64,000 bases of DNA from the IMG/VR virus record IMGVR_UViG_3300021401_000002; one strand, written 5' to 3'. Positions 1 to 64,000 of this stretch are shown in pieces. Source of the DNA: an uncultured virus (IMG/VR IMGVR_UViG_3300021401_000002) (taxonomy: Duplodnaviria > Heunggongvirae > Uroviricota > Caudoviricetes). The notes beneath the pieces were generated by a model, which was given only the letters and a program-made list of their open reading frames with translations, ran no database searches and had not been told where the DNA came from. Position 1 is the stretch's first letter; the number at the start of each line of letters is the position of its first letter. Both the position numbers and the translations under genes were made by a program.

Positions 1-786
1 GGCCTGATGGCCTGGTGGAATTGCGCCGCCGAGCGCTGTCACCGTCAGCGATCGATCGCCTTGATTGGCAGCGACGGAAAGCGTCGCAGACTGGCCATTG
101 GAAAACCAAAGAACCGAACCAGACGGAATGCCAGCAATGAGTGGCTCGACGAAAATTGTCGTAGCAAGCAGCGCTGCGTTCGTATTGCATACGACTTGAA
201 GCTTTCCATCGTTGATGGCAATGAGCCTGTTCGTTGCGTCCGAACCCCCCGCAGCATCATAAAAGATAATCGCCCAAGCTTGCTGTCCTGCATATCCTTG
301 CGATACCGCACTCCAGGTCCAATTCGTTGCCGAGAGCACGCCTCCAACGTCCGTAGTGCCTGCGAGCGGTTCGGCATCGGTGCCAACGCGACCGTTACCT
401 TGAATGATGTCTGCGACGAATGACGCTTGCGTGAGGTTGACCGCCCATCCACCCGATGTGTAGGCACCTGAGCCCGCAACGCTGATGCCTGCACCCTCGA
501 GTGTGAGCATCTGGTACGTGTTCGTGGTAACTGCCGCGACTCGTCCAAGTTGGTTCGTCGAGAGATTTCCGAGAATGCCTCCGTTGAGGACGATGTCGCC
601 GTTCGAAAATCCGTGCGCTGCTGACGTATAGACCGCGGGATTCGCGTTCGTGACGTTCGTGATCTCGCGCGTCCATGTCGCAACTTGCGTCGGATCGAAC
701 AGCGCCGCGCCTTGGTTGTCTGCGACCCAGCCGATGAGCTTTTCGCCGAAACCGTGGCGGCCTTTGTCGAACATGCGTCCTGACAT
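1..786 (-). CDS. Virion structural protein with E1-FCCH-like beta-barrel (3'-truncated by window)
   Basis: Not in the ORF track. Hand translation from ATG 786 (SD AAGGAG) gives MSGRMFDKGRHGF...ITNVTNANPAVYTSAAHGFSNGDIV...GAYTSGG, open to the window edge. Confidence 0.7.
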   Translation of the reverse strand, partial: MSGRMFDKGRHGFGEKLIGWVADNQGAALFDPTQVATWTREITNVTNANPAVYTSAAHGFSNGDIVLNGGILGNLSTNQLGRVAAVTTNTYQMLTLEGAGISVAGSGAYTSGGWAVNLTQASFVADIIQGNGRVGTDAEPLAGTTDVGGVLSATNWTWSAVSQGYAGQQAWAIIFYDAAGGSDATNRLIAINDGKLQVVCNTNAALLATTIFVEPLIAGIPSGSVLWFSNGQSATLSVAANQGDRSLTVTALGGAIPPGHQA

Positions 787-911
787 GAGAGACTCTCCTT
801 TGCACCCACAAAACCGAGGTGAAAGAGAGCCGCCTAACTCAGCTCACGTTCGAGGTCAGTCTACAAGAACGCACAGATTTACGCAAAGAAGCCGAAGAAA
901 TCAGAGATGCG

Positions 912-1232
912 CTAGCGATTCAAGACATGCAGGCCAATGACGACCCACGCAGCCGCAATACCGAGCACGTAGCCAACGAAGTCGGTCATGTTGTCTTTGA
1001 ACGTCTGTTTCGGTAACTCGAAATTCGCATCGTAGAGAAACTCTTTTGCGGCAGCTAGAGCGATACCTGCAACGCTGACGATATCAAGAGCTCTGTAATT
1101 GGAATTCGAGAGATACGCAGTCGTGAGCACGATGCCGAATGCCCACGCGAAGTGACCCATGTTTGCAAGGAACTGAACTTCGTTCATGAAGTTCGAGTGC
1201 GCTGTAAGCCAAGCACTGATCTTCGTCCACAT
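912..1232 (-). CDS. Small multi-TM membrane protein (possible holin)
   Basis: 106 aa, about 3 hydrophobic segments. Confidence 0.55.
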   Translation of the reverse strand: MWTKISAWLTAHSNFMNEVQFLANMGHFAWAFGIVLTTAYLSNSNYRALDIVSVAGIALAAAKEFLYDANFELPKQTFKDNMTDFVGYVLGIAAAWVVIGLHVLNR

Positions 1233-1234
1233 GG

Positions 1235-1444
1235 CTACGCCAATCGCCTTTTGGTGGAGTGCTCAGCGCGCATACGAGACGACGTTTTTGGACCAAGCGA
1301 GCTTTGGCTCACGGCGTTCGCTGCCGCTTCGCACCCGATTCCCATGAAGTCATAGAGCGCGTCGTCGCATGGACCGCAAAGACCGAAAGCTTCTGGGTGC
1401 GCTGGACGCTTTTGGCAGCGATTGCACATTTCAACATCGGTCAT
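1235..1444 (-). CDS. Small Cys-motif hypothetical protein
   Basis: CxxC...CxxC, tight gene packing. Confidence 0.45.
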   Translation of the reverse strand: MTDVEMCNRCQKRPAHPEAFGLCGPCDDALYDFMGIGCEAAANAVSQSSLGPKTSSRMRAEHSTKRRLA

Positions 1445-1448
1445 GCAA

Positions 1449-1916
1449 TTACCCTATGTGAAATATGTAGTGCCCGACAATCAAAGTAACGACACCTACG
1501 ACGACTGCAATCGCACTACCCACAAACGTCTTCTTCCAGAAGTTGTATTTGTGCTTGAACTCGCGAAGGTTACGGGTCTTCGTATCCTCGACTTCATCTT
1601 GAATCTCTTCGACCTTGGCCTCGATGCGTCGCTCTGATTTGCGCACCTTGACGCCGAGCTGCTTGAAGGCTTCGCGCGTCTCGCCCATGAACGCACGTGT
1701 TTCTTGCATGAAGGCGCTGGTGTTCGTCTGAAACGTCGCTTGCGCGCTCCTAGTTGCTGCAAGCTCTCTCATCATTCCGCCTACGGCGTACTCGCAGTTC
1801 AGAGCCGAATTTGCTGCAATGCGCGCGTACTCCTCAGCGCTCTTGCCCGTTGGAACATCCAAGCGATCACCGTTGCCGTAGTCGTCAGGATGGCTACGCG
1901 GGGGCATCGTAGTCAC
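1449..1916 (-). CDS. Coiled-coil protein with C-terminal TM helix
   Basis: Heptad-like middle, hydrophobic C-terminus. Confidence 0.6.
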   Translation of the reverse strand: MTTMPPRSHPDDYGNGDRLDVPTGKSAEEYARIAANSALNCEYAVGGMMRELAATRSAQATFQTNTSAFMQETRAFMGETREAFKQLGVKVRKSERRIEAKVEEIQDEVEDTKTRNLREFKHKYNFWKKTFVGSAIAVVVGVVTLIVGHYIFHIG

Positions 1917-2098
1917 ATCCCTTCTCCGTCATGCTCCGGAGGCGCGGGCTCGGAGTCCATCGCGAAATCGTCGAACGTGCGCCCGATGAGCGAATCGTTC
2001 TCGGCGTCGAGCCCCTTGTGCACGTCGAGTTCGCCTCTTGTGGCGAAAGCTTCGCCGCACTCGCAGACGAAGGGGTAATCGGTCGTTGAAGAGGTCAT
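1913..2098 (-). CDS. Small C2H2-like zinc-finger protein
   Basis: YPFVCECGEAFATRGELDVH; start/stop overlaps with neighbours. Confidence 0.5.
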   Translation of the reverse strand: MTSSTTDYPFVCECGEAFATRGELDVHKGLDAENDSLIGRTFDDFAMDSEPAPPEHDGEGM

Positions 2099-2553
2099 CG
2101 TTCGTTGTTCGCCAGATGGCGATGCTCCTCCAAGAATTGTACAGCCTCGTTTGCGGAACTGAAAGTTTTGCAAGCGATGCGCATTGCGGCGGCCTCGGTG
2201 CGCCACTTGATTTGACTCGCACGCTCTTTCTCGGAGAGATCGCGCTTCATCTCCAATCCAAAGAGACGCCCGTGCGCGGGTGACATCGGTGGCCACACTC
2301 CTAAAATGTCGGGACAGCCCGGTTCGAGCGCTGGAATGAAGGGGATGCCCTGCGAGCCATCGAGAGGCCGGTCGAAGATCCTGATCCGTCCCGACCATGT
2401 TTTGTAGCCGAGACGTTTGAGCTCGCCGCGCACGATGGTGACGAGGTCTTTCTCAAGCGGACCGCGCACCGAAGAGATAGGCATCATATCTTTGGCAAAC
2501 ATCCGGAGCTGCGCGCCCGAAGAGGTAGGCTGCTTCAAGCGTGAGAGAGGCAC
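2095..2553 (-). CDS. VRR-NUC (PD-(D/E)xK) nuclease / resolvase
   Basis: GCPDILG...LFGLEMKR...SQIKW motifs. Confidence 0.8.
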   Translation of the reverse strand: MPLSRLKQPTSSGAQLRMFAKDMMPISSVRGPLEKDLVTIVRGELKRLGYKTWSGRIRIFDRPLDGSQGIPFIPALEPGCPDILGVWPPMSPAHGRLFGLEMKRDLSEKERASQIKWRTEAAAMRIACKTFSSANEAVQFLEEHRHLANNER

Positions 2554-2562
2554 GTTGCCACG

Positions 2563-2742
2563 TCACTTACGGTGCGGCACGGCAAGGATGTACTTCTGCG
2601 CTTTGCCGTACTTCGCGCTCGCCCACATGATGACCGCGCGAGCGTAGGCCATGCTCGATTCAGTACCTGGCACCTCGACACCGCGTTTGGTCGACGTCGT
2701 TTGATTGCGCGGGTTGAAGATGTGAATGTCCCATTTGCTCAT
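2563..2742 (-). CDS. Hypothetical protein
   Basis: MSKWDIHIF..., ATGA overlap region. Confidence 0.45.
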   Translation of the reverse strand: MSKWDIHIFNPRNQTTSTKRGVEVPGTESSMAYARAVIMWASAKYGKAQKYILAVPHRK

Positions 2743-2744
2743 GA

Positions 2745-3152
2745 CTACTCCAAACCTTTGGCTTCCTTCGTACGGAACTGGATCTCGTCGGCAAGCCAGC
2801 TCTGCGTGTTCTTGCGGTCGAGTACCATGTGAAGACCCTCCCAAAATGCTTCGTGCATGTCTCTGTCGGAGACTCCGCTTCGGAAATTCGAAACACCAGC
2901 ACGCCTGAGTGCGTCGCGTGTATCGAGGTCGCGCGAGATGTCGTGGCCCAAGTCGACGAGGATGTTTTTCGCTGCACGCATTGCACCGCTCTTGGAGAGA
3001 GTCTCGAAATGCGCGTCTGGGTCTTTGACTGCAGCGTAGACCTGCTCAGCGACGAAGTTCGAAAAGTAGTCACCTTCGATTTGGTTGAGCGCGTACTGCT
3101 CTCCAGCTTTCTTCGCAGCAGAGAGGATCTTCTTGTCTTCAGCTTTACTCAT
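2745..3152 (-). CDS. Hypothetical protein
   Basis: MSKAEDKKIL..., start overlaps upstream stop. Confidence 0.55.
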   Translation of the reverse strand: MSKAEDKKILSAAKKAGEQYALNQIEGDYFSNFVAEQVYAAVKDPDAHFETLSKSGAMRAAKNILVDLGHDISRDLDTRDALRRAGVSNFRSGVSDRDMHEAFWEGLHMVLDRKNTQSWLADEIQFRTKEAKGLE

Positions 3153-3784
3153 GCGACTACCTTTTTTGACGGCCTCTTTAGAACGTGAATCAGCATTGCG
3201 ATGCCCGCGAGCGCGCCGACGCCGACCATGATGACGCCGACTTTCGAGGACGTCTTTGTCTTTGGATTGAAAAGATCCTTGATGGCCTCTACGGGATTCG
3301 GCAAGGGCGGTAGGAGAGAGGAAAAACCGCCGCCACCGGGGAACTCCTTGTGGGCGTAGTAGGCGAAGTACGTCGCGGCCTTGCCGACCTTCGACGCCGC
3401 GTCCTTCGTCCAGCCCCACGGAGACTGCCCCCATGCGCGAACGATGTCGTCGGCGCTCGCGTCGCGACGAAGGGCATCGAGAATGCCTTTCATGTTGCTT
3501 TGCGAAATCGTGCGCGCAGTAGCTTCGACACCGTCGTCCCATGACGCGAATGCCTTGATGCCCTTGAGCAGTCCTTCTGCTTGTTTTGCAGTAGGGATCA
3601 GTTTCCATCCAAAACTATCTACCGGCCACATCGTGTTCAAAGGATTGAACCAGGCGGTATTATGAAGACCGAGTCCTCCCCCGCCTTCGATGGCTTGCAC
3701 TGCGACAAGACCTTGAAGTCGACTATCCGACTCAGGCAAACCGAGTCGACGAAGGAGCTGATGGGCGAAGTCGAGGGGAGTCAT
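3149..3784 (-). CDS. Membrane-anchored lysozyme-fold/glucosaminidase-like peptidoglycan hydrolase
   Basis: AIEGG...NPLNT...FASWDDGVEATARTI...SPWG pattern, C-terminal TM helix. Confidence 0.6.
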   Translation of the reverse strand: MTPLDFAHQLLRRLGLPESDSRLQGLVAVQAIEGGGGLGLHNTAWFNPLNTMWPVDSFGWKLIPTAKQAEGLLKGIKAFASWDDGVEATARTISQSNMKGILDALRRDASADDIVRAWGQSPWGWTKDAASKVGKAATYFAYYAHKEFPGGGGFSSLLPPLPNPVEAIKDLFNPKTKTSSKVGVIMVGVGALAGIAMLIHVLKRPSKKVVA

Positions 3785-3820
3785 TTCTTGCCTACTCCTA
3801 GTCCCAGAGTCGCCGTCCAT

Positions 3821-4087
3821 TCAGCGCGAAGAGAGCCATCGATCGAATGCTCTTGCCTCTGGGACGACGTACTTGTGGATGTAGAATTGTTCGACCGCTC
3901 CAGGAAGCGTGTAGAGCGAGTACGGATCGGTTTGAGTGTGCATCGTCGTTTTGGGCGCGATCGGTACCTCCACCCACGGCCAATCCCAGCCCACAACAGG
4001 GGCAGCAGGAGCGCGATGTTCATCGAAGCGACGTCCAACTAGCCAGCCAAGACCAAAGCCGCCTGCGGCCCATAGGAGAGGATGCAT
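3821..4087 (-). CDS. Small N-terminal TM protein
   Basis: MHPLLWAAGGFGLGWLVG; frame is open upstream to 4306. Confidence 0.5.
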   Translation of the reverse strand: MHPLLWAAGGFGLGWLVGRRFDEHRAPAAPVVGWDWPWVEVPIAPKTTMHTQTDPYSLYTLPGAVEQFYIHKYVVPEARAFDRWLSSR

Positions 4088-4318
4088 CGGCAAATCTTCG
4101 CACGTTGCGTAACGATGATCCAGATCAAGCAAGACGCCCTGGCATCTGGCACGGACCACGAATCCGTATCGCCAGAGCACCAGGGCACCCCACTGTTTTT
4201 CGTAGGTGGCGCCTCGTTGCCGAGTCGTCGGATAGAAGTATCCATCGACACTCGACCGGGCGCAAGGGCCTCGTGTACCCGAAACCCGAACGTTGGAGGC
4301 AGCCATGCCGTTCCACCG

Positions 4319-4399
4319 ACGAGCGCCTGGAGGTTCGAGTCAGACTCGGGCACGCCGAGTCGACGAAGCAGCTGATGGGCGAAGTCGAGGGGAGTCATT
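4319..4399 (-). repeat. Partial duplicate of the 5' end of the 3149-3784 gene
   Basis: Encodes MTPLDFAHQLLRRLGVPESDSNLQALV versus MTPLDFAHQLLRRLGLPESDSRLQGLV; matches about 3705-3785. Confidence 0.85.
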
Positions 4400-4465
4400 C
4401 GTCAGTCGTGCTCCAAAAGATATCGAACAAGAGAATCCTCGCTCCGTGCGCGATGTGCACAGCGC

Positions 4466-4753
4466 TTACCTCAAGTATCCTTCCAAGTACTTTGAACCGC
4501 CCAAACTGACAATTTCTTTCAGAGTAGCTTCAAGACCACGTCGATTGTAAAAATCTGACGCCTTCACTTGAAGATCCCAGGGAACGGCAACTCTTTGAGG
4601 TCCTACGTCGTTATAGACGCTTGCCAAAATCAAGACGGCACGCTCGTCAACTCCTGGTTCTTCAATGAACGCCAATATGCTGGCATCGACAGGCGTTGTT
4701 TTTCCGGCTTTCAAGTCTTCGAGCTTACGTTTTGTACTCGGTCGCTTTTTCAT
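4466..4753 (-). CDS. Hypothetical protein
   Basis: 95 aa ORF with SD. Confidence 0.55.
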   Translation of the reverse strand: MKKRPSTKRKLEDLKAGKTTPVDASILAFIEEPGVDERAVLILASVYNDVGPQRVAVPWDLQVKASDFYNRRGLEATLKEIVSLGGSKYLEGYLR

Positions 4754-4780
4754 GGTTCCTACCGATTGCCTCTTCTCTCT

Positions 4781-5050
4781 TCAATCGTAGTTGTCGGTCT
4801 CGAGGTTGAACTGATGAAGGTGGTAAATCACCGTCAGGGTTACGAGCTCTTTTTTCGGCATACGCTTGTAGTGTTCCAAGCTCATGCCGCCGATGCCGTT
4901 GACGTCTCTCTTGAGCCGCGCAAGATTCTCAGCGAGGGCTTCTTTCGTCGCCTGCTTGGCGAGACCCTCTACGAACGCACGCTCTTTCTTCGAGGCTGCG
5001 GGGTTTTTGAGCGCGCCTTGGTGCCCGATCATGCTGTGTCTGTAGGCCAT
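4781..5050 (-). CDS. Hypothetical protein
   Basis: 89 aa, GAAGAGGT before ATG. Confidence 0.55.
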   Translation of the reverse strand: MAYRHSMIGHQGALKNPAASKKERAFVEGLAKQATKEALAENLARLKRDVNGIGGMSLEHYKRMPKKELVTLTVIYHLHQFNLETDNYD

Positions 5051-5062
5051 GACCTCTTCCCC

Positions 5063-5308
5063 TTATCCAATCCCCGGTTTCGAAATGCCCGCTCGAACGA
5101 ATTTTCCGCCTTGTTTTTGGTATACGACGCACGTGTCAGTCGCTTTGGGATTCTTCGCCTTGAAGAGTTCGATGCGCGACGGGTACCATTCACCGCCGTA
5201 GAGGATAGCGGACTTGTAAGTTCCAGCAGCTACCTGCGGCAAATGCGCTACGCGAAGCCAACTCATCTCGGTTGCTGTGTTGATAAAAAACTGTTCGCCG
5301 CGCGCCAT
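5063..5308 (-). CDS. Hypothetical protein
   Basis: 81 aa, SD GGAG. Confidence 0.55.
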   Translation of the reverse strand: MARGEQFFINTATEMSWLRVAHLPQVAAGTYKSAILYGGEWYPSRIELFKAKNPKATDTCVVYQKQGGKFVRAGISKPGIG

Positions 5309-5317
5309 GTTCTTCTC

Positions 5318-5548
5318 CTAATCCCAGAGTATGAGCGATCCGTCGATGACGGTACGCGGTGCTAGATAGACACCGCTCAAATTGTAGCCTTTCGACACGA
5401 GTAGCTCGTGCACGTGTTTGGCTATCTGGAGGCGCTCGGATTCCGTCACGGTGCTCCAGTCGGGACCGTCGCACCACACCTGCGAAATGCCGTCTTGGTC
5501 CTTGCGCACTTCGACAGTGAACTCCCTATTCACTTTGACCGCGCTCAC
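5318..5548 (-). CDS. Hypothetical protein
   Basis: 76 aa, packed gene run. Confidence 0.5.
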   Translation of the reverse strand: MSAVKVNREFTVEVRKDQDGISQVWCDGPDWSTVTESERLQIAKHVHELLVSKGYNLSGVYLAPRTVIDGSLILWD

Positions 5549-5705
5549 GATCGTTTTGCTTTCTTTGGTTTGACAATGCGCTCAGCTGCTTTCCGAACCT
5601 TGGGACTGTGCTTACGTTTCGCCAGCGGAGACGCTGTGTCTATCAATACATTGAGCTGAGTCGGTGTGATTTCCCATGCGAGGGCGGGAGGTACCCATGC
5701 GTCGC

Positions 5706-5909
5706 TCATGACCTTTTCACTCCTCGCAGCATCTCCCTCATGGGCTTCGACGCTTGGAGAACCTCGATGGCTGCTTCGTAGTCGCCATCGTATTCCAAGC
5801 GAAGTGCCGAAGGCGGAAGGATGTAGCAGTTGTGCTCAACTGGCTTGCCGTCGCTCATGCGATGAGTTTTGTTGCAATACGTCGACGCGTAGTATTTGGG
5901 ATAGCTCAT
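5706..5909 (-). CDS. Hypothetical protein
   Basis: 67 aa, GAAGAGGT before ATG. Confidence 0.5.
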   Translation of the reverse strand: MSYPKYYASTYCNKTHRMSDGKPVEHNCYILPPSALRLEYDGDYEAAIEVLQASKPMREMLRGVKRS

Positions 5910-5918
5910 GACCTCTTC

Positions 5919-6416
5919 TTACCTCTTCCCCTCGATAAAGACGTAGACGTTGCCGTTCCCTCGCGCGTTGCCGCCACCCTCGAGCTTACCCTTCCAGCCG
6001 AGCTTCTTGAGGAGCGCAATCGCGGCCATGTCGTGGTTGTTGTCGGTGTTCAAGGCGTGGTCCCACGGGATCGTGATCGAGCCCGCTTGCGCGCTCGCCT
6101 TGATGCGCCCGCCGCGGTGGTTGGTTGGGCCGAGATACTTCGTTTCGATGGCTTGCCTGTGTCCCATAAAGAGGTCCTCTCCTAATTGCGGCGCGCAGAA
6201 CGCGCATCCAATCGAGCTTTTTTCTTTAGCCTCGGTCAACGCTCTAAAGGAGCCAAGCAACTTGGCTTTTGTAACGCCGTGCGGGCTTGTAGAAATTCGA
6301 GCCAAATCAAACGGTCTTCCACGTGATCGGAATAGATGTTCGTCGATCACGTAGCCATTCGGTTCCATCGAATGGTAACTCGTTCCATGTCGTCCAACGA
6401 ACTTCGTCCATTTCAT
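5919..6416 (-). CDS. Phage early-type hypothetical protein
   Basis: IETKYLGPTNHRGGRIKA segment; possible internal start at 6167. Confidence 0.55.
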   Translation of the reverse strand: MKWTKFVGRHGTSYHSMEPNGYVIDEHLFRSRGRPFDLARISTSPHGVTKAKLLGSFRALTEAKEKSSIGCAFCAPQLGEDLFMGHRQAIETKYLGPTNHRGGRIKASAQAGSITIPWDHALNTDNNHDMAAIALLKKLGWKGKLEGGGNARGNGNVYVFIEGKR

Positions 6417-6467
6417 ATTTCTCTCCTAGACGTCGTAGACTTGACCATAGCGCTGATGCGGTTTCAC

Positions 6468-6707
6468 TCACTCTTCGTCGCTGACAATGCGGTTATTCGA
6501 GTACACCGACCACGACCATCCACGTTTGGTGCCGTCAGCACGATAGTGTGTATTGGTACGCGTCAACCACGCCTTCTTGCCATTGGGAAGTGGCACCTCA
6601 GCCTCGTACCCGATGCGTGGCAGCGGGTGCCCGGAGGCGCGAGCAAGGCGTCCGGCGTCGGCGTCGGAAATCGCAAAGTGGTTGTGTGAGAGGTGCGTGA
6701 GCTTCAT
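6468..6707 (-). CDS. Hypothetical protein
   Basis: 79 aa, start overlaps upstream stop. Confidence 0.5.
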   Translation of the reverse strand: MKLTHLSHNHFAISDADAGRLARASGHPLPRIGYEAEVPLPNGKKAWLTRTNTHYRADGTKRGWSWSVYSNNRIVSDEE

Positions 6708-6919
6708 CGGACCTCTTCAGTGGTGAAAAATGGAGCATCGTGAACCGACAAACCTTCGCGCTTCCATTTGCGCACCGCTTCACGATTGAGGAGAGCAGCT
6801 TTTCGCCATGCGGTTTCCCATTTGTGAGGTCCAGATACGTGGACGTGTCTGACCGTACCCGGTTTTGCCGCAGTGCCAGTATGTTGGCGCTCGATGACGT
6901 TGTACTTGTTGGCACTCAT
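6704..6919 (-). CDS. Hypothetical protein
   Basis: 71 aa, SD GGAG. Confidence 0.5.
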   Translation of the reverse strand: MSANKYNVIERQHTGTAAKPGTVRHVHVSGPHKWETAWRKAALLNREAVRKWKREGLSVHDAPFFTTEEVR

Positions 6920-6929
6920 ACTCTTCTCC

Positions 6930-7163
6930 CTAGTCCAGCTTGCTCAGCGCTTGATGATCTCGCTCGGCGGATTTCTTCGCGAGTGTGAGCGACAAGTACA
7001 CACCCATCTGCTGTTCATCACCTCGCATAACTGAATCGTTCTCAAGGGACAGTGTCACGATGAAGCGGCTTCGACGTTGTTCGATGGTGTACATGCCCTC
7101 GCGCGCGTGCGCGAAATGCAAGTACCCATCTTGCTTCCACTTGAGAGGAGCCACTTTCATCAT
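6930..7163 (-). CDS. Hypothetical protein
   Basis: 77 aa, packed run. Confidence 0.5.
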   Translation of the reverse strand: MMKVAPLKWKQDGYLHFAHAREGMYTIEQRRSRFIVTLSLENDSVMRGDEQQMGVYLSLTLAKKSAERDHQALSKLD

Positions 7164-7459
7164 AGCTTGATGGTTCCGTCGTTGAGACCGTTGCAGTAGC
7201 GCTCGGCGTCAGCTTTGCGTTTGTAGGTCTTGAGTACGTTCTCGATCTTGTATGGGTGCTGGAGCGTATCGAGCGTACGCACCACGAACGAGTCGCCGCC
7301 CGAGTAGAGAAAGACGCCGTATCCGAGCTTCGACGGAGAGGGCTTCGCATTCATGTTCTTCGGGCAGCCAGCATAGTGCTCGTCTGGAAAACCATAGATG
7401 CGACGGTAGATGCCTCCGCCGCACACCGAGCACTTGGTCTTGTCGCCCCGGAGCGTCAT
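7160..7459 (-). CDS. Hypothetical protein with Zn-ribbon-like N-terminus
   Basis: MTLRGDKTKCSVCGGG...HYAGC. Confidence 0.45.
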   Translation of the reverse strand: MTLRGDKTKCSVCGGGIYRRIYGFPDEHYAGCPKNMNAKPSPSKLGYGVFLYSGGDSFVVRTLDTLQHPYKIENVLKTYKRKADAERYCNGLNDGTIKL

Positions 7460-7463
7460 GTTC

Positions 7464-8405
7464 CTATGCCTTCGCGGCTCCGTTGACTTGAGCAGGCGCT
7501 GCTTGATGTGGAGCTTGCTGCGCAGGCGGCGGTTGCTCGAACTGCATACTCGTCGGCATCGGCGCCTGCTGCGTGGGGGCCACTTCTTGTTGCTGCATCG
7601 GCATCGGTTGCTGTTGCGGAACTGGATACGCGTACTGCGGCTGCTGCGGCGCATACTGCGGCGGCATCTGCTGTTGCGGGTACGGATACGCAGCTTGCTG
7701 CTGGGGATGCGGATACGGATATGGAGCTTGCGGCTGCTGCTGAAGAACAGGTTGTTGCTGCGGAACCATCGGCATCGGCGCCGCGCGTAGAAGCGCCTCG
7801 GCCGCTTGACGCGGATCGCGGTAGTCGACAGCTCCTAGGGGCATCGGAGGCGGCACGCCTGGAGGCGGAGGAGCGAAGCCTTGCTGCGGTTGAAACGGTC
7901 CTTGCGCTTGCGCCGTCGTCGCCGCCGACTGTGAATACTGACCGCCAGGAATGGGCGGAGGGGGCGGCATCGGAGCATTGAACATCGATGCAGCCGGATT
8001 CGAGAGCGCTGGCATTTGACCCGAAGCCCAGCGCTTGAAGTTTCCTTGGAGAGCGAGCTCCGAGCGAAGAAGTGCATCAAGGAGACTTCGATGCGCTCGC
8101 ATCTCTTGGCGCATGACTTCGTTGGCCCGCAACATCGGATCGTGCGAAGAGGTCATGCCGCGGTTGGCAAGCTCAATGCTCATGTTCTGCGTTTCCATCT
8201 CGAGCGTGCCTGCCCCTTCGTCGAATTTCATCGTGCGCTCGCGCGCGATCATGTAATTCGACTCGGACTGACGAATCAACGCCTCAAGGCACTCGGGCGA
8301 GTAGAGCGGCTGCGCTTGCTGTGTCGCAGCATGCTGAGCACCTGCGAAAAGCGGAGTCTGGAAGCCAGGAGCGGGCATGGCAGCGGGTGGACGATTTCGA
8401 TTCAC
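7464..8405 (-). CDS. Pro/Gln-rich protein with coiled-coil core
   Basis: 313 aa, long PQ/YP low-complexity tail. Confidence 0.65.
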   Translation of the reverse strand: MNRNRPPAAMPAPGFQTPLFAGAQHAATQQAQPLYSPECLEALIRQSESNYMIARERTMKFDEGAGTLEMETQNMSIELANRGMTSSHDPMLRANEVMRQEMRAHRSLLDALLRSELALQGNFKRWASGQMPALSNPAASMFNAPMPPPPPIPGGQYSQSAATTAQAQGPFQPQQGFAPPPPGVPPPMPLGAVDYRDPRQAAEALLRAAPMPMVPQQQPVLQQQPQAPYPYPHPQQQAAYPYPQQQMPPQYAPQQPQYAYPVPQQQPMPMQQQEVAPTQQAPMPTSMQFEQPPPAQQAPHQAAPAQVNGAAKA

Positions 8406-8634
8406 GATTTTCCTTCCCTTCGGTCAGTCGATCGCGTCGTTCGTTCGATTCTTGCGGCTATGCCGTTTCGATTTGATCTCGGATTCATTGGGGTGCCGCA
8501 ATCATACCGGCTTCGGGGGTTTCTGCGAAGACTTCTTCGACCTCTTCTTCACGTCATCAAGGGTCCACACTGCAAGCGAACCGAGCGTGGCCAGTAGAAC
8601 AACAACTGCTATGAAAATTAGCCCCATCACCCCA

Positions 8635-10212
8635 TCACTTCTTCCGTTTCAATTTCGCCCGTTTTGGCTTCGCGACAGTGATGTCGAAATCGAGGGCGTC
8701 GAACGCCTCTTCGAGCGTTGCGACGGGAAAGTAGCCGCCTTCCTCGTCATCGCTGTCAGGCTTTGGTGCATGGTCGGTTTCGTAGCTCGGAGCCACAGGA
8801 CCCATGACCATGTCGAAATGAAGAAGCTTCGCTGCCTTGATGCGCGCCTCGCTGTAGCTCACAGGGCGAATCTCTCCTGCAAGGCCAATCTCTCCCCAGC
8901 AGATGAAGCCCGGTGGAAGCGCGATGCCGAGAACGTAAGAGGTAAGCGCCAATGCAAGAGGGAGATCGAGCGCAGGATCTTGGAGCTCTTCGAGTCCGCC
9001 TGGAACGTTGATGAGGACTTCGCGGTTCAAGTCGATATTGAAACGGCGCTGCAAAATCGTACATACCTGAAGAGCCCGTGCAGTCTTCAATCCCGTTACT
9101 GCCCTCTTGAATGATGTGTAGCTACTTGGCATGGACGAACCCAAGAGAACCTGCACTTCGACCGCGAGAGGTCTTGGACCAAGCGCCGCGAGACCAATGC
9201 ATACGCCCTGCTGTCCATCTTGGTGTTGTTCTAGGAGAAGCTCGCTGGGATTTTCGATGGAGTGAAGACCATCCTTCGACATGCGAAAAAGAGCCATCTC
9301 GTTCGTGTCGCCGAAGCGGTTCTTGTTGGCGCGCACCGAGCGAAGCTCGCCCTGACCCTCGCGGTGGAACTCGAGCACCGCATCGACGACGTGCTCGAGC
9401 ATCTTGGGACCCGCGACCGTGCCGTCCTTGATGACGTGGCAGACGAGAAAGCACCCGATCTTCATCGCGCGGCACACGTTCATGAAGTGAACCGCGCACT
9501 CCTTCACCTGCGTGACCGAGCCTGCGTTGCCGTCGGTGTCGGGCAAGAACACGGTCTGAACCGAATCGATGATGAGGATGTCGGGCTTGATCTCGTGAAT
9601 GTATTTCGTGATGACGACCACGTCGGATTCGTTGACGAGAAAGAGCTGCTTCGACGGCATCGCCAAGCGCACCGAGCGGTTCTTGATCTGCGCGGTGGTT
9701 TCTTCGGCCGAGACGTACAAGACGACGAGAGGATGCGTCGCTCGTTTTGTCTCGATTTCGGTCATCTCGGCGGTCGTGAGCGCGGCGGCGATCTGCGTGA
9801 GCAGCGTCGACTTGCCGATGCCAGGATCTCCAGAGATGAGCACCAGCGATCCTGTGACGAGCCCGCCCCCGAGGACACGATCGAACTCGCGGGTGCCCGT
9901 CGAGATGCGCTCATGGTCTTCCGCCGAGACCTCCGACAAGAGCTGCGGTTTGCCGCTGCCTCCGACCCAGTTCTTGTTCTTCGCGTGCGACGCCGAGCCC
10001 ATTTCTACGGTGCCGAAGGCGCCGCACAAGAGGCAAGACTCCCGCCAATTCGGCCCAGAGGACTTTCCGCAAGAAGAGCAGGAAAAAACTACCTCTTCTG
10101 GGGGCGCAGCGATGAGCGCTGGCTCTATTGCTGGAGCAGGAACCGCGACGAGCCGAGCTCCGCTGTCCGGCACCGCAGGAACGTCAGGCTTCGGAATCTC
10201 ATCACCTGTCAC
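8635..10212 (-). CDS. radA: DNA repair protein RadA/Sms
   Basis: C4 zinc finger, Walker A GDPGIGKS, IIDSVQ, KNRFG signature, Lon-like C-terminal domain (GEIGLAGEIRPV). Confidence 0.95.
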   Translation of the reverse strand: MTGDEIPKPDVPAVPDSGARLVAVPAPAIEPALIAAPPEEVVFSCSSCGKSSGPNWRESCLLCGAFGTVEMGSASHAKNKNWVGGSGKPQLLSEVSAEDHERISTGTREFDRVLGGGLVTGSLVLISGDPGIGKSTLLTQIAAALTTAEMTEIETKRATHPLVVLYVSAEETTAQIKNRSVRLAMPSKQLFLVNESDVVVITKYIHEIKPDILIIDSVQTVFLPDTDGNAGSVTQVKECAVHFMNVCRAMKIGCFLVCHVIKDGTVAGPKMLEHVVDAVLEFHREGQGELRSVRANKNRFGDTNEMALFRMSKDGLHSIENPSELLLEQHQDGQQGVCIGLAALGPRPLAVEVQVLLGSSMPSSYTSFKRAVTGLKTARALQVCTILQRRFNIDLNREVLINVPGGLEELQDPALDLPLALALTSYVLGIALPPGFICWGEIGLAGEIRPVSYSEARIKAAKLLHFDMVMGPVAPSYETDHAPKPDSDDEEGGYFPVATLEEAFDALDFDITVAKPKRAKLKRKK

Positions 10213-10757
10213 TTCACGATCGACCAGAGGAGCGCAAGCCCTCCGAGCGCCCCCACACCGATGACTGCGTACTTCACGATGCGCATCGTCTCTTCATGCT
10301 CTTTTGCCGCCAGAGTTGCAGCGTCCGCCGCGCGTGAAGCCGCGTCCGCCGCGTCACTCACTTTCTGAGGCGTCTGACCGAACCATGCGCCCGGATCGCC
10401 GATGTTCGGGAGATTGACAGTCGGCGCAAATCGAACGTCAGGAATGCGGGGCAGAGCAAACGAAGGTGCAGAGGGCACGGCTTTCGATGCTGCTTGCTTG
10501 AACTCGTGCGCATACCGCTTTGCTTTCTCGGCATCAACCTGAGGGAGGTATTGGTGGGCCGTGTCGCGCGCGAATTGCTCGACTTGTTGCCAAGTCGGAA
10601 TGTCGACTCCAGCTTGAAATCGATCAGCGCCTGTGTAGTAAACGCCGTCGGGAGAGTAGCCAGGTATGGCATAATCCCATTCGTCGTAAGCACATGACGG
10701 ATCGAGACCGCGCGCATACGGCGATATCGGCGGCGGCCACGGGTGGTACTCGTTCAT
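10209..10757 (-). CDS. C-terminal TM virion membrane protein candidate
   Basis: MNEYHPWPPP...YAVIGVGALGGLALLWSIVK. Confidence 0.6.
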   Translation of the reverse strand: MNEYHPWPPPISPYARGLDPSCAYDEWDYAIPGYSPDGVYYTGADRFQAGVDIPTWQQVEQFARDTAHQYLPQVDAEKAKRYAHEFKQAASKAVPSAPSFALPRIPDVRFAPTVNLPNIGDPGAWFGQTPQKVSDAADAASRAADAATLAAKEHEETMRIVKYAVIGVGALGGLALLWSIVK

Positions 10758-10969
10758 CGCGTCTTTCGATGCTTCGCGTGGCGCTTGCGCCTCGCGCCCC
10801 AAACTGTCTCGTGCAAGAACCTACGCGCTGCGGCAAGCGGGCTCAGCCCCATTCCGTAGTACATGTGCCCTGCGGGCAAATGCTGCCAGCGCGGACGCTT
10901 TTTGGCGCGCTTCATGACACGATCTTCGTAGATACCGAGCCAGCGAGACTTTTCTCTGTCTTCGAACAT
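10754..10969 (-). CDS. Small basic hypothetical protein
   Basis: MFEDREKSRW..., SD GGAG. Confidence 0.4.
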   Translation of the reverse strand: MFEDREKSRWLGIYEDRVMKRAKKRPRWQHLPAGHMYYGMGLSPLAAARRFLHETVWGARRKRHAKHRKTR

Positions 10970-10973
10970 CGCG

Positions 10974-11600
10974 TTACAAGCTCCCTTGTGTATGAAGACT
11001 GCCGACGGAGTAGCGAATCGCGACGCGGGTATCGCCATCGACTTCGCCCGTGGACACTTGGCCGAAACGACTCTGAAGCGCTTTGATGGCTTCCGTCGTG
11101 CGAGCGTTGAGTGCGCCGTTCTCTTCGAGGGGCGGCTCGCAGCCGAGCACGTTGAGATCGCGCTGCACGGTGACGACGTCCATGGGCGCTTGGAGAGCCT
11201 GAAGAATCTGCGCAAGGTCGGGTGGCGCGCCCATCAGCGTCTGCACGTCGCCCGCAAGCGCCGGGCCTTGCGCGAAGTAGTCGAGGGCCGCCGTCAAGTG
11301 CGTCGCGCTCTTCACATGCTTCAAGTAGTCCGCAGCCGTCGCCGACGCGTCAGGCTCGCGCGAAGGAGCCGACGGCAGTGCGAGCATCGGAGCGTCCACG
11401 CCTGCACCCGCACGATGTGTAGGGTGCGCGAATCGCTCGCCGCCGCGCTCGCCGCCGCGCTCGCCGCGCTCACCGCGCTCAGCATGTTCGCCATGACCAC
11501 GCCAGCCATGAAAGAGTGGACGACCTCGCACGGCACGGTAGTCGTGACGACGGTGCCAGCTCCACCATGCCAATCCGAGAGGAATGAGAAAAAACCACAT
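10974..11600 (-). CDS. TM-anchored protein with peptidoglycan-binding (PG_binding_1-like) domain
   Basis: VVTVQRDLNVLG...ENGALNARTTEAIKALQSRFG...TGEVD. Confidence 0.7.
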   Translation of the reverse strand: MWFFLIPLGLAWWSWHRRHDYRAVRGRPLFHGWRGHGEHAERGERGERGGERGGERFAHPTHRAGAGVDAPMLALPSAPSREPDASATAADYLKHVKSATHLTAALDYFAQGPALAGDVQTLMGAPPDLAQILQALQAPMDVVTVQRDLNVLGCEPPLEENGALNARTTEAIKALQSRFGQVSTGEVDGDTRVAIRYSVGSLHTQGSL

Positions 11601-11608
11601 GAGCGAGC

Positions 11609-11983
11609 TTAGCTCCCAATCGACGCCGGAGTGAGAGCGCCGCTCGCCATCGGGCCGAAGCCTGTGTGCGTGTAGCTCGAGACGGCAGCGTGAAGCGCCG
11701 CGAGCGTCGCGTGGTCAATGACTCCATCGATGTCGAGGTCATGAAGCGACTGGAAATGCTCAATGGCTTCTTGCGTGCGATGGCCTTCGAGCCCATCGAC
11801 GTCGACGTCATATCCAAGCTGCTTCAAGAGTCGCTGGGCTTCGAGTACGTGGCCATCGCCCTGGCCAACGAGGTGACGACGTACGGGGGAGCCCTGCGAA
11901 GCGCGCCACACGAGCCAAGCCGTGCCGATCACACCAACGGTGATGAGCGCCTTAGTGACGAGCTTTGAGGCTTTGCGTTTCAC
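11609..11983 (-). CDS. TM-anchored protein with peptidoglycan-binding domain
   Basis: VLEAQRLLKQLGYDVDVDGLEGHRTQEAIEHFQSLHDLDIDGVID. Confidence 0.8.
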   Translation of the reverse strand: MKRKASKLVTKALITVGVIGTAWLVWRASQGSPVRRHLVGQGDGHVLEAQRLLKQLGYDVDVDGLEGHRTQEAIEHFQSLHDLDIDGVIDHATLAALHAAVSSYTHTGFGPMASGALTPASIGS

Positions 11984-12756
11984 GAAAATCCTTGCGGCGG
12001 GTACTGCGGTGGCGATGGGTACTGGGGCGGAGCTGCGAACCCGCTGTACGGTGCTGCTTGGCCTTGTGCGAAGGGCTGTTGCGGAGGTGGCGGAGGTCCC
12101 ATCGGTGGAACGGGAACGGCTCCCGGCGTCGGGTACATGTTGGTGAGTACGCCCTTCGAACCGTCACCGAAGTTCGGCGCGCCGTGCACGGTCGGCGCTG
12201 CCTGATGCATCGGAAACATCTGCACCATGCCTCCAATACCAACTTGACCGCCCTGACCGGCTTGAGAGCTCTGCGGAGGAGGCTGCACGCCTGGCCCATA
12301 GCCGTTCGTTGGGTACTGCTGCGTCATGCCGCCACTGCCCGGAGAAGTCATGGGCTGACCTTGTGCCATTCCTTGCTGCTGCTGCGGTTGTTGCTGCATT
12401 TGTGGATGACCGCCCGTGGGCATCACCGCGAGGTGCGAACGGTCGTTGCACACGAAGCTCGCGCGCACGACCCCCATCATCGCCATTTGCCCGAGTGCCT
12501 CGCGCGCCTGGATGAATGCGCTCGAGTTTGCGCTGCGAACGTCCGTGGTCTTGCCTGCCCAGCCACCGAGGATGTGCGGCATGATGCGAAAAAAGATTTC
12601 GAGATCTGTCGGACGAGGATCAGTCATCTTGATGCCGGGAAGGATCTCCGTCATCGAGGAAGAGGCCCTCTTAGAGGTCTTCTGCTCATCAGAAGAGGAT
12701 CTCTTCTGTTCATCTTCTTGTTCGACTGTCACCTTTTCATCTTTTTCTTCGCTCAT
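11980..12756 (-). CDS. Pro/Gln/Gly-rich protein
   Basis: 258 aa, low-complexity C-terminal half. Confidence 0.6.
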   Translation of the reverse strand: MSEEKDEKVTVEQEDEQKRSSSDEQKTSKRASSSMTEILPGIKMTDPRPTDLEIFFRIMPHILGGWAGKTTDVRSANSSAFIQAREALGQMAMMGVVRASFVCNDRSHLAVMPTGGHPQMQQQPQQQQGMAQGQPMTSPGSGGMTQQYPTNGYGPGVQPPPQSSQAGQGGQVGIGGMVQMFPMHQAAPTVHGAPNFGDGSKGVLTNMYPTPGAVPVPPMGPPPPPQQPFAQGQAAPYSGFAAPPQYPSPPQYPPQGFS

Positions 12757-12961
12757 GATGGGGCCTAACTCCCTTGGTTATCGCGTCATCTGTCGCAAAT
12801 CGAAGTAGGGATACCGTTCACCGTTGACGACTTCAGCCTGATGCACCTCAGATTGCACTTGTTGTGCAGCCGCCATTTGTGGACGGTTGGCTGGCAGGTT
12901 CCTGTAGAACGTGACCAGCCACTGGGCTTGCTGAGAGGTAAGCACGGGTCCTTACCTCTTA

Positions 12962-13915
12962 TCACCACCAACCAGTGGCCGTTGCAGCGTCAGCGCCAGC
13001 GTCAGCGCCAGCGTCATCGTCTGCTGCAGGCTGTGCCACCGGTTGCTGCACAGGTGCCTGATACGCTTGCTGCTGCGCAAGCGCCGGATCGACGACGACC
13101 TCCTCGAGCGGATGGCGGCGGTGACGGTGGTGAATCCACGGATCGTACGGGATCTCCGGCAAGGGCATCGGAGCTCCAAACTCGCGATCACGGCGCCACG
13201 GCTCGTGACGGCCTCTTCCAAAGAGCTCACCGAATCGATCGTGAGGAACGCGGGGATCGCGCCCGAAGCCGCGATGCTCGAACCCGCCACGGCCTCCTCT
13301 TCGCGGATCGTAGCCTGTTGCAACCGGTGCATAGGGAAGACCCGTCGCAGGATCGATGACCTCTTCGACAACGGGCGGAGCCCATGGCTCGCGGAAGCGA
13401 TCCCAGCCGCGTTCACGACCGCCCCAGCCGCGTCCGCCGCCCCAGCCGTGACCGCCTCGGCCGAAGTAGCCTGTTGCGATGGCAGCAGGCGGAAGAGGAA
13501 CCGCAGCAGCTTCGACTTGCTTCACGTGAAGGTCTGCGTCCTTGGCACCTGCGGCTTTTGCCTCGCCAATGGCAACGGTTTTCGCTGCGACCGCGGCGGC
13601 GCTATTGTCGTGACCGAGCGCGCTGAGGGCGACAGCATGATTGGCGAGTGTCTTCATGTCAGTCTCGTTCGAGAGCGCATGATTGACTTGCTTCACTTGG
13701 TCGGTCGACATGCCCGGATCGAGCGCAGCGGTCTCGTGCGGCGTCGGCACCGACGTGATCTTCACCTTCTCGAGAGCGAGCACCTTGTCGCGCGTCGAAG
13801 AGAGGAGTGCACCCCAAGGAGTCCACGCTGGATTTTCGCGGCGTTTGTAGACCGAGTACCCTACGCCGAGAGCGAGAGCGCCGAGAGCGAGAGTGGTTTT
13901 GGTTCGAGCATGCAT
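12962..13915 (-). CDS. N-terminal TM virion protein candidate with Gly/Arg-rich repeats
   Basis: MHARTKTTLALGALALGVGYSVY; several ATG(Y/W) peptide motifs. Confidence 0.6.
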   Translation of the reverse strand: MHARTKTTLALGALALGVGYSVYKRRENPAWTPWGALLSSTRDKVLALEKVKITSVPTPHETAALDPGMSTDQVKQVNHALSNETDMKTLANHAVALSALGHDNSAAAVAAKTVAIGEAKAAGAKDADLHVKQVEAAAVPLPPAAIATGYFGRGGHGWGGGRGWGGRERGWDRFREPWAPPVVEEVIDPATGLPYAPVATGYDPRRGGRGGFEHRGFGRDPRVPHDRFGELFGRGRHEPWRRDREFGAPMPLPEIPYDPWIHHRHRRHPLEEVVVDPALAQQQAYQAPVQQPVAQPAADDDAGADAGADAATATGWW

Positions 13916-13944
13916 CTTCTTGTTCTCCGAGAGAAAATCGCGTG

Positions 13945-14484
13945 TCAGATTTGCGGCGCGTTCGGATCCATCATCGGATCGGGATCGGGCGGCGGGGGTG
14001 GCGGGTAGTGCGGGTGATGATGACCGTAGTGACCACCATGACCCCCGTGGCCATGACCATAGCCGGCGTAATCCCAAGCGCCGACGATGGAAGGACCGCT
14101 CTGACCGCCCGTGATCATGGGTCCGCTTTGTCCACCGACAATCGCCGGCCCGCTCTGACCACTGACGACGACGCCACCAGCCGTCGCAGGCTCGCCTGGA
14201 AGAATGAGAGCTCTACCCGTCGGTGCGCCTTGCGCGTCGATCTCGAAGGGACGCATCCCTCCACCAGGGTTGAAAATCTGGTACGGCTTCATCAGGTACA
14301 TCGACGCTGATGCGCGCTTGTCGCTCCTCGCGTCAGCATCGTTCACGTAGTCGAGCCCGTGGGCTCCGCCTACGCGTATGCCGCGCTTCTTGTCTTTCTC
14401 CAAGTAGCGATACCCGGCGTAGACCGCGGCAGTGACGAGGACGGCACCGAGAACGAGAGAACCTGTAGAGCGACGCTTGGCCAT
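13945..14484 (-). CDS. N-terminal TM protein with GQSGP repeats
   Basis: MAKRRSTGSLVLGAVLVTAAVYAGY; GQSGPxIxG three times. Confidence 0.6.
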   Translation of the reverse strand: MAKRRSTGSLVLGAVLVTAAVYAGYRYLEKDKKRGIRVGGAHGLDYVNDADARSDKRASASMYLMKPYQIFNPGGGMRPFEIDAQGAPTGRALILPGEPATAGGVVVSGQSGPAIVGGQSGPMITGGQSGPSIVGAWDYAGYGHGHGGHGGHYGHHHPHYPPPPPPDPDPMMDPNAPQI

Positions 14485-14498
14485 TTGAGCTTTTCCTT

Positions 14499-15650
14499 TT
14501 ACCGGCCGTATCCGTACGGCACTCCAAACTGGTTGACGATGCCACCTGCATGATAGCCGAAGTGGCCTGGATGTTGTCCGAATTGTTGTGGTTGTCCGAA
14601 CTGCGGATGCTGCTGCCCTCCACGACCGGAGTGCCCGAAGTTGGGTTGGTGCTGCGGGTAGCCAGGATGGCCACCCAATCCAGGATGCTGCCTGAATTGC
14701 TCTTGGTGATAACCGAATGCGCCGCCTGCGAACATGTCTGGAAAGGCACCAGCAGAAATAGGCGCCAAGCTCGCTTCGCCTGAATCGCCTCGAAGCTGAT
14801 CGTATGTCGCGTTCGTTGGCATTCCCAAAACGGCTGATGGGTCTTCGATCGTTTCGTGGATACGAACCTGGATGTGATAAACGGTCATGTCCGGTTCGAC
14901 GCCCTTGGGATCGGGCACCGTTGTGACTTTGATGTGCGGGAAGACATCGTCGTAGCCCGCGTGACGAAGCTCGGCGATACGCCAACAGGCAAAGTCCTTA
15001 CATTGCGACGCAAGAATTGCGCCAGCAAAAACCTCGTGTTTTTCTTCGACTGTGAGATCGTAAACGTCGGATCTGCCTGCGGGTCGAATCTCTGCGATGT
15101 CAGCGTCTTTTTGATTGCCTGTGTCGTCGAGCTCGATGAGCCCGTCGCCAAGATTCAAATCGCGAAGAGGAACCCAACCGCGATTACGCGTCCAAAAACG
15201 ATGATTGGCTGTGACTCTCGCGACATGCCCTCTTTTTGTTTCGACTTCGAACGTCTTAGCATTGAGCTTCATCAAACCACGATTGGTTACGGTGTGGATG
15301 CGTTCGCTCCGCGTTCGAACTCGCATACCAATTTGGACTTTCTCGACTGGAAGCTGCTGTCCAGTTTCGAGAGTGATGGGCGTGCCTTCTGCAAAGCAGT
15401 CCCCGCTCCCAAGCTCGAGAGTCCTTGGAATGTCTTGCCACGAGTCGATGCCTGCGGGTCTCACCTTGAGCACGTACCGCGGTCCAATTTCGTAGATCGA
15501 CGGAAGAAGACCTTCGCCTGCTTGCTCGCGATGCCAGATGTAATTCCAGTCCGCGACGACCAGCGCTTCGAGCAGCGCACGCAAAACGACTTGCTTCCGT
15601 TGCACGGGAAGAGTGTCGAAACCGCAAAGCTCGAAGCCTGGTCGATACAT
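14499..15650 (-). CDS. Transglutaminase-like cysteine protease containing a mini-intein
   Basis: Spliced product reads GSGD-CKDFACW; later YHIQV and IEDPS supply a candidate Cys-His-Asp triad. Confidence 0.75.
   Translation of the reverse strand: MYRPGFELCGFDTLPVQRKQVVLRALLEALVVADWNYIWHREQAGEGLLPSIYEIGPRYVLKVRPAGIDSWQDIPRTLELGSGDCFAEGTPITLETGQQLPVEKVQIGMRVRTRSERIHTVTNRGLMKLNAKTFEVETKRGHVARVTANHRFWTRNRGWVPLRDLNLGDGLIELDDTGNQKDADIAEIRPAGRSDVYDLTVEEKHEVFAGAILASQCKDFACWRIAELRHAGYDDVFPHIKVTTVPDPKGVEPDMTVYHIQVRIHETIEDPSAVLGMPTNATYDQLRGDSGEASLAPISAGAFPDMFAGGAFGYHQEQFRQHPGLGGHPGYPQHQPNFGHSGRGGQQHPQFGQPQQFGQHPGHFGYHAGGIVNQFGVPYGYGR
15003..15398 (-). mobile_element. Mini-intein (132 aa, Hint domain only)
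   Basis: Block A CFAEGTPI, block B VTANHRF, block F VYDLTVE, ends ASQ followed by Cys. Confidence 0.9.
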
Positions 15651-16036
15651 TGAAGAGGATGTCCTTTCAGCCCGGCGTCAGACCTTGAGGTACGAAGAGC
15701 GGACCGAAAATGCCTTGGTATGCGCCGCCTGTGACGAGCGCGTAGCTCTGACCGAAAAGGATGAAGTTCGGCGGAACGAAAACGGGGATCATGAAGTGCT
15801 CCTTGCTGTCGAATCACAAACCAAACAGAGCCATAAAACCGAAGACGCCCACCCCCCTTGACCAGCCCGTGAAGGCCGAGGAGGTGGGCGTTACTTCAGA
15901 TCACTTTTCCAGTCCCCGTGATCAGGGTGTTAGGCAGGACAAGAGGTGAATCCGCCTGCTGGATCTGTGCGCTGCGCGCTGGGAAGACCTCTTCTCCTCG
16001 ACGAGGTCTTCACCAGCTTCGCGAGCGCTACCGGGC

Positions 16037-16705
16037 TCACTGCATCGAGGTGCCGATGAGCGCTGCAGCGAACGTCTGCTGCGCACCCGTCGTGTTCGAC
16101 ACGCTGATCGTGATGATGATGCCGGGAACCGCGGTGTCGAGACCGAGGTTGACGCCGACCGCGAGCTCCGAGAACGCCGCCGCGGGGATCGGGTTCGCAG
16201 ACACGGCCTGCGAGTCCTTGCCGACGCGGATGTCGTTGATGGAGAAGTTGTTGGCGAGCGCGCTCGGAACGATGAGGCGGCTGCCGCGGAAGATGAGCTG
16301 GGGCTGCGCTTGGAAGATCGCGGTCGACATGAGCGCGATGAGGACGGGGCCGAAGCCGATGACGAACTCGCGCACCTGCGTCGGGGGGTTATTGACGACG
16401 TGGGGGTACCCGCTGTACGGGTACGGCGTCGATGCCGCGTAGCCGTACGCGCCACCGGGGAACGGGCCGTAGCCAGCGCCGGGGCCGGGACCGCCGAACG
16501 GCGACGCGAACCACGGAACGTTGTGAGGACGGAAGCCGGGGTGGCCCATGTGACCGGGGTGACCGGGAGGAGCCATCGGACCACCGCCAGGACCTGCGCC
16601 GACGATGGCAGGGCCAGACTGGACTCCGGTGAGGTAGTGGCCGTAGCCGACGCGATCGTAGCTGGGAGCGCCAACGCGATCGAGATTTGCGAACTGAGGA
16701 TACAT
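16037..16705 (-). CDS. Highly expressed structural protein; candidate single-jelly-roll major capsid protein
   Basis: Extreme C/G third-position bias; Gly/Pro-rich N-arm plus about 115 aa all-beta C-terminal domain. Confidence 0.5.
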   Translation of the reverse strand: MYPQFANLDRVGAPSYDRVGYGHYLTGVQSGPAIVGAGPGGGPMAPPGHPGHMGHPGFRPHNVPWFASPFGGPGPGAGYGPFPGGAYGYAASTPYPYSGYPHVVNNPPTQVREFVIGFGPVLIALMSTAIFQAQPQLIFRGSRLIVPSALANNFSINDIRVGKDSQAVSANPIPAAAFSELAVGVNLGLDTAVPGIIITISVSNTTGAQQTFAAALIGTSMQ

Positions 16706-16844
16706 GCGATTTCTTCCTTCTTTCATAGCCCTCGTGACCGGGATGATCGCGCGGGTGAAACTCTGGAAGACCTCTGCGCCTAACTCGCGTCCGTCTTCAC
16801 TTGCCTCTTGTTTTGGATGACCTCTTCTGGTGTTGAAACCTCGT

Positions 16845-17480
16845 TTATGGTGACCAGGCGTACTGTGGTTGAGCGTGTGACGAAGAGGTCATACCAGCGT
16901 GCTGATTGTATGGCCATGTGCTGCCGCGAACGGGAGCAGGACCGAGCACGCCGCGAACCTGTTCTTGACGTTGCTCCTGAACGACGGGCGCTGCGAATCG
17001 TTCACGCGAGAAGCGCTGCATGCGGCGATACGCCCATGCGCCGAGGCAGCCGTGTCCAATGTTGAGCACGTGATCGGTCTCCGAACCGAAGTAACCGAGG
17101 ACGCCAAGCCCGTAGCAGAGCCCTGCAAGCGTCAAATCGACTGGAGCGCCAAAGACGCGTGCTGCATCATCGCCGGGCGCTGCAAAACGCGCGTTGGCAA
17201 GACTGATTCCGCCCGCCACAGCGCCGATGGTGAGCGCACCCGCGACGATCTTGAACGTGCGTTCGCCACCTGCGCGATGTTCAAACATCTTCTGGCGAGG
17301 AACTTCGACGAGGTCCCTGTACCAGCCCGCAAATCGAGCCGGTGATACGTCGCCTGCATGTGCTGTCACGGGTTCCACGTACCTCTTTGACCTTCTCTTG
17401 CAGAGTACACGCCCTCTTCGAAACCCCCAACTTTCCTCCCTTCGCCTGGCAACGTCACTTAGAACATTGCGATTAGTCAT
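16845..17480 (-). CDS. Membrane protein
   Basis: Hydrophobic segments IVAGALTIGAVAGGISL and LTLAGLCYGLGVLGYF; start uncertain. Confidence 0.5.
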   Translation of the reverse strand: MTNRNVLSDVARRREESWGFRRGRVLCKRRSKRYVEPVTAHAGDVSPARFAGWYRDLVEVPRQKMFEHRAGGERTFKIVAGALTIGAVAGGISLANARFAAPGDDAARVFGAPVDLTLAGLCYGLGVLGYFGSETDHVLNIGHGCLGAWAYRRMQRFSRERFAAPVVQEQRQEQVRGVLGPAPVRGSTWPYNQHAGMTSSSHAQPQYAWSP

Positions 17481-17510
17481 TCACTACATTGCAAGTCGAT
17501 GTGTTGAGCA

Positions 17511-17540
17511 TTGACGAAAGCAAGCGCTACGTTCTATAGA
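17511..17540 (+). promoter_or_regulatory. Sigma70-like promoter of RHH gene 1
   Basis: TTGACG-18-TATAGA, 7 nt before ATG 17548. Confidence 0.55.
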
Positions 17541-17547
17541 AGAGGTC

Positions 17548-17781
17548 ATGCCTCGAAAGCCGTCGATCCACGCGGTCCCTATCACGATCAAGTTCGCGCA
17601 GAGCGTTCTCGATGATGCCGAGATTGCCGCGCAAAACTCACCCGACGCCGGATTCACGAGTGTGACGCGCACCGACATCCTTCGCATCGCCGTGAGGCGC
17701 GGACTTGACACTATCCTCGCCGAACAACGCCAGCAACAACCAACTGCGACGTCAGCGAAGACGAAAACAGTGAAGCGATGA
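17548..17781 (+). CDS. Ribbon-helix-helix transcriptional regulator
   Basis: PITIKF strand then helices; VTRTDILRIAVRRGLD; paralog of 50147-50356. Confidence 0.75.
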   Translation: MPRKPSIHAVPITIKFAQSVLDDAEIAAQNSPDAGFTSVTRTDILRIAVRRGLDTILAEQRQQQPTATSAKTKTVKR

Positions 17782-17784
17782 ATC

Positions 17785-18450
17785 ATGGACTCGCTTACCA
17801 AATACAAACACGCTCGTAAAACAGGTACGTGTTGGCGATGTGGTAAGGCTTCTGTCGTTTCGATGCTCTGCCAGGAGCATCGTATCGAACGAAATGCTCA
17901 AGCGGTCAAAGACCGACATCGACGACACCGCTGCCACCGCTGCCGACTCTGTCGCAAAAAAGGCCATTTACCTGGTCATCATCTGAAACTAGGTCTTTGC
18001 GCTAGATGTCAAAAACCAGCAACGCATAAGCGGTATTGCGCAAAACATGACGTGCAAATGCGAGCTAGAAAGGTACAGCGCGCCATCAAACGGAAACGAC
18101 GGCTTCGCAAGTTGTCCATACACGCTGGTCTATGCGGTTTTTGTTTCAAAAAACCCATCAGCAAATTTTCCAATCAATTATGTATTGGCTGTTTGAACGA
18201 CCGTAGAGATTGGGCTCGCAAAAAGAACTTGTCTCGTCCTCCTCGTAAAGAGAAGTCCTCTACAACCAAATATCGCCGTCGACCGGTGCTCATTCGAAAA
18301 TTGGTAACGCAAAAATCAGCACCAGGCCTTGGCTTGTGCCGCAATTGTCTTAGGCGACCTCTTGTCAAAAATTCGAAGTCACATTGTAAGAAGTGCTTGG
18401 TTACGGCGAGAGAGTCAATGCGAGAGAAAGCGAAAGCGAAAACTCGCTAG
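17785..18450 (+). CDS. Basic multi-zinc-finger protein
   Basis: Repeated CxxC...CxxH/C units, very Lys/Arg-rich, lower GC. Confidence 0.7.
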   Translation: MDSLTKYKHARKTGTCWRCGKASVVSMLCQEHRIERNAQAVKDRHRRHRCHRCRLCRKKGHLPGHHLKLGLCARCQKPATHKRYCAKHDVQMRARKVQRAIKRKRRLRKLSIHAGLCGFCFKKPISKFSNQLCIGCLNDRRDWARKKNLSRPPRKEKSSTTKYRRRPVLIRKLVTQKSAPGLGLCRNCLRRPLVKNSKSHCKKCLVTARESMREKAKAKTR

Positions 18451-18459
18451 ACTCTGCGA

Positions 18460-18711
18460 TTACTTCGCATGTCGTCCCGACGCCATTACTGATTTCCCAA
18501 GTGATGTTAGATACCACTGACCACGCCTTCCGGCGATCAAGTCAGGATGATTGTGCCCAAGCAAATTTACGTATCCACGCTTGATAAGGTCAAAACCAAC
18601 TGACCTCATTCGCGTAAAGACTTCGTAACTAGCATTTTTGGGTTCAGGTTCGCCAATGTCGTGGATCATCTCCAAAACTTTGAGTTGCATGCTGCCTAAT
18701 GCACGACGCAC
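18460..18711 (-). CDS. Small winged-helix-like hypothetical protein
   Basis: LIKRGYV...WYLTSLGK. Confidence 0.45.
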   Translation of the reverse strand: MRRALGSMQLKVLEMIHDIGEPEPKNASYEVFTRMRSVGFDLIKRGYVNLLGHNHPDLIAGRRGQWYLTSLGKSVMASGRHAK

Positions 18712-18736
18712 GACCTTGAATACTCATTGCTCCTCG

Positions 18737-20032
18737 CTAGAAGCCATGGCCCCAGCCGCCGTGCGAGCCCCAGCTCCCGTAGCCGCCGAGTCCTTGCGGG
18801 CCGCCGTGACCGATGTGCCCGTAGCCACCGAAGCCGCTGTTGCCGAAGAGCGGGGGCGGCTGCTCGATGTACGGGAAGCCGTATCCGCTACTCGGAATCC
18901 ACGGAAAGCTCGGAGGCGTGAATGCGTCGTACCAGCCACCTGCTTGAGTACCTGTCGTCGCATGTGTAGCAGCATCTTCCGCGACGTGGTCTTTGCGCAT
19001 GAGACGTGCAAGCGTGAGCGGCGGAGGCGAAGCCCAAAAGAGCGCGGACTCCTTGAGGCCTGTGGACCAATCGGGATTGCTGCGATCGATGGGCTGACTG
19101 GGCGAAGACGAAGAGGTGGAAGAGGTCTTCGAGCGGCGATGAATGCGAGAGACTGCGTCATCATCGCCGCCATCGTCTGCTCCGTATGCGGCCTGACCTC
19201 GGCGCTTTTGTTCGACGAGGTGCGTGACTTTGTCGTATGTCGCTCCGTCGGCTTTCCCTGTTTGGGGCAAGTCCGTGTCGTGCTGAAATTGAATCAGTAC
19301 GCGTCTCGAATTGTCTCCCATGATGCCGTCTTCTTTGAGCATCATGTATCCATAAAACTGATTGAGACCCCGCTGCGTTCGAAGAAGTTGATCGTCGATT
19401 CCGCCTTGAGGCGTCGAAGGCGGACCGCCGAAGAGCTTCGAGATGAACTTGCCCGTGCGCGCGACAGGCGTCGCGCCGCGGTCCTCGGAAAAATTCGCCG
19501 AGGTCTCGTGCGGCGTCGGAAGAGGTGACGTCACGAGAGGACGTTGTACTGGCATCTGCGTAGGCGTGTACGTCACGCCACCTGGCTGCGCGCCGTATTG
19601 CTGCGCTCCGTACTGCTGCGACGGCGCTCCGTACTGCTGCGACGGCGCTCCGTACTGCTGGCCACCGTAGCCCTGCTGGCCACCGTAGCCCTGCTGTCCA
19701 CCGTAGCCCTGCTGGCCACCGTAGCCCTGACCGCCGCCGTAAGGATGATAGGGCGCGTGCATCACTGAAGGACGTGCTTGCGGGTATCCCTGTGGACGAC
19801 CCTGTGGCTGCTGCATCTGAGACTGAGAACGATGATAAATGCGAGGAGCTCCGCCACCTCCACCGAATCCGCGACGAATGGATGCAGCAAGATCGTCGAG
19901 CAAGCTGCCGCCTGAGTCATCGGTGTCCGCGCCAACTCGGTCAAACGACTTCTTCGTCTTTGCGTGCGAGTAGAGCCACCCAGCGCCAACTGCGCCTGCT
20001 GCAATGCCGAGAATTTTGGTCTGTTTACGCAT
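18737..20032 (-). CDS. TM-anchored Gly/Gln/Tyr-rich protein with peptidoglycan-binding domain
   Basis: GGQQGY and GAPSQQY tandem repeats; EDGIMGDNSRRVLIQFQHDTDLPQTGKAD. Confidence 0.7.
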   Translation of the reverse strand: MRKQTKILGIAAGAVGAGWLYSHAKTKKSFDRVGADTDDSGGSLLDDLAASIRRGFGGGGGAPRIYHRSQSQMQQPQGRPQGYPQARPSVMHAPYHPYGGGQGYGGQQGYGGQQGYGGQQGYGGQQYGAPSQQYGAPSQQYGAQQYGAQPGGVTYTPTQMPVQRPLVTSPLPTPHETSANFSEDRGATPVARTGKFISKLFGGPPSTPQGGIDDQLLRTQRGLNQFYGYMMLKEDGIMGDNSRRVLIQFQHDTDLPQTGKADGATYDKVTHLVEQKRRGQAAYGADDGGDDDAVSRIHRRSKTSSTSSSSPSQPIDRSNPDWSTGLKESALFWASPPPLTLARLMRKDHVAEDAATHATTGTQAGGWYDAFTPPSFPWIPSSGYGFPYIEQPPPLFGNSGFGGYGHIGHGGPQGLGGYGSWGSHGGWGHGF

Positions 20033-20078
20033 GTTCGAAGTCCTTACCCCTTCGGGTATCACGAAGCGTGTCAATCAG

Positions 20079-20738
20079 TCAGGTCGGGTGTCCCATCATC
20101 TTGCTCACAAGACCCGCAGGCTTTGCGGGCGGTGGCATATTGTACTTCTTTGCAAGGTGCGAAAGAAGCAAGTTCAATCGGACCTTGGGATCAACGTCGT
20201 GCTTGCGCCTGACGTGAGCTGGAAGAGGTCCTCCGCCGCCTGGTGCTGTGAGTCGTTGCGCTTGCTGCGCCATGGGATGCTGAGGCTGCGTCATGGGATG
20301 CTGAGCCTGTGGCATCGTTTGCTGTGACGGCATTTGGGCTTGCGAGCTTCTCGAGGTCGCTTTTGTGAGTGCGCCCTCGGCAGCTTGCGTCACCGCAGGA
20401 AGAGCGGTCTTCGCAAGTTTGCCAAACACGTCGCCAAGTGCCGAGCCCGTGTTGCCTGTGCCGCTGAAGAGATTCGAGAGATTGGAACCGATGCCGCCAA
20501 GCCCGCCTCCGCTCGAACCGTCTCCGCTGCCGGTGCCGCCGAACGCACTTCCAAGAGAGCTTCCAAGATCGGAGAGCGCGCTGCCGAAACCGCCACCCCC
20601 AGAATCGGCGCCGTCGCTGCCGAGCGAAGAAGCGATGTCACCAAGACCACCGAGCCCGTCACCACCGTCTTGGCCTACGAAGACCTCTTCGCTGCCGTCA
20701 TCGTAGAGCATTCCGTCGTAACCAACCCAGATCGTCAT
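20079..20738 (-). CDS. Gly/Ser-rich virion protein candidate
   Basis: MTIWVGYDG..., amphipathic Gly-rich repeats. Confidence 0.55.
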   Translation of the reverse strand: MTIWVGYDGMLYDDGSEEVFVGQDGGDGLGGLGDIASSLGSDGADSGGGGFGSALSDLGSSLGSAFGGTGSGDGSSGGGLGGIGSNLSNLFSGTGNTGSALGDVFGKLAKTALPAVTQAAEGALTKATSRSSQAQMPSQQTMPQAQHPMTQPQHPMAQQAQRLTAPGGGGPLPAHVRRKHDVDPKVRLNLLLSHLAKKYNMPPPAKPAGLVSKMMGHPT

Positions 20739-20760
20739 AGCTTTTGGTCTCCAGTTGAAA

Positions 20761-23037
20761 CTAAGCAGTAGGGTACCCAAGAAATTGAAGCGCGGCAATC
20801 AACCAGGTATTGTAGGTTACATATCCTGCGTTTGTAGGGTGATAACCATCGACGTTGAGCTCTCCTGTCGTCACAGGTGGTGCTCCGTTGATCATGACAG
20901 ACGCATCTACATAAGAGACAAATGTGGGATTGGCCGCCGCGACAGCAGCCATTTGCGAACGCAAATTGGGCAGTGTGTACCCGCTTGCATTGGGCACATT
21001 TTCATTGACGGCGACAATAGCTCCTTGAAGTACGATTGGGATCGTTGCATCGAGCGTATGAATGGCTGCAACGAGCGTAGCTAGATCTGCGCCCCAAGCA
21101 GCGGCTGATGCGTAGCTCGAGGCGACGAAATCGTTGAGACTGATCTGAACCCAGATCATCTTGATGCCGCCAGGAGCAACTTCATGGGCAAGCGCAACAA
21201 GCGCAGTTGCTGTATCTACGAAGGTTGCATCAAAACTACGATCGGTGAAAAGCTGACGTCCGATGGTTCCGAAGAAAGAAACGCGACCCGACCACTTGTG
21301 ACCTGTCAAATAGCGCAGTTGTTGGAAAGCTCCATTGATGGGAGCCGTACTCCCGCAAGCCAAGCTAATCGAATCTCCGTAAACGACCATCTTGTTCGTG
21401 GGAATGACAGCCGGCAAAACTGAAGTAGCCCCAGTGGGGTCTTGAATCCCGATGAGCACGGCAGCTACTGGAACAACAGGAGTCGCTTGCTCTGAAGGCC
21501 CGTCCCAAATTTCCACAATATGAGCAGCGCCGTCGAGCGCAAGCACCGTCGTATTGGGCGGAAACGGAGTGACGCTTGTAGGAACTGTGTATGTAGAATG
21601 AAAAACGCCATCCACGAAAATCGAAAGCTCGGGCAAATTCACGACGCTTGGACCAGCAGTCGTATTCTGTTGAACCAAAAGTGTAATTGACGTTGCAGTC
21701 GTATAAAAACGAGTCGCCGCGTAAGCACCTTTGACGAGCTCTTGACCTCCCAATCCCAAGAACGTGATGACCGCAGAGTCGCTGACGTAACCATTCACAC
21801 CGACAAGACCGAGCTTCGCGGCCTGATTGGTTTCTAGTGATGTGAGATCTGCAGCATCGAGAATTCTGTTATATCCGTGTACTTCTTCTTCGTAGCCGTG
21901 CCAAAAGAATGCAGTATTGTCGTCACGGTTTCCGATTTGAATGCCTGAGGAACCTGCATCGATCGTCGGTGTGCCTGCAGGAGCTGTCATCGCATACGGG
22001 TACACGACATTCCACCCATTGAGACGCATAGCCATCGTACCCGTACCTGGAGTAATCATAAAAACCAGAACGAGAGGAGCGCCTGTAAACATCTGCGGAT
22101 TGGTAATGTTGGTCACTCCGTCGCTATAGCAAAATGTCGTATTTCCAATGAACACTCGCGTTTTGCCAGCGCTACCCATGCGAAATGCGGTTGAAATGGC
22201 TCCGCCCGCATCAGTCAAGTAACCAGAAACCGCCATAGTAGACGGCGTTCCAGCAGCAAAGAGAGTTGTTGGAACGTTTGACAGTTCGTTGGTAGCCAGC
22301 GACCAAAGCTGACCATCAAACTGCTGAAATTTCGTTGCAGTTATTGTTGGGCCAGTAAATCCAACAGGTGGCGTAAAAATGATGGCGTGCGCAAGATCCT
22401 CCCACTGCGTAAGTGCGCCCCCGACAACCGTTCGACCGCTATCGATGAAGAGATCAAGGGCGCTACCCGCTGGAAGCGATGGAATGGCTGGAGCAGAAAA
22501 CGAGGTATATGCGTTTAGAAGAATGCCAGTTCCACCAGGCGTCGTCACTGAAACTGAAACGGGAATGAGAGAAGACGGAAGAGCAGGAGTAACGGCTGTA
22601 ATTTCCGTATCACTCACTACAACGACGCTGGTGGCTGAAACACCACCGATACTCACATTTGTAGCTCCAATGAATCCAGTACCCATGATGGTCACTGGAA
22701 CTCCACCAGCAGCACTTCCTAACGTCGGACTGATGCTGATGACTGTGGGCAATGGAAAAACAGATATCGGTTCCGTTGACCACGTTACGGGCGGTTCGAA
22801 ATTTGGAATCTGTGCGAGTGGAGAAGCAAAATCTGCTTGCTCGAGAGCTGGTTCTGGATTCGGGGGTACGACCTCAATGAGACCGTTGACAGGTGTAACT
22901 TCGCCTTGAATGCCTTCAAGAACTGGTACTTCGTTTTGCGGAACAAGCGTAGGAAGTCCACTAACGAGTGTAACCGTTCCTTGATTTCCAGGAATGTTGA
23001 TAGGAAGCGGTGGATAGATAGTAGGCGGTCCAGACAT
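20761..23037 (-). CDS. Spike/receptor-binding protein: IPT/TIG + LamG-like + SGNH hydrolase
   Basis: PTVISISPTLGSAAGGVPVTIMGTGF (IPT); VYGDSIS, SLND, DGYHP (SGNH); lower GC. Confidence 0.8.
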   Translation of the reverse strand: MSGPPTIYPPLPINIPGNQGTVTLVSGLPTLVPQNEVPVLEGIQGEVTPVNGLIEVVPPNPEPALEQADFASPLAQIPNFEPPVTWSTEPISVFPLPTVISISPTLGSAAGGVPVTIMGTGFIGATNVSIGGVSATSVVVVSDTEITAVTPALPSSLIPVSVSVTTPGGTGILLNAYTSFSAPAIPSLPAGSALDLFIDSGRTVVGGALTQWEDLAHAIIFTPPVGFTGPTITATKFQQFDGQLWSLATNELSNVPTTLFAAGTPSTMAVSGYLTDAGGAISTAFRMGSAGKTRVFIGNTTFCYSDGVTNITNPQMFTGAPLVLVFMITPGTGTMAMRLNGWNVVYPYAMTAPAGTPTIDAGSSGIQIGNRDDNTAFFWHGYEEEVHGYNRILDAADLTSLETNQAAKLGLVGVNGYVSDSAVITFLGLGGQELVKGAYAATRFYTTATSITLLVQQNTTAGPSVVNLPELSIFVDGVFHSTYTVPTSVTPFPPNTTVLALDGAAHIVEIWDGPSEQATPVVPVAAVLIGIQDPTGATSVLPAVIPTNKMVVYGDSISLACGSTAPINGAFQQLRYLTGHKWSGRVSFFGTIGRQLFTDRSFDATFVDTATALVALAHEVAPGGIKMIWVQISLNDFVASSYASAAAWGADLATLVAAIHTLDATIPIVLQGAIVAVNENVPNASGYTLPNLRSQMAAVAAANPTFVSYVDASVMINGAPPVTTGELNVDGYHPTNAGYVTYNTWLIAALQFLGYPTA

Positions 23038-23048
23038 CTTTTTCTCTC

Positions 23049-24110
23049 TTAGAAATTGGAGTCCATCGTGTAGCGCACAGTGCTGAAAGTATTGCTGGCT
23101 CCGCCACCCGACGCGACGTTCATACCGGCTTGCCATGCGAGAGCGAGCGTGTTCGCTGGCAGCGTCGCCGCAATGACGCCGGAGTGTGTCGTCGCTGCGG
23201 TCAGATCATTGATGGTCCACGCGATCGTCGCTGCATCCGGGAGCGCCGTGAGAGCAAGCTCTACGAGGTTCCCAGCTACGAGTGGCACACCGCTATCTGT
23301 AGTGGTCACTGCGGCACCGTTACAGCTTACGATTTTCCAGTTGCCAGCGAGAACGCCTCCTACGACAGTTTCAGTGAAAGCAATGCCAACGACTTGGAGA
23401 GTCGTTTGCGTCGTCCAGTCGATGCTGCCGTTTTGAGGAAGACCAGCGCCTCCTCCGGACGCATCCATCAGCCCTACGAAGCATTGGAGAAGAGGCGTCG
23501 CTGAAACTGACTCGATGCCGAATCTCGTCGTGTGTGTAAAACCTCCAATACCTGCTGCCGCACCTCGGAGAACAAAGCTCGTCTTGTAAGTACCGGTGGC
23601 CGCCGATCCGTCGTAGCTGCCGATCCATGCAGGACCTGCGGCGTTGGTATTTGCCGTACCTCTCGAGCAGCTTTGCAAGAGGTTTGTGGCGCTCTGGTAG
23701 GAGCCGAGATTATTGTGTCCGATGACGAGTGCGCAGTTGGCGCCTATCGCGTAGACGCCACTTCCGTCGAGCACCGGTACGCCAGACCAATACTGATAGC
23801 GCGTTTGCGAGAGCGCAGAGCTCACTGCCGCGCCAGATGGAGCGGGAAGAGACTCTGCTTCCCAGTTCGTTCCATTGAAGACAGGAACACTACCGACTCC
23901 TGGCGCTCCCATCGTTGATGGGTCAAGCGGAATGTTTTCCCATTTGCCGACGGTGTTGGCGTTGGATGGACCCGCAGCGTCTCCTTCGAGATTGATCGAA
24001 GCACCAGGCGAAAGCTCGTCAGCCGTAGAAGCGTTCGGAGGCCAATCATTTTGAGCTGGCGTATTGCCAGGTATGAAGATTGGAAACGGCGAAACGAACT
24101 TGCTGCTCAC
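23049..24110 (-). CDS. Spike/fibre-like beta-rich protein
   Basis: Shares GPSNANTV.KWEN.PLDP module with the next gene; beta-sandwich-like C-terminus. Confidence 0.65.
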   Translation of the reverse strand: MSSKFVSPFPIFIPGNTPAQNDWPPNASTADELSPGASINLEGDAAGPSNANTVGKWENIPLDPSTMGAPGVGSVPVFNGTNWEAESLPAPSGAAVSSALSQTRYQYWSGVPVLDGSGVYAIGANCALVIGHNNLGSYQSATNLLQSCSRGTANTNAAGPAWIGSYDGSAATGTYKTSFVLRGAAAGIGGFTHTTRFGIESVSATPLLQCFVGLMDASGGGAGLPQNGSIDWTTQTTLQVVGIAFTETVVGGVLAGNWKIVSCNGAAVTTTDSGVPLVAGNLVELALTALPDAATIAWTINDLTAATTHSGVIAATLPANTLALAWQAGMNVASGGGASNTFSTVRYTMDSNF

Positions 24111-24130
24111 GAGAGTCTCTCCAGCTCCTC

Positions 24131-25855
24131 TTATGCGAAAAGGATTTTGGCAATGAGAAGACCGCTTCCGCCAGCGGCACCCGCTCCACCCGCCGTAACA
24201 GCCGTGAAGCTTCCAGCACCACCTCCGCCTCCACCACCGCTCGAGATGGTGCCTCCAGTTCCAGCGCCGCCAGCTCCCGCGGTACCATTACCGCCATTTC
24301 CAGCTCCCGTGACGCCATTGGGGCCCGCACCACCTCCTCCGCCTCCGGGACCATTGCCGGCGCCCCCTGTGCCTCCAGTGCCTGCTGCCTGAAGCTGCAC
24401 TGCGTTGGTCGTATTGATCGCGGAGATGTTGTCGTTACCCGTAGAGCCTGCAGCCGTACCTGTGCCGCCAGATCCGCCGCTCGCGGGAGCTGCGAAGACT
24501 CCGTTCGGAACAGGAGCTCCGCCACCACCGGCCGCACCGCCCGCGATGCCTCCAGCGCCCCCTCCGCCGCCCGCAAACGCGGCGAGCACGACGCCTGCTG
24601 TCGCGTCGATGACGTAGGTGTTGCCGCCGTTGCCGCCCGCGCCGCCACTGAGACCTGCAGCGCCCGCGGCGCCCGCCGCTCCCCCAGTTCCCACGATCAC
24701 GTTGATGGTGTGCGCAAGATTCACTTGCGTCATGACCGTGGACAAGATGCCACCGCCTCCGCCACCACCTCCTGAACCAGGTCCAGCGACTCCCGAAGCG
24801 CCCCCACCTCCGCCGCCTCCAGCGCCGAAGCCCGTGAACTGCACCGCCTGGGTTCCATAGGAAGCGAACGCTGCAAAAATTCGCGTGGGACCTGGTGCGA
24901 CTTCTTCTACCTCGGTCGAAGTGACGACTTCCCAATCGGTGCCGTTGAAGACAGGCACGCCAGCGACGCCAGGCGCCGCGAACGTCGCTGGATCGAGCGG
25001 CACGTTCTCCCACTTGACGACGGTGTTGGCGTTCGAAGGTCCGATGACGTCGCCACCAAGTGCAACAACTCCACCTGCCGTAATCGATTCTGAAGTCGTA
25101 ACACCCGTGAGTGTGATGTTGATAGCCTGTTGGCTATTGTTCTTCATGCTGACGAAGTATTCGGTTGCGACAGGGAGCTTGAGCTCACCAAAGACTTCAC
25201 CAATGGTGCTGTCTGTGCCGCTCATTTGTGCCGAGGCGACGAGCGCGCCAAGGACCGAACCGCCACCGCAATCTGCCGTGACGGTCACTGTGACAAAAGG
25301 CGGTATGTTCGTCTGGTCGATTGCCACGTCCATGTGCTGCGCGTAGCCAGGAAAGACGGTGAGCGTTCCAGTCGCTCCGGGCGCGAGCGCAAAAGTCGTT
25401 CCAAACTCTGCATCTCCAGCAGTGTCGAATTGATCGACGCCTGCGATGGTGATCGTCACAGGCTGACGCGGCGACGAAAGCGAAGCCGGTGTGCTCGAGA
25501 GATCTGTCACGGTCACGGTGTAATTCGTACCGCCCGCATGAATCTGATTGCTCTGAGCTACGGCGTTGCCGCCGCCAGACCCACCGCCCCCACCTCCAGC
25601 AAGCGGTCCAAGTCCCGTATCCCAAGCGATGATGGATGGAAGATTCGAGCCGACTGCTTGCTTCTGAGCGACGAGCGTTTGAAACCCACCGACTTCGGCA
25701 TAGAGCCGAAGAAGAAGAGGTCCCCCGCCGCCTCCAGTGCCGCCAACGAAGTAAACGGAGATGTTGTCGAGTGGAGCGCCTGGCGCAATCGTTGCAGCGA
25801 TTGTTTCAGTGCCGATAACCGGAGTGACCGTGCCGTTTCCAACTAAAACCGCCAT
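24131..25855 (-). CDS. Spike/fibre-like protein with glycine-rich C-terminal domain
   Basis: GGGGG/GAGG repeats, beta-rich N-terminus. Confidence 0.7.
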   Translation of the reverse strand: MAVLVGNGTVTPVIGTETIAATIAPGAPLDNISVYFVGGTGGGGGPLLLRLYAEVGGFQTLVAQKQAVGSNLPSIIAWDTGLGPLAGGGGGGSGGGNAVAQSNQIHAGGTNYTVTVTDLSSTPASLSSPRQPVTITIAGVDQFDTAGDAEFGTTFALAPGATGTLTVFPGYAQHMDVAIDQTNIPPFVTVTVTADCGGGSVLGALVASAQMSGTDSTIGEVFGELKLPVATEYFVSMKNNSQQAINITLTGVTTSESITAGGVVALGGDVIGPSNANTVVKWENVPLDPATFAAPGVAGVPVFNGTDWEVVTSTEVEEVAPGPTRIFAAFASYGTQAVQFTGFGAGGGGGGGASGVAGPGSGGGGGGGGILSTVMTQVNLAHTINVIVGTGGAAGAAGAAGLSGGAGGNGGNTYVIDATAGVVLAAFAGGGGGAGGIAGGAAGGGGAPVPNGVFAAPASGGSGGTGTAAGSTGNDNISAINTTNAVQLQAAGTGGTGGAGNGPGGGGGGAGPNGVTGAGNGGNGTAGAGGAGTGGTISSGGGGGGGAGSFTAVTAGGAGAAGGSGLLIAKILFA

Positions 25856-25974
25856 CTTCGTTCTCCATCAGCAATCTCGCGCTTTCGGCAATGCCGCTAC
25901 GCGAAGAGGTCTTGCGCCAAGGAAAACAGACGGCCTAACCCGCATGTCCTCTTGCTATCGTCTGCTCACAAACT

Positions 25975-27699
25975 CTACCACCACCTCGACCAATCCACCC
26001 AATTAGGGTGCTCCAAACGAGAACCGTAACGGTCTTCGGGTCTCAAGTGCATGGCTTGGACGGCTTTGTCGTACGGCATCTGCACGAACGGCGTCGCCGC
26101 GTTGCCGAGCCCGCTTCGCGCAAGATCCTGATCGTAGAAGAACGCTCCTGTGCGATGCACTCCTCCTGCGTTCGCCGCATGCGCGTTCGCTGCGTGCGCG
26201 TGCGCGTGCGCTATGGGAAGAGGAACGCCTACACCCTTTTGCTCTTGCACTTGAGAGATGTGACCGATGCCGGCGCCGAGTAAAAAGAGATTCGTGATCT
26301 TCGGATCCGTGAACGCGCCCATCGGCTGCACGATCTTCGCGATGGCCGCGACCGTGGGCAAGTCCGCGAGCTTGCCCGCCTGATGCCCTGCAAGAAAGAC
26401 CTTCCCTGCGACGTCTTCTCCGAGCACGGTCGCAATGACATGAGCCGCGGTGTCGTCGAGTTTGCCAAACGACGCAGCTTTCTTTGCAACCTTCGTCCAC
26501 ATCGAAGCGAAATCGAGCTTTTGCTTTTGCGCTGCATCGACGCTCTGTGAAACCTGATCGATCGTCGCGCCTAGAGCCGTGACGGCCATGGGCGGTACGT
26601 TGATGCCGGCACCGTATTTGAGCCCAGCCGATGCCGCCGCAACGAGCATCTTCGAAATGCCGGCAAGCGCTTGTGCGTTGTCGCCGCCCGCGACCGTGAC
26701 ATCGACCATGTTCGCGATTTGCTGCACATAGGGTGCCGCCATGATGAGCGTCGAACCGATGGCGGTTCCCACGCCGGGGATGATCTCGAGCACGGCTCCA
26801 ATCACCTGCATCATCGTCGACGAGATGACGCCCATGTTGCCTGGCAAGTCTTTGCCGGCATCGAAGCCTTCGTCGTGCCACTGGCCTCCTGAACGGTTCG
26901 CATTCGGATGGTCACTGCCTCCGAAGAGTCCTGGCTGCGCGCGCTCGGCCGCGATGGCTTTGGGGTCTTGCGTCTCGAACGTGTGAATGTCGTCCGTGCC
27001 TTTTTTCTTCGACGCATCGTCTTGAGGGCCCATACCCCAGCGCCACCACTGAAGGTTCTGCGGATTGAGCGCTACAGGAATGGACATACGAGGATAAGTG
27101 ATCTTCTTCATGCGATCGTTATCATAATAGTAGATAACGATTGGATCGCTTTCGTAATTCGATTTCGGCAGCGGGCCGAGCTTCGTGCGCTTTGCGATGG
27201 CTTTTTGTACGACCTTGTCGAGCTCGTTCCAAGAATTACGTCCGCCACGTACTTGCCACACAGGCGACTGTGGGTTCTCGTACGCAGCGATGAGCATCGC
27301 CGGATCGTGATCTTCCTTCTTCTGAATCGGCTTCTTCGCTGATCCAAATGCTTTCTTCACCGTTCCGTCATTCGCCCATTCGCGCGTATCGTCATCGAAG
27401 AGGTACGAGTTCAAAATCGCTCGCGCTTGATCGCGCTTCGACATACGAGGATCAAACGAGGCAACGAAGTCGATGGGATGCGGAGGCGGCGACCAGCCCA
27501 CGAGCATCGGATTGAACCCTACGAATTGAGCTGGCGTTCGCGCACCCTGACTTCTTCGCACGAGAGCACCGAGCATGACACCGAGCGCGCCTCCAACCAT
27601 TACGCGCGAACCAAACGGTTTCTTTCGGTCGAGCGACGCGAGAAAAAGCCCGAGCGCCGCGCCGCACAGCCCGTCAGTGATCGGGTGACGACCGAGCAC
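25975..27699 (-). CDS. Large membrane-associated virion protein candidate
   Basis: N-terminal TM pair; hydrophobic IIPGVGTAIGS helix region. Confidence 0.6.
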   Translation of the reverse strand: MLGRHPITDGLCGAALGLFLASLDRKKPFGSRVMVGGALGVMLGALVRRSQGARTPAQFVGFNPMLVGWSPPPHPIDFVASFDPRMSKRDQARAILNSYLFDDDTREWANDGTVKKAFGSAKKPIQKKEDHDPAMLIAAYENPQSPVWQVRGGRNSWNELDKVVQKAIAKRTKLGPLPKSNYESDPIVIYYYDNDRMKKITYPRMSIPVALNPQNLQWWRWGMGPQDDASKKKGTDDIHTFETQDPKAIAAERAQPGLFGGSDHPNANRSGGQWHDEGFDAGKDLPGNMGVISSTMMQVIGAVLEIIPGVGTAIGSTLIMAAPYVQQIANMVDVTVAGGDNAQALAGISKMLVAAASAGLKYGAGINVPPMAVTALGATIDQVSQSVDAAQKQKLDFASMWTKVAKKAASFGKLDDTAAHVIATVLGEDVAGKVFLAGHQAGKLADLPTVAAIAKIVQPMGAFTDPKITNLFLLGAGIGHISQVQEQKGVGVPLPIAHAHAHAANAHAANAGGVHRTGAFFYDQDLARSGLGNAATPFVQMPYDKAVQAMHLRPEDRYGSRLEHPNWVDWSRWW

Positions 27700-27707
27700 C
27701 TCTTGCC

Positions 27708-28595
27708 TCAGAATCCTGGTCCGATGTCGCTATGACCTGAGTGCGAAGCGCTAGCCGCCTGAGAGAAGCCCGCTGCAGCGAGCAGCTTCGAGAGTGGCGT
27801 CAGCGTGCGAGGATCGCCTTCGCTGATGGCGTGAGAGATGATGTCTTGCGCAGCCTTGCCTAAAGACGCTGTTTCCGCCTTCCAGTCACCGCCACCAAGA
27901 GCGCCAACGCTTGTTCGTGCGGATGGGAAGAAAGAAGTCCTCGAGGAAGAAGCCTGCGTGAGTGGATTCGTCGTCAAAGGTGTCGAAATCTGCACGAGAA
28001 AATCGTGCGTCTTCTGATCGACGATGCCCGTTTGAGGGAGCTTCTGCGCTTGTTGAAACTGCACGATGGCGTCTTTCGTGCGCGGACCCATCTTGCCGTC
28101 TTCTTTGATGACGTGACCTTGGAAGAAGGTGTTGAGCATGTGCTGCGTCTCCTGCACGCCGAAGTCAGCGCCACCGGACTTGGTCTTTGGCATCGATGGA
28201 GGACCGCCAAACGTCTTCGAGATGAGGTTTTGCGCTGTCGCCTTGGCTTGATCAACGATTTGACGTTGAGGCGGCGGACGAACCGGTGGTGCTTGCCAAG
28301 TCTGCGATGACGGCTGCTGTGTGAAAGATTGTGGTTGACGCGGTTGTCTTTGCGTCTGCGAAACATGTGGCGGCAGCGTCCGAGAATGCGGTGATGGCGG
28401 CGCAATGCGCTTCAGTGTCGGCGTGCGTCTCCGGCCTTTGCCTTCGTCTTCGCCTTGCGGAGCTGGGTGCGATTCGAGCTTCGCCTTGATCTGATCGAAC
28501 CACGAGTCGCCGGGTTCTGACATGGCGTAGTCAACGGCGAATACGGCGACGCCGCAACCGAGCACGCCCAGCAGAATCGCGCCACTCTCAGCCAT
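27708..28595 (-). CDS. TM-anchored protein with peptidoglycan-binding domain
   Basis: VQETQHMLN...EDGKMGPRTKDAIVQFQQAQKLPQTGIVD. Confidence 0.8.
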   Translation of the reverse strand: MAESGAILLGVLGCGVAVFAVDYAMSEPGDSWFDQIKAKLESHPAPQGEDEGKGRRRTPTLKRIAPPSPHSRTLPPHVSQTQRQPRQPQSFTQQPSSQTWQAPPVRPPPQRQIVDQAKATAQNLISKTFGGPPSMPKTKSGGADFGVQETQHMLNTFFQGHVIKEDGKMGPRTKDAIVQFQQAQKLPQTGIVDQKTHDFLVQISTPLTTNPLTQASSSRTSFFPSARTSVGALGGGDWKAETASLGKAAQDIISHAISEGDPRTLTPLSKLLAAAGFSQAASASHSGHSDIGPGF

Positions 28596-28965
28596 GACCT
28601 CGTCCACCTTCGTGACCCCAATCACGTCCGTAGTGACCTCTTCGAATCATCTCGCCATGGAAACCCCTTGCGTGATGACCCCAGTGCGGATGGTAGTGAG
28701 CTGGAAACGCTGGGTAGTAACCGGGAAGGTACTCGAGTACTGGCGCCACTTGAGCGGGCGCTTCGGGCATGCCTCTCGGTACGACCTTGTGCGGCGCAAG
28801 ACCTCTTTTCCCATGCTCCCCGTCGCCACTGCCGAAGATGCTGCGATAGAACGATGCTGCGATGGACTTGTCGCCCTCTACGAAGTAGTCCACGCCGAGC
28901 GCAGCCACACCAAGTCCCGCAATGGACAGAACGGGATGAGCTTTCATTTTAGCAAGGATCGACAT
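28588..28965 (-). CDS. Small TM protein
   Basis: LSIAGLGVAALGVDY. Confidence 0.55.
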   Translation of the reverse strand: MSILAKMKAHPVLSIAGLGVAALGVDYFVEGDKSIAASFYRSIFGSGDGEHGKRGLAPHKVVPRGMPEAPAQVAPVLEYLPGYYPAFPAHYHPHWGHHARGFHGEMIRRGHYGRDWGHEGGRGHG

Positions 28966-28973
28966 GAAGAGGT

Positions 28974-29243
28974 CTACTCCCGTCCGTCGTGTTCGTTTTC
29001 GGCGAGCCAATGCTCGTAGCGATGTCTCACGAGCGCAACTGCCGCTCCTGTGAGCGCGCCCTTGAATGCTCCGCCGATTACACCGCCATCGAGGAGGCCC
29101 ACAACGCCGCCAACGAAGGCGCCGAAGGCTGCGTCTTGAGCTACGCGAGGACCTTCAGCGACTCGCTTGTCGAGCGCCTTGAGCTCCTCGAAGGTGAGTG
29201 CGATGGCGGCGTCGCCGCCAGAGACTGAGACAGCGCTGGGCAT
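28974..29243 (-). CDS. Small glycine-zipper membrane protein
   Basis: GAFVGGVVG...GALTGAAV. Confidence 0.5.
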   Translation of the reverse strand: MPSAVSVSGGDAAIALTFEELKALDKRVAEGPRVAQDAAFGAFVGGVVGLLDGGVIGGAFKGALTGAAVALVRHRYEHWLAENEHDGRE

Positions 29244-29253
29244 AGGTTTGAAC

Positions 29254-29439
29254 CTAGTACTCCTTCGAGTTGAAACCAGGACGACGCGTGAAGGAGTAAT
29301 CGCCTCCAGGTGGACCGCCACGACCGACGTAGTGCGAAGACAAAGAGGGCCTCTTGTGTCTCGAGTACAAGAAAATCCCACCAATGACCGCCGCAGCTAC
29401 AGCGGTCATCGTCTTCAGGGAAGACCTCTTCGTCCTCAT
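29254..29439 (-). CDS. Small TM protein
   Basis: AVAAAVIGGIFLY. Confidence 0.45.
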   Translation of the reverse strand: MRTKRSSLKTMTAVAAAVIGGIFLYSRHKRPSLSSHYVGRGGPPGGDYSFTRRPGFNSKEY

Positions 29440-29455
29440 TCGGCGAGACACTGAG

Positions 29456-29833
29456 TCACTCCCAGCCGTATTGCTGACCAGCGTGCGCGTACGGCCACGG
29501 GCCGCCCGGAGCGTTGAGCGCCCACCCGCCAAAAGGCATGGTTCCCCTGTTCCAGCCTGGCATTGCATTCGCGCCTGCATGGATCGCACCCGGAGGCGGA
29601 ATTGCTGATGGCAAAACGGGCGGAGGCGGAGGAAGATGTCTTGCAAGACCTTTCCCGCCGAGAACACCGGAGATCTTGCGCGTGGTCTTTGTAACGATGC
29701 TCATGCCCTTTGGCGCGATCATGTGATCGGCGGCGAGCACGAGCGCAGTTGCGCCGAGAGCGATTTCGAGTGCGCTACGGCGATGAAGAAACTTCTTCGT
29801 CCCCGCGATTGTGCCCTTGATGAGACCTGCCAT
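29456..29833 (-). CDS. Small TM protein
   Basis: IALGATALVLAADH. Confidence 0.55.
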   Translation of the reverse strand: MAGLIKGTIAGTKKFLHRRSALEIALGATALVLAADHMIAPKGMSIVTKTTRKISGVLGGKGLARHLPPPPPVLPSAIPPPGAIHAGANAMPGWNRGTMPFGGWALNAPGGPWPYAHAGQQYGWE

Positions 29834-29883
29834 GACTTCTTCTCTTTCTTTCGTTCGAACGTGGAGTTTTGGGTTTGAGTCGA

Positions 29884-30369
29884 TTATCGACGATGTTCTT
29901 CTTCGTGACGGCGATGCTCTTCGCGATGGTGCTCGTCGTGTTGACCCTCGCCCGAATGGAATCCGCGATGGCCAGGAGCATGCTGGCCCGAAAACGGATC
30001 CGTCCACCCGAAGACGTCGCCGAAGAGATTCCAGCCCGTCACATGCGGACCGATTTTCGGAGCGAACGGTGACAGCGAAATGAGCGGCTCGCCCTTGGCG
30101 TGCTTGACGGCGTTGTACGCGAGCAGGGTTCCGAGTCCGAGACCTGCGGCCATGCCAACTTTCTTATTCAGGCGATATGTGCCGAAGACCGCAAGACCCA
30201 AGCCGCCAAGCGTCGCAACGGAACCGATCGCAGTTGCGTGCTTCCATTGGAAAGTATCGTGTTTTCCGAGGGCGACGTTCTCATGGTGATCTGCGAACGT
30301 TTTGGCGCCGATCACATACAGCGCTCCACCTGCTGCGATGAGTGTGTAGTTGGTAATCTTGCTGGACAT
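29884..30369 (-). CDS. Multi-TM protein with His-rich tail
   Basis: Three hydrophobic segments. Confidence 0.55.
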   Translation of the reverse strand: MSSKITNYTLIAAGGALYVIGAKTFADHHENVALGKHDTFQWKHATAIGSVATLGGLGLAVFGTYRLNKKVGMAAGLGLGTLLAYNAVKHAKGEPLISLSPFAPKIGPHVTGWNLFGDVFGWTDPFSGQHAPGHRGFHSGEGQHDEHHREEHRRHEEEHRR

Positions 30370-30385
30370 TACAGTCTTCTTTCTC

Positions 30386-30850
30386 TCAGCGGTGGTGATG
30401 GTGTTGATGCATGTGCGGCTGCTGCGGCTCGAATGGATGACGAGCGTGATAGAGCTGACGGGGTGCGCCCACGAATGCGCCACCTGTCACGACAGGCGTG
30501 AGTGGCGCTGGGACGCGGTGACGAGAATGAATGGAAGCCTGAGCTCTTTCCCACCCTTTGGGATCGAATAGCTTGATGACCTTGGGGGCAATCACAGCAA
30601 CAGATACGAGCGCTGTCGTAGCAACACCAAGTCCAACGGTGAGCCTCGGCGAGTGTTTGTAGCAGCCGTACCAAAAGAAACCGCTGCCCACCAAACCGAG
30701 CACCTTGAAAGCTTGCGATGCTTGCTCGGCGTCCAGTCTCTTGACCGGATCTTCTCGCTCGAGTGACTGCTTGAGGGCCACCTGAGACAGACCCTCTGAA
30801 AGAAGGCTGAGAGCAGTTCCGCCGAGAACGAGCTTGGTTATCGTGTGCAT
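30386..30850 (-). CDS. Multi-TM protein with His-rich tail
   Basis: Three hydrophobic segments. Confidence 0.55.
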   Translation of the reverse strand: MHTITKLVLGGTALSLLSEGLSQVALKQSLEREDPVKRLDAEQASQAFKVLGLVGSGFFWYGCYKHSPRLTVGLGVATTALVSVAVIAPKVIKLFDPKGWERAQASIHSRHRVPAPLTPVVTGGAFVGAPRQLYHARHPFEPQQPHMHQHHHHR

Positions 30851-30854
30851 CAGA

Positions 30855-31160
30855 TCACCACCAGGGATAGCCTGCGGGCGGCGCGAAGACCTCTTGCCCT
30901 TGTGGATAGCCGTAAGGCATCGTCGACTGAGGCAGTGCAGCAGAAGCGCCTGCTGGGTCGAGACCCGCGAAGAAATCTCGCCCGCCATGACCGGAGACCG
31001 ACACGCGCGCTCGACCAAGCGACACCGACGCTCCACCAATGAGTGTCAGAGCTCCGCCGATGCCTCCACCCCAAAGCGCTGACTTCATCACATCGCCCTT
31101 GGTGGCTGCCGCGTAGACGCCGCCAATCGCTGCTCCCAAAAGTACGGTTCCAAATCGCAT
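30855..31160 (-). CDS. Small glycine-zipper membrane protein
   Basis: MRFGTVLLGAAIGG. Confidence 0.55.
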   Translation of the reverse strand: MRFGTVLLGAAIGGVYAAATKGDVMKSALWGGGIGGALTLIGGASVSLGRARVSVSGHGGRDFFAGLDPAGASAALPQSTMPYGYPQGQEVFAPPAGYPWW

Positions 31161-31246
31161 AGTCGTTTCCTTTTTCCTAACGTGTCTTTTTGTGACGCGC
31201 TGCACGTTTGATGGCCATTTCCGCTTTTCGAAAAGCGTAGAACTCC

Positions 31247-31849
31247 TCACTGCATCCAATACGGTCCAGTGAAAGGACCGTAATTGGGATCGAATGGATA
31301 CCCCGGAGGAGTCCAGAGCGGCGGGTACGTGTACGCAGGCCATCCCCACCATCCGCCCCAGCCATAAGGCCAGCCCCATCCGCCCCAGCCACCCCATCCG
31401 CCTCCGCCGCCCCAGCCTCCCCAACCATGACCGCCGAAGCCGTGGCCGCCAAAGCCGCCACCACCGCCGCGACCTCCGCCGCCGCCATGACCTCCTCCGC
31501 CGCCCCCGCCACGTCCAACTTCGAAACGACCGGCTGCCAAATGATAACCGGCGCGATGTGTTGGAGGAAGCATTGGAGGCTGAGGAGAGGGTTCAGGCTG
31601 CATGTCTTGATCTTGTGGTGGCTGATACGAACGCTGAGAACGTCTACCTCCGCCGCCCCGCCCAACCACGTAACAACCCGTTACCGGATCATAAAACGCA
31701 GTCGGCGGAAGTCGCTCGCGAGAATCGGATGCAGGCTCGAACCCGGACCCATCTTGCTCGGCAAATCGCTCTTGATGTGCCTGAAGACGAGGATCGGGTA
31801 GAGCAACACTCGAAGCTGGAACGAGCGCAAGCGGATCGGCGGGAGGCAT
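31247..31849 (-). CDS. Gly/Trp-rich low-complexity protein
   Basis: GGW repeats, SD AGGAG. Confidence 0.55.
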   Translation of the reverse strand: MPPADPLALVPASSVALPDPRLQAHQERFAEQDGSGFEPASDSRERLPPTAFYDPVTGCYVVGRGGGGRRSQRSYQPPQDQDMQPEPSPQPPMLPPTHRAGYHLAAGRFEVGRGGGGGGGHGGGGGRGGGGGFGGHGFGGHGWGGWGGGGGWGGWGGWGWPYGWGGWWGWPAYTYPPLWTPPGYPFDPNYGPFTGPYWMQ

Positions 31850-31885
31850 GACGTTCTCCTTTGTTGGAAACTAGAACGAAACGCG

Positions 31886-32008
31886 TTACCGCGTGAAACG
31901 GTGCGATGCGTGACGACGACGGCGGAAGATGCGTGCAATGGCGGCCTTTGCGGCACGTGCACGGCGGAGGTTGCGGTTCCAGATTCGCTTGCGAGCTGCC
32001 TTGTTCAT
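31886..32008 (-). CDS. Protamine-like 40-aa basic peptide
   Basis: MNKAARKRIWNRNLRRARAAKAAIARIFRRRRHASHRFTR; below the ORF-track cutoff. Confidence 0.5.
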   Translation of the reverse strand: MNKAARKRIWNRNLRRARAAKAAIARIFRRRRHASHRFTR

Positions 32009-32052
32009 GACTTATCTGCCTTCTTTCTTGACTGTTGTTTGAGAAACGAGAA

Positions 32053-33921
32053 TCAAAACGGTGGCCAGTAAGGATAACCCAAAGCGGGATATCCGGGATA
32101 GGTGTAATGCGAATCGTATGCGGCGGGCGAATACAGATCGATGTTGCCCCACGGATCGGTGAATGGCATCTGCCATCCCGTCACCGTCTCATCGCCGTTC
32201 GTCTGTCCTACAGGTTGAGTACCGCCGCTTCCGCTGTCGCTTGCTGCTCCATCGGTCTCCGCAGATGACGCCTGTGCGGCAGGAGCTTGTGACCCGTCAC
32301 CGTCTTGGTCGGAGCCCGGAAGTTTGCCATCATCGGCTGTCGGAACATCTTGTCCCGTGTCCGCCGAAAATTGCGTATTCGCTTGTGACTCTTCAGCTTC
32401 GAGTGTGATGCCTTCTTGCTCGCCTGCAGGCGTGAGACGGTAGACAACGTGACCACTTGGAGCGGAGAGTTGCTCGACGTAGCAGCCATACGGTCCTCGA
32501 CGCCAGCACATCGCATTCCACCCGTAGAAACGCGGATCGATTTCGCGTGCCCATGACGGGTGTCCATAGCCACCACCCCAGCGCCGACCGCCGAAGCCGA
32601 ACATTCGACCGCGCTCACCGCCGAAGCCACGTTCACCGCCGAAGCCGTGTTCACCGCCGAAGCCGTGTTCACCGCCAAAGCCGCGCTCCTCAGGACGACG
32701 CGGATCAGCACGCTCGGCTTGTCGCGCAGCCTCGAACGAGCCTTGACGGTCACCTCGAATTTCGGCGTGTGCTCCTCGAGCATGAGCCGCAGCAGCTTGC
32801 GTGTGACTTTGTGCGAACCTCGCGTGCTGTGCTGCGACTCGCGAATCAGGATGCGTTGCAGCTTGCGTCGCATGATGCTGCGCAAGTGACGCATGCGTCT
32901 GTGCGGCCTGCGAATGCGAAGCTGCAGCGGTATTCTTCGCTGCAGGGTGCGATGCTGCTGCATGAGCCGATGCAGCCTGAGTTGCTGCCGATGCTGATTG
33001 CGTCACGGCAACACCAACCATGTGACGACGTTCGCGTTCTTGTTCTTGATGCTCGCGAAGCGCAGGGTCAATCATTCCTGGCTGCTGCATGCCTGGCTGA
33101 CGCGCTCCGTGATCCCCGAAGGGAGACATCTCCATTCCCGGCATTCCCATATCCGGGTGAGGATGATGAGGATGGTGAGGATGGTGAGGATGGTGAGGAT
33201 GGTGATGGTGCTGTCCGTGCCTGTGATGTTCGAAGACTGCTTGCAGCGGATCGAACCCCGTTGCGACGATGTGCTGCTGCTGACGGCGCCAATCGTCGAG
33301 CGTCTTCGGGAACGGTGTCTCGGGAGGCGGAGCCGGAATGATCGGCTGACACGAATTCGTGCGAGGATCCCAGAAATACCCAGCGGGGCACGGAAGCACA
33401 GGTACGACGGTTCCATCGCCGACATGCATGCCCGTGTGTTGAAGTTGAGTTTGCGGCGTTTGCGCGAGTGCTTGATAGTACTGCATTGCAGCGGCGAGCT
33501 CAGGCGGCACACTCGGATCAACGCCCGTATGAACAGGCGCCGCCTGCGGAGACTGAAAACGAGGTTGGAGCTGCGTCGTTGGCGTTTGCGCAAGCGCTTG
33601 GTACTGCTGCATCGCTGCTTGAAGCTCGGCTGGAACCGCGACTCCGTTGCCGGCGTATTCGTAGCCGGTACGAAGCACAGGCGAAGGCGGAGCAGAGGTC
33701 AACTGTTGAAGGTCCAAAGCATGAACCCAACCTATGAAACCTCCAGAAGCGACCTCGACGATGTAGCCGTCACCTCTTGGGGTTCCCATGATGACCGTAC
33801 CCGCGGGAATACCTCTCCCAGCAAGTGGTGTAGACCCATCGCGATCAAAGATCGCAGCGCCTTGAGGATTGACGACGCGGTACTGAAGCTCGCCTGCGTA
33901 GCCTGCAAATGAAGAGGTCAT
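32053..33921 (-). CDS. SH3b-like N-terminal domain plus His/Gln/Gly-rich repeats
   Basis: YRVVNPQGA...GFIGWVHALDL; HHP and GFGGE(H/R) repeats; internal duplicated ELxAAMQxYQALAQTP. Confidence 0.65.
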   Translation of the reverse strand: MTSSFAGYAGELQYRVVNPQGAAIFDRDGSTPLAGRGIPAGTVIMGTPRGDGYIVEVASGGFIGWVHALDLQQLTSAPPSPVLRTGYEYAGNGVAVPAELQAAMQQYQALAQTPTTQLQPRFQSPQAAPVHTGVDPSVPPELAAAMQYYQALAQTPQTQLQHTGMHVGDGTVVPVLPCPAGYFWDPRTNSCQPIIPAPPPETPFPKTLDDWRRQQQHIVATGFDPLQAVFEHHRHGQHHHHPHHPHHPHHPHHPHPDMGMPGMEMSPFGDHGARQPGMQQPGMIDPALREHQEQERERRHMVGVAVTQSASAATQAASAHAAASHPAAKNTAAASHSQAAQTHASLAQHHATQAATHPDSRVAAQHARFAQSHTQAAAAHARGAHAEIRGDRQGSFEAARQAERADPRRPEERGFGGEHGFGGEHGFGGERGFGGERGRMFGFGGRRWGGGYGHPSWAREIDPRFYGWNAMCWRRGPYGCYVEQLSAPSGHVVYRLTPAGEQEGITLEAEESQANTQFSADTGQDVPTADDGKLPGSDQDGDGSQAPAAQASSAETDGAASDSGSGGTQPVGQTNGDETVTGWQMPFTDPWGNIDLYSPAAYDSHYTYPGYPALGYPYWPPF

Positions 33922-34421
33922 TATGTTGTTTCCACCATTCTAGTCAGCGCTGTTATACGCTTGGGTGGAAGACGCACTCCACCAAAACCGCTTGTGCGTG
34001 CGCCAACGATTTTCTCGGCAATGCCACCAAGCTTCTTTGCAACAGGCTTTGCGCTTTCTGAAGATCGGAAGATGAAGTAGAGCGCGAGCGCAGCACCTGC
34101 AACGATGGCGATCTTGGCAGCGCCTGACCAATCCGTTTTGTCACTCGAACGAGAATCCATGGGAATGGGCGGCATCAGCGCTCCAAATCCACCAGGAAGC
34201 TGAAATCTGCCTTGGCGAGCATCTTGGAAGCCTTCGTAGACACCGATGGGCGGCACGAGGACGCCCGGCAAGCTCACGCCGGTAAAGACCTCGTCCTCTC
34301 CACCTTGAGGACTCGTAAAGAACTGATTCTCGGAATCATAATTCGAAGCGTAGGGCACTTCGTACCCTGGTGCGCCCATCGAACCGCTGTATCCCGGTCC
34401 ACGGATGTGAGATCGACTCAT
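33921..34421 (-). CDS. TM protein
   Basis: DWSGAAKIAIVAGAALALYFIF. Confidence 0.55.
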   Translation of the reverse strand: MSRSHIRGPGYSGSMGAPGYEVPYASNYDSENQFFTSPQGGEDEVFTGVSLPGVLVPPIGVYEGFQDARQGRFQLPGGFGALMPPIPMDSRSSDKTDWSGAAKIAIVAGAALALYFIFRSSESAKPVAKKLGGIAEKIVGARTSGFGGVRLPPKRITALTRMVETT

Positions 34422-34612
34422 GTGAACCTCCCTCGTGCGCTGTCTTTGAGTCCGCGCATGGTTGAAGCACCAACAGCAACATGACGGTAGACGAAGTACG
34501 TCCCAACTGCTGCAGCACACACGGCTGCAATCTTGAACACACCGCTCCAATCCGAAGAAGACTTCTTCGCAACTAGACCGGCAAATTGAAGATCGGAAAA
34601 CCTCTTCGTCAT
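34418..34612 (-). CDS. Small TM protein (paralogous TM segment to 33921-34421)
   Basis: DWSGVFKIAAVCAAAVGTYFVY. Confidence 0.5.
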   Translation of the reverse strand: MTKRFSDLQFAGLVAKKSSSDWSGVFKIAAVCAAAVGTYFVYRHVAVGASTMRGLKDSARGRFT

Positions 34613-34959
34613 CGGGTTCCTCCTTCAGAGGTTACACCCAGACCCAAAATACGCCTAGCTTGCTGCCAGTCCTCGTCAGAGACGCAAGATCCGAAGACCT
34701 CTTGCGAAAGAACAACTTCGGGCACCGAATATGGCGGACCTTCGAAGCGACTGGGATGAATCTGCGTTGATTCGAGTCGCACACGTTCCTTGACGCCCGT
34801 GTTCGCTCGAGTTCTCGTAATCCACACTTCGCTGAGACAAATCGCTGTGATGGTGCGCGTTCCAATGTCAGAGGTCTTCCAAGTCTGATTTCGAAAGTGG
34901 AAGACCTCTCCAATTTTGAAATCCCCTGGAACCTTCTTTGTAGAAGCCCTCTCAGTCAT
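34609..34959 (-). CDS. Hypothetical protein
   Basis: 116 aa, start/stop overlaps on both sides. Confidence 0.5.
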   Translation of the reverse strand: MTERASTKKVPGDFKIGEVFHFRNQTWKTSDIGTRTITAICLSEVWITRTRANTGVKERVRLESTQIHPSRFEGPPYSVPEVVLSQEVFGSCVSDEDWQQARRILGLGVTSEGGTR

Positions 34960-35498
34960 GGGAATACCATCGCAGGTTGATAGAGAGGACCGACAGCTTG
35001 CTGCGTCACATCATCGGGAGCAGCGCCGCCGTACCAGACGATGATTTCCATGCCGCCACCGCTGGCGTTTGGAGCTCCAGGCCCCATGGGGTCCGTGGCT
35101 GTATCGGTGTCGTCCACGACGACGACTCGAATCTGCGTTGCTCCCGCGCCTGGCGTAGAGACGAACGCGACCGAACGCGGTGTGAGCGTCGTCGAACCGG
35201 GAGCTGTCGTTCCGCCACGCATCATCATTGCAACTCGCGCGAAGTCTGGGTCGATGGCATACGGACCGATACGGCCGTCAGGCAATCCATTTCCTCCAGG
35301 CTGGTTGATGAGTTGTCCCGAGCTGATGTCAGACGCGATGGTGCCTTCGTCGAACGTAAGCGTGAAGTCGCCTGGACCTCCGGTGCTGCGCTCGATACTC
35401 GAGAAGCCGCGTCCCGTGACGATGGGATCGCCGGCTGCGTCGATCGCGATGAGACCGTGCGCAATGACTTGAAGAGGCGTTGCTGCGTAGTCAGCCAT
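34956..35498 (-). CDS. Beta-rich structural paralog 4
   Basis: GDFTLTFDEG...GMEIIVW. Confidence 0.65.
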   Translation of the reverse strand: MADYAATPLQVIAHGLIAIDAAGDPIVTGRGFSSIERSTGGPGDFTLTFDEGTIASDISSGQLINQPGGNGLPDGRIGPYAIDPDFARVAMMMRGGTTAPGSTTLTPRSVAFVSTPGAGATQIRVVVVDDTDTATDPMGPGAPNASGGGMEIIVWYGGAAPDDVTQQAVGPLYQPAMVFP

Positions 35499-35896
35499 TA
35501 CTCGCTCCTCCACACGATGATCTCGAATCCGCCCGTCGGATCGGCAAGCGCTAGCGGATGCGTTTGCATGATCACACCAATTCGATCTGCACCGACTCCT
35601 GGAATTGCCGAAGTGAGATACACGACCGCGATGGTGATGATGTTCGGAGTAGGTACTGGAAGCACCCCTCGCGTCTGAATCATCGTACGCACGTTGTTGT
35701 CGAAAAGCGGATTGGCTCCCGGTGGCACAGCTCCTGCGTTACCGATGAGCCCCTCGTCGAGGGTGAGGATGTATCCGCCCAATGCAAAACCGGGAGCGCG
35801 TTCGATGAACGAAACACCTTCACCGTTGAAGACCGGAGCTCCGCCCACGAACGTGACGACGCCTTGAACGATCGGCTCGAAGAGGATGCCCGTCAC
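35498..35896 (-). CDS. Beta-rich structural paralog 3
   Basis: GGYILTLDEGLIG...GFEIIVW. Confidence 0.65.
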   Translation of the reverse strand: MTGILFEPIVQGVVTFVGGAPVFNGEGVSFIERAPGFALGGYILTLDEGLIGNAGAVPPGANPLFDNNVRTMIQTRGVLPVPTPNIITIAVVYLTSAIPGVGADRIGVIMQTHPLALADPTGGFEIIVWRSE

Positions 35897-36336
35897 GGCA
35901 CTGGCCCCCCTCCAAGCCCCTTCCAGATGACGATCTCGAAACCGTTGAAGGGGTCTGCTGGAACGAGACCAGGGTTCGTCAAAACGATGTCGATGGCGAT
36001 GGCTCCAGCAGCGGTCGCAACGTACGCGAAGCCAATTCCAAAGATGCCGGAGATCGGCGGAACACCAACGCCGAGCGGCATGATGTTGGTGCGCACGTTG
36101 GGGTCAATGGGCAAAACCTGCGGAGGAATCGGAAGCGGCTCGACAGCGCCCGCGAGACCGATCAAGCCTGGATCGAAAGAAAGAAGATAGTGTCCTGGTC
36201 CGATGTAAACGGGCGCAAGACCTCCCACTTCGATGATGCCGTGACCTTGGAACGCGATGTTCGGAACGCCGCCAGGGAACGTGACGAGTCCCTGAACGAG
36301 CGGCTGAATGGGAGCGGAGGCAGCAATTTCACCCAT
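35893..36336 (-). CDS. Beta-rich structural paralog 2
   Basis: GHYLLSFDPGLIG...GFEIVIW. Confidence 0.65.
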   Translation of the reverse strand: MGEIAASAPIQPLVQGLVTFPGGVPNIAFQGHGIIEVGGLAPVYIGPGHYLLSFDPGLIGLAGAVEPLPIPPQVLPIDPNVRTNIMPLGVGVPPISGIFGIGFAYVATAAGAIAIDIVLTNPGLVPADPFNGFEIVIWKGLGGGPVP

Positions 36337-36522
36337 CCGAGACGCTTCTCTCCCTGTAGCGTCGATTTTTGGACGCAGACAGCAAATGGAAGACGTTCGA
36401 CGAGGTCATCGAAGATGATCGAGCTACGCGCCTCAGTCTCTGACGGCGACGCCGTCAACCCACGCATCCCGCAACCCAAAAGGCAGAAGGATGCGTGGTG
36501 GAGCTCAGACACGCAGCGCGAA

Positions 36523-36861
36523 TCAGTTGCTCGGATCTGCCCAGATGACGTAGTCGAACGCTTCGTTGGCTGCGGCGCCCGCAGCGATCTGCGTCGTGAA
36601 CGCGATCTGCAACTGACCGCCCACGAGAGTCTTCGTGAGACCGGCAACGTTGGCGTTGGCTGCAGAGCCGAGAAGACTGATCAAAACGCGAGCTTTGCTG
36701 GGTGCCGCGTTGTCACCAAGAAGGCCTGCATCGAGCGTGATGGTGTACGTGCCTGCTGCCGATGCAGCAACGATCGCACCCGTACCCGACTGTGTGAGCG
36801 CGCCAAAGGTTCCGTTGGTCGTACCGTTGGCGAGACATTGGAGTTGCGACGCGTCGTTCAT
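36523..36861 (-). CDS. Beta-rich structural paralog 1
   Basis: GTYTITLDAGLLG...AFDYVIW; SD AGGAG. Confidence 0.65.
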   Translation of the reverse strand: MNDASQLQCLANGTTNGTFGALTQSGTGAIVAASAAGTYTITLDAGLLGDNAAPSKARVLISLLGSAANANVAGLTKTLVGGQLQIAFTTQIAAGAAANEAFDYVIWADPSN

Positions 36862-37170
36862 GAGAGGTGCTCCTGGATCTTGATGGTTGACTGAAAACCG
36901 AACTCAAAATCGAGCGTTGACCTCGCCTAACCTTAGTCACGCACAGATTGTTCTGACCTAGACACTCTACACTGAGCGCTGTCAGGCACCAAATTCTGCT
37001 CCTTTCGCCTAAATCAAGGGCGTTCGTCGCTTCGCCAAAGTGTACGAACAACACGTACGACGACATGTACGTGATGCCACACCGCAACGGGAGCGATGAG
37101 CAAGACGAGCACGACATGCGCCATCGTAGTTTTCGGACCTAGCAATGCCGCCATCGCATGCACGATAGGC

Positions 37171-37911
37171 TCACTGCTCGAAACAAAGAAGCGAAAGTAG
37201 CGAGTTGCACGCGTAGCCCGCCGACAGTTGCGCATCGGTCCACATGAACCCTTGGTAGGTACCTGAATAGCCATTGTAGCCAACGGAAGCGTTCACGTTC
37301 GTCGATGTACCGTTCGTGAACTCGGAACAATCAGAATACCCGCTCCAGTGACCGGTTATCGATGTATCTGTCCAAGCGATGCCCGAATAGGGATCGACGC
37401 TCCAAGAAACAAGACCGTCATTCTCGTCACGGTTGATGGCGTGTTCGAGCGTGCCGCTCGTCAGATCAGACCAGTCATTGGCGATGAGTGTCCCATCGAG
37501 AAGCTTCCACGGTACGAGCGAATGAACAAAACGCGTAGCCGTATCCGATGTCGACGTCGAGGTCCAGCTCATCCAAGTTCCGCCAAGCGATGCACTGTCG
37601 GCCGCTGTTTGGCATTTGGCATCAGCTCCTGAAGTACCGCCGAGATTTGCAGTCCATTGCGAAGAGGTAATGAAGACGCGTCGAAACGTTGGACCTACAT
37701 ATCCATCGAACCCGTCGAAGAAGCTGTCGCCATTCGCATCTGCTGGGTCGCCTACATCGCCGCCTGCATCGCCATCACTGAGCAAGTGAGAATCACCTGA
37801 ATTGAGCGCATCGCTGGCGGCATCCGAAACAAGCTCGAACGTATCCGCCGAGCACGCAAAGAGGAAACTCGCAGTCAAGACCAGTGCGACAAGTAACGAT
37901 TTCGTGTTCAT
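37171..37911 (-). CDS. Lipoprotein with DUF1554-like domain
   Basis: Lipobox LFAC; Asp/Ala/Gly linker; RRVFITSSQWTANLGGTSGADAKCQ...LLCFEQ. Confidence 0.75.
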   Translation of the reverse strand: MNTKSLLVALVLTASFLFACSADTFELVSDAASDALNSGDSHLLSDGDAGGDVGDPADANGDSFFDGFDGYVGPTFRRVFITSSQWTANLGGTSGADAKCQTAADSASLGGTWMSWTSTSTSDTATRFVHSLVPWKLLDGTLIANDWSDLTSGTLEHAINRDENDGLVSWSVDPYSGIAWTDTSITGHWSGYSDCSEFTNGTSTNVNASVGYNGYSGTYQGFMWTDAQLSAGYACNSLLSLLCFEQ

Positions 37912-38591
37912 GGCTCGCACACTCCGAAGATGACGCCTGCAGCGCCTGGTAGATTGGAAGCTACAGCGGGCGCACAATGCCCGCCGTCGCCCTCGTTACA
38001 CTCCGCGTCCGATTTGCACGCTTGCACGACTCCAGTGCCAAGATGTGCAGCACATGAGCCTTCGAACCCGCTGTACAGGTCGTAACACATGGCAAAATTC
38101 CGTGGAGCAAACGTACCGGGACAACCGGGCGCGTAGCTGGTCGTCTCCACGCAGCAATAGACCGTGCTCGGATTCCCCTCTTTCAAACAGTCTGCCTGAC
38201 TTTGACAGGTGAAGAAGATTCCCGAATTGTAGGGCGGATTACCAAGAGCGTTTTTGCAAGACGTATAAGAAGGAGACGGATCGCATCCTACTCCGCCTTC
38301 GTCATCAAAGCAGATGGTAGCGCTCGTACCGGCGTCACAAGCTTGATACCCAGTGATGGCGCACGTAGCAGTCATGCCACTGTCACTTGCATCACCTGCG
38401 TCGCTCGCTGCATCCATCGAATCGCTCGACGAGTCGCTAGTATCCGCATCACTCGACGTCGAAGCGTCGCTCGGATCTCCGCTGTCGATGCCGAGCTTGA
38501 ACGCGCCGCCACCTTCGCCGCACCCGAGAACGAGAAACCCAAACGCAAATGCAAATGCAAATGGAAGAATCACGACTTTGTAAGACATCAC
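37908..38591 (-). CDS. Cys-rich lipoprotein (myxobacterial style)
   Basis: Lipobox VLGC; DAS/DAG linker; Cys-rich domain ending GVCEP. Confidence 0.7.
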   Translation of the reverse strand: MMSYKVVILPFAFAFAFGFLVLGCGEGGGAFKLGIDSGDPSDASTSSDADTSDSSSDSMDAASDAGDASDSGMTATCAITGYQACDAGTSATICFDDEGGVGCDPSPSYTSCKNALGNPPYNSGIFFTCQSQADCLKEGNPSTVYCCVETTSYAPGCPGTFAPRNFAMCYDLYSGFEGSCAAHLGTGVVQACKSDAECNEGDGGHCAPAVASNLPGAAGVIFGVCEP

Positions 38592-38770
38592 GTCCTCCTT
38601 GATGCTCGAAACTCAAACTCGTCGAACCCACGAATGACCGTGCGAAGAACGTCGCTTTTGTCGAGACCGAGCTTGTCGGCACGCTTCGTGAGCGCCGTGC
38701 TCTCTTCCACCGTCAACCGAAGCTTGAACTCGACAGGATGCTTCTTTCGCGGAGTCGCTTTCTGAGACAT
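38588..38770 (-). CDS. CopG/MobC-like ribbon-helix-helix regulator
   Basis: VEFKLRLTVEESTALTKRADKLGLDKSDVLR. Confidence 0.75.
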   Translation of the reverse strand: MSQKATPRKKHPVEFKLRLTVEESTALTKRADKLGLDKSDVLRTVIRGFDEFEFRASRRT

Positions 38771-38776
38771 ACCCTG

Positions 38777-38805
38777 ATGGTACCCCAGATGGACCCCGCA
38801 CGCAA
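38777..38805 (-). promoter_or_regulatory. Sigma70-like leaderless promoter with tandem operator-like repeats
   Basis: TTGCGT-17-TACCAT, 6 nt before ATG; GGGGT(A)CCATC repeated twice across it. Confidence 0.6.
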
Positions 38806-38959
38806 ATCAAGAGAAAAGCGCATCGCTGTCCGTCACCTGTTTCATGGGCCATAATTCGCGCCCACACCCGAGAAAAGCGCGACAACGACCTTCGCAGGCT
38901 CTCCCTGCGCAACATGGGTCGACGGACAGCGATGCCGGGAAAAGTGTAACACGAAGGGC

Positions 38960-39346
38960 TCACCGGAAAAGCCCTACGACCACGCTGAGCAGTCCAGCCG
39001 AGACCTTGCGAGGCGCACCGCGACGTCGCCATGCGCGCTTGATTTTGGCGATCTCACTCTCGACTTGCTCGGCGAGGTCTTCCGCCGCGCGTACCGCCGA
39101 ATCGAAGCTCCCTCGCGAAAGACGAGGACACGAGAGGCGCTCTTCCTTTTCTTCCTCGAGAGCATCGAGAGTCATGGCCAAGTCGGGACCAACGCCCATC
39201 TCGGTCGTCCAGACGAAGACGTCGTCGAAGGAGCCGCTGCCGACCTTGATGGCGGCGCCGGGGTGGAGCGCTTCGAGCGTGGAGATGAGATGCGCGCGCC
39301 ACGCAGGATCAGGGGAGGCAGTGATGATGTGAATGGTGGTGTTCAT
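38960..39346 (-). CDS. Hypothetical protein
   Basis: SD AAGGAG, strong codon bias. Confidence 0.55.
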   Translation of the reverse strand: MNTTIHIITASPDPAWRAHLISTLEALHPGAAIKVGSGSFDDVFVWTTEMGVGPDLAMTLDALEEEKEERLSCPRLSRGSFDSAVRAAEDLAEQVESEIAKIKRAWRRRGAPRKVSAGLLSVVVGLFR

Positions 39347-39358
39347 GCTCCTTTCTAG

Positions 39359-39374
39359 AGCACGCACCGTGCCA
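39359..39374 (-). promoter_or_regulatory. Possible sigma54 promoter
   Basis: TGGCAC-GGTGC-GTGCT, GG/GC at -24/-12 spacing. Confidence 0.35.
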
Positions 39375-39451
39375 CACCCCGTAACACTGTTTTGCGGGGT
39401 TTTACGCTGCGTAGCGACCTACTGTGAACGTCCAGCTACAAGCCGGTGTAG

Positions 39452-39537
39452 CGGAAGTTGGTGGAGACGAGCCACAACGTCGCGATGACGCCGCATCCCT
39501 TAGCAGGAGAGCCCCGCACCTTGCGGGTTCAACTTCC
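39452..39537 (-). tRNA. tRNA-Ser(GCT)
   Basis: Cloverleaf, long variable arm, loop CT-GCT-AA. Confidence 0.8.
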
Positions 39538-39541
39538 GTAG

Positions 39542-39624
39542 CGGAAAGCGAGAGGATCGAACTCCTAACCTTGCGGCTCCCACCAGTGTTCAAAGCTGGG
39601 TGCTCTCCATGAGCGGCGCTTTCC
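39542..39624 (-). tRNA. tRNA-Ser(TGA)
   Basis: Loop TT-TGA-AC, long variable arm. Confidence 0.85.
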
Positions 39625-39628
39625 GTAG

Positions 39629-39714
39629 CGGAAAAGAGAGGAGACGATCCCCAGCGTCGCGATGACGCCGCACTGTTTTCGAGGCAGGCCCAGCACCTTG
39701 CTGGTTTCTCTTCC
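39629..39714 (-). tRNA. tRNA-Ser(CGA)
   Basis: Loop CT-CGA-AA, long variable arm. Confidence 0.8.
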
Positions 39715-39742
39715 ATGGGGACGTTACCTGTTCGTCGATGAG

Positions 39743-39828
39743 CGGAAAACGGAGAACTCGAATCCCAGCGTGCTTGCGACGCCACACCGTATTCCAAACG
39801 GGTCTAGCTCCTAGCTAGTTCGTTTTCC
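39743..39828 (-). tRNA. tRNA-Ser(GGA)
   Basis: Loop TT-GGA-AT, long variable arm. Confidence 0.85.
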
Positions 39829-39839
39829 ATAATTCGTAG

Positions 39840-39913
39840 TCGGAGTGACAGGATTTGAACCTGTGATCTCTCGGACCCCGACCGAGCGCTCTACCAGACT
39901 GAGCCACACTCCG
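39840..39913 (-). tRNA. tRNA-Pro(GGG)
   Basis: Loop TC-GGG-GT (C33). Confidence 0.9.
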
Positions 39914-39942
39914 AGATGTCGATCCGTAGGACGACGCTTCGT

Positions 39943-40470
39943 TTACATCGTGGCAACCACGTACGGTTGCCACTCTGCGAGGATGTTCTTCATCGCAAGC
40001 ACGGGCTGTGCGAGCGGAAGAGTCTTGGGACGGAAGGGCTTGCGAATGAGCTTCATCTTCGCTTGCTCGGGGGTGCGAGCGCCCTTCTTGTCATTGCACT
40101 CGTAACATGACGTTACGATGTTGTCCCATACGGTCTTGCCGCCCTGTACACGCGGAACGACGTGGTCGTAGTTGAGGTTACCCATCGCGTGACGCTTGCC
40201 GCAGTACTGACAGACGAAGTTGTCTCGAGCCATGACGTTGACTCGCGAAAACTTCACACCCTTCTTGAACGCGCTGACGGGCTTCAAGAGTCGAGCAACG
40301 GCTGGCATCTTCATCGTGATGCCGCGCTCCGCGTTCGAGTAGACGACTTCATCGTACCAGTCGATGATCTCCACCTTGCCAGTGAAGAGCTCAGTGATGG
40401 CGTCTTGCCAAGAGCAGACTCTATGCGGAACCATGTAGTGATTGAGGATGAGAGTGGATGAGGGAGACAT
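39943..40470 (-). CDS. HNH endonuclease
   Basis: RDNFVCQYCG...DHVVPRVQGG...WDNIVTSCYECNDKKG. Confidence 0.92.
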   Translation of the reverse strand: MSPSSTLILNHYMVPHRVCSWQDAITELFTGKVEIIDWYDEVVYSNAERGITMKMPAVARLLKPVSAFKKGVKFSRVNVMARDNFVCQYCGKRHAMGNLNYDHVVPRVQGGKTVWDNIVTSCYECNDKKGARTPEQAKMKLIRKPFRPKTLPLAQPVLAMKNILAEWQPYVVATM

Positions 40471-40487
40471 GACGGTTTCTTTCGGGT

Positions 40488-40563
40488 TGGTAGGCGAACA
40501 CAGAATTGAACTGTGATTTGCTCCTTATCAGAGAGCGGTCCTAAACCATTGGACGATTCGCCC
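40488..40563 (-). tRNA. tRNA-Ile(GAT)
   Basis: Loop CT-GAT-AA, CCA encoded. Confidence 0.9.
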
Positions 40564-40597
40564 GAGTTGAATGACGAATAAGAAGATTAGCAGACTG

Positions 40598-40673
40598 TCC
40601 GCCAGACCAGATTCGAACTGGTACATGTTCGGTTATGAGCCGAAGGTTCTGAAACCTATTGAACTACCGGCGG
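40598..40673 (-). tRNA. tRNA(CAT), Met or Ile2
   Basis: Loop CT-CAT-AA. Confidence 0.85.
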
Positions 40674-40677
40674 CTAG

Positions 40678-40750
40678 TGGGAGGCACGGGGATCGAACCC
40701 ATCGAATCCGCCTTGTCGAGACGGCGCAGGCACCAGCCTACTCGCCTCCC
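40678..40750 (-). tRNA. tRNA-Val(GAC)
   Basis: Loop TC-GAC-AA (C33). Confidence 0.85.
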
Positions 40751-40754
40751 TCAG

Positions 40755-40825
40755 TAGGTCCAGACGGGTTCGAACCGCCATCCCCGGAGTGTAGAACCGG
40801 TGCCCTGCCGTTGGACGATGGACCT
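40755..40825 (-). tRNA. tRNA-Val(TAC)
   Basis: Loop TC-TAC-AC (C33). Confidence 0.85.
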
Positions 40826-40826
40826 G

Positions 40827-40902
40827 TGGTCAAGGTGAGGGGATTTGAACTCCTATATCTCCGACCCGAACGGAGCGCTCTACCAGATTGAGCTACACCT
40901 TG
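40827..40902 (-). tRNA. tRNA-Pro(CGG)
   Basis: Loop TT-CGG-GT, CCA encoded. Confidence 0.9.
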
Positions 40903-40903
40903 A

Positions 40904-40977
40904 TGGTTGGGGCATAGAGAATCGAACTCTAATAAGCAGATTCAAAATCTGCCGTCTTACCGTTAGACGATACCCCA
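40904..40977 (-). tRNA. tRNA-Gln(TTG)
   Basis: Loop TT-TTG-AA, CCA encoded. Confidence 0.9.
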
Positions 40978-40981
40978 ATAG

Positions 40982-41056
40982 TGCCAACGGAGGGATTCGG
41001 ACCCACACTGTCCTCGGTCTAAACGAGGCGACTCCTACCAATTGGTCTACGTTGGC
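40982..41056 (-). tRNA. tRNA-Leu(TAG), short variable loop
   Basis: Loop TT-TAG-AC. Confidence 0.85.
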
Positions 41057-41088
41057 GTTAGAGGGACGGACCGTGATCCGGAGCCCCG

Positions 41089-41157
41089 TCGCTGCGGACG
41101 GATTCGGACCGTCGCACTTGGTCGTATGAGAACCAGCGGCATCCCATGCTCGCAGCG
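41089..41157 (-). tRNA. tRNA(CAT) with reduced D-arm
   Basis: Acceptor, anticodon (CT-CAT-AC) and T arms pair; 69 nt. Confidence 0.6.
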
Positions 41158-41158
41158 T

Positions 41159-41235
41159 TGGTTGCGGAGCTGGTGTTGCACCCAGATTGCTAGCGTTATG
41201 AGCGCTAGTGAGGACTATGTCTACCTCTCTCCGCG
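41159..41235 (-). tRNA. tRNA(CAT), initiator-like
   Basis: C1:A72 mismatch, CCA encoded; anticodon stem GCG/CGC instead of GGG/CCC. Confidence 0.75.
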
Positions 41236-41236
41236 G

Positions 41237-41307
41237 AGCCTTCGCTGAGACTCGAACTCAGACATCGACGTTCGAAGCGTCGGGCATAGATCCACTATGA
41301 CGAAGGC
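41237..41307 (-). tRNA. tRNA-Arg(TCG)
   Basis: Loop CT-TCG-AA. Confidence 0.85.
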
Positions 41308-41316
41308 AATGAGAAT

Positions 41317-41390
41317 TGGTCTCTCCGCTGTGAGTTGAACACAGACAATGGGCTTCGTAGACCCATGCGTAGATCCGCTACGACGGAGAG
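41317..41390 (-). tRNA. tRNA-Arg(ACG)
   Basis: Loop CT-ACG-AA, CCA encoded. Confidence 0.85.
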
Positions 41391-41396
41391 AGATAT

Positions 41397-41522
41397 CGAA
41401 GTGGAAAGCTGAAATCGTGACTAGCGACTTCTGGTTCTGTCATGCACTCAGTGAGTCACCACAAAGACCAGGTTACAAGCCCGGTGTGGACTGTATGCAC
41501 GACATCACCACTTACCACTTCG
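41397..41522 (-). ncRNA. Unassigned structured RNA (rod-like)
   Basis: Terminal CGAAGTGG/CCACTTCG helix, nested helices, apical loop CTTGTAA. Confidence 0.5.
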
Positions 41523-41594
41523 CGCTCTCGGCGTGATTCGAACACGCAACCATACCGCTTAGAAGGCGGTCGCCTAATCCATTAGGACGAGAGC
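41523..41594 (-). tRNA. tRNA-Arg(TCT)
   Basis: Loop CT-TCT-AA. Confidence 0.9.
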
Positions 41595-41598
41595 ATAG

Positions 41599-41667
41599 AG
41601 AGTCTGGAGGGAATTGGACCCTCGAAACGGATTTTGCAGACCCGTCGCCGCGCCAGCGAACAGACTC
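41599..41667 (-). tRNA. tRNA-Cys(GCA)
   Basis: Loop CT-GCA-AA, U73. Confidence 0.85.
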
Positions 41668-41672
41668 ACTAG

Positions 41673-41742
41673 AGCAGGTGAGGGGAATCGAACCCCGCCT
41701 CGTGGATGGCAACCACGTGCTCGACCTTCGAGCTGCACCTGC
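41673..41742 (-). tRNA. tRNA-Gly(GCC)
   Basis: Loop TT-GCC-AT. Confidence 0.9.
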
Positions 41743-41746
41743 ATAG

Positions 41747-41817
41747 AGCGGGGACGGAGAATCGAACTCCGATATCTCGGGTGGAAACCGAGTGCATAAC
41801 CATTCTGCCATTCCCGC
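41747..41817 (-). tRNA. tRNA-Gly(TCC)
   Basis: Loop TT-TCC-AC. Confidence 0.9.
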
Positions 41818-41820
41818 GTA

Positions 41821-41924
41821 CTGGCGGCGCCGTGGACCTTTCATCCACCCTCCGCGGAGTGCTTTTCAGCTTGCTTGCCCATGCACGAACAAGTTTGCCT
41901 AGCTCCTGAGAGCGGCTGCGCCAG
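41821..41924 (-). ncRNA. Unassigned structured RNA with GAAA-capped hairpins
   Basis: CTGGCG/CGCCAG closing helix; GCT-GAAA-AGC and GTGGAT-GAAAG-GTCCAC hairpins. Confidence 0.5.
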
Positions 41925-41996
41925 AGCTGACGAGGGGAATCGGACCCCATCCCTCCATCATACCAAGATGGCGCTCCGCCTTGGAGCTACGTCAGC
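41925..41996 (-). tRNA. tRNA-Thr(GGT)
   Basis: Loop TT-GGT-AT. Confidence 0.9.
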
Positions 41997-41999
41997 AAT

Positions 42000-42146
42000 C
42001 GAGTGACTGTCGAGTATGCAATGCGTTGTAAGCGCTCTACCAACTGAGCTACGCGAAGCCGAAGCTTCGTGATCGGACTCGAACCGATGACCTCTCGCTC
42101 CAAAGGCGAATTTGCGTGTATGCGCTGCATGAGTGACAGTGACTCG
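42000..42146 (-). ncRNA. Circularly permuted tRNA-like RNA (YrlA/Y-RNA-like)
   Basis: Order is anticodon arm, AGGTC, T arm (TTCGAGT loop), acceptor stem closed by TTCG, then D arm TAGCTCAGTTGGTAGAGC; ends pair in a long stem. Confidence 0.75.
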
Positions 42147-42147
42147 G

Positions 42148-42221
42148 TGGATCCTGTCGGGATCGAACCGACAACCTCCAAGGTGCAAACCTGGCGCTCT
42201 CCCAATTGGAGCTAAGGACCC
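42148..42221 (-). tRNA. tRNA-Ala(TGC)
   Basis: G3:U70, loop TT-TGC-AC. Confidence 0.9.
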
Positions 42222-42234
42222 AAATACGTAGCAG

Positions 42235-42305
42235 TGGATCGAGCGAGAATCGAACTCGCATTTCTAGCTTGCGACGCTAGCACACGCCCGTTGTGTTATC
42301 GACCC
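42235..42305 (-). tRNA. tRNA-Ala(CGC)
   Basis: G3:U70, loop GT-CGC-AA. Confidence 0.85.
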
Positions 42306-42306
42306 A

Positions 42307-42377
42307 TGGCACGGCGAGAAAGAATCGAACTTTCTTCCAGAGGATTGGAATCTCTGTTGTGCCCTGCACTTCGCCGT
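42307..42377 (-). tRNA. tRNA-Trp(CCA)
   Basis: Loop TT-CCA-AT, CCA end. Confidence 0.85.
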
Positions 42378-42381
42378 ATAG

Positions 42382-42454
42382 CGCCCTCGGCCGGAATCGA
42401 ACCGAGCCTCACTCCGTAGACAGCGGAGCTGCCTCGCCAGATGCATACGAGGGC
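42382..42454 (-). tRNA. tRNA-Asp(GTC)
   Basis: Loop CT-GTC-TA (U37). Confidence 0.9.
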
Positions 42455-42458
42455 GTAG

Positions 42459-42531
42459 CCTCCTCGCCGTGAGTCGAACACGGTACAAACTGTTTAGGAA
42501 ACAGCTGCTCGGAATCCGCCGAGACGAGGAG
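42459..42531 (-). tRNA. tRNA-Arg(CCT)
   Basis: Loop TT-CCT-AA. Confidence 0.85.
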
Positions 42532-42542
42532 ATGTTTGACGG

Positions 42543-42617
42543 TGTGAGCGGTGAGATTCGGACTCACAAACCCGAAGGTTTGAGCTTCGGAGCTTTACCA
42601 ATTAGACTTACGCTCAC
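42543..42617 (-). tRNA. tRNA-Leu(CAA), short variable loop
   Basis: Loop CT-CAA-AC. Confidence 0.85.
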
Positions 42618-42621
42618 TCAG

Positions 42622-42696
42622 TAGGCACGGTCCGATTCGAACGGACACACTCGATGTTTTAGGCATCGAAGCTTTGCCAATTAGACTTACGTGCCC
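42622..42696 (-). tRNA. tRNA-Leu(TAA), short variable loop
   Basis: Loop CC-TAA-AA (C33). Confidence 0.85.
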
Positions 42697-42700
42697 TCAG

Positions 42701-42784
42701 TACCACCGATAGGGTTCGAACCTACACGCCCTTTCGGACATAGCGACCTCAACGCTACGCGTATACCAACTTCGCCACGGTGGC
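42701..42784 (-). tRNA. tRNA-Leu(GAG)
   Basis: Loop TT-GAG-GT, long variable arm. Confidence 0.9.
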
Positions 42785-42785
42785 A

Positions 42786-42861
42786 TGGTCTAGATGAAGG
42801 GATTTGAACTCTTATATCTCCGACCCAAACGGAGCGCTCTACCAGATTGAGCTACACCTAG
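42786..42861 (-). tRNA. tRNA-Pro(TGG)
   Basis: Loop TT-TGG-GT, CCA encoded. Confidence 0.9.
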
Positions 42862-42865
42862 TCAC

Positions 42866-42941
42866 TGGTGGTCAGTGAGGGATTCGAACCCCCTACGCCG
42901 AGTGCTTCAAACTCGCGCTCTACCAATTGAGCTAACTGACC
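42866..42941 (-). tRNA. tRNA-Phe(GAA)
   Basis: Loop TT-GAA-GC, CCA encoded. Confidence 0.9.
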
Positions 42942-42942
42942 A

Positions 42943-43018
42943 TGGCGTCCCTACAGAGATTTGAACTCTGTTTTCCTGATTGAGAAACAGGTGTCCTTGC
43001 CAAGTAGACGATAGGGAC
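42943..43018 (-). tRNA. tRNA-Glu(CTC)
   Basis: Loop TT-CTC-AA, CCA encoded. Confidence 0.9.
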
Positions 43019-43107
43019 ATAGCGCTCCATCTTATTCGCCGCCGGATAGAGCAACGGGGCCGCTTTGCGCGGTCGGAGGTTTTTAGGCCCCCACGTTTTT
43101 GAAGTAG

Positions 43108-43179
43108 CGCGCGATACGAGAATCGAACTCGTCTTGGCGGGTTGAAAAGCCACCATCCTGACCACTAGAAGAATCGCGC
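43108..43179 (-). tRNA. tRNA-Glu(TTC)
   Basis: Loop TT-TTC-AA. Confidence 0.85.
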
Positions 43180-43180
43180 A

Positions 43181-43254
43181 TGGAGCCCGCAAGCGGAATC
43201 GAACCGCTCCCACTGATTTACGAAACCAGTGCTCCGCCTTGGAGCTATACGGGC
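43181..43254 (-). tRNA. tRNA-Thr(CGT)
   Basis: Loop TT-CGT-AA, CCA encoded. Confidence 0.9.
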
Positions 43255-43258
43255 GCAG

Positions 43259-43328
43259 AGCCGACGATGGGATCTCGAACCCAAGCCTCGCTCGCTACAA
43301 GGGAGCGGTGACGCCTCGTCACGTCGGC
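43259..43328 (-). tRNA. tRNA-Thr(TGT)
   Basis: Loop CT-TGT-AG. Confidence 0.8.
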
Positions 43329-43329
43329 A

Positions 43330-43725
43330 TTACTTTTTATGAGAGCGCGCACCTCTTGCAGGTTTCGGTACACGGTCAAACTTCGACTTCCGAACTCGAA
43401 GAGATGCGACGTTGATCTCGTCGTGCACTTCCCGGTGACAATTCGCGCAAAGGAGAATCGTCTTGTCCAATTCTGGTTTGAGTCTCTCGAAAGACTTGGT
43501 ACCAAACCTAGAAATATTGAAATCCTTTTCCAACGGATCAGGATGATGAAACTCGAAAGCGGCTTGACACTTCTTGTATCCACATTTCTGGCAGCGACCG
43601 CCTTTGTAGGCCACTGCTCTGGACTTCATCTGACGTCGACGCTCTACCATCGCAATCGTCAGATATTCTCTTCGATAGGGGGTAAGACGTCTTTTGCTGG
43701 GCGGAAGCAATCTGTTGTCTAGCAC
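43330..43725 (-). CDS. HNH endonuclease
   Basis: KGGRCQKCGY...FEFHHPDP...LLCANCHREVH. Confidence 0.88.
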   Translation of the reverse strand: MLDNRLLPPSKRRLTPYRREYLTIAMVERRRQMKSRAVAYKGGRCQKCGYKKCQAAFEFHHPDPLEKDFNISRFGTKSFERLKPELDKTILLCANCHREVHDEINVASLRVRKSKFDRVPKPARGARSHKK

Positions 43726-43749
43726 AGTTATCCATTAGCACGCTCTAAG

Positions 43750-43824
43750 CTCACGGACCTGGAATCGAACCAGGGACGGCGCGGTTAACAGCCGCGGATC
43801 AGTACCAGCACTGAGACTCCGTGA
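43750..43824 (-). tRNA. tRNA-Asn(GTT)
   Basis: Loop CT-GTT-AA. Confidence 0.9.
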
Positions 43825-43952
43825 ATGTGGGAGCCGAGGGCGCTCCCGTGTTTCTTGACGAACAGGAGAGGCTACCCATGCAAGCTCGAGGGAGCCCGCA
43901 CGCGCCACGTCCTTTCAAGTTTTCAAGGGTCAAGCGCTTCCGCGAGCGCCGG

Positions 43953-44023
43953 TTCGGGCCGAGGGGGTCGAACCCTCATTCTCCGCTCCAGAGGCGGATG
44001 TCTTGCCATTAGACGAAGCCCGA
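43953..44023 (-). tRNA. tRNA-Gln(CTG)
   Basis: Loop CT-CTG-GA. Confidence 0.9.
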
Positions 44024-44030
44024 TCACTTG

Positions 44031-44103
44031 TGGGTTCGGAGGGGGATGATCCCTCAACCTTCCGGGTAAGAACCGGCTGCTCGGCCAATCGAGCTGCGAA
44101 CCC
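44031..44103 (-). tRNA. tRNA-Lys(CTT)
   Basis: Loop TT-CTT-AC. Confidence 0.88.
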
Positions 44104-44108
44104 AAATG

Positions 44109-44181
44109 TGGATTCGGTGGGCAACGATCCCACAACCTCTCGGGTAAAAGCCGATTGCTCTGCCGATTGAGCTACGAATCC
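44109..44181 (-). tRNA. tRNA-Lys(TTT)
   Basis: Loop CT-TTT-AC. Confidence 0.88.
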
Positions 44182-44251
44182 TCCTTGGTTTTTGGCCCGT
44201 CTTTCACGGGCACGTTCTTGCGTTTGAGTTTCATGACTGGGTCTTTCTTCG

Positions 44252-44334
44252 TGGGGCACGGTGGAGTCGAACCACTTGCCATAAGGCCACCGGGTTACAA
44301 CCGGCTAGAGCTTCCACTGCTCCGAACGCACCCC
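44252..44334 (-). tRNA. tRNA-Tyr(GTA)
   Basis: Loop TT-GTA-AC, long variable arm. Confidence 0.85.
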
Positions 44335-44337
44335 ATT

Positions 44338-44438
44338 GGGATATGAGCAGTCGGAGCTCCGATAGCTCTCACGTTCGGTGATAGGTTGCATTGGATACAC
44401 GTCTCCTGTGATCGGCAGTCACGCAAAGGACAAATCCC
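44338..44438 (-). ncRNA. Unassigned multibranch structured RNA
   Basis: GGGATTTG/CATATCCC closing helix with three internal hairpins. Confidence 0.4.
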
Positions 44439-44475
44439 TAGTGCGTTATCCGAGCGTTTTGAATTTTTGAGCCCT

Positions 44476-44516
44476 GAAACGACGAAAGCCGCTCTCGATT
44501 TCCCGAGGCGGCTTTC
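44476..44516 (-). terminator. Intrinsic terminator (attenuator) ahead of the tRNA array
   Basis: GAAAGCCGCCTCG / CGAGAGCGGCTTTC hairpin followed by GTCGTTTC. Confidence 0.75.
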
Positions 44517-44551
44517 CTTTGCGCTACTTGCGCGAGAAGAAAATCCGCCTC
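44504..44551 (-). promoter_or_regulatory. Antiterminator helix competing with the terminator
   Basis: GAGGCGGATTTTC (44551-44539) pairs with GAAAGCCGCCTC (44516-44505). Confidence 0.7.
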
Positions 44552-44754
44552 TAGGTACCGGCCTCCTGATTGCGCGTCGCGAACTTGGGTTCGCCGAGGG
44601 AGGCCGGATACATGGGTGTCGAGCTATCGAGTCCAACTGGGCACAAAATGACGCGCTTCGCGATACCCGAAGGGGTGCACCACGACCCTGAAAGCGCTGC
44701 TGATTGGCTCAGCGGCCTCCGGGTCAGTAAGGTGGATTTCGCTATGGAATGCAT
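44551..44754 (-). CDS. Putative attenuator leader peptide (67 aa, all 20 amino acids)
   Basis: MHSIAKSTLLTRRPLSQ...NQEAGT; TAG overlaps the first base of the antiterminator arm. Confidence 0.6.
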   Translation of the reverse strand: MHSIAKSTLLTRRPLSQSAALSGSWCTPSGIAKRVILCPVGLDSSTPMYPASLGEPKFATRNQEAGT

Positions 44755-44770
44755 CGGAATCTCTTCAGCT

Positions 44771-44799
44771 ACTACGACATGGATTTTCGAAACGCGCAA
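44771..44799 (-). promoter_or_regulatory. Sigma70-like promoter for leader/tRNA operon
   Basis: A-tract, TTGCGC-17-CGTAGT with TGn extension. Confidence 0.45.
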
Positions 44800-44819
44800 G
44801 AACTTTTTTCGCCCATCAG

Positions 44820-44893
44820 GGTGGATGACGGGGATCGAACCCGCGCATACTGCGGCCACAACGCAGCGCCTTGACCACTTGGCTACATCCACC
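44820..44893 (-). tRNA. tRNA-His(GTG)
   Basis: Loop TT-GTG-GC, G-1:C73. Confidence 0.92.
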
Positions 44894-44974
44894 ATACGGA
44901 AAGACCCCTCTTTCGAGGGTCACGTATGGAGCGGAAAAGCCTTGAAACGCATCATGACGATCTGGACGGAGATC

Positions 44975-45454
44975 CTACCGTTTTTCTGACAGCCTCGCCA
45001 CTGTCTCGAAACCAAGCAATGGAGGAAGACCGAGCGCAACGAACGCCTGCGCAAGAAAATGCTCGAACCGCGCTCGCCTGACCCTCCCAAGAAGCAGCTC
45101 GATGCGAAGACCTCTTGAAAGCTTGCGCCAATGCTGCGCGCAAAATCCGGCCGCCGTTCCACCGCGACCGATGTGCATATGGCCCTGACATCCCGAAACC
45201 CAGCAAGTCTCCGGCATGGTAATGCGACGCTTCCCGGCGCCCTTTGAACGCTTCTTGCCCTTCATCGGATTGGACGGCGGCGCCGGAGCAGGCGGCGAGC
45301 TCGGTTCTTGCGCCTTTGTCGCCTTGGGCTTGACACTCTGAGTGGCCGCTTGGGGCGACGCAGAATTCCACGGAAAAGTCTCGTACTCGGCCGGGACTGG
45401 AGAAAACGATACGACCTTGGGCTCGTATTTCGGTAAGCGTCCTGCGAGGAGCAT
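44975..45454 (-). CDS. Hypothetical protein with Cys/His motif
   Basis: CWVSGC...FCAQHW. Confidence 0.5.
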   Translation of the reverse strand: MLLAGRLPKYEPKVVSFSPVPAEYETFPWNSASPQAATQSVKPKATKAQEPSSPPAPAPPSNPMKGKKRSKGAGKRRITMPETCWVSGCQGHMHIGRGGTAAGFCAQHWRKLSRGLRIELLLGRVRRARFEHFLAQAFVALGLPPLLGFETVARLSEKR

Positions 45455-45458
45455 CGTA

Positions 45459-45785
45459 TTACGGTCCTCGCGCCGCTTTTCTTGCGATGCTGTCGAGGAG
45501 GTCTGCCTCGTTCAAAAGCTCTTGGCGCTGCTTGCCTCGAGCTTTCTTGGCCTGCTTGCGGGCATCGCCCGCGCACATGTTGGCTTCCGCTTCGAGCCTG
45601 GCGGCGAGATCAGCCAGCCATTCATCATCCGTCATCGGGCTCCCGTCGTCGTTGCGAGGACGAATCGTTCCTCGGCTGAGCGACCCTGTCGACGTGATCG
45701 CGTAGAGCATCGATCCTTGGCCTCCGTACCAGTGGGAGGCCGCCTCGATTTCGTCGGCGTCGAACTCAATAGCGTCGTCCTTCAT
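45459..45785 (-). CDS. Hypothetical protein
   Basis: SD AGGAG, MKDDAIEF. Confidence 0.55.
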   Translation of the reverse strand: MKDDAIEFDADEIEAASHWYGGQGSMLYAITSTGSLSRGTIRPRNDDGSPMTDDEWLADLAARLEAEANMCAGDARKQAKKARGKQRQELLNEADLLDSIARKAARGP

Positions 45786-45793
45786 GTCAGCTC

Positions 45794-46102
45794 CTACCGA
45801 ACAGCGTTTACAGCCGCAGCACGAATGTCGTGAATCATCCCAGCAGGGGCCCACGCGCCGCCGTCAACATGGATGTCGCCCAAAGTAACGCCGCGTACTT
45901 CGATGTAGTAGTGCTCGGGTGCAGCAGCCGATGTTCCACCAGGCACGTATTCGAGCTCGACCTCGTATCCGACCCAAGGAGTGATTATGCCGCCTTGTGT
46001 TTTTCTCGGAGCATGAACCTTGTCGAACGCTTTGATCTTGCGAAACGCATTCGCAATCTTCGTTGCGCGCGTCCGAATTTCACGAAGATTCGCCGCGCTC
46101 AT
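45794..46102 (-). CDS. Hypothetical protein
   Basis: 102 aa, ATGA overlap. Confidence 0.55.
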   Translation of the reverse strand: MSAANLREIRTRATKIANAFRKIKAFDKVHAPRKTQGGIITPWVGYEVELEYVPGGTSAAAPEHYYIEVRGVTLGDIHVDGGAWAPAGMIHDIRAAAVNAVR

Positions 46103-46320
46103 CGCTTCTTCTCCAGCGCTTGCACGAGAGCGCCTACTTGGTCGAGCGTTCGAAGAGCATCGTCCAAGACGTCCTGGTACTGCTTCGAAGTGATCGTTCC
46201 ATCGGTTGCGTTGATGGATGGAGAAGCGAGATCAAGGAGCCTCCGCGCCGCAACCGTGCAATCAAGCAGCGTCTGCTGGTACTTCCGAAGCGAAGCCTGA
46301 GTCAACGGAGCGTGCTTCAT
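46099..46320 (-). CDS. Hypothetical protein
   Basis: 73 aa. Confidence 0.5.
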   Translation of the reverse strand: MKHAPLTQASLRKYQQTLLDCTVAARRLLDLASPSINATDGTITSKQYQDVLDDALRTLDQVGALVQALEKKR

Positions 46321-46335
46321 CAGAAACCGACCTTC

Positions 46336-47007
46336 CTATCTTCTCGCACCGGGAACGCGCTCGTAGAACTCGCCCTCGGGCACGAGCTCGACGACAACGC
46401 CTCCACCGACGGCGACGCCGTTGGCGCGAGCCGCCTCTTCCTGAGAAGTCTTCCAGCGCTCGAGATCAGCCTCGAAGCCTAGAACGAGCTTCTCGAACGC
46501 CTCTTCCGACACCGAAATCTCTCGGCCATCGTTGTACGAGTCCGCCGTGGCTTTGATGGCCTTGTACGTGGCTTCCCGCACCGAAAAGCCTCGCGAGCAG
46601 AACTCCGACATGAAATGAATGAGCCGCCTCTTGAAGTCTTGCTCAGGTGTGATCTGCACCTCTGTTGGAAGGCCTCTTGCGAGCATATCGTTCGGATTAC
46701 CGTGTCCGTTTCCGCTATAGCCGTTCATGTACGTCTTCACCCTCTCATCGCGCCTAACGCGCAGCTTGTTCATCTCCGCGTGCATCTCGACAGGTACAGG
46801 CGGAACGTAGTCCACAAAGTTAGGACGAACACCTCTTCGTCGCAACTCACACGTCTCTTCGCCGTGACCGCGGTGCAAGCACCATGGGCAGCGATGCCCT
46901 TTGGCCGCGCAGCGAATGGGACCTGGTGGCACCGAAGGATCGTTTGCGCAGCCACAACGAAGAAAGCCCGGTATCCCCTTGGTCACTCCGTTGACGAGCC
47001 TTCCCAT
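46336..47007 (-). CDS. Hypothetical protein with Cys/His cluster
   Basis: RCGC...CPWCLHRGHGEETC; start moved to MGRLVNG. Confidence 0.55.
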   Translation of the reverse strand: MGRLVNGVTKGIPGFLRCGCANDPSVPPGPIRCAAKGHRCPWCLHRGHGEETCELRRRGVRPNFVDYVPPVPVEMHAEMNKLRVRRDERVKTYMNGYSGNGHGNPNDMLARGLPTEVQITPEQDFKRRLIHFMSEFCSRGFSVREATYKAIKATADSYNDGREISVSEEAFEKLVLGFEADLERWKTSQEEAARANGVAVGGGVVVELVPEGEFYERVPGARR

Positions 47008-47018
47008 CCGCGCTGGCC

Positions 47019-47273
47019 TTACGCTGCCTTCGAAGCGCTCGCAAGCGTCTTCAAAAGGTTCTGTGTTGGAATGTCGAACTTGCCAGACGGATAGAGCCCA
47101 TGCGCGGTCTGCATGTCCTGGATGGCTTTGCGCGTCTCGTCGTATTTGCGATGCCATTTCGCTTCTGACGCAGCGTTCTTCGCCTGCCACCACCAATACC
47201 CAAGTCCGACGAGCAAAGAGCCGCCTCCGAGGTAGAGCGACCACTTTGCATAGTCGGGTTTGGACACAGTCAT
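47019..47273 (-). CDS. Small TM protein with partial peptidoglycan-binding domain
   Basis: TM helix then YDETRKAIQDMQTAHGLYPSGKFD. Confidence 0.55.
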   Translation of the reverse strand: MTVSKPDYAKWSLYLGGGSLLVGLGYWWWQAKNAASEAKWHRKYDETRKAIQDMQTAHGLYPSGKFDIPTQNLLKTLASASKAA

Positions 47274-47509
47274 CGAATAGGCTTCCAATACCAGAACTTC
47301 TCAACGAAATCGGAGACGTCAGTACCGATGCGAGATACAGGATAGCTAGCAAGTAGACGTTCCGATCCTCCCATGACACGCAATCGGTTCTTCTTCACTT
47401 CGAAGCTCACCGGCAAGACCTTATCGCCCTTTGCGATGAAGTCGCCAGAGAGACCGGCACCGTAACGTGCGAGCGCTGTACTGATTTGAGCACGTTGATC
47501 GGACGTCAT
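47270..47509 (-). CDS. Hypothetical protein
   Basis: MTSDQRAQ...FVEKFWYWKPIR. Confidence 0.5.
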   Translation of the reverse strand: MTSDQRAQISTALARYGAGLSGDFIAKGDKVLPVSFEVKKNRLRVMGGSERLLASYPVSRIGTDVSDFVEKFWYWKPIR

Positions 47510-47516
47510 CAGTGAA

Positions 47517-48539
47517 TCACTTGACGATGTTCTCGGGAACGAACTGCGTGCCGCCCGTGCCAATGGGAGTGATAACGCGCTCGTTCTGAGGGGCGACAAC
47601 GCGCTCGTACTGGCTCGATTTGACCTCAGGCTGCGAGATGACGCCGCTGAGACCGAGCGCGCTGTGACCTTGCGGCGTCGGAAGATGCACGACGGTGTTC
47701 ATGACTCCTGCAGGAGCTGGAGGCATGTAGGCGTCGCCCGTTGCATTGACGATCTTCTGACCGCCCACTTCTGGAGGAGGCGCCATGGATGTCGAAGAAG
47801 CCATGCTTGGTACAGCTTGAGCGGGCTCTGGCGTTCCTGGCACCTGTGGCACTTGAGTCGGTTGAGGCGCTTGAACCTGAGGCGGCGGCACAGGCTTCTT
47901 GTGCATGTAAGCGAGATGCGGCGGATACCAGGGTACGTCAGACTCGACGACGTCGGGCTGAAACACGACACGAGACTCTTGCGCAACCTGAGGTTGAGAG
48001 CCTCCATTCGGAGCTGTCACGTACGAAGGATGTACGGTCGGTGATTGCGATACCGGTTGCAAAGCACCAATCACCTGCGAAGGCGGCGCACCTTGCGTAG
48101 GAGGTAAAGGTCCTGGACCCACTTGCGGATAAGACTGTGGCTGCGGTTGCGGTTGCACTGCAGGATGGTTGTAGTGCAATGCAGGAGCTCCCGGTGCGCC
48201 TACGGGTGCTGTCGTCGGAGTAACGCCGTAACTTGGCATCGAAGTATCCGCAAACGACGGCGCGCCAAATCCGTTTCCACCGACTTCGGGCTTCGCGGCT
48301 CCGCTGGCTTCGGGTTGCACTGCGAGCTGCACATGCTGCGTAGGCTGCGAATGGTTGAAAAGACCCATGCGCCCACATTCGGCAACACACTCCGAAGCGA
48401 TCCCGTCCGCGAGCTCCTTGGCAGTCACCTCGGAGACGCCAGGTCCCGATACCTTCGCGAGCACGTTTGCCACGACGGCAGCGTACAAGTCGTCTGGCGT
48501 CGTATTCTTGTTTTGATGATTCGCATTTTGCTGAGTCAT
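47517..48539 (-). CDS. Pro/Gln-rich protein
   Basis: 340 aa, low complexity. Confidence 0.6.
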   Translation of the reverse strand: MTQQNANHQNKNTTPDDLYAAVVANVLAKVSGPGVSEVTAKELADGIASECVAECGRMGLFNHSQPTQHVQLAVQPEASGAAKPEVGGNGFGAPSFADTSMPSYGVTPTTAPVGAPGAPALHYNHPAVQPQPQPQSYPQVGPGPLPPTQGAPPSQVIGALQPVSQSPTVHPSYVTAPNGGSQPQVAQESRVVFQPDVVESDVPWYPPHLAYMHKKPVPPPQVQAPQPTQVPQVPGTPEPAQAVPSMASSTSMAPPPEVGGQKIVNATGDAYMPPAPAGVMNTVVHLPTPQGHSALGLSGVISQPEVKSSQYERVVAPQNERVITPIGTGGTQFVPENIVK

Positions 48540-48592
48540 TGGAAAACCTCTTTACCTCTTTGAAACTTCATGTTCCGAACACGATGAATGTA

Positions 48593-49900
48593 CTATACAT
48601 TGATGTAATAGTACGCAAAGAATGGGATTTCGAGATCCCCTATAGCGGCACTGTTGCCGCCAAACACGTCAATCGACGTTGCTCCTTGAACGATAGGAAT
48701 GATCGACTCGCCATCGGATGGAAACGGCCCAACAGTCGCACCGGCAACGTCGAGATTTTGCGTCCATGTGATGGGCACGGTCGATGGAGTGAGCCCCGAA
48801 TTGAAAATGCCACCAAAGAGAGCAACGCCAATCGCACCAAACGGGATTGGAATGCGCGATGCGTTCGTTGGAGCCCCTGTCGCTGCGCTCGAGAGTACCG
48901 AGCCGCGGAAAATACGAACAGGAAGCGTCGCTTCGTCAGGCGTTGGCGAGAGACCTTTGCCGCTCCAACCCGAAAACGTGACGGGATTAGCAGCTACGCC
49001 AGCTGCGACGATGGTGCCAGGGCCTCCGCCTTGAAGGGACATGATGTTCGGCGGCAAATTCGAAAACGATGCTTGCGTAAGGACTGGACCGCCAGGGAAA
49101 AGGAGGTACTGACGAAGAGGCGTACCGCCGTCGTTTGCAAAGTAGCGGGGCGCAATGCGTCCTGCCATTCGCATCATCGACGGAACAGCCGGAATCTTCA
49201 CCAGACTTCCAGGCAAGACGTCGAACGTCAATTCAGTCGAACCGCCCTTGTGGCCAAACTGAGCCAGTCCAAGTGACACGGCGCCACCAAAGAAAGCAAC
49301 TGGCGCTATTGCAGGTGCCGTGATGAGTGAGTCACCAAGAGGTACCACCAAGAGAGGCGAACCCGGTGTAGGGGGATCAACTTGAACGAGCCCGAGCATT
49401 TCTTTCGAAAGGTGATATCGCGATCGAACTGGAGACGACGGCGAATCGAAGACGGCGTTCGATGACGTTCCTTCGTCTTGATGCGGAACTTCATCGCCTT
49501 TCAAATCGAGGTACGCTTGCTGCGGCACAAGCGCGACTTCTCGCTCTGTGAGTTGAGGCTGATGTCCTGTCGCGTCCCTCATCCCATAACGGGGAGGAGT
49601 GGAGCCATCTGGAAGAGGCTGATTCTCGAGCGACATTCGCCCTTGCACGAATGCAAGATATTGAGGGTTTTGAGGGTCGCCCCAACGCATCTGAGGACCG
49701 TCAGCGTTTGGCTGATAGGGGAGTTGAACGAGCTCGCCCATCCGATTGAACATGTAACCGAGCGGAGCAGGGCGACCAAGGTAGTCGTATTGCCAGAGAA
49801 GATCGTACTCGCCGTGAAGCTGATCGCGCGGGCGGCGCGGGTCCCAGCCAGCGGCGCCGACGCCGCCTCCGATGAGGGGATTAGGGCCTCCGTTTGCCAT
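48593..49900 (-). CDS. Structural protein candidate, beta-rich C-terminal half
   Basis: 435 aa; Pro-rich N-terminus, alternating hydrophobic beta pattern. Confidence 0.55.
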   Translation of the reverse strand: MANGGPNPLIGGGVGAAGWDPRRPRDQLHGEYDLLWQYDYLGRPAPLGYMFNRMGELVQLPYQPNADGPQMRWGDPQNPQYLAFVQGRMSLENQPLPDGSTPPRYGMRDATGHQPQLTEREVALVPQQAYLDLKGDEVPHQDEGTSSNAVFDSPSSPVRSRYHLSKEMLGLVQVDPPTPGSPLLVVPLGDSLITAPAIAPVAFFGGAVSLGLAQFGHKGGSTELTFDVLPGSLVKIPAVPSMMRMAGRIAPRYFANDGGTPLRQYLLFPGGPVLTQASFSNLPPNIMSLQGGGPGTIVAAGVAANPVTFSGWSGKGLSPTPDEATLPVRIFRGSVLSSAATGAPTNASRIPIPFGAIGVALFGGIFNSGLTPSTVPITWTQNLDVAGATVGPFPSDGESIIPIVQGATSIDVFGGNSAAIGDLEIPFFAYYYINV

Positions 49901-50109
49901 CAGACTTCACCGGAGATGAAGAGGTAGGCATTGACGATTACATGGGTCATAGGACGGGCTCCGCTCGGCACGATGTTCGTTCTGTCGCAACCTTGTCGCC
50001 CGTCCTAACAACAGCCGGCAAAGTCAACCGAGATTTTGCGTCATCCGTGCCAAAAAGACCAGTCAAATAAATCCGCTGGTCTATCGGGATTCGAGCTTGG
50101 TTCTGAACC

Positions 50110-50138
50110 TTGACAGAGTGCACTACGCGCTGTAACGT
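50110..50138 (+). promoter_or_regulatory. Sigma70 promoter of the RHH-cas12-CRISPR operon
   Basis: TTGACA-17-TAACGT, 8 nt before ATG 50147 (probably leaderless). Confidence 0.65.
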
Positions 50139-50146
50139 GCTGGGAC

Positions 50147-50356
50147 ATGCCCAGACCTCGCAGCGATAACACTCAGTCGATGACGATCAAGATGCCTCGA
50201 AAGTGGGTCGAGGACGCAAGTGGCTGTGCCAAGCGGGCTACGGAGCATGGATTTGCAACGGTTACACGCACCGACATCTTTCGATCTGCGCTGCGAAAAG
50301 GTCTCGACGCAATCATCGAAGAGCAGCGCCAAAAAGAGAAGAGGCGAGAAAAATGA
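50147..50356 (+). CDS. Ribbon-helix-helix regulator coupled to cas12
   Basis: SMTIKM strand; VTRTDIFRSALRKGLD; TGA overlaps the cas12 ATG. Confidence 0.8.
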   Translation: MPRPRSDNTQSMTIKMPRKWVEDASGCAKRATEHGFATVTRTDIFRSALRKGLDAIIEEQRQKEKRREK

Positions 50357-52218
50357 CGATGATTCGAGTCTACAAGTACGGTCTTCTTCGACCCATTCAG
50401 AACGAAGCGCTCGTACGGGCGCAGCTTCGTGCCAAACACGACTATCGCAACACGCTCATCGAAATCGAAAGAGGTCGACGTACGGCGATGAGAAACGTCG
50501 AGGAGCAACATTCTGAGCTTGCTACGGCGATGGCAGCTTCACGTGCAGCGCTCGTGGAGCTGGAAGAGTCACGCCAAGCCATTCGCCTTGCTCGCAGCAA
50601 GTCTCGCAGCCGATCCGAAACAAACGTGATGAAAGAACGCGTCAAACAGGCCCGAATCGTGAGACGTACGACATCGCAAGCACTCTATGATTGCCGAGCG
50701 CGTGTTCGTCCAGAAATGATTTCTGCACGCGATGTCATCAACGAACGCGCAGCCGAGCTCGTTCGTGGAGCCCGAGCGCTCACGACGTCGTATTGGGGCT
50801 CGTATCTACTTGCCGAAGACGAGGTCAAGGCCGCTGCGAAGCAGCCGCTTTACGACGATTCTACGCCGAATGATCCTCGCTTTGAACGCTGGACTGGCGA
50901 AGGTCAAATCGGAATGCAAATTCAAAATGGCATGACGCCTGGCGAGGTGCTCAGCTCTGAAGATACACGACTTCGCATCAGCGAACCGAATTGGAACGAC
51001 GGCAAGCACGTGCGAACTCTTCGCACTCTTTCGCTACGTGTCGGATCAGAAGGACGCAAGCCAGTTTGGGCATCTTGGCCTCTCATCATGCATCGACCTC
51101 TTCCGCCCGCGGCGCGTATCAAAAGATGCAACGTTTCTTTGCGCCGCCACAGCTCGCGTGAGATATGGTCCGCCGAGCTTACGATTGAATGCCCGAACGT
51201 AACGAGCGCAATTCGCGAAGAGCACGGGTGGGGACGCGGCGGCGGAGTCGAAGGAGCCGTGGGAGTCGACATCGGCTGGCGTGTTGTCACGGATGACGAC
51301 GCAGGTCTCCGTGTGTGCGCCTACGCATCAGAAGACGGTCAGGACATTGGTGAGCTTCGTCTTAGTCCTCATGAGATTACGCGTTTACGCAAGGCAGATG
51401 AAATCAGGAGCATTCGAGACAAGAGGTTTGATGCGATTCGTCTCATTGTGCGAGACAAGCTTGCGACGCTCGAAGTTCCAGCGTGGCTTTCCATGTCGAC
51501 GCTGCATATGCATGTGTGGCGTTCACCGGCTAGGCTTGTCTCGCTCTCGAAGCGTTGGAGCAAGGAGCGCTTCGCAAACGATGAAGAGGTCTTCGATTTG
51601 CTCGAGTCTTGGAGGTACTGGGACAGCCAGCACTACCAATGGGAATGCGATCAGCGCACCAAGGCGCTGCGACGGCGACGCGAAAAGTACCGAGTGTTCG
51701 GGGCTCGGCTCGCGGAAAAATACGAGGTGCTGGTACTCGAAGATCGAGCAGAAGATGACCGAACCAAACCCATGGATCTCCGAAAGTTCGCCCGCCGAGC
51801 TCAAACGGAGATGGAACCAGAGAACGAGACGGCAAGGTCAAACAGACACCTCGCAGCAACAAGCGAGCTACGCCAAGCCCTCGAAGAGGCTTTTATCTCC
51901 CACGGCGGACGTGTCGAGCTTGCGCCATGTGAAGATACAACGCGAACGTGCACAGCGTGTGGCGTCGTCGATCGTGGATTGGATGCGGAAACTGAAATCG
52001 ATGTAACGTGCTCGTCGTGTGGTGCCAAGCAAGACCAGGACGTGCGTGCGAGCAACAACCTTTGCGAGCGGTGGCGTAAAGCGCAAAATGCCGGAGGCGC
52101 TCGCAATGCCAAAGCGGCGAAATCAGAGGGGAGATGGAAAAAAGCAAGACGTCTTCGGACCGAAAAGCAGCAGCGAATGGGAACCTTTCGCAATGCCAGC
52201 GATAACAGCGCAGAATGA
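50353..52218 (+). CDS. cas12m: Compact type V CRISPR effector, Cas12m (V-M/V-U1) family, 621 aa
   Basis: YWGSY, GQIGMQIQ, MHRPLP, VGVDIGWR, WRSPARL, LVLED, CTACG...CSSCG, DQD co-linear with Cas12m as I recall it; adjacent array. Confidence 0.85.
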   Translation: MTMIRVYKYGLLRPIQNEALVRAQLRAKHDYRNTLIEIERGRRTAMRNVEEQHSELATAMAASRAALVELEESRQAIRLARSKSRSRSETNVMKERVKQARIVRRTTSQALYDCRARVRPEMISARDVINERAAELVRGARALTTSYWGSYLLAEDEVKAAAKQPLYDDSTPNDPRFERWTGEGQIGMQIQNGMTPGEVLSSEDTRLRISEPNWNDGKHVRTLRTLSLRVGSEGRKPVWASWPLIMHRPLPPAARIKRCNVSLRRHSSREIWSAELTIECPNVTSAIREEHGWGRGGGVEGAVGVDIGWRVVTDDDAGLRVCAYASEDGQDIGELRLSPHEITRLRKADEIRSIRDKRFDAIRLIVRDKLATLEVPAWLSMSTLHMHVWRSPARLVSLSKRWSKERFANDEEVFDLLESWRYWDSQHYQWECDQRTKALRRRREKYRVFGARLAEKYEVLVLEDRAEDDRTKPMDLRKFARRAQTEMEPENETARSNRHLAATSELRQALEEAFISHGGRVELAPCEDTTRTCTACGVVDRGLDAETEIDVTCSSCGAKQDQDVRASNNLCERWRKAQNAGGARNAKAAKSEGRWKKARRLRTEKQQRMGTFRNASDNSAE

Positions 52219-52237
52219 CAACTCTCTCCAGAGAGGA

Positions 52238-52865
52238 GTCTCAATGGCTGCGACGAGCCGTGCAATCGTCGACCGTGAGCGGCGCGACGGGCGGCACGAC
52301 AGGTGCGGTCTGTCTCAATGGCTGCGACGAGCCGTGCAATCGTCGACGCCCAAGGACACGTGTACTTGGAATCCCTGCTGGGAGGTCTCAATGGCTGCGA
52401 CGAGCCGTGCAATCGTCGACGCGCGCGGCACCGACGAGACGCTCGCGCACAGTTGCGTCTCAATGGCTGCGACGAGCCGTGCAATCGTCGACGCGGTGAC
52501 ACCTTTGCTCTCACCTTCGTTCGTGGGCTGTCTCAATGGCTGCGACGAGCCGTGCAATCGTCGACCTGCTGGCGGGCGCTGTGAGCGTACTCGTGTGGAC
52601 CCTCGTCTCAATGGCTGCGACGAGCCGTGCAATCGTCGACCGCCGCAACCTGTGGCGCTCCCCAACGGCATCATCACGTGTCTCAATGGCTGCGACGAGC
52701 CGTGCAATCGTCGACGTCTCGTAGACGATCGCCCACTTGTACCTGCCCTCGTCGTGTCTCAATGGCTGCGACGAGCCGTGCAATCGTCGACTCCACGTGC
52801 TGAAGGCGACGATGCCGCCTGCGTACCGGGTCTCAATGGCTGCGACGAGCCGTGCAATCGTTGAC
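52238..52865 (+). CRISPR. CRISPR array, 9 repeats of 36 bp, 8 spacers of 36-40 bp
   Basis: GTCTCAATGGCTGCGACGAGCCGTGCAATCGTCGAC at 52238, 52312, 52385, 52457, 52530, 52605, 52680, 52756, 52830 (last has one mismatch). Confidence 0.99.
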
Positions 52866-52880
52866 ATCGGCACGTGGGCG

Positions 52881-53483
52881 TCAACGATTTCGTTCGCCAT
52901 CTTCGCGCTGTTCGCGGGTTCCGTACAAGTAATCCGAGGGATTTTTCAAGCGAGCGACCTTGAACGCTTCCTTGAGCCGTTTGTACTTCCACACGAGATC
53001 ATGCACGCGTTCGAATGACAAGAGCGAAAGATCGCCGCTCACGATCATCTTCACGATTGCTGCGCTAGCAGCTGTAGCCTCATGAAGAGGCGTCCCTGCG
53101 TGAGTAGCGAGCCGAAGAAATTTCTGCGCCTTCGATTCGATCTTCTCCCAGTCGACCTCTCCACTGGCTTCCACCCAAGGCATCTTGCTTTCGTGCTCTA
53201 GCTCGTACTCGTTCAATCGTTGCTCGAGTCCGTCAACGAACGAGCGAAGCTCCTCAGGGGTGCGAACATGTTTTACCGGAAGCAAATGCGTCGCGAAGCG
53301 ATAGCCAGCGAGCCGCCAACTTGAAATGATCTCGTGGCGACGAGGCGAAGAAGACGCGCCTCGTGGTCCTTGCCGCTCGACTGGGTGAACACGTGCGATG
53401 AGGTCTTCGCACACTTGGCGAAAGAAAGCGTGCTCGATGGACTCTTCGTCTTCACCGTCACGCTTCGCCCCGGTGTAGTCCAC
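52881..53483 (-). CDS. Hypothetical protein
   Basis: 200 aa helical ORF converging on the array. Confidence 0.6.
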   Translation of the reverse strand: MDYTGAKRDGEDEESIEHAFFRQVCEDLIARVHPVERQGPRGASSSPRRHEIISSWRLAGYRFATHLLPVKHVRTPEELRSFVDGLEQRLNEYELEHESKMPWVEASGEVDWEKIESKAQKFLRLATHAGTPLHEATAASAAIVKMIVSGDLSLLSFERVHDLVWKYKRLKEAFKVARLKNPSDYLYGTREQREDGERNR

Positions 53484-53667
53484 TGCTACTTCCCACCGCT
53501 ATCGGGTTTTCGGCTTTTGGGTTTAGGCGTCGGAACGAATGGAGGAAACCGTAATACAGGTGTCGGAACTGAAACTGGCACTCCGTAATTGCGTGCTCCA
53601 CACACGCATCGAGTCATTCGCCTAGCCTGAACGAGAATGCCACGCTTACAGAAATTACAACGCGTCC

Positions 53668-55062
53668 TCACGTTCCACCTGCCTGATGATATTCCTCTAG
53701 TAGCTTCACGAGACTCACGGCCGCCACTTTGCAAAAGTCGTCGAGCGTTTGGTGAATGACGATCCCCACGCCTGGATCACTTTGTATCATGGCGCCGAGC
53801 ATGAGCGCCATGTGCGCAACGAGCGCAATGCCCTGATCCGACGCAGCGTCCTCGGAGCTCGACGCGTCTGCAATGGCATCCCAGAGCTGGAGCGGTCCGG
53901 GCTCGAGCGCCTCGCGGATCACGCCCTCCTTTCCACGAGCGCGCACGAGCGCGAAGAACGACGCTGTTTGAAGGGCCACCGAGAGCCGAAGCTTGTCGAG
54001 CTCCGACGGCTCGCCCTCCTCGACCTCTTCCGCCTCTGCCCCTACCTCTTCTGCCTCTGCCCCTACCTCTTCTGCCTCTGCGTCTTCGACCTTTGTGTCC
54101 GTTGGAACTTGACCAGACGCGGTCTCCGTCTTGGTCTCTGTTCCGGCCTCTGGCGACGTCTTCGGTTTTGCTCCGTTCACACCGTTTGCGCCATTCGTTT
54201 TCGGCTTGGAGGTTTTCGCTGCTCGCTTTTGCTCTTGATACCACTCGTTGAACTCGGGCGGCAGTGACTCGCCGCCTCGACGTTGCAACATCGACATAGC
54301 CATGACCATGAGCTTTGGACCGTGCTTTTCGAGGCCGGCGAAAATGCTATCGACAATCTTTTTCTTGAACGCTTCGGCCTCCTCGTCTGCCTTCTCCTTT
54401 TTCTTCTGTTCGTATTCGAGACCTCGGGCTGCAATTTCGATTTCACGAACAGCGGTCTCTTTGTCCGTATACGCCTGACGGACGCTGTCATGGTGAACCT
54501 CTCGCTTTTGGTAGATGTCGAGAAGATGCATCGTTCGATCGTCCAAACGCGCTTCTTTCTTAGAGACGTATTCCAAGACCGCAGGCATCAACCGTTCGGC
54601 GATGCCTGCCTCGAACTGGGCATTGAGACCGCCAGCACCAGCAGCGCCACCATACATTCCCATGGCCCGACTACCGGGACCAGACAAGACCATGGATTGT
54701 GTCTCTTGTCCGCCGTACACCTTGAACATGAAACGAGAGCGGTTGTCGTGGTCTTTGGAATGGAACGCGAGCTCGTAAATGATGTCGCCTGCGGGCTGAA
54801 ACGAAGCATCGTGACAGCAGACTCTCTCGACGATACGAACGACGGAATCGAGTGATATGTGAGGCCCTCGAAGATCTCGCTCGAACCACTCGCCTACGGG
54901 TTCGTCACGCATTCCGCCCTTGAGGCGGAGAGACATTCGAATGATCTTGCGCAGCGCAAGCTCGGCCTCATCGCCGACGAGCGGTTTCGAGTAGCAGAGC
55001 GCATCGTCGATCGCGTTCGAGACCTGCCTCTTCGTTTCGGCTGAGAATTCCAGGGTTGCCAT
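53668..55062 (-). CDS. Hypothetical protein, coiled-coil and acidic repeats
   Basis: 464 aa; AEAEEVG 21-bp tandem repeat near 54023-54081. Confidence 0.65.
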   Translation of the reverse strand: MATLEFSAETKRQVSNAIDDALCYSKPLVGDEAELALRKIIRMSLRLKGGMRDEPVGEWFERDLRGPHISLDSVVRIVERVCCHDASFQPAGDIIYELAFHSKDHDNRSRFMFKVYGGQETQSMVLSGPGSRAMGMYGGAAGAGGLNAQFEAGIAERLMPAVLEYVSKKEARLDDRTMHLLDIYQKREVHHDSVRQAYTDKETAVREIEIAARGLEYEQKKKEKADEEAEAFKKKIVDSIFAGLEKHGPKLMVMAMSMLQRRGGESLPPEFNEWYQEQKRAAKTSKPKTNGANGVNGAKPKTSPEAGTETKTETASGQVPTDTKVEDAEAEEVGAEAEEVGAEAEEVEEGEPSELDKLRLSVALQTASFFALVRARGKEGVIREALEPGPLQLWDAIADASSSEDAASDQGIALVAHMALMLGAMIQSDPGVGIVIHQTLDDFCKVAAVSLVKLLEEYHQAGGT

Positions 55063-55120
55063 AGCCCTACATTTACTACGTGACGCAAGCCTTGCCTAGC
55101 CGTCCTGTGAAGCAGTAGTA

Positions 55121-55930
55121 TTGACGAAGATGATGAACGCCAGCCTAAAACTGCGTTCCAAAACTAAACCGAAGCCGCGAGAGCGACTCACTTTAGAGGA
55201 ACAAACCCAAAAAGACATCGATGAAGGACTGCTTACGATCGAAGAAGCTACCGCCCAATTCAAGTTGCACAATATCAAAGGTCTGACTTGTTTAGAATCG
55301 GTCAGGCGAGCCATTGTCGGAAAGCGCATCTCAGCGACTAGAGCGCAATGGCCAGCTCGTGGATTTCGAATCAAGAAATCAGAAGTAGAATCCCTCATCA
55401 AAAAATTGAAACCCGAAGTCGAAAAAGCAGCGCAGGGAATTCATAAACAGCTCTACGATTTCTTTGCCGCTGACCCATTGCACACTCCCGTTCTCGCTGT
55501 CTTACAAGGTATTTCGACCTCCGCCGATGAAACCGAACGGATCTATCGGCTATTCAAAAGACATCAACCTACACTTCAAGCTTACAAAGCGAGACAAGCG
55601 CATCTGGAATGGGAAAACAAACAAACCGAAGCAGCCAAGCAAGAACCCCCATGCGAAGGCTGCAAGAGAACCCACTTCCAGGCGCGACATGAAAGCGCCA
55701 ATGTCGTCACCCAAGTTACTAGACGTCCACTCGACCCATGGTTACATGCAGGAACTCAGTTCGATGAATGGGAAATTGCAGCGCTCATCGATTTCAGAGA
55801 GAAGTGGCAATGCTCATCCTGCTTCATGTGGTTGCTCGGTGCTCCTGTCTCGAAAATGAAAGAGCTACTCGATGCTCAACGTCCAAAAGAGGTCTTGACA
55901 TCTACACCGCCCATCAGTGAAACAGGATAA
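55121..55930 (+). CDS. Possible DNA-binding protein (excisionase-like HTH plus Zn ribbon)
   Basis: LLTIEEAT...VRRAIVGKRISA...FRIKKSEV; CEGC...CSSC. Confidence 0.5.
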   Translation: MTKMMNASLKLRSKTKPKPRERLTLEEQTQKDIDEGLLTIEEATAQFKLHNIKGLTCLESVRRAIVGKRISATRAQWPARGFRIKKSEVESLIKKLKPEVEKAAQGIHKQLYDFFAADPLHTPVLAVLQGISTSADETERIYRLFKRHQPTLQAYKARQAHLEWENKQTEAAKQEPPCEGCKRTHFQARHESANVVTQVTRRPLDPWLHAGTQFDEWEIAALIDFREKWQCSSCFMWLLGAPVSKMKELLDAQRPKEVLTSTPPISETG

Positions 55931-55953
55931 CGCTTTCAAAGAGGTCCAATTCC

Positions 55954-56667
55954 ATGCAATCGCCCCCGCCCCCGCAACAGCCTCCCTACGGTAACCCGCA
56001 GCAGCCGCCATTTGGCGGTCCACCGCACCGTCGTCCTCAGATCTTTGCTCCCATCGCGAGCCTCGCAGAGCTCAAAGACCAAAGCGAAGGTCGCATCCTT
56101 CGTTACGGCGAAGAGATTCGTGGTCGAAGACGCGTGCTCCAGAGGCTTCAAAATGAATGTGGCAACCTCGCCAACGCCGCTCACCACGCGATGCAAGATC
56201 CGCAGATGACCCCCGAGCAAAGGGCGCGCGCTGCCGCCGACGTCGACATGCTCGGCAAGTGGTACGCTGTCGTTGGTCAAGCGCTCGAGATCAACAAACA
56301 GTACCTCGAAGACATCGTCCAAACCGAGTTCGTTCTGCAAGGCATCGCTCAGCGCTGGGTTGCGGGCATGCCGCCTGATCCGAGCCTGCTCGAACCGCTC
56401 ACAGGCTCGCAGCCGCAGCCACAGCCACAGCCGCAACAGCAACAGCAACAGCAGCAACAGCAGCAAAACGCGCCAGAGCCTGAGCCCCAGCACTACGCGG
56501 CTTCTCCACCCGTAACTCAAGCTCAGGCTCCTGCGGCCCCTCATCGTATCGTACCCATGCCGCGAGCCGCTGCCATCGCACCACGTCAGCCTGTGCAAGA
56601 ACAGCAACAATCGCCCGAAGAGCCTGCGAAAACGAACAGCGGCAGCGAGCCGCGGACGGCATCGTAG
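55954..56667 (+). CDS. Pro/Gln-rich coiled-coil protein
   Basis: 237 aa, poly-Q. Confidence 0.6.
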   Translation: MQSPPPPQQPPYGNPQQPPFGGPPHRRPQIFAPIASLAELKDQSEGRILRYGEEIRGRRRVLQRLQNECGNLANAAHHAMQDPQMTPEQRARAAADVDMLGKWYAVVGQALEINKQYLEDIVQTEFVLQGIAQRWVAGMPPDPSLLEPLTGSQPQPQPQPQQQQQQQQQQQNAPEPEPQHYAASPPVTQAQAPAAPHRIVPMPRAAAIAPRQPVQEQQQSPEEPAKTNSGSEPRTAS

Positions 56668-56714
56668 ACCGTTTTCCGTCAAAGGCGTATCATGAGGAAC
56701 GAAAGTAGGTTCCC

Positions 56715-56921
56715 ATGGCTGTCGTCGGACTTCTCACGCTCATCGTCTGCATCCTCGGCCTCGTCGTCTATCTGTCTCTCACCTCCTTCTCTAGAGCGAC
56801 CTTCACCGACGTCGCTCGCATCTGTTTTGCGGCTGGGCTCTTGGCCTTCCTCATGAGTCAGGGCGCCTCGAGTTGCTCCATGGGCACCAGCGGCGCTTCC
56901 TCGAGCAGCCAGCATCGATAA
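56715..56921 (+). CDS. Small two-TM protein
   Basis: Two hydrophobic helices. Confidence 0.5.
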   Translation: MAVVGLLTLIVCILGLVVYLSLTSFSRATFTDVARICFAAGLLAFLMSQGASSCSMGTSGASSSSQHR

Positions 56922-56937
56922 GAAGAGAGAAAGAGGC

Positions 56938-57141
56938 ATGCCGCTCATTCATCGCTGCACCCAAGCCGCGTTCGAAAAGAACGTTCGCACCCTTCATCAC
57001 GAAAATCGCACGAGGCGAAGAAAGCGAAGCGCGAAGCAAATCCTCGCTATCGCCTACTCCACCGCTCGCCGCGCCGCCGCGTTCTACAGGAAGAGACCCG
57101 CGTGGCTATTCCGCCGTGCCACTCACCGAACAACGCGATGA
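56938..57141 (+). CDS. Small basic phage protein
   Basis: MPL...KQILAIAYSTARR pattern. Confidence 0.55.
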   Translation: MPLIHRCTQAAFEKNVRTLHHENRTRRRKRSAKQILAIAYSTARRAAAFYRKRPAWLFRRATHRTTR

Positions 57142-57674
57142 CCTCTTCATTTTCTTCTCCGTCACCCGACCTGGAGTCCGTGTACTACTCGCCCAGAAGA
57201 GCTCGCCCAGTTCCGAACCCTCCGCGTGCGACGTTCGACGCCGATCGCATCATCAGCGGAAAACCTCCTACTCAGCAAGGATCGCTCTGGCAAGGCGCTG
57301 CGAGCACCGTTCACACGGCCGACATGCACGGCTTCGACGTCGTCGTACTCTGCGCGCAAGAGTTCCAGCCCATCCTTCCGCGTTCCATCGAGGTCATTCG
57401 TTTTCTGAGTGACGACTGCGAGCTCACGATGCCCCATCTCAAGGAAGCAGCCTTTGTCAGTGGAAAGGTCGAGCGCCGCGTACGAGCCGGAAAACATGTA
57501 CTATGCACGTGTTTTGCGGGTTTCAACCGCAGCGGGCTCGTCGTCGCGCTCGCGACGATGAAGCTCACGAAGAAGCCCGGGCGTGAAGTTGTAGACCACA
57601 TCCAACGCAGACGCGAAGGCGCGCTTTGCAACGAGAGCTTCGCTCGAGCGCTCCGCAGGCTGAGAGCGGTTTGA
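57138..57674 (+). CDS. Dual-specificity/PTP-family phosphatase
   Basis: CX5R motif CFAGFNRS. Confidence 0.8.
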   Translation: MTSSFSSPSPDLESVYYSPRRARPVPNPPRATFDADRIISGKPPTQQGSLWQGAASTVHTADMHGFDVVVLCAQEFQPILPRSIEVIRFLSDDCELTMPHLKEAAFVSGKVERRVRAGKHVLCTCFAGFNRSGLVVALATMKLTKKPGREVVDHIQRRREGALCNESFARALRRLRAV

Positions 57675-57675
57675 C

Positions 57676-57996
57676 GTGAGCGCTGAAGAAGAGATCGATA
57701 GCTACCTTGCACGGTCGCCGATTCAAGACTTAGAAGACTTAGAAGACTGGGACAGGAAATACTTCCAGCACTTCATCCAACGCCTACGCGACCATAAAGG
57801 TCCTAAATTATTCATCGTCGACTTCCAAGAAGTTCCCATGCTTATGAAGATACCTGGATGTCTCAGAATGGAAGGAACGCATATCGGAAACTACCGCATT
57901 TATATCTTCGGCGTACCGTGCGAACTTGAAATGCCAACTTGGATTAGCCAAGGACCGGACCGTCCTGAATACATCATAAAAGAACGCAAACCATGA
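57676..57996 (+). CDS. Hypothetical protein
   Basis: 106 aa, lower GC. Confidence 0.5.
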   Translation: MSAEEEIDSYLARSPIQDLEDLEDWDRKYFQHFIQRLRDHKGPKLFIVDFQEVPMLMKIPGCLRMEGTHIGNYRIYIFGVPCELEMPTWISQGPDRPEYIIKERKP

Positions 57997-58619
57997 GCGC
58001 CGCCCAAACAACTGATAGTAGTCTCAATGGCTGCGACGAGCCATGCAATCGTCGACGCGACTGGGTCGATGTCGGGAGCGCTAAGCAGCTCGCGCTCTAC
58101 GAAGCCGATCCCAACTACTCGGGACGCCCAGTCGTCTACGACTTCGAAGACCAAGAGGTCGAGCCTCAAGCGATTCTTCCAGGGCTTCGCAAGGATGTGG
58201 GGTTTGCGAAGAGGTCTTTCCGGAAATGGAAGGACGACAAGGGCCAAGTCATCGAGAAGGCCCCGCGCTACAAAGGCGCGACTTTCTACTCAAAACTCAT
58301 TCTCCTTCCGACCGATGTGCACGGCAAACCCCTCAGGCTCGGCAACTTCCAGGTGATGCTCCACGGGAGCAGCAGCTACATCGTCTGCGACTGGTCCAAG
58401 CCGCTCGGCGAAAACGTCGTCTACGTCTCGTCGAAGGGATTTCGCGACGCCTGCATCCTCTGCGGCATGTTCCATCGCTGGGAGCGCTGGCAAGGACCGC
58501 TCCGTAGAAACCAATCACGACACAAGGCCGTCTTCGGCCGCGAAGCAAAACCGAAGCCGCCGCCTCCGCCCGAAGCACCCGATGCCGACGATCTTGGCGA
58601 GGACGTCACTTTGCGCTAA
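57993..58619 (+). CDS. Hypothetical protein with in-frame CRISPR repeat near its N-terminus
   Basis: ATGA coupling; strong codon bias after the repeat. Confidence 0.6.
   Translation: MSAAQTTDSSLNGCDEPCNRRRDWVDVGSAKQLALYEADPNYSGRPVVYDFEDQEVEPQAILPGLRKDVGFAKRSFRKWKDDKGQVIEKAPRYKGATFYSKLILLPTDVHGKPLRLGNFQVMLHGSSSYIVCDWSKPLGENVVYVSSKGFRDACILCGMFHRWERWQGPLRRNQSRHKAVFGREAKPKPPPPPEAPDADDLGEDVTLR
58021..58056 (+). CRISPR. Solitary CRISPR repeat
   Basis: 35/36 identity to the array repeat; mismatch in the hairpin loop. Confidence 0.95.
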
Positions 58620-58648
58620 GTTTTGGACAAGGAGTCTTCGATACTAAC

Positions 58649-59001
58649 GGGAGCGAAATGGTTTCGACAGTGAGAGGAAGATCCCATCTGCGTATGAGCG
58701 GCGCTCGATCCGGTCTGACCAATCGAGCAAGCCCAATTGCGAACGACAACGCAATCGCGAACGCGGCCTAAGAACCGCTTCGCCATCAATGACGTAGACG
58801 ACTCGGTATCGTCATTGGTGTGAACCCAACAGAGTCACCATTACCCATTACGAGCGCGAGTCTCGCAAAACCTCGCTGGTGGACGGTGAAAATCGGGAAA
58901 CCGATTCAGCCCCTTCTGTCGGTGGAGCCAATCACCGAATATGTACGTAGATGATGGGATACGAAACTTGCTGGACCTGGGTTCGATTCCCAGCGCTTCC
59001 A
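58649..59001 (+). ncRNA. ssrA: tmRNA
   Basis: GGGAGCG/CGCTTCC acceptor with G3:U70, TTCGAC near the 5' end, T arm GGTTCGATTCC, tag ORF ANDNAIANAA-stop at 58739-58771. Confidence 0.95.
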
Positions 59002-59200
59002 CTAAGTTGTAGAATACAAATAACCTTGAAGTACTTCTTCAAGTCCGTGAAAATTTGGCAGACCTTTTCGGCCGTCGGGACGAATCGTCAAAGAGCAGAA
59101 CCTGACGCAGAGGACTTGCCCATTTTCGATCGGCTGTGGCATACAGGTTACTCGCCTTTCACGCGTCCGATACGCGAACGCGGACTGACAATACCCACAG

Positions 59201-59239
59201 AAAAAAGGCCCACTGGCTCCGCGACGAGCACAGTGGGCC
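59201..59239 (-). terminator. Intrinsic terminator on the minus strand
   Basis: GGCCCACTG/CAGTGGGCC stem followed by T6. Confidence 0.7.
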
Positions 59240-59251
59240 AGGAGAGCGTTC

Positions 59252-59878
59252 ATGCCGCTCGACCCGTGCAATATACAGTCTTCCTCTTTGGCGTCAACAC
59301 CTCTCGTCTCCTTCGATTCCGAAGCCAAGAGCGAGGTCAGAGCCAAACCCAAAGGCAGAGCAAACGGCAAGCTCAAGGTCAACGGCATTCACAAGAACGG
59401 CATCCACGGCAACTCGACGCCGATCCCATACGTGCCCGTCGAACCGCGGCCGAATTCGAAAGCTCCGCCGAGCAACGGCATAAAAGCCTCCTCCACAGGT
59501 AAGTGTTCGAGCTGCGGGCGCAAAAACGTGCTCGTCTCGATGCCGCCGATGTGCCGCTGCATCGACCATTCCACTTGTGAGGAGGTTCGAAAGCTCATCG
59601 GCCTCATGCGCTCCGGGAAGCCAATCCCAGTGACGAAACGCGCCGTTGTCGTCACGAAGAGACACGGTGTCCCGTACTACTTGAAAACGGTCTATTATAA
59701 GACGCGCGAGCTCGTCGCGGGCGAAATCGTGAACGCTCCCACCGCCAATCGCATCGTCGAGAAGACGATCGGCGAGGCGCTCGAGCTTGTGCGCGAGAAG
59801 AACGAGGCGACGAAGTTCCCGCCCGACAAGGCCAACCAGCTCGCCGCCATCTGGGGCGCCGTGGCGAAGGAGGTCTAG
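59252..59878 (+). CDS. Hypothetical protein with Cys motif
   Basis: SD GGAG; CSSCG...CRC. Confidence 0.6.
   Translation: MPLDPCNIQSSSLASTPLVSFDSEAKSEVRAKPKGRANGKLKVNGIHKNGIHGNSTPIPYVPVEPRPNSKAPPSNGIKASSTGKCSSCGRKNVLVSMPPMCRCIDHSTCEEVRKLIGLMRSGKPIPVTKRAVVVTKRHGVPYYLKTVYYKTRELVAGEIVNAPTANRIVEKTIGEALELVREKNEATKFPPDKANQLAAIWGAVAKEV
59270..59297 (-). promoter_or_regulatory. Antisense sigma70-like promoter
   Basis: TTGACG-16-TATATT. Confidence 0.5.
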
Positions 59879-59880
59879 CG

Positions 59881-60153
59881 ATGGTCGGCATAGGCTTCAG
59901 TGCCACCATCACTGGGGACACGACGTTCGGCGAGGTCGATAAGCGTCTCGCCCAAAGCAGGCTCCGGGTCCTGAGCCTCGCGTGGCAAGGCGAAGACGAA
60001 ACGTACTCCGTTCGCCTCGGCTACCACCAGTCCAGGTTCAAACACATCTACTTCGGCACCGGAAAGACGCTGCACGCGGCGATCACGAGCGCGCTCAACG
60101 AGTACGTCATCCACCAAGCCAACACGTACTGCCGCGAACGCACGCAGCCATGA
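59881..60153 (+). CDS. Hypothetical protein
   Basis: SD AGGAGG. Confidence 0.6.
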   Translation: MVGIGFSATITGDTTFGEVDKRLAQSRLRVLSLAWQGEDETYSVRLGYHQSRFKHIYFGTGKTLHAAITSALNEYVIHQANTYCRERTQP

Positions 60154-60368
60154 CAACTGTGCTGCTCTTCAAGACGACGGGACCAAACCACCTTGCTGCG
60201 CGATTACATTCGGATACATGCCAGATGCTTCGAACAGCGAAGCGCGGCAGTTCTGTAAAACGCATCGACAGTCCAACCAAAGAAGACATCGATGATCTCA
60301 ATGAACGCGGCTTTCCGGTTGGCGTTTGCAAGTGTCTCAGAAGCCAAACTGTAATCGCTAAGCTGTGA
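60150..60368 (+). CDS. Small protein with HxxxC...CxC metal motif
   Basis: LHSDTC...VCKC. Confidence 0.5.
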   Translation: MTTVLLFKTTGPNHLAARLHSDTCQMLRTAKRGSSVKRIDSPTKEDIDDLNERGFPVGVCKCLRSQTVIAKL

Positions 60369-60372
60369 CCTC

Positions 60373-61410
60373 TTGAGCGTCTCGAACCGCGCTCGCCTTC
60401 AACGCCTTGCCCGTGAGCAAGGTAGCAAAGCCGCGGCAGCGCGCGCACTGAAAGTCTCCGCGAGCGCCGTACGTCGATGGCTCGAGCGCGGCGTGCCCGA
60501 TGCGGTCAAGACCCTCCTCAAGCGCAAGACCAAGAAGTACTACGAGCCGCCGAAGCCGAAGGCCAAGACGAAGGCCAGGGCCAAGGCCAAACCTCAACAG
60601 GCGCAGTCAAAAGCCTCTGCCAAAAAACTGTCAGCCAAAGACAGTTTCATCCTCAAGTCACTTGAGCGTAACCACCTCCAGCCGAGTACTCGAAAAAAGT
60701 ACCTCAAAGAGCTGAGCGCCAACGCACGCAAAGTCCTCGCAGCAAAAACACCGTCGGAACCAAAGACTAAGCCAAAAAAGAAACTCACCGAACAAGACCT
60801 CTTCATCCTGAGCTCGTGGAGCGATCTCAGCGAAGACGTTCAGCAGAAATATTTCAAAAAGCTCTCTCCGCTGGGCAAGGCACGCATTCGAAAGCAGGAA
60901 CGCGAACATGCCAAAGAACTCGAACAAGACGAGCGAGCCCGAGCAGCAGCGGAAGAAGAACGAAGAAAAATACCGACTCCTGAAAGGATGCTGCGGGACC
61001 TCGACAATGCACTCAATGATGAAGCCTGGAAAGCGATTCGAGAAGAGGTTCGATTCGACAAGCACATCACTGAGCCAATAGTAATTCAAAAAGACGAAGA
61101 CCTTGCAGAAGCATCCATAAAAGCTTCCGTGATCCCTGATGAAAACCGTACCGTCAGAAACCCAAATCGCTTTTACACTGTAATCGCAGCTGTCACTCAA
61201 TACCCACCTGACGGGGACTACAGCCAAAAACCTGTAAAAAGCAAAACGCCTCTTACCATGTTCTATTTCAGTACAGAATCTGTGAATTCGGAAGACAAGC
61301 TCCCCGAAGCTATTGCAAAAGCCATCAACAACATTCGCGGCATGCTTCCAGGAAATGCACCCATCGCTATTGTGGGTACGCACGTGAGAATGGCGCGGGC
61401 AAAAACATGA
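60373..61410 (+). CDS. Basic protein with N-terminal HTH; candidate terminal protein
   Basis: AAARALKVSASAVRRW; TGA overlaps the polymerase ATG. Confidence 0.6.
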   Translation: MSVSNRARLQRLAREQGSKAAAARALKVSASAVRRWLERGVPDAVKTLLKRKTKKYYEPPKPKAKTKARAKAKPQQAQSKASAKKLSAKDSFILKSLERNHLQPSTRKKYLKELSANARKVLAAKTPSEPKTKPKKKLTEQDLFILSSWSDLSEDVQQKYFKKLSPLGKARIRKQEREHAKELEQDERARAAAEEERRKIPTPERMLRDLDNALNDEAWKAIREEVRFDKHITEPIVIQKDEDLAEASIKASVIPDENRTVRNPNRFYTVIAAVTQYPPDGDYSQKPVKSKTPLTMFYFSTESVNSEDKLPEAIAKAINNIRGMLPGNAPIAIVGTHVRMARAKT

Positions 61411-64000
61411 GAATAAGCCGCCTCCTTCGTCCGTTCGAACCCGGACCAGACCGCGAAACCGTTGCAGCCGCTGCCGACATCGAAAGCAAAAAACCTCTCT
61501 CAGAAGAGATGGGCTTCGAACGACCCTTCATGGTTGGCGTTTACGTAAATGGGCAATACAAAAGCTTCTTCGATGAATTGCATCTCAACCCAAACGATCC
61601 AGAGCGTGCATTCAAGGATGGTGGCTGCGTGCGTGAGTTCTTCAGGTGGCTAACGGAGTCGCCAGAAGGACGAAAACTTCAATATCGAGCGCGTAGCAAA
61701 AAACATCCAAAGGTCGTCATCTACGGACACAACCTCGGAGGGTTCGATGCCCTTCATTTCCTCAGATTGTTACGTAGACCAGAGTACGCCAGAGACTTCG
61801 ATGTTCGTATCATTGCCTCAGGCTCTCAACTGCTAGAGCTTGAAATCACTGAACGTGACTTCAAAGTAGAAAACGAAGATCGACCTTTCGATGATGACGA
61901 AGATGATTCCGCGCCTGTAGCAGACAAGGAAAAACAACCCAAAAGGCGTAGACTTCGTAAGTGGGTATTCCGAGACTCGATGAGACTCATGCCGGGCTCG
62001 CTAGATTCGATTGGAAAGAAGCTGGTACTAGACACGCGTAAAATCAAAATGAACGAATCTCTTGGCGGTCTTTCTACTCCTACCAAAGAGAGAAAAGCGT
62101 GGGAAGAATACAACAGTGTAGACTGCAAAACGGTAGTAGGGCTCGTGGATGAACTACGAAAACAACTCGACATATTGGGCGGTCATCTCAAAATGACACT
62201 CCCATCTTCATCGATGGACTTATTTAGACGCGAGTACCTAACACGATTCCTCAAAGCCGAGGTCATAGACGGAAAGCCTAATCCTTTTCATGGGAAACCA
62301 GGAATTCCTCGCGAAAGACACTTCCCCGGATGCCGATGCCTCTGTGGAATGTGCCGCCAGGAAAAATGCTTCAAAAGTTGCCCGAACGCTCAGCAAGAAA
62401 GACCTCCTTGTCCCGCAGCACCTTATGGGTGCCTACACGCATGGCTTTCGATCTCTCCAACCGGCGCTCGCAAGGGTGGACATACGGAAGTGTTTCACCA
62501 TCAAGAAAAGGAAGGAAAACTCAGATACTACGACCGCAACTCGAGCTACGCCGCCGCAATGACGGAGCCGATGCCACTCAAGCTTCAGTACTCCTTCGGA
62601 CCTGGACGAGGACCACAGACACTTGAAGAGTGCAAAGGGTATGCAGATGATGGACTCATTGGATTTGTAGAGGCCATCGTCTATATTCCAGAAACTGTCA
62701 ATATCCCTCCACTGGCAGTCATCTACGATGACAAACTAGTTTTCCCAGTGGGAACCTTTTATGGGCGTTGGGACTGGTGCGAGCTAAAACACATAGAAGA
62801 AATTGGAGGGCACATAGTTCTTATTCACCGAAGCGTTTGGTATCTATCGTCTCCGTTGATTAGATCGATGATGGAGGACATATTTGCAAAACGAGCGGAT
62901 GCCAAAGCAAAAAATAATAAGCCCATGTCTGAAACGTGCAAATTAGTAGGGAACTCTTTGTACGGAAAATTCTTGATGTCCCCCGAACGAGATGAGCTTT
63001 TCAGTGCTCCTATCGGAAGTGAACCAGAGGGCGCCCAAGCGGTATCACCCGAAGAACTCGCTTACGCCAAAGATGACGAGCCCATCTTATGGCGCAGACC
63101 AAAATACAACGAAGCTGATTACTTCTTGCCGCACATCGGATCTCACATCACCGCACTCGCCCGTGAAGCCCTGTGGCTTCAAATGCAAAAGGTCGAATCA
63201 CTTGGTGGTCGAGTATACTACTCAGACAGTGTCACTGGTGACCGTACAACCATAGTTCGCTCGCCGCAAAACCGAGTGATAATCGAACCAATCCAGAAAT
63301 TGTGGGAACGATTCAAGGCTGACAAAATCCCAGCAGAAAAAGAATTTGCCGTTACTGATAATTGGCAAGCGCTTGCAATGACCTCCGACGGCACACAGGG
63401 ATGGTTTCCACTAAAGCAAATTATTAGACACCAAACCCACAAGACGACGTGGCTAATTTCAAATAAGCAGGGCCAAACATCTGTAACCACAGATCATGGC
63501 ATTATGTGTGACCCCAGAACCGCAATCGTACCAGAAAAATTCGTTGCAAATGGTGCCAACTTTATCAAACTCAAAGCTACACCATCAACAAGAACAGATG
63601 AAACGATCGACCTGTTTGAATTTCTGAAAGACTTCAGTAGCAACAAATATGGCAATATAACAAATCTAGAGTTTGAAGCCCACGACGATTACATAACCAT
63701 AAAGGGCTGGCGAACCATCGGTGGAGAAGCGATAAAAGCGAACTTCATCATGAATCAACCACTCACGATTACTGCTAAACAAGTCGTCGAATTAGCCAAG
63801 AAATCCGGAATCAAAACCACAGAGAAATCCGTTATCAGTACGCGCAGTCGCATCAAAAAACACGGAGCGCGATCCTCTAACGCCAACGACGATGCCCACC
63901 GAGGCATTCATGGGGAAGTAAGATTCAAACGGTTCTACCGCCCAAATACCCCAGAAATCGGTGCACTCTTACGCCTACTTGGCGCTTACATTTCAGAAGG
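61407..64000 (+). CDS. polB: Family B DNA polymerase, protein-primed type (3'-truncated by window)
   Basis: Not in the ORF track. Hand translation gives DIES, HNLGGFD, FRDSMRLMPGSL, YNSVD, YDRNSSY, KLVGNSLYGKF, YYSD. Confidence 0.92.
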   Translation, partial: MRISRLLRPFEPGPDRETVAAAADIESKKPLSEEMGFERPFMVGVYVNGQYKSFFDELHLNPNDPERAFKDGGCVREFFRWLTESPEGRKLQYRARSKKHPKVVIYGHNLGGFDALHFLRLLRRPEYARDFDVRIIASGSQLLELEITERDFKVENEDRPFDDDEDDSAPVADKEKQPKRRRLRKWVFRDSMRLMPGSLDSIGKKLVLDTRKIKMNESLGGLSTPTKERKAWEEYNSVDCKTVVGLVDELRKQLDILGGHLKMTLPSSSMDLFRREYLTRFLKAEVIDGKPNPFHGKPGIPRERHFPGCRCLCGMCRQEKCFKSCPNAQQERPPCPAAPYGCLHAWLSISPTGARKGGHTEVFHHQEKEGKLRYYDRNSSYAAAMTEPMPLKLQYSFGPGRGPQTLEECKGYADDGLIGFVEAIVYIPETVNIPPLAVIYDDKLVFPVGTFYGRWDWCELKHIEEIGGHIVLIHRSVWYLSSPLIRSMMEDIFAKRADAKAKNNKPMSETCKLVGNSLYGKFLMSPERDELFSAPIGSEPEGAQAVSPEELAYAKDDEPILWRRPKYNEADYFLPHIGSHITALAREALWLQMQKVESLGGRVYYSDSVTGDRTTIVRSPQNRVIIEPIQKLWERFKADKIPAEKEFAVTDNWQALAMTSDGTQGWFPLKQIIRHQTHKTTWLISNKQGQTSVTTDHGIMCDPRTAIVPEKFVANGANFIKLKATPSTRTDETIDLFEFLKDFSSNKYGNITNLEFEAHDDYITIKGWRTIGGEAIKANFIMNQPLTITAKQVVELAKKSGIKTTEKSVISTRSRIKKHGARSSNANDDAHRGIHGEVRFKRFYRPNTPEIGALLRLLGAYISE
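63228..64000 (+). mobile_element. Intein in polymerase motif C with LAGLIDADG start
   Basis: YSD|SVTGDRT block A, VTTDHG block B, LLGAYISE at the window edge. Confidence 0.88.

Follow-up and report, generated by a model that had tools for sequence, protein, structure and literature searches.

The window, a stretch of 64,000 nucleotides, is a contig from an uncultured soil phage, and near-identical DNA was found in many soil metagenome runs. Genes encoded in the window include those for a protein-primed family B DNA polymerase, for tail-fibre-like, endolysin-like and TnpB-like proteins and for a tmRNA. On the minus strand lies a large tRNA array. With ARAGORN at its default threshold 31 tRNAs were called; at the relaxed threshold (-ps90), and only there, the total rose to 41, all on the minus strand and together covering 20 of 20 amino acids. 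Read along this strand, tRNA-His is followed by a gap of 486 nt, then by tRNA-Tyr and 39 further tRNAs. The 40 tRNAs downstream of the gap serve every amino acid except histidine, for which the sole tRNA lies upstream. Two matches to the Pfam HNH family (39943-40470 and 43330-43725) are situated inside the array.

A previous reading of this DNA, made from the sequence only, had proposed that the gap carries an attenuator governed by a leader peptide, ahead of 40 of the 41 tRNAs. Each sequence feature described in this reading was found at its place (Table 1). Its tRNA count held at the relaxed ARAGORN threshold and did not hold at the default one. The possibility of a degraded HNH gene in the gap was discarded, the best tblastn match obtained with both HNH proteins having an E-value of 0.35.

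Table 1. Features of the gap and its flanks, in order along the minus strand
Feature	Position	Strand	Basis
tRNA-His (GTG), the only array tRNA upstream of the element	44819..44892	-	ARAGORN; Rfam tRNA, 63.1 bits
Promoter-like block pair TTGCGC (44799-44794), 17-nt spacer, CGTAGT (44776-44771), with TGT ahead	44771..44799	-	read directly
Leader ORF, 67 codons and TAG; peptide MHSIAK...EPKFATRNQEAGT	44551..44754	-	translation; open in L004; 12 relatives
Nested hairpin within the final 19 ORF codons; 9-bp outer stem CCGGCCTCC/GGAGGCCGG (44607-44599 with 44566-44558), inner stem GCGAAC/GTTCGC	44558..44607	-	inverted repeat and MFE folds
Arm A, 5' arm of the putative antiterminator, from the G of TAG	44539..44551	-	inverted repeat; duplex energies
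Small GCGC/GCGC hairpin enclosed by the antiterminator	44521..44533	-	prefix folds; kept in L004
Arm B, shared strand, pairs with A (antiterminator) or C (terminator)	44505..44516	-	inverted repeat, folds, covariation
Arm C, 3' arm of the terminator-like hairpin (44516-44484)	44484..44496	-	13 of 13 pairs kept in L004
Conserved U-rich tail, interrupted, GTCGTTTCAGGGCT	44468..44483	-	L004 alignment
Spacer from the hairpin to tRNA-Tyr, with conserved blocks including AGGAG (44407-44403)	44335..44467	-	alignment with L004
40 tRNA genes downstream of the element, beginning with Tyr and interspersed with two HNH endonuclease genes	39451..44334	-	ARAGORN, default and relaxed

Relatives of the element were sought in several collections. 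IMG/VR contained none that could be found via neighbouring proteins, exact window stretches or peptide alignment, and peptide alignment against GTDB genomes gave none either. A degenerate pattern, designed from a diverged variant in an RNA library, was used to scan metagenomes and returned six loci. One of them is the same phage (L002, 99.97%), four are chance matches in coding sequence (L003 and L005-L007), and one, L004, is a useful relative. This contig of 1350 nt carries tRNA-His, a gap of 433 nt, tRNA-Tyr and tRNA-Lys, and is 82% identical to the window over the part aligned by blastn. Two further candidates were rejected: an IMG/VR locus retrieved with the tRNA-His 3' end as query belongs to an unrelated phage of low GC content that has part of a tRNA end but lacks any tRNA gene (L001), and a GTDB locus retrieved with a back-translated C-terminal pattern is an unrelated coding match without tRNAs (L008).

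Evidence for a regulatory element came from three arms, A, B and C, at and after the stop codon of the leader ORF. In the window and in L004 alike, arm A opens with the G of TAG. It had been claimed that this stop-overlapping arm pairs with B, the 5' arm of a terminator hairpin, and that the two helices are mutually exclusive. The A:B pairing was indeed recovered as part of a 20-nt inverted repeat (I1, 80% complementary) with an energy of -17.5 kcal/mol, and the terminator-like hairpin as inverted repeat I13 (-19.6 kcal/mol). Both A and C pair with B, and both track it in L004. The energy of the terminator alone was -19.6 kcal/mol in the window and -26.7 kcal/mol in L004, that of the antiterminator with its inner hairpin -26.7 and -30.0 kcal/mol, respectively. 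According to these models, the two states are close in energy.

The covariation rests on the DNA of two distinct variants, the window and L004, which differ from each other at nine positions of the 33-nt hairpin. Eight of these constitute four double compensatory pairs (G-C to A-U, A-U to G-C twice, and C-G to U-A), leaving one loop position. Every one of the 13 pairs of the hairpin is standard in both phages, with no one-sided change, and controls with slid partners gave 0-1 double-changed pairs. Arm B differs in L004 at four of its 12 bases, and all four differences are matched in both of its partners. Our pair-by-pair reading of arm A against B in L004 gave three compensatory changes, two one-sided but compatible ones and no disruptive one, with one bulge gone. 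Duplex energies followed the same pattern: the cognate A:B duplexes had -17.5 and -20.9 kcal/mol, the chimeric ones -11.9 and -12.3 kcal/mol; for B:C the values were -16.2 and -20.0 versus -7.2 and -13.2 kcal/mol. Cognate duplexes were thus better than chimeras by 3-9 kcal/mol, and the only strong partners of B inside the gap were A and C in both phages. Judged from this comparison, the gap holds two conserved, mutually exclusive helices, beyond what chance would produce. The maintenance of two helices that do not coexist is the signature of a regulatory choice.

The stem of the B:C hairpin is followed by GTCGTTTC, in which the U tract is interrupted, and a simple terminator scan did not call the hairpin, its tail containing too few U. 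A stretch of 17 nt including the last three stem bases, TTCGTCGTTTCAGGGCT, is identical in L004. Relatives with an antisense frame, as decoded by us, imply a more U-rich tail.

Co-transcriptional folding had been suggested as a check on the proposed switch. Approximated by prefix folds, it gave the same course in the window and in L004: A:B was present in every fold ending before C was complete, and the terminator appeared on completion of the leader. With the positions from -15 to +13 relative to the stop codon masked, to represent a ribosome, the terminator was the fold of the window as well as of L004. At equilibrium and without a ribosome, the complete leader also adopted the terminator, with a probability of 0.94-1.0. 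A simulated stall 30 nt before the stop codon still gave the terminator, and a stall at codon 10 flipped the window only and not L004. Because equilibrium favours the terminator even without a ribosome and the flip was limited to one of the two phages, the proposed polarity and the default state of the switch would rest on kinetics. A conserved anti-antiterminator, sought as an upstream partner of A in the window and in L004, was not found. The strongest upstream partner of A has -13.5 kcal/mol in the window, where it lies at codons 4-9, and -10.1 kcal/mol in L004, where it lies at codons 2-4; the MFE partners of the two sequences differ. A long-range repeat (I2, 44527-44546 with 44781-44800) was considered for this role and rejected, as it is lost in L004 and reaches upstream of the likely transcript start.

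A further 9-bp hairpin had been described in the 3' end of the ORF. It is present and 100% complementary (I14), and in L004 it differs from the window by one loop base. In a third variant, known from an RNA contig, the stems are kept and loop bases are changed, whereby a K of the peptide becomes S. This nested hairpin may act as an RNA polymerase pause hairpin coupling the polymerase to the ribosome, a function for which it is well placed.

The 67-codon ORF with its TAG was found as described, and it has 45 distinct codons and 20 of 20 amino-acid kinds. In L004, which was located by a DNA pattern and hence independently of the ORF, the same ATGCA start, frame and TAG delimit 54 codons. The two ORFs differ by a net indel of 39 nt, and the other two forward frames of L004 contain 1-3 stops. 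A word-index search with the peptide returned five candidates, all five of them relatives. A HMMER profile search of 1.84 billion representatives gave 12 matches at E <= 0.001, among them 11 relatives, four of which were already known from the word index; the twelfth match is an unrelated repeat protein. The 12 relatives' peptides, that of L004 included, are 44-67 aa long. They all share the C-terminus QE-(A/T)-(G/D)-(T/P), and 11 of the 12 start with MH, the exception being P0012, an N-terminally shortened form of 44 aa. Counted from MH, lengths range from 53 to 67 residues, a spread which means that many indels separate the relatives, and all indels are in frame; relatives with a broken ORF would be under-represented in protein databases, although the recovery of P0012 indicates that shortened forms are not invisible to a protein search. 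The motifs SGSWCIS, YPAS and EPKFA-RNQEAGT recur across the family. By these comparisons, the leader ORF is a conserved reading frame, beyond chance, and the conservation of its peptide exceeds the needs of a pure codon sampler. It had been expected that related elements would show covarying helices together with an unconserved peptide sequence. The helices do covary in L004, but the peptide has conserved motifs.

The sequence-only reading had also emphasized the amino-acid and codon content of the leader. Its observation that the peptide samples every amino acid applied to most of the family: 12 of the 13 peptides (window and 12 relatives) contain all 20 kinds, the shortened P0012, which lacks His, being the exception. 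As a background, 0.7-2.7% of windows of 54-67 aa taken from this phage's proteins or open frames are complete. Shuffling of alignment columns (20,000 times) gave a mean of 7.4 complete sequences and P = 0.0004 for at least 12; the number of missing kinds in total was 1 against 6.9 expected (P = 5e-5). Since completeness is largely inherited via conserved positions, we examined compensation within sequences. Of 15 losses of an 'anchor' residue, the usual position of an amino acid in the family, 14 were accompanied by the same amino acid at another site of that peptide, compared to 145 of 245 otherwise (Fisher P = 0.0055). Trp and Asn, each single-copy in every other member, illustrate this: Trp has gone from SWC and is present at TWRP in P0006/L004, and Asn has gone from RNQ and is present at PNF in P0013. 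All these statistics may be inflated by misalignment of the variable middle (6 of the 15 events concern Val) and by shared ancestry. A K/N swap seen in the family may instead reflect covariation at the RNA level. With this reservation on the size of the P values, maintenance of the all-20-amino-acid content in the family is statistically supported.

Two related claims fared less well. The leader had been called 'pan-codon', with the reservation that its count was only modestly above expectation; 45 distinct codons among 67 in the window (P = 0.03) and 37 among 54 in L004 (P = 0.31) do not go beyond chance. Rare codons had been seen early in the ORF, and they make up eight of the first 15 codons in the window versus three of 15 in L004, so that this feature is not conserved. 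Over the whole ORF, phage-rare codons are enriched, with 14 of 67 in the window and 7 of 54 in L004 compared to 6.7% in genes. None of the 13 peptides contains a run of codons for one amino acid, and many amino acids occur as a single copy.

As for the origin of the transcript, the promoter-like sequence TTGCGC-17-CGTAGT was confirmed as letters, and a sigma-70 scan of 39000-46000 called no promoter. L004 keeps equal spacing between its blocks (TTGCGT-17-CCTAGT) and varies the letters of the spacer. The blocks were also kept in P0004, P0005 and P0008, as we judged from the N-terminal extensions of these peptides (KKFL..V and IHV.V; our reading), and a similar pair with a better -10 block (TATAGT) lies upstream of the gene at 47517-48539. 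This conservation in relatives and the occurrence of a similar pair elsewhere make it likely, from sequence comparison, that the block pair is a promoter. Transcription from this site would, by our reading, leave a 5' leader of just about 10 nt.

RNA libraries add some information, in the form of contigs from four runs, which are silent on 3' ends, strand and level and may include carried-over DNA; stretches that no contig covers were given no weight. Contigs of two studies bridge the hairpin and continue for about 80 nt past it, so that read-through occurs in some of the RNA at least, unless these contigs derive from contaminating DNA. One contig, spanning 44611-44881, links the gap with tRNA-His. 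It is therefore plausible that transcripts pass the hairpin and that the gap is transcribed together with tRNA-His. Contigs of two studies end at 44406 and 44398, a weak hint only. The AGGAG block in the downstream spacer forms an anti-SD duplex of -7.4 kcal/mol.

Our favored interpretation, to which we would give roughly an even chance (about 0.5), is that the 486-nt gap is a ribosome-mediated transcription attenuator without codon runs, which would decide whether transcription extends into the other 40 tRNA genes. The leader ORF of 54-67 codons, whose stop codon overlaps arm A, would lie on a short transcript; this transcript probably begins at the promoter-like blocks or else comes in from tRNA-His. 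A and C would compete for B. The A:B helix would act as the antiterminator, whereas B:C would form the GC-rich hairpin followed by the U-rich tail. A ribosome arriving promptly at the stop codon would cover A, leaving B to pair with C, and transcription would stop. A ribosome delayed anywhere in the ORF would instead allow A:B to form once B is made, and the polymerase would continue into the tRNA array. Since A:B forms before C is complete, the antiterminator would persist during the passage of the polymerase whenever the ribosome lags behind. We infer translation of the ORF, termination at the hairpin and the polarity of this switch from the arrangement of its parts. Points that weigh against this interpretation are the weak signals for translation and transcription, the contigs that pass the hairpin, and a peptide better conserved than a pure codon sampler would need.

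The absence of a codon run and the presence of every amino acid would imply that the leader reports on general translation or tRNA supply and not on one amino acid. A more specific version of the attenuator reading holds that the element is a homeostat of tRNA supply, with a leader selected to contain all 20 amino acids. A shortage of any single charged tRNA, as in starvation or upon attack by a host anticodon nuclease, would open the replacement set of 40 tRNAs, and fast translation would shut the array. We put this forward tentatively and consider it doubtful in its full form; here the physiological trigger and the link to tRNA-cleaving defences would both have to be as supposed.

The alternative that survives best, although we regard it as unlikely, is a switch made of RNA only, in which a ligand, a protein or a tRNA binds to structured upstream RNA and the ORF is open as a by-product of GC-rich structure. 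The gap folds far better than shuffled sequences in both phages (better than 100 of 100 shuffles in the window, z = -3.14; z = -3.72 in L004). Conservation of the peptide is highest over the nested hairpin, and the third variant mentioned above preserves the stems at the expense of a residue. Open frames may moreover come cheap in this region: in the window, P0004, P0005 and P0008 the same frame is open for about 47 codons further upstream, over the promoter-like site and tRNA-His. The ORF is not typical of the genes of this phage either. Its codon log-odds was -0.13, compared to 0.25 +/- 0.17 for windows of 12 long phage genes (1.2% of real-gene windows are lower), and its GC1 of 0.50 is below that of all 12 genes. 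There is no convincing Shine-Dalgarno sequence, the anti-SD duplex before the ORF having -2.9 kcal/mol in the window and -3.0 kcal/mol in L004 versus a random mean of -3.4 kcal/mol. Many real genes of this phage have a Shine-Dalgarno sequence no better than that of the ORF. Against a switch of this kind, Rfam, T-box included, gave no family besides tRNA-related models in the window gap at E <= 1, and only noise matches, with no T-box or other cis-regulatory family, in the L004 gap at E <= 10. The start of the ORF is kept in 11 and its end in 12 of 12 relatives with exclusively in-frame indels, and the maintenance of all 20 amino acids has no reason at the RNA level.

We regard it as improbable that the ORF is a normal small phage gene, encoding a peptide with a function of its own and followed by a dedicated terminator, and that the alternative helix is incidental or tunes the gene's own mRNA. 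The peptides do form a conserved family with motifs, and small ORFs and HNH genes are common between phage tRNA genes, two HNH genes being present in this very array. However, arm A follows B through three compensatory changes, which is not expected of an incidental helix. Searches of Pfam and PHROG gave no family match for the leader peptide, which is of low complexity, rich in S, T, P and R, and encoded by atypical codons. Selection for all 20 amino acids would not be expected of such a gene either.

Somewhat more improbable still is a sensor based on an arrest peptide, in which invariant C-terminal residues would make the ribosome dwell on the stop codon in response to some signal, as in TnaC, and hide arm A. 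The last 8-13 residues before the stop are nearly invariant in the 13 peptides, whereas the middle is variable, a Trp about 30 residues upstream of the stop is kept in 12 of the 13, and the position of the stop codon on arm A would suit such a mechanism. Yet these residues are encoded by the 3' half of the nested hairpin, so that a constraint on the RNA explains their invariance equally well, and to our knowledge the leader lacks any of the established arrest motifs, for instance a terminal Pro.

A structured spacer, or an element for processing or stability of a polycistronic tRNA precursor that makes no decision between termination and read-through, would agree with RNA-library contigs that link the gap with tRNA-His and extend across the hairpin, with the interrupted U tract and with the conserved blocks that continue past the hairpin to tRNA-Tyr, but we hold it to be very improbable, since two exclusive helices that are both kept by covariation imply a choice of states and since it leaves the conservation of the ORF unexplained.

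The regulation of phage tRNA genes is almost unexplored. If the attenuator reading is true, this would be the first leader-peptide attenuator controlling tRNA genes, and the first whose leader samples the full set of amino acids by design instead of a single one. Phages would thereby have a feedback loop responsive to the condition of the host translation apparatus. It would also bear on the rescue of infection by phage tRNAs from tRNA-cleaving defences, in suggesting that a phage could turn on a tRNA set of this kind when needed. The element itself is compact and self-contained.

Several known systems invite comparison. The leaders of the trp, his, leu, thr and pheA operons have 14-32 codons with runs of the cognate codon, sense one amino acid and use a 1:2 anti-antiterminator. 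The present element resembles them in its leader ORF, in the hairpin within the 3' part of this ORF, in the exclusive helices and in a ribosome at the stop codon that would block the antiterminator strand. It differs from them in that runs are lacking, every amino acid is present and a conserved anti-antiterminator was not found. The trp/his-type geometry attributed to the element in the sequence-only reading was thus borne out in part: the stop codon overlaps an antiterminator arm which competes with a terminator-like hairpin, whereas the defining feature of that type fails because there is no cognate-codon run. T-box riboswitches likewise tie a decision between terminator and antiterminator to tRNA supply. 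They need no ORF and control synthetase or amino-acid genes, and neither gap, as described above, matched the T-box family.

On the side of phage biology, phage tRNAs have been described to counter immunity systems that cleave tRNAs, namely PARIS (PMC11464382) and retron effectors (PMC11555353). In the parts of these two papers that concern us here, they give a reason for phages to carry replacement tRNAs, which are needed once host tRNAs have been cut; these parts deal with the tRNAs themselves and describe no sensor that switches an array on (PMC11464382, PMC11555353). Defence by tRNA cleavage is therefore a motivation for the present element and not evidence for it. A full-text literature search, with subscription journals largely outside its reach, found no attenuator ahead of tRNA genes or phage tRNA arrays.

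In its logic, the closest known system would be bmrB-bmrCD of Bacillus subtilis, an analogy that involves no sequence relationship. According to the sections of the bmrB study relevant to its mechanism, this is a ribosome-mediated attenuator with a leader of 53 aa that has no run of regulatory codons. There, slow translation of the leader favours the antiterminator, so that the ribosome serves as a general sensor of translation speed, and rare codons matter (PMC4191407). Both systems have a long leader ORF (53 aa compared to 54-67 here) without codon runs, and an alternative between terminator and antiterminator. In bmrB, as depicted in those sections, the terminator is located within the ORF, and an anti-antiterminator has been predicted (PMC4191407). 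In the present element, a terminator-like hairpin comes after the stop codon, which itself lies on the antiterminator arm. Signal and output differ as well: for bmrB the same sections name ribosome-targeting antibiotics and an ABC transporter (PMC4191407), whereas here the output would be a phage tRNA array, behind a leader with all 20 amino acids. Taken together, the comparison suggests that three traits are new in the present element, namely a phage tRNA array as the output, a stop codon placed directly on the antiterminator arm, and a leader in which all 20 amino acids are maintained.

Divergence among these phages is, as far as the aligned sequences indicate, mosaic. One DNA contig from metagenome run X11 differed from the window at about 35 positions across the genes for tRNA-Gln and tRNA-Lys(CTT) (43960-44114) and at only 2 over the next 440 nt (44115-44552). 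In the related metagenome contig L004, tRNA-Tyr was almost identical to that of the window, whereas tRNA-His had strongly diverged, and the L004 sequence upstream of tRNA-His did not align with the window.

The leader itself, located in the gap between these two tRNA genes, carried a window-specific part. Compared with L004 and with P0003, a database protein of a relative, it contained an in-frame insertion, within which we found an element of about 28 nt made of two successive stem-loops, the first CCC-TTCG-GGG and the second CGCG-AAG-CGCG-like. The element occurred three times in the window, and a further copy with different flanks was present in another contig of run X11. The second stem showed a compensatory change in one copy (CGCG/CGCG versus CACG/CGTG).

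The promoter-like blocks ahead of the leader ORF were also found a second time, some 50 nt before a gene start; this gene (47517-48539) has a good Shine-Dalgarno (SD) sequence. The paired blocks may represent a promoter type of this phage.

Features identified in and around the leader, in the tRNA array and elsewhere in the window (positions refer to the window unless L004 is named)
Feature	Position	Strand	Remark
Two-hairpin element	44649-44676	-	inside leader
Two-hairpin element	20046-20073	+	
Two-hairpin element	33098-33123	-	
Promoter-like blocks, second copy (TTCTTTGCG ... ATGTATAGTA)	48590-48618	-	
Conserved block GATCACAGGAGACGTGT-TCCAATG with AGGAG, then small ORF	44305-44410	-	after leader hairpin, ORF running into tRNA-Tyr
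HNH endonuclease gene	39943-40470	-	
HNH endonuclease gene	43330-43725	-	
Antisense open frame, 101 aa	44386-44691	+	opposite leader
Antisense open frame, 81 aa	L004 761-1006	-	opposite leader
671-aa protein, Cas12f1-like TNB (TnpB-type) domain	50203-52218	+	
Phage-encoded tmRNA	58649-59002	+	tag ANDNAIANAA
Protein-primed family B DNA polymerase	61407-63998	+	continues past window end

The AGGAG of the conserved block was strong, with a duplex energy of -7.4 kcal/mol against the anti-SD sequence, and RNA-library contigs from two studies ended in this region (at 44406 and 44398). The small ORF that follows comprises 31 aa from a GTG or 28 aa from an ATG and extends into tRNA-Tyr; its L004 counterpart of 32 aa had a similar N-terminus and a different frame over the tRNA.

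On the opposite strand, the open frame antisense to the leader has been called as a gene in three relatives (P0016-P0018). Its ends and frames varied and one version crossed tRNA-Tyr in antisense, and we therefore take it to be spurious. Through such calls, wrong-strand translations of the leader RNA element have entered the databases.

Both HNH endonuclease genes sit between tRNA genes of the array and on its strand, in gaps of 574 and 494 nt that are similar in length to the leader gap. A tblastn search of the leader gap with both HNH proteins found no HNH remnant. In the array gap between tRNA-Thr and tRNA-Ala, the Y RNA-like family YrlA (RF02553) was matched weakly (42012-42118, minus strand), at 32.7 bits against a gathering score of 69 (E = 3.5e-4).

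What the first reader, a model, noticed from the sequence alone, without database searches (positions are those of the whole stretch)
57993..58100. Solitary CRISPR repeat embedded in frame in a protein-coding gene 5 kb from the array
Seen: 58021-58056 matches the array repeat at 35/36 in the same orientation, and the one change is in the hairpin loop so the stem is intact. It sits 28 nt after an ATG coupled to the upstream stop and reads SLNGCDEPCNRR without breaking the frame. Inference: the effector could cut this mRNA (post-transcriptional control), release a non-array guide starting GCGACTGGGTCGATGTCGGG, or be titrated by it as with Racr solitary-repeat anti-CRISPRs. It could also be an ectopic integration scar.
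Basis: partly seen in the sequence, partly recalled or inferred. Interest (0 to 1): 0.75.

Follow-up and report, generated by a model that had tools for sequence, protein, structure and literature searches.

The report
Phage gene carrying its own CRISPR guide
A large soil phage that carries a Cas12m CRISPR system has one extra repeat plus a 21-base guide written in frame inside one of its own genes, and that guide matches the unmodified version of the same gene in sibling phages, so it looks like a weapon or mark aimed at close relatives.

Summary
Window 58021-58056 is a 35/36 copy of the 36-nt repeat of the array at 52238-52865, same strand, in frame in the 208-aa ORF 57993-58619. Two independent 100%-identical metagenome contigs carry it too, so it is not a chimera. 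The effector 5 kb upstream is a Cas12m (type V-M).

New here: 9 of 14 family members lack the segment. The closest (189 aa, 87-90% identical) start MSDDPDIDPVAKQLALY. The 21 nt right after the solitary repeat (58057-58077) are the reverse complement of the codons for PDIDPV(A). A contig of a relative laid on the window shows the same inverted match in DNA. On that repeat-less allele the matched stretch is preceded by 5'-TTN, the PAM published for Cas12m2.

So this is a repeat-spacer unit sitting at, and replacing, its own target site. A second relative (L004) has its own solitary repeat elsewhere in the same gene block, directly before native sequence that follows TTT in the window.

Best reading (about 0.5): an orphan Cas12m guide against sibling phages that keep the old allele. 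Main rival (0.3): an inert recombination scar. A Racr-like decoy is not supported. No expression or processing data exist. It is a new variant of virus-borne mini-arrays.

The parts
50203..52218 (+). Cas12m (type V-M) effector ORF; homology to solved Cas12m starts at residue 51, so the likely start is ATG 50353
   Evidence: phmmer against PDB chains, 23vw_A 'CRISPR-associated DNA-binding protein Cas12m' E 2.9e-57 and Cas12m2 8hhl_A 3e-24. Pfam Cas12f1-like_TNB 5.2e-09. In the printed alignment the query carries D (..VDIGW..), E (..LVLED..) and D (..DQD..) where I place the RuvC motifs; that motif placement is my reading, not a tool call.
52238..52865 (+). CRISPR array, 9 repeats of 36 nt and 8 spacers of 36-40 nt; the last repeat carries C33T
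57676..57996 (+). 106-aa ORF of unknown function whose stop overlaps the start of the next gene (ATGA). It is absent from L004 and present in the relative seen in run X14
   Evidence: the reverse complement of the loose end ends a reading frame with ..RKP-stop, like the window's ..ERKP-stop; its cluster has 4 members.
57993..58619 (+). 208-aa conserved phage gene of unknown function that hosts the unit
   Evidence: 14-sequence family alignment; no Pfam or PHROGs family
57999..58020 (+). 22 nt of unknown origin between the shared ATGAGC and the repeat; codes AAQTTDS(S)
   Evidence: best match elsewhere 15/22, which is background; the resemblance to the array leader is not significant (924 of 2000 shuffles score as well).
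58021..58056 (+). Solitary CRISPR repeat, 35/36 to the array repeat (G23A, unpaired position)
58057..58077 (+). 21-nt guide-like segment. It is the reverse complement of the segment of the repeat-less allele that codes PDIDPV(A)
   Evidence: the minus-strand reading gives PDIDPVA, which equals residues 5-11 of P0007/P0008; a contig of run X14 fits the window up to 58077, then runs on with 30 letters whose reverse complement is a gene start (ATG AGC GAC GA) behind ..RKP-stop.
58079..58100 (+). Point where forward homology with the repeat-less allele resumes (..AKQLALY..). It holds TAA (58082-58084), the complement of the TTA PAM. In the window that PAM is followed on the minus strand by only 3 matching guide letters (7 of 21 overall), so there is no self-target
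   Evidence: X14 contig 58078-58181 with its first listed differences at 58124-58133; the 7/21 count is my reading of the sequence

Best explanation
The solitary repeat and the 21 nt behind it form an orphan repeat-spacer unit, a one-repeat mini-array, written in frame into the variable N-terminal tail of a phage gene. It would be transcribed with the operon that contains it. The phage's own Cas12m, encoded 5 kb upstream, would bind the repeat and cut the transcript in or before it, as published for other Cas12m enzymes. It would then hold an RNA whose guide pairs with the start of the same gene in sibling phages that still have the old, repeat-less allele, where a 5'-TTN PAM sits at the correct end. 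Characterised Cas12m enzymes bind DNA without cutting it. The expected effect is therefore a roadblock to transcription or replication of a co-infecting sibling genome, that is, allele-specific exclusion. The carrier is immune because the unit replaced its own target. Each transcript that yields a guide loses the start codon of the 208-aa gene, so guide production and translation of that gene compete.

Shown: the repeat copy, the derived state of the allele, the inverted 21-nt relation, the PAM-compatible flank, the effector family, and a second solitary repeat in a relative.

Inferred: transcription, processing, loading, binding and any effect on competitors.
For: (1) The effector is a Cas12m.

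(2) The repeat is 35/36 and both stems are intact. The same architecture recurs with other letters in the repeats of two distant phage Cas12m loci (L001; KX853510.1): GGCU/AGCC, with a GGCC/GGCC variant in L001, and CGACGA/UCGUCG versus UCUCUAC/GUAGAGA. This fits the stem I/stem II and stem-plus-pseudoknot descriptions in PMC11013384 and PMC10442227 (passages).

(3) In alignment A3, 9 of 14 family members from at least 4 diverged lineages lack the segment, so the window allele is derived.

(4) The minus strand of 58055-58077 encodes PDIDPVA, which equals residues 5-11 of the 189-aa alleles P0007/P0008 at the homologous place. Only 2 seven-residue words of their first 20 residues occur anywhere in the six-frame window.

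(5) DNA-level support comes from the X14 contig.

(6) The match starts exactly at the first base after the repeat. The end that abuts the repeat is the end that lies next to TTN in the target. The A-K codons (GCN AAR) of P0007/P0008 force 5'-TTN on the other strand. This is the geometry of a type V guide, and 5'-TTN is the PAM reported for Cas12m2 (PMC10442227 passage); T- and C-rich PAMs are reported for six Cas12m (PMC11013384 passage).

(7) 21 nt exceeds the heteroduplex of about 17-18 bp implied by the Cas12m2 passages.

(8) There is no self-target in the 64-kb window (best 15/21, background).

(9) L004, a relative with about 75% nt identity, has its own solitary repeat (33/36 to the window's, also G23A, with A16G keeping a G-U pair). 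It sits between a stop codon and the ribosome-binding site of the next gene, directly before native sequence. The window's repeat-less version of that site has TTT immediately before the same sequence.

(10) The unit is present unchanged in all 5 unit-bearing protein variants, and 17 DNA-type soil runs from many studies, dated 2018-2025, hold at least a fifth of the sampled words of 52000-59100, which contains it.
Against: - There is no RNA evidence at the unit. The two soil metatranscriptome runs laid (Logan contigs) covered only the tmRNA and one 185-nt piece at 56888-57072.
- I never saw the DNA of the P0007/P0008 contigs. The nucleotide match rests on one contig end laid at 85% likeness or better, whose fitted extent was not listed, plus a 7-residue protein identity.
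- The spacer-like match is 21 nt, whereas array spacers are 36-40 nt.
- There is no second repeat and no predicted promoter.
- The PAM of this particular Cas12m is unknown. None of the 8 array spacers has a match that would reveal it.
- Two other phage genomes with Cas12m arrays have no solitary copy: 9 of 9 and 12 of 12 repeat matches lie in their arrays.
- The unit-bearing alleles are at least 99% identical, so the unchanged unit says little about selection.
- For L004 the 'empty' allele used is that of a 75%-identical phage and differs from the L004 guide at 3 of the first 21 positions.
Confidence: 0.5

Rival explanations
1. Inert scar. A fragment of a CRISPR array (the tail of one spacer, a repeat, and the first 21-23 nt of a spacer aimed at this gene) was copied into the target site. 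This could have happened by template switching at a Cas12m roadblock or during repair. It survived only because it kept the frame in a tolerant N-terminal tail and destroyed the target, giving escape from self-targeting or sibling targeting. It has no present function.
For: - The replaced stretch (24 nt) coincides with the protospacer footprint.
- The patch is a multiple of 3, and residues 1-28 have pLDDT of about 30 in a low-confidence model.
- The 22 nt before the repeat have no match anywhere, as a lost spacer tail would.
- There is no promoter, no second repeat and no RNA cover.
- Two other Cas12m phages lack such copies.
Against: - The repeat is still 35/36 with both stems intact, and it abuts the guide exactly.
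- A second, independent solitary repeat sits at another gene start in L004 and is also structure-preserving.
- A unit of this form would be expected to make a guide whenever it is transcribed, whatever its origin, because single repeat-guide transcripts suffice for Cas12 enzymes (general knowledge, not tested here).
Confidence: 0.3
2. Post-transcriptional switch. The repeat serves mainly as a Cas12m binding and cleavage site in the mRNA. In the window it would separate the start codon from the 208-aa ORF. In L004 it would occlude the ribosome-binding site of the next gene. The genes would thus be turned down once Cas12m accumulates, and the guide content would be irrelevant.
For: - Both solitary repeats lie at the 5' ends of genes of one co-oriented block: 28 nt after the ATG in the window, and directly before AAAGAGG and 17 nt before the ATG in L004.
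- Cas12m cleaves pre-crRNA within or upstream of the repeat scaffold (passages).
Against: It does not explain why the 21 nt behind the window's repeat are an inverted copy of the old allele with a PAM-compatible flank. The positions at gene starts may simply be the places where an insertion is tolerated. The functions of the affected genes are unknown.
Confidence: 0.1
3. RNA anti-CRISPR (Racr-like decoy). The solitary repeat titrates a Cas12m of the host or of a rival phage.
For: It is a solitary repeat in a virus with an intact structure, the defining look of solitary repeat units (PMC10651486 passages).
Against: - It lies inside an ORF, with no promoter predicted.
- It matches the phage's own array beside its own cas12m, whereas Racr candidates are described as intergenic, behind a promoter and not linked to cas genes.
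- The repeat core occurs in 0 contigs of the species-representative genome collection and in 0 IMG/VR contigs.
- A decoy would blunt the phage's own effector.
- It leaves the inverted 21-mer unexplained.
Confidence: 0.04
4. Autoregulatory crRNA-like RNA. The guide pairs partially with a promoter of cas12m or of a cargo gene in the same genome, as CreA, scaRNA or the V-A standalone repeats do.
For: A standalone repeat lies 5 kb from the cas gene. Such elements are widespread, including in type V-A (bioRxiv 10.1101/2023.03.03.530964, passages).
Against: The best match of the 21-mer elsewhere in the 64-kb window is 15/21, equal to shuffled controls at 14-17. The rest of the genome was not available.
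Confidence: 0.04
5. Assembly artefact that joined array reads to a gene.
For: None found.
Against: Two further assemblies are identical across the junctions. Several protein records from different sources carry the coded segment. 9 sequencing runs hold at least half of the sampled words of 52000-59100.
Confidence: 0.01

Closest known systems
Virus-borne CRISPR mini-arrays used in conflicts between related viruses (SPV1/SPV2, Medvedeva et al. 2019, PMC6858448; phage mini-arrays of Faure et al. 2019, as cited there and in PMC7099407 and PMC11656645)
   Same: A virus carries a guide against a closely related virus. The orthologous site in the carrier is changed so that it is not targeted. The targets lie close to the mini-array, a proximity the authors call unexplained (passages).
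   Different: - Here there is one repeat, not two or three.
- The unit lies inside a coding gene, in frame, exactly at the orthologous target site.
- No leader or promoter was found.
- The virus supplies its own effector (Cas12m) instead of borrowing the host's.
- The matched guide is only 21 nt long.
Solitary repeat units acting as RNA anti-CRISPRs (Racr; Camara-Wilpert et al. 2023, PMC10651486)
   Same: A lone, structure-preserving copy of a CRISPR repeat in a viral genome.
   Different: Racr candidates are intergenic, promoter-driven, not linked to cas genes, and mimic the host's repeats. Their search tool masks ORFs, so a copy like this one would not have been reported (passages). Here the copy matches the phage's own array and is followed by a PAM-compatible guide.
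Type V-M CRISPR-Cas12m systems (Omura et al. 2023, PMC10442227; Bigelyte et al. 2024, PMC11013384; a phage-encoded example in bioRxiv 10.64898/2026.09.14.751636)
   Same: - A compact Cas12m with an adjacent array.
- No adaptation genes seen.
- A single crRNA with two stems.
- T-rich 5' PAM.
- Inter-element competition is the proposed role.
   Different: None of the passages I read mentions a repeat outside the array. The preprint has 0 occurrences of 'solitary'. Whether this effector only binds DNA is not known.
crRNA-like regulatory RNAs (CreA, scaRNA, V-A standalone repeats; Shmakov et al. 2023 preprint 10.1101/2023.03.03.530964)
   Same: A repeat outside the array, near the cas gene, that would load the effector with a non-array guide.
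   Different: Those guides pair partially with promoters in the same genome. Here no such site exists in 64 kb, and the full match is to another allele of the host gene in other genomes.
Homing-endonuclease marker exclusion in phages, and synthetic gene drives with the guide placed in its own target site (recalled from general knowledge; no paper read here)
   Same: The geometry is the same. The element sits in, and destroys, the site that its nuclease or binder recognises in the empty allele.
   Different: No copying of the unit into the empty allele is shown. Characterised Cas12m enzymes bind without cutting. This is a resemblance only.

Membership tests
Virus-borne mini-CRISPR array / repeat-spacer unit for inter-virus conflict | Repeat (nearly) identical to that of a working CRISPR system available during infection | tested here: met
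   35/36 to the phage's own 9-repeat array next to cas12m
Virus-borne mini-CRISPR array / repeat-spacer unit for inter-virus conflict | Spacer matches a closely related virus and not the carrier | tested here: met
   The reverse complement of 58057-58077 codes residues 5-11 of P0007/P0008, which are 87-90% identical relatives. The X14 contig shows the same match in DNA. The best match elsewhere in the window is 15/21. I did not see the nucleotide sequence of the relatives' contigs.
Virus-borne mini-CRISPR array / repeat-spacer unit for inter-virus conflict | Orthologous site in the carrier altered so that it is not targeted | tested here: met
   The target is replaced by the unit itself. Behind the retained TTA only 7 of 21 positions match (sequence).
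Virus-borne mini-CRISPR array / repeat-spacer unit for inter-virus conflict | Spacer flanked by two repeats (1-2 spacers) | tested here: not met
   No second copy at 22/36 or better near the unit
Virus-borne mini-CRISPR array / repeat-spacer unit for inter-virus conflict | Leader with promoter (archaeal cases), or at least an intergenic position | tested here: not met
   The unit is inside ORF 57993-58619. No sigma-70-like site lies upstream; 2 sites were found in 55000-59200, at 56665 and 58987.
Virus-borne mini-CRISPR array / repeat-spacer unit for inter-virus conflict | Exclusion of the targeted virus in co-infection | not testable with these tools
   Needs a cultured host and phages
Racr (RNA anti-CRISPR from a solitary repeat unit) | Solitary repeat with no partial repeat within 100 bp | tested here: met
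Racr (RNA anti-CRISPR from a solitary repeat unit) | Small non-coding RNA from an intergenic region with its own promoter | tested here: not met
   In frame in a conserved gene; no promoter predicted; expression not observed
Racr (RNA anti-CRISPR from a solitary repeat unit) | Mimics the repeat of the host's CRISPR system; not linked to cas genes | tested here: not met
   It matches the phage's own array 5 kb from cas12m. There were 0 exact matches of the 24-nt repeat core in the species-representative genome collection. The host is unknown.
Type V-M CRISPR-Cas (Cas12m) | Effector homologous to Cas12m | tested here: met
   E 2.9e-57 to 23vw_A over residues 56-622; 3e-24 to Cas12m2
Type V-M CRISPR-Cas (Cas12m) | Repeat with two stems, guide 3' of the repeat, no tracrRNA | tested here: inconclusive
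   Stems are readable and vary in a compensating way between three phage loci. The automatic alignment fold was out of register. No tracrRNA search was made.
Type V-M CRISPR-Cas (Cas12m) | T- or C-rich 5' PAM | tested here: inconclusive
   Both inferred targets have TT at -3,-2: TTA from the A-K codons and TTT in the window at 55934-55936. No protospacer of an array spacer was found to confirm this.
Type V-M CRISPR-Cas (Cas12m) | DNA binding without cleavage | not testable with these tools
   The query shows D/E/D at the motifs I take for RuvC. According to PMC11013384 passages, Cas12m with different active-site make-ups all lacked cleavage.
crRNA-like regulatory RNA (CreA, scaRNA, V-A standalone repeat) | Guide partially complementary to a promoter of a cas or cargo gene in the same genome | tested here: not met
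   Best 15/21 in the 64-kb window, equal to the background of 14-17. The rest of the genome is not held.

The most novel reading that the evidence does not exclude
A natural 'guide in its own target site' element. In this phage lineage, Cas12m guides arise without Cas1-Cas2 by writing a repeat next to, or into, the phage's own genes. Two independent cases are seen: the window and L004. The carrier is marked as self, and every sibling with the empty allele becomes a target. During co-infection this gives allele-specific exclusion of siblings. If the effector nicks DNA or stalls forks, it could also give preferential inheritance or copying of the unit, as in homing or marker exclusion. The replaced 24 nt coincide with the effector's footprint, which hints that the R-loop itself seeds the event.
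Probability: 0.15. Interest if true: 0.9.

Novelty: new variant of a known kind. Interest (0 to 1): 0.72.

Why it matters
Viruses that aim CRISPR guides at their own relatives are known. In those cases the guides sit in small intergenic arrays and use the host's Cas proteins.

Here a guide appears to be written in frame into a protein-coding gene, at the very place it targets in siblings, and it is served by the phage's own DNA-binding Cas12m. If it works, three things follow:
- One stretch of DNA can be both protein and crRNA.
- It would give a mechanism by which adaptation-less phage CRISPR systems gain guides.
- It would give a simple self/non-self mark between sibling phages, with the geometry of a homing element.

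It also shows that surveys which mask ORFs before looking for solitary repeats miss this class.

All of this can be tested directly with three cloned parts: cas12m, the 0.7-kb gene start, and a target carrying the old allele.

Tried and rejected
- **Whole genome of the window:** not held.
- **Repeat in other collections:** exact or degenerate repeat patterns gave 0 hits in IMG/VR and 0 in the species-representative genomes.
- **208-aa family in other collections:** no relative in IMG/VR (161 pattern stretches, none confirmed). None in the species-representative genomes (177 stretches, none confirmed). None in INPHARED phages.
- **Metagenome scan:** 11 loci. I used the 3 close ones (L002-L004) and set aside the 8 distant ones (L005-L012, 28-37% identity over part of the protein).
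- **Other protein searches:** shorter protein fragments, none. A search with the ORF that reads through the array, to catch other arrays or genes with embedded repeats, returned only the window's own sequence.
- **Leader-like flank:** rejected. 924 of 2000 shuffles and 576 of 2000 random window 40-mers score as well.
- **Array spacers and the 22-mer:** only background matches against the window, L004 and L001.
- **Promoter scan:** nothing upstream of the unit.
- **RNA:** the two metatranscriptome runs laid gave no contig over the unit or the array. These are contigs and a part without cover says nothing.
- **Structure:** the model of the 208-aa protein has mean pLDDT 54.9, too poor for a fold search, so none was run.
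- **Consensus fold:** the automatic fold of seven repeats was out of register between loci and was not used.
- **Function:** Pfam and PHROGs gave none for the 208-aa, 106-aa, 237-aa and 269-aa proteins.
- **Origin models considered and dropped:**
  - Inversion between an array spacer and its protospacer was rejected because it would leave the repeat inverted relative to the array.
  - Target-primed copying of the crRNA handle fits the L004 geometry but not the window's.
- **Minor:** one paper look-up failed on a term that was too short and was not repeated.
Full report
**Setting**

The window looks like part of a large phage genome.
- It holds 31 tRNA genes on the minus strand at 39.8-44.9 kb and a tmRNA at 58649-59004.
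- It holds a protein-primed family-B DNA polymerase at 61407 to the window end, a dual-specificity phosphatase at 57102-57674, peptidoglycan-binding domains, an HNH endonuclease and a Hint/intein-like protein.
- No whole genome is held for it.
- ORF 50203-52218 is a Cas12m: phmmer against solved structures gives 2.9e-57 to a chain named 'CRISPR-associated DNA-binding protein Cas12m' and 3e-24 to Cas12m2.
- It is followed at 52238-52865 by an array of 9 repeats and 8 spacers.
- I scanned 64 ORF translations with Pfam: 17 and 47. Six of the 65 ORFs kept were not scanned. None hit a Cas1, Cas2 or Cas4 family. The genome outside the window was not seen.

- The solitary copy at 58021-58056 is 35/36 to the array repeat, on the same strand, with 0 matches expected by chance.
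- Its one change (G23A) is unpaired in the predicted fold.
- It lies 28 nt into ORF 57993-58619, whose ATG overlaps the stop of ORF 57676-57996.
- Two contigs from other metagenome assemblies (L002, L003) are 100% identical across it.
- 17 DNA-type soil runs from many studies hold at least a fifth of the sampled words of 52000-59100, and 9 of them hold half or more.
- Being 'in frame' means little, since the repeat is 36 nt long and open in all three + frames.

**The gene is real and the segment is derived**

- The 208-aa protein has homologs (4 proteins among 83 candidates). Their 90% clusters add more.
- In the 14-sequence alignment, five sequences carry the segment: the window, P0001, P0006, P0009 and P0010.
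- Nine lack it: P0007, P0008, P0002, P0013, P0011, P0012, P0003, P0014 and P0004. They span 48-90% identity.
- The nearest repeat-less alleles, P0007 and P0008, are 189 aa long and 87-90% identical. P0008 begins MSDDPDIDPVAKQLALY; P0007 has L at the first residue.
- The window begins MSAAQTTDS-SLNGCDEPCNRR-RDWVDVGS-AKQLALY.
- So 27 residues stand where the relatives have 8, a net gain of 19.

**The key result**

- The 21 nt directly after the repeat (58057-58077), read on the minus strand, encode PDIDPV. With the last base of the repeat they encode PDIDPVA. These are exactly residues 5-11 of P0007/P0008 at the homologous place.
- Independent DNA evidence comes from laying contigs of run X14, which holds a relative.
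  - One contig fits the window up to 58077 and then continues with 30 other letters.
  - The reverse complement of those letters ends a reading frame with ..RKP-stop, like the window's 106-aa ORF, which ends ..ERKP-stop.
  - It then opens the next frame with ATG AGC GAC GA (MSD..), overlapping in ATGA just as in the window.
  - A second X14 contig covers 58078-58181, with its first listed differences at 58124-58133.
- Together these show that the relative's gene start is followed by the reverse complement of the window's post-repeat 21-mer, and then by the shared AKQLALY codons.
- The window allele is therefore: ATGAGC, then 22 nt of unknown origin, then the repeat, then an inverted copy of the old allele's 21 nt, then the old sequence.

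**Why this reads as a spacer**

- The inverted match begins at the first base after the repeat.
- The end that abuts the repeat is the end that, in the old allele, lies next to the Ala-Lys codons. GCN AAR on the coding strand gives 5'-TTN on the guide-sense strand.
- A 5' PAM next to the repeat-proximal end of the guide is the type V geometry.
- 5'-TTN is the PAM reported for Cas12m2 (PMC10442227, passages). T- and C-rich PAMs are reported for six other Cas12m (PMC11013384, passages).
- The window's repeat shows the two stems. The repeats of two distant phage Cas12m loci keep them with other letters (L001; KX853510.1).
- In the window itself the retained TTA is followed by only 7 of 21 guide positions. 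No other site in 64 kb exceeds background. The carrier is therefore not a target.

**A second case**

- L004 is a 5152-bp contig that is syntenic with window 54655-60077 at about 69-77% nucleotide identity. It lacks both the repeat in its 207-aa homolog and the 106-aa ORF.
- It carries its own solitary repeat at L004:1302-1337.
- That copy is 33/36 to the window's solitary copy and 32/36 to the array repeat. It shares G23A, and its A16G change keeps a G-U pair.
- It sits between the stop of the 271-aa gene and the ribosome-binding site of the 235-aa gene, and is followed directly by native sequence.
- At the same junction the window has no repeat. It has TTT immediately before the same sequence.
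- The L004 'guide' and the window differ at 3 of the first 21 positions, as expected at this divergence.
- So two related phages each have one solitary repeat at a different gene start of the same block. In both cases the repeat-less allele offers TTN plus a matching stretch.
- Two more distant phage genomes with Cas12m arrays have none: 9 of 9 and 12 of 12 repeat matches lie in their arrays.

**Mechanism proposed**

The unit would be transcribed with the operon, bound and cut by Cas12m, and would direct the effector to sibling genomes with the old allele. This is allele-specific exclusion. The carrier is protected because the unit replaced its own target. Guide production would compete with translation of the 208-aa gene, because cleavage in the repeat removes the start codon.

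Everything beyond the sequence relations is inference.
- The two soil metatranscriptome runs laid held exact contigs only for the tmRNA (58660-58920 and 58662-58999) and for 56888-57072.
- No promoter is predicted next to the unit.
- The PAM of this enzyme is unknown.
- I did not see the DNA of the P0007/P0008 contigs.

**Origin**

The replaced 24 nt coincide with the protospacer. The 22 nt before the repeat match nothing. This would fit a copied array fragment made of a spacer tail, a repeat and the first 21-23 nt of a spacer. It could have been produced, for example, by template switching at a Cas12m-bound site. This is speculation. A simple inversion between a spacer and its protospacer does not give the observed orientation.

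**Comparison with what is known**

- Virus-borne mini-arrays whose spacers target close relatives are established. In those cases the carrier's own site is mutated or deleted, and the targets lie near the mini-array for unexplained reasons (PMC6858448, PMC7099407, PMC11656645; passages).
- The present case shares that logic. It differs in having a single repeat, an in-frame position inside a gene at the exact target site, no leader, and a phage-encoded effector.
- It fails the tested features of a Racr and of crRNA-like autoregulators.
- A phage-encoded Cas12m with an eight-spacer array and no adaptation genes has been described in a 2026 preprint. That preprint does not mention any solitary repeat (0 occurrences of 'solitary').
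- My searches for 'solitary repeat' with CRISPR (8 papers), for mini-arrays with solitary repeat units or superinfection exclusion (9 papers), and for mini-array, homing, marker exclusion or Cas12 turned up no report of a repeat-spacer unit embedded in a coding gene at its own target. I read only listings and passages, not whole papers or supplements.

**Verdict**

The best reading is an orphan Cas12m guide against sibling phages (about 0.5). An inert recombination scar is the main rival (0.3). It is a new variant of a known kind.

Noticed in passing
window 58649-59004 (+): A phage-encoded tmRNA (tag peptide ANDNAIANAA) starts 30 nt after the stop of the gene that holds the unit. Exact RNA contigs covering 58660-58920 and 58662-58999 occur in two soil metatranscriptome runs, so it is probably expressed in nature. 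If Cas12m cuts the mRNA at the embedded repeat, the 5' piece would be a non-stop message, which is the substrate of tmRNA. That link is only a thought.
   Followed up: partly
L004:1302-1337 (equivalent to the window junction 55930/55954): A related phage has its own solitary repeat between a stop codon and the next gene's ribosome-binding site. It shares the G23A change with the window's solitary copy, although the nine array repeats of the window have G. The array of that phage was not on the 5-kb contig.
   Followed up: partly
window 52856-52889: The C33T change of the terminal array repeat creates a perfect 10-bp inverted repeat with the sequence 14 nt downstream (AATCGTTGAC ... GTCAACGATT). 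This may be a hairpin that ends the array transcript.
   Followed up: no
window 39839-44892 (-): A cluster of 31 tRNA genes with an HNH endonuclease ORF (39943-40470) at its edge, typical of very large phages.
   Followed up: no
window 57676-57996: The 106-aa ORF directly upstream of the unit is missing from L004. It is present in the relative seen in run X14 and in a 4-member protein cluster. No family or function was found.
   Followed up: partly
L022 (KX853510.1, record 110803-122860): A phage genome deposited as 'Virus Rctr197k' carries a Cas12m-like gene (33.6% identity over 92% of the query) that is annotated only as 'similar to transposase'. It has an array of about 1.5 kb. A second transposase-like gene with its own small CRISPR lies 7 kb away. 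Phage Cas12m loci therefore sit unrecognised in public records.
   Followed up: partly
window 19585-19741, 31369-31504, 32615-32683, 33156-33205: Short in-frame tandem repeats (periods 9, 18, 21) inside long minus-strand ORFs, probably low-complexity stretches of structural or cell-wall-binding proteins.
   Followed up: no
window 14499-15650 (-): A 383-aa ORF with weak Hint/intein-splicing hits (below Pfam's cut-offs); possibly an intein-containing or Hint-domain protein.
   Followed up: no
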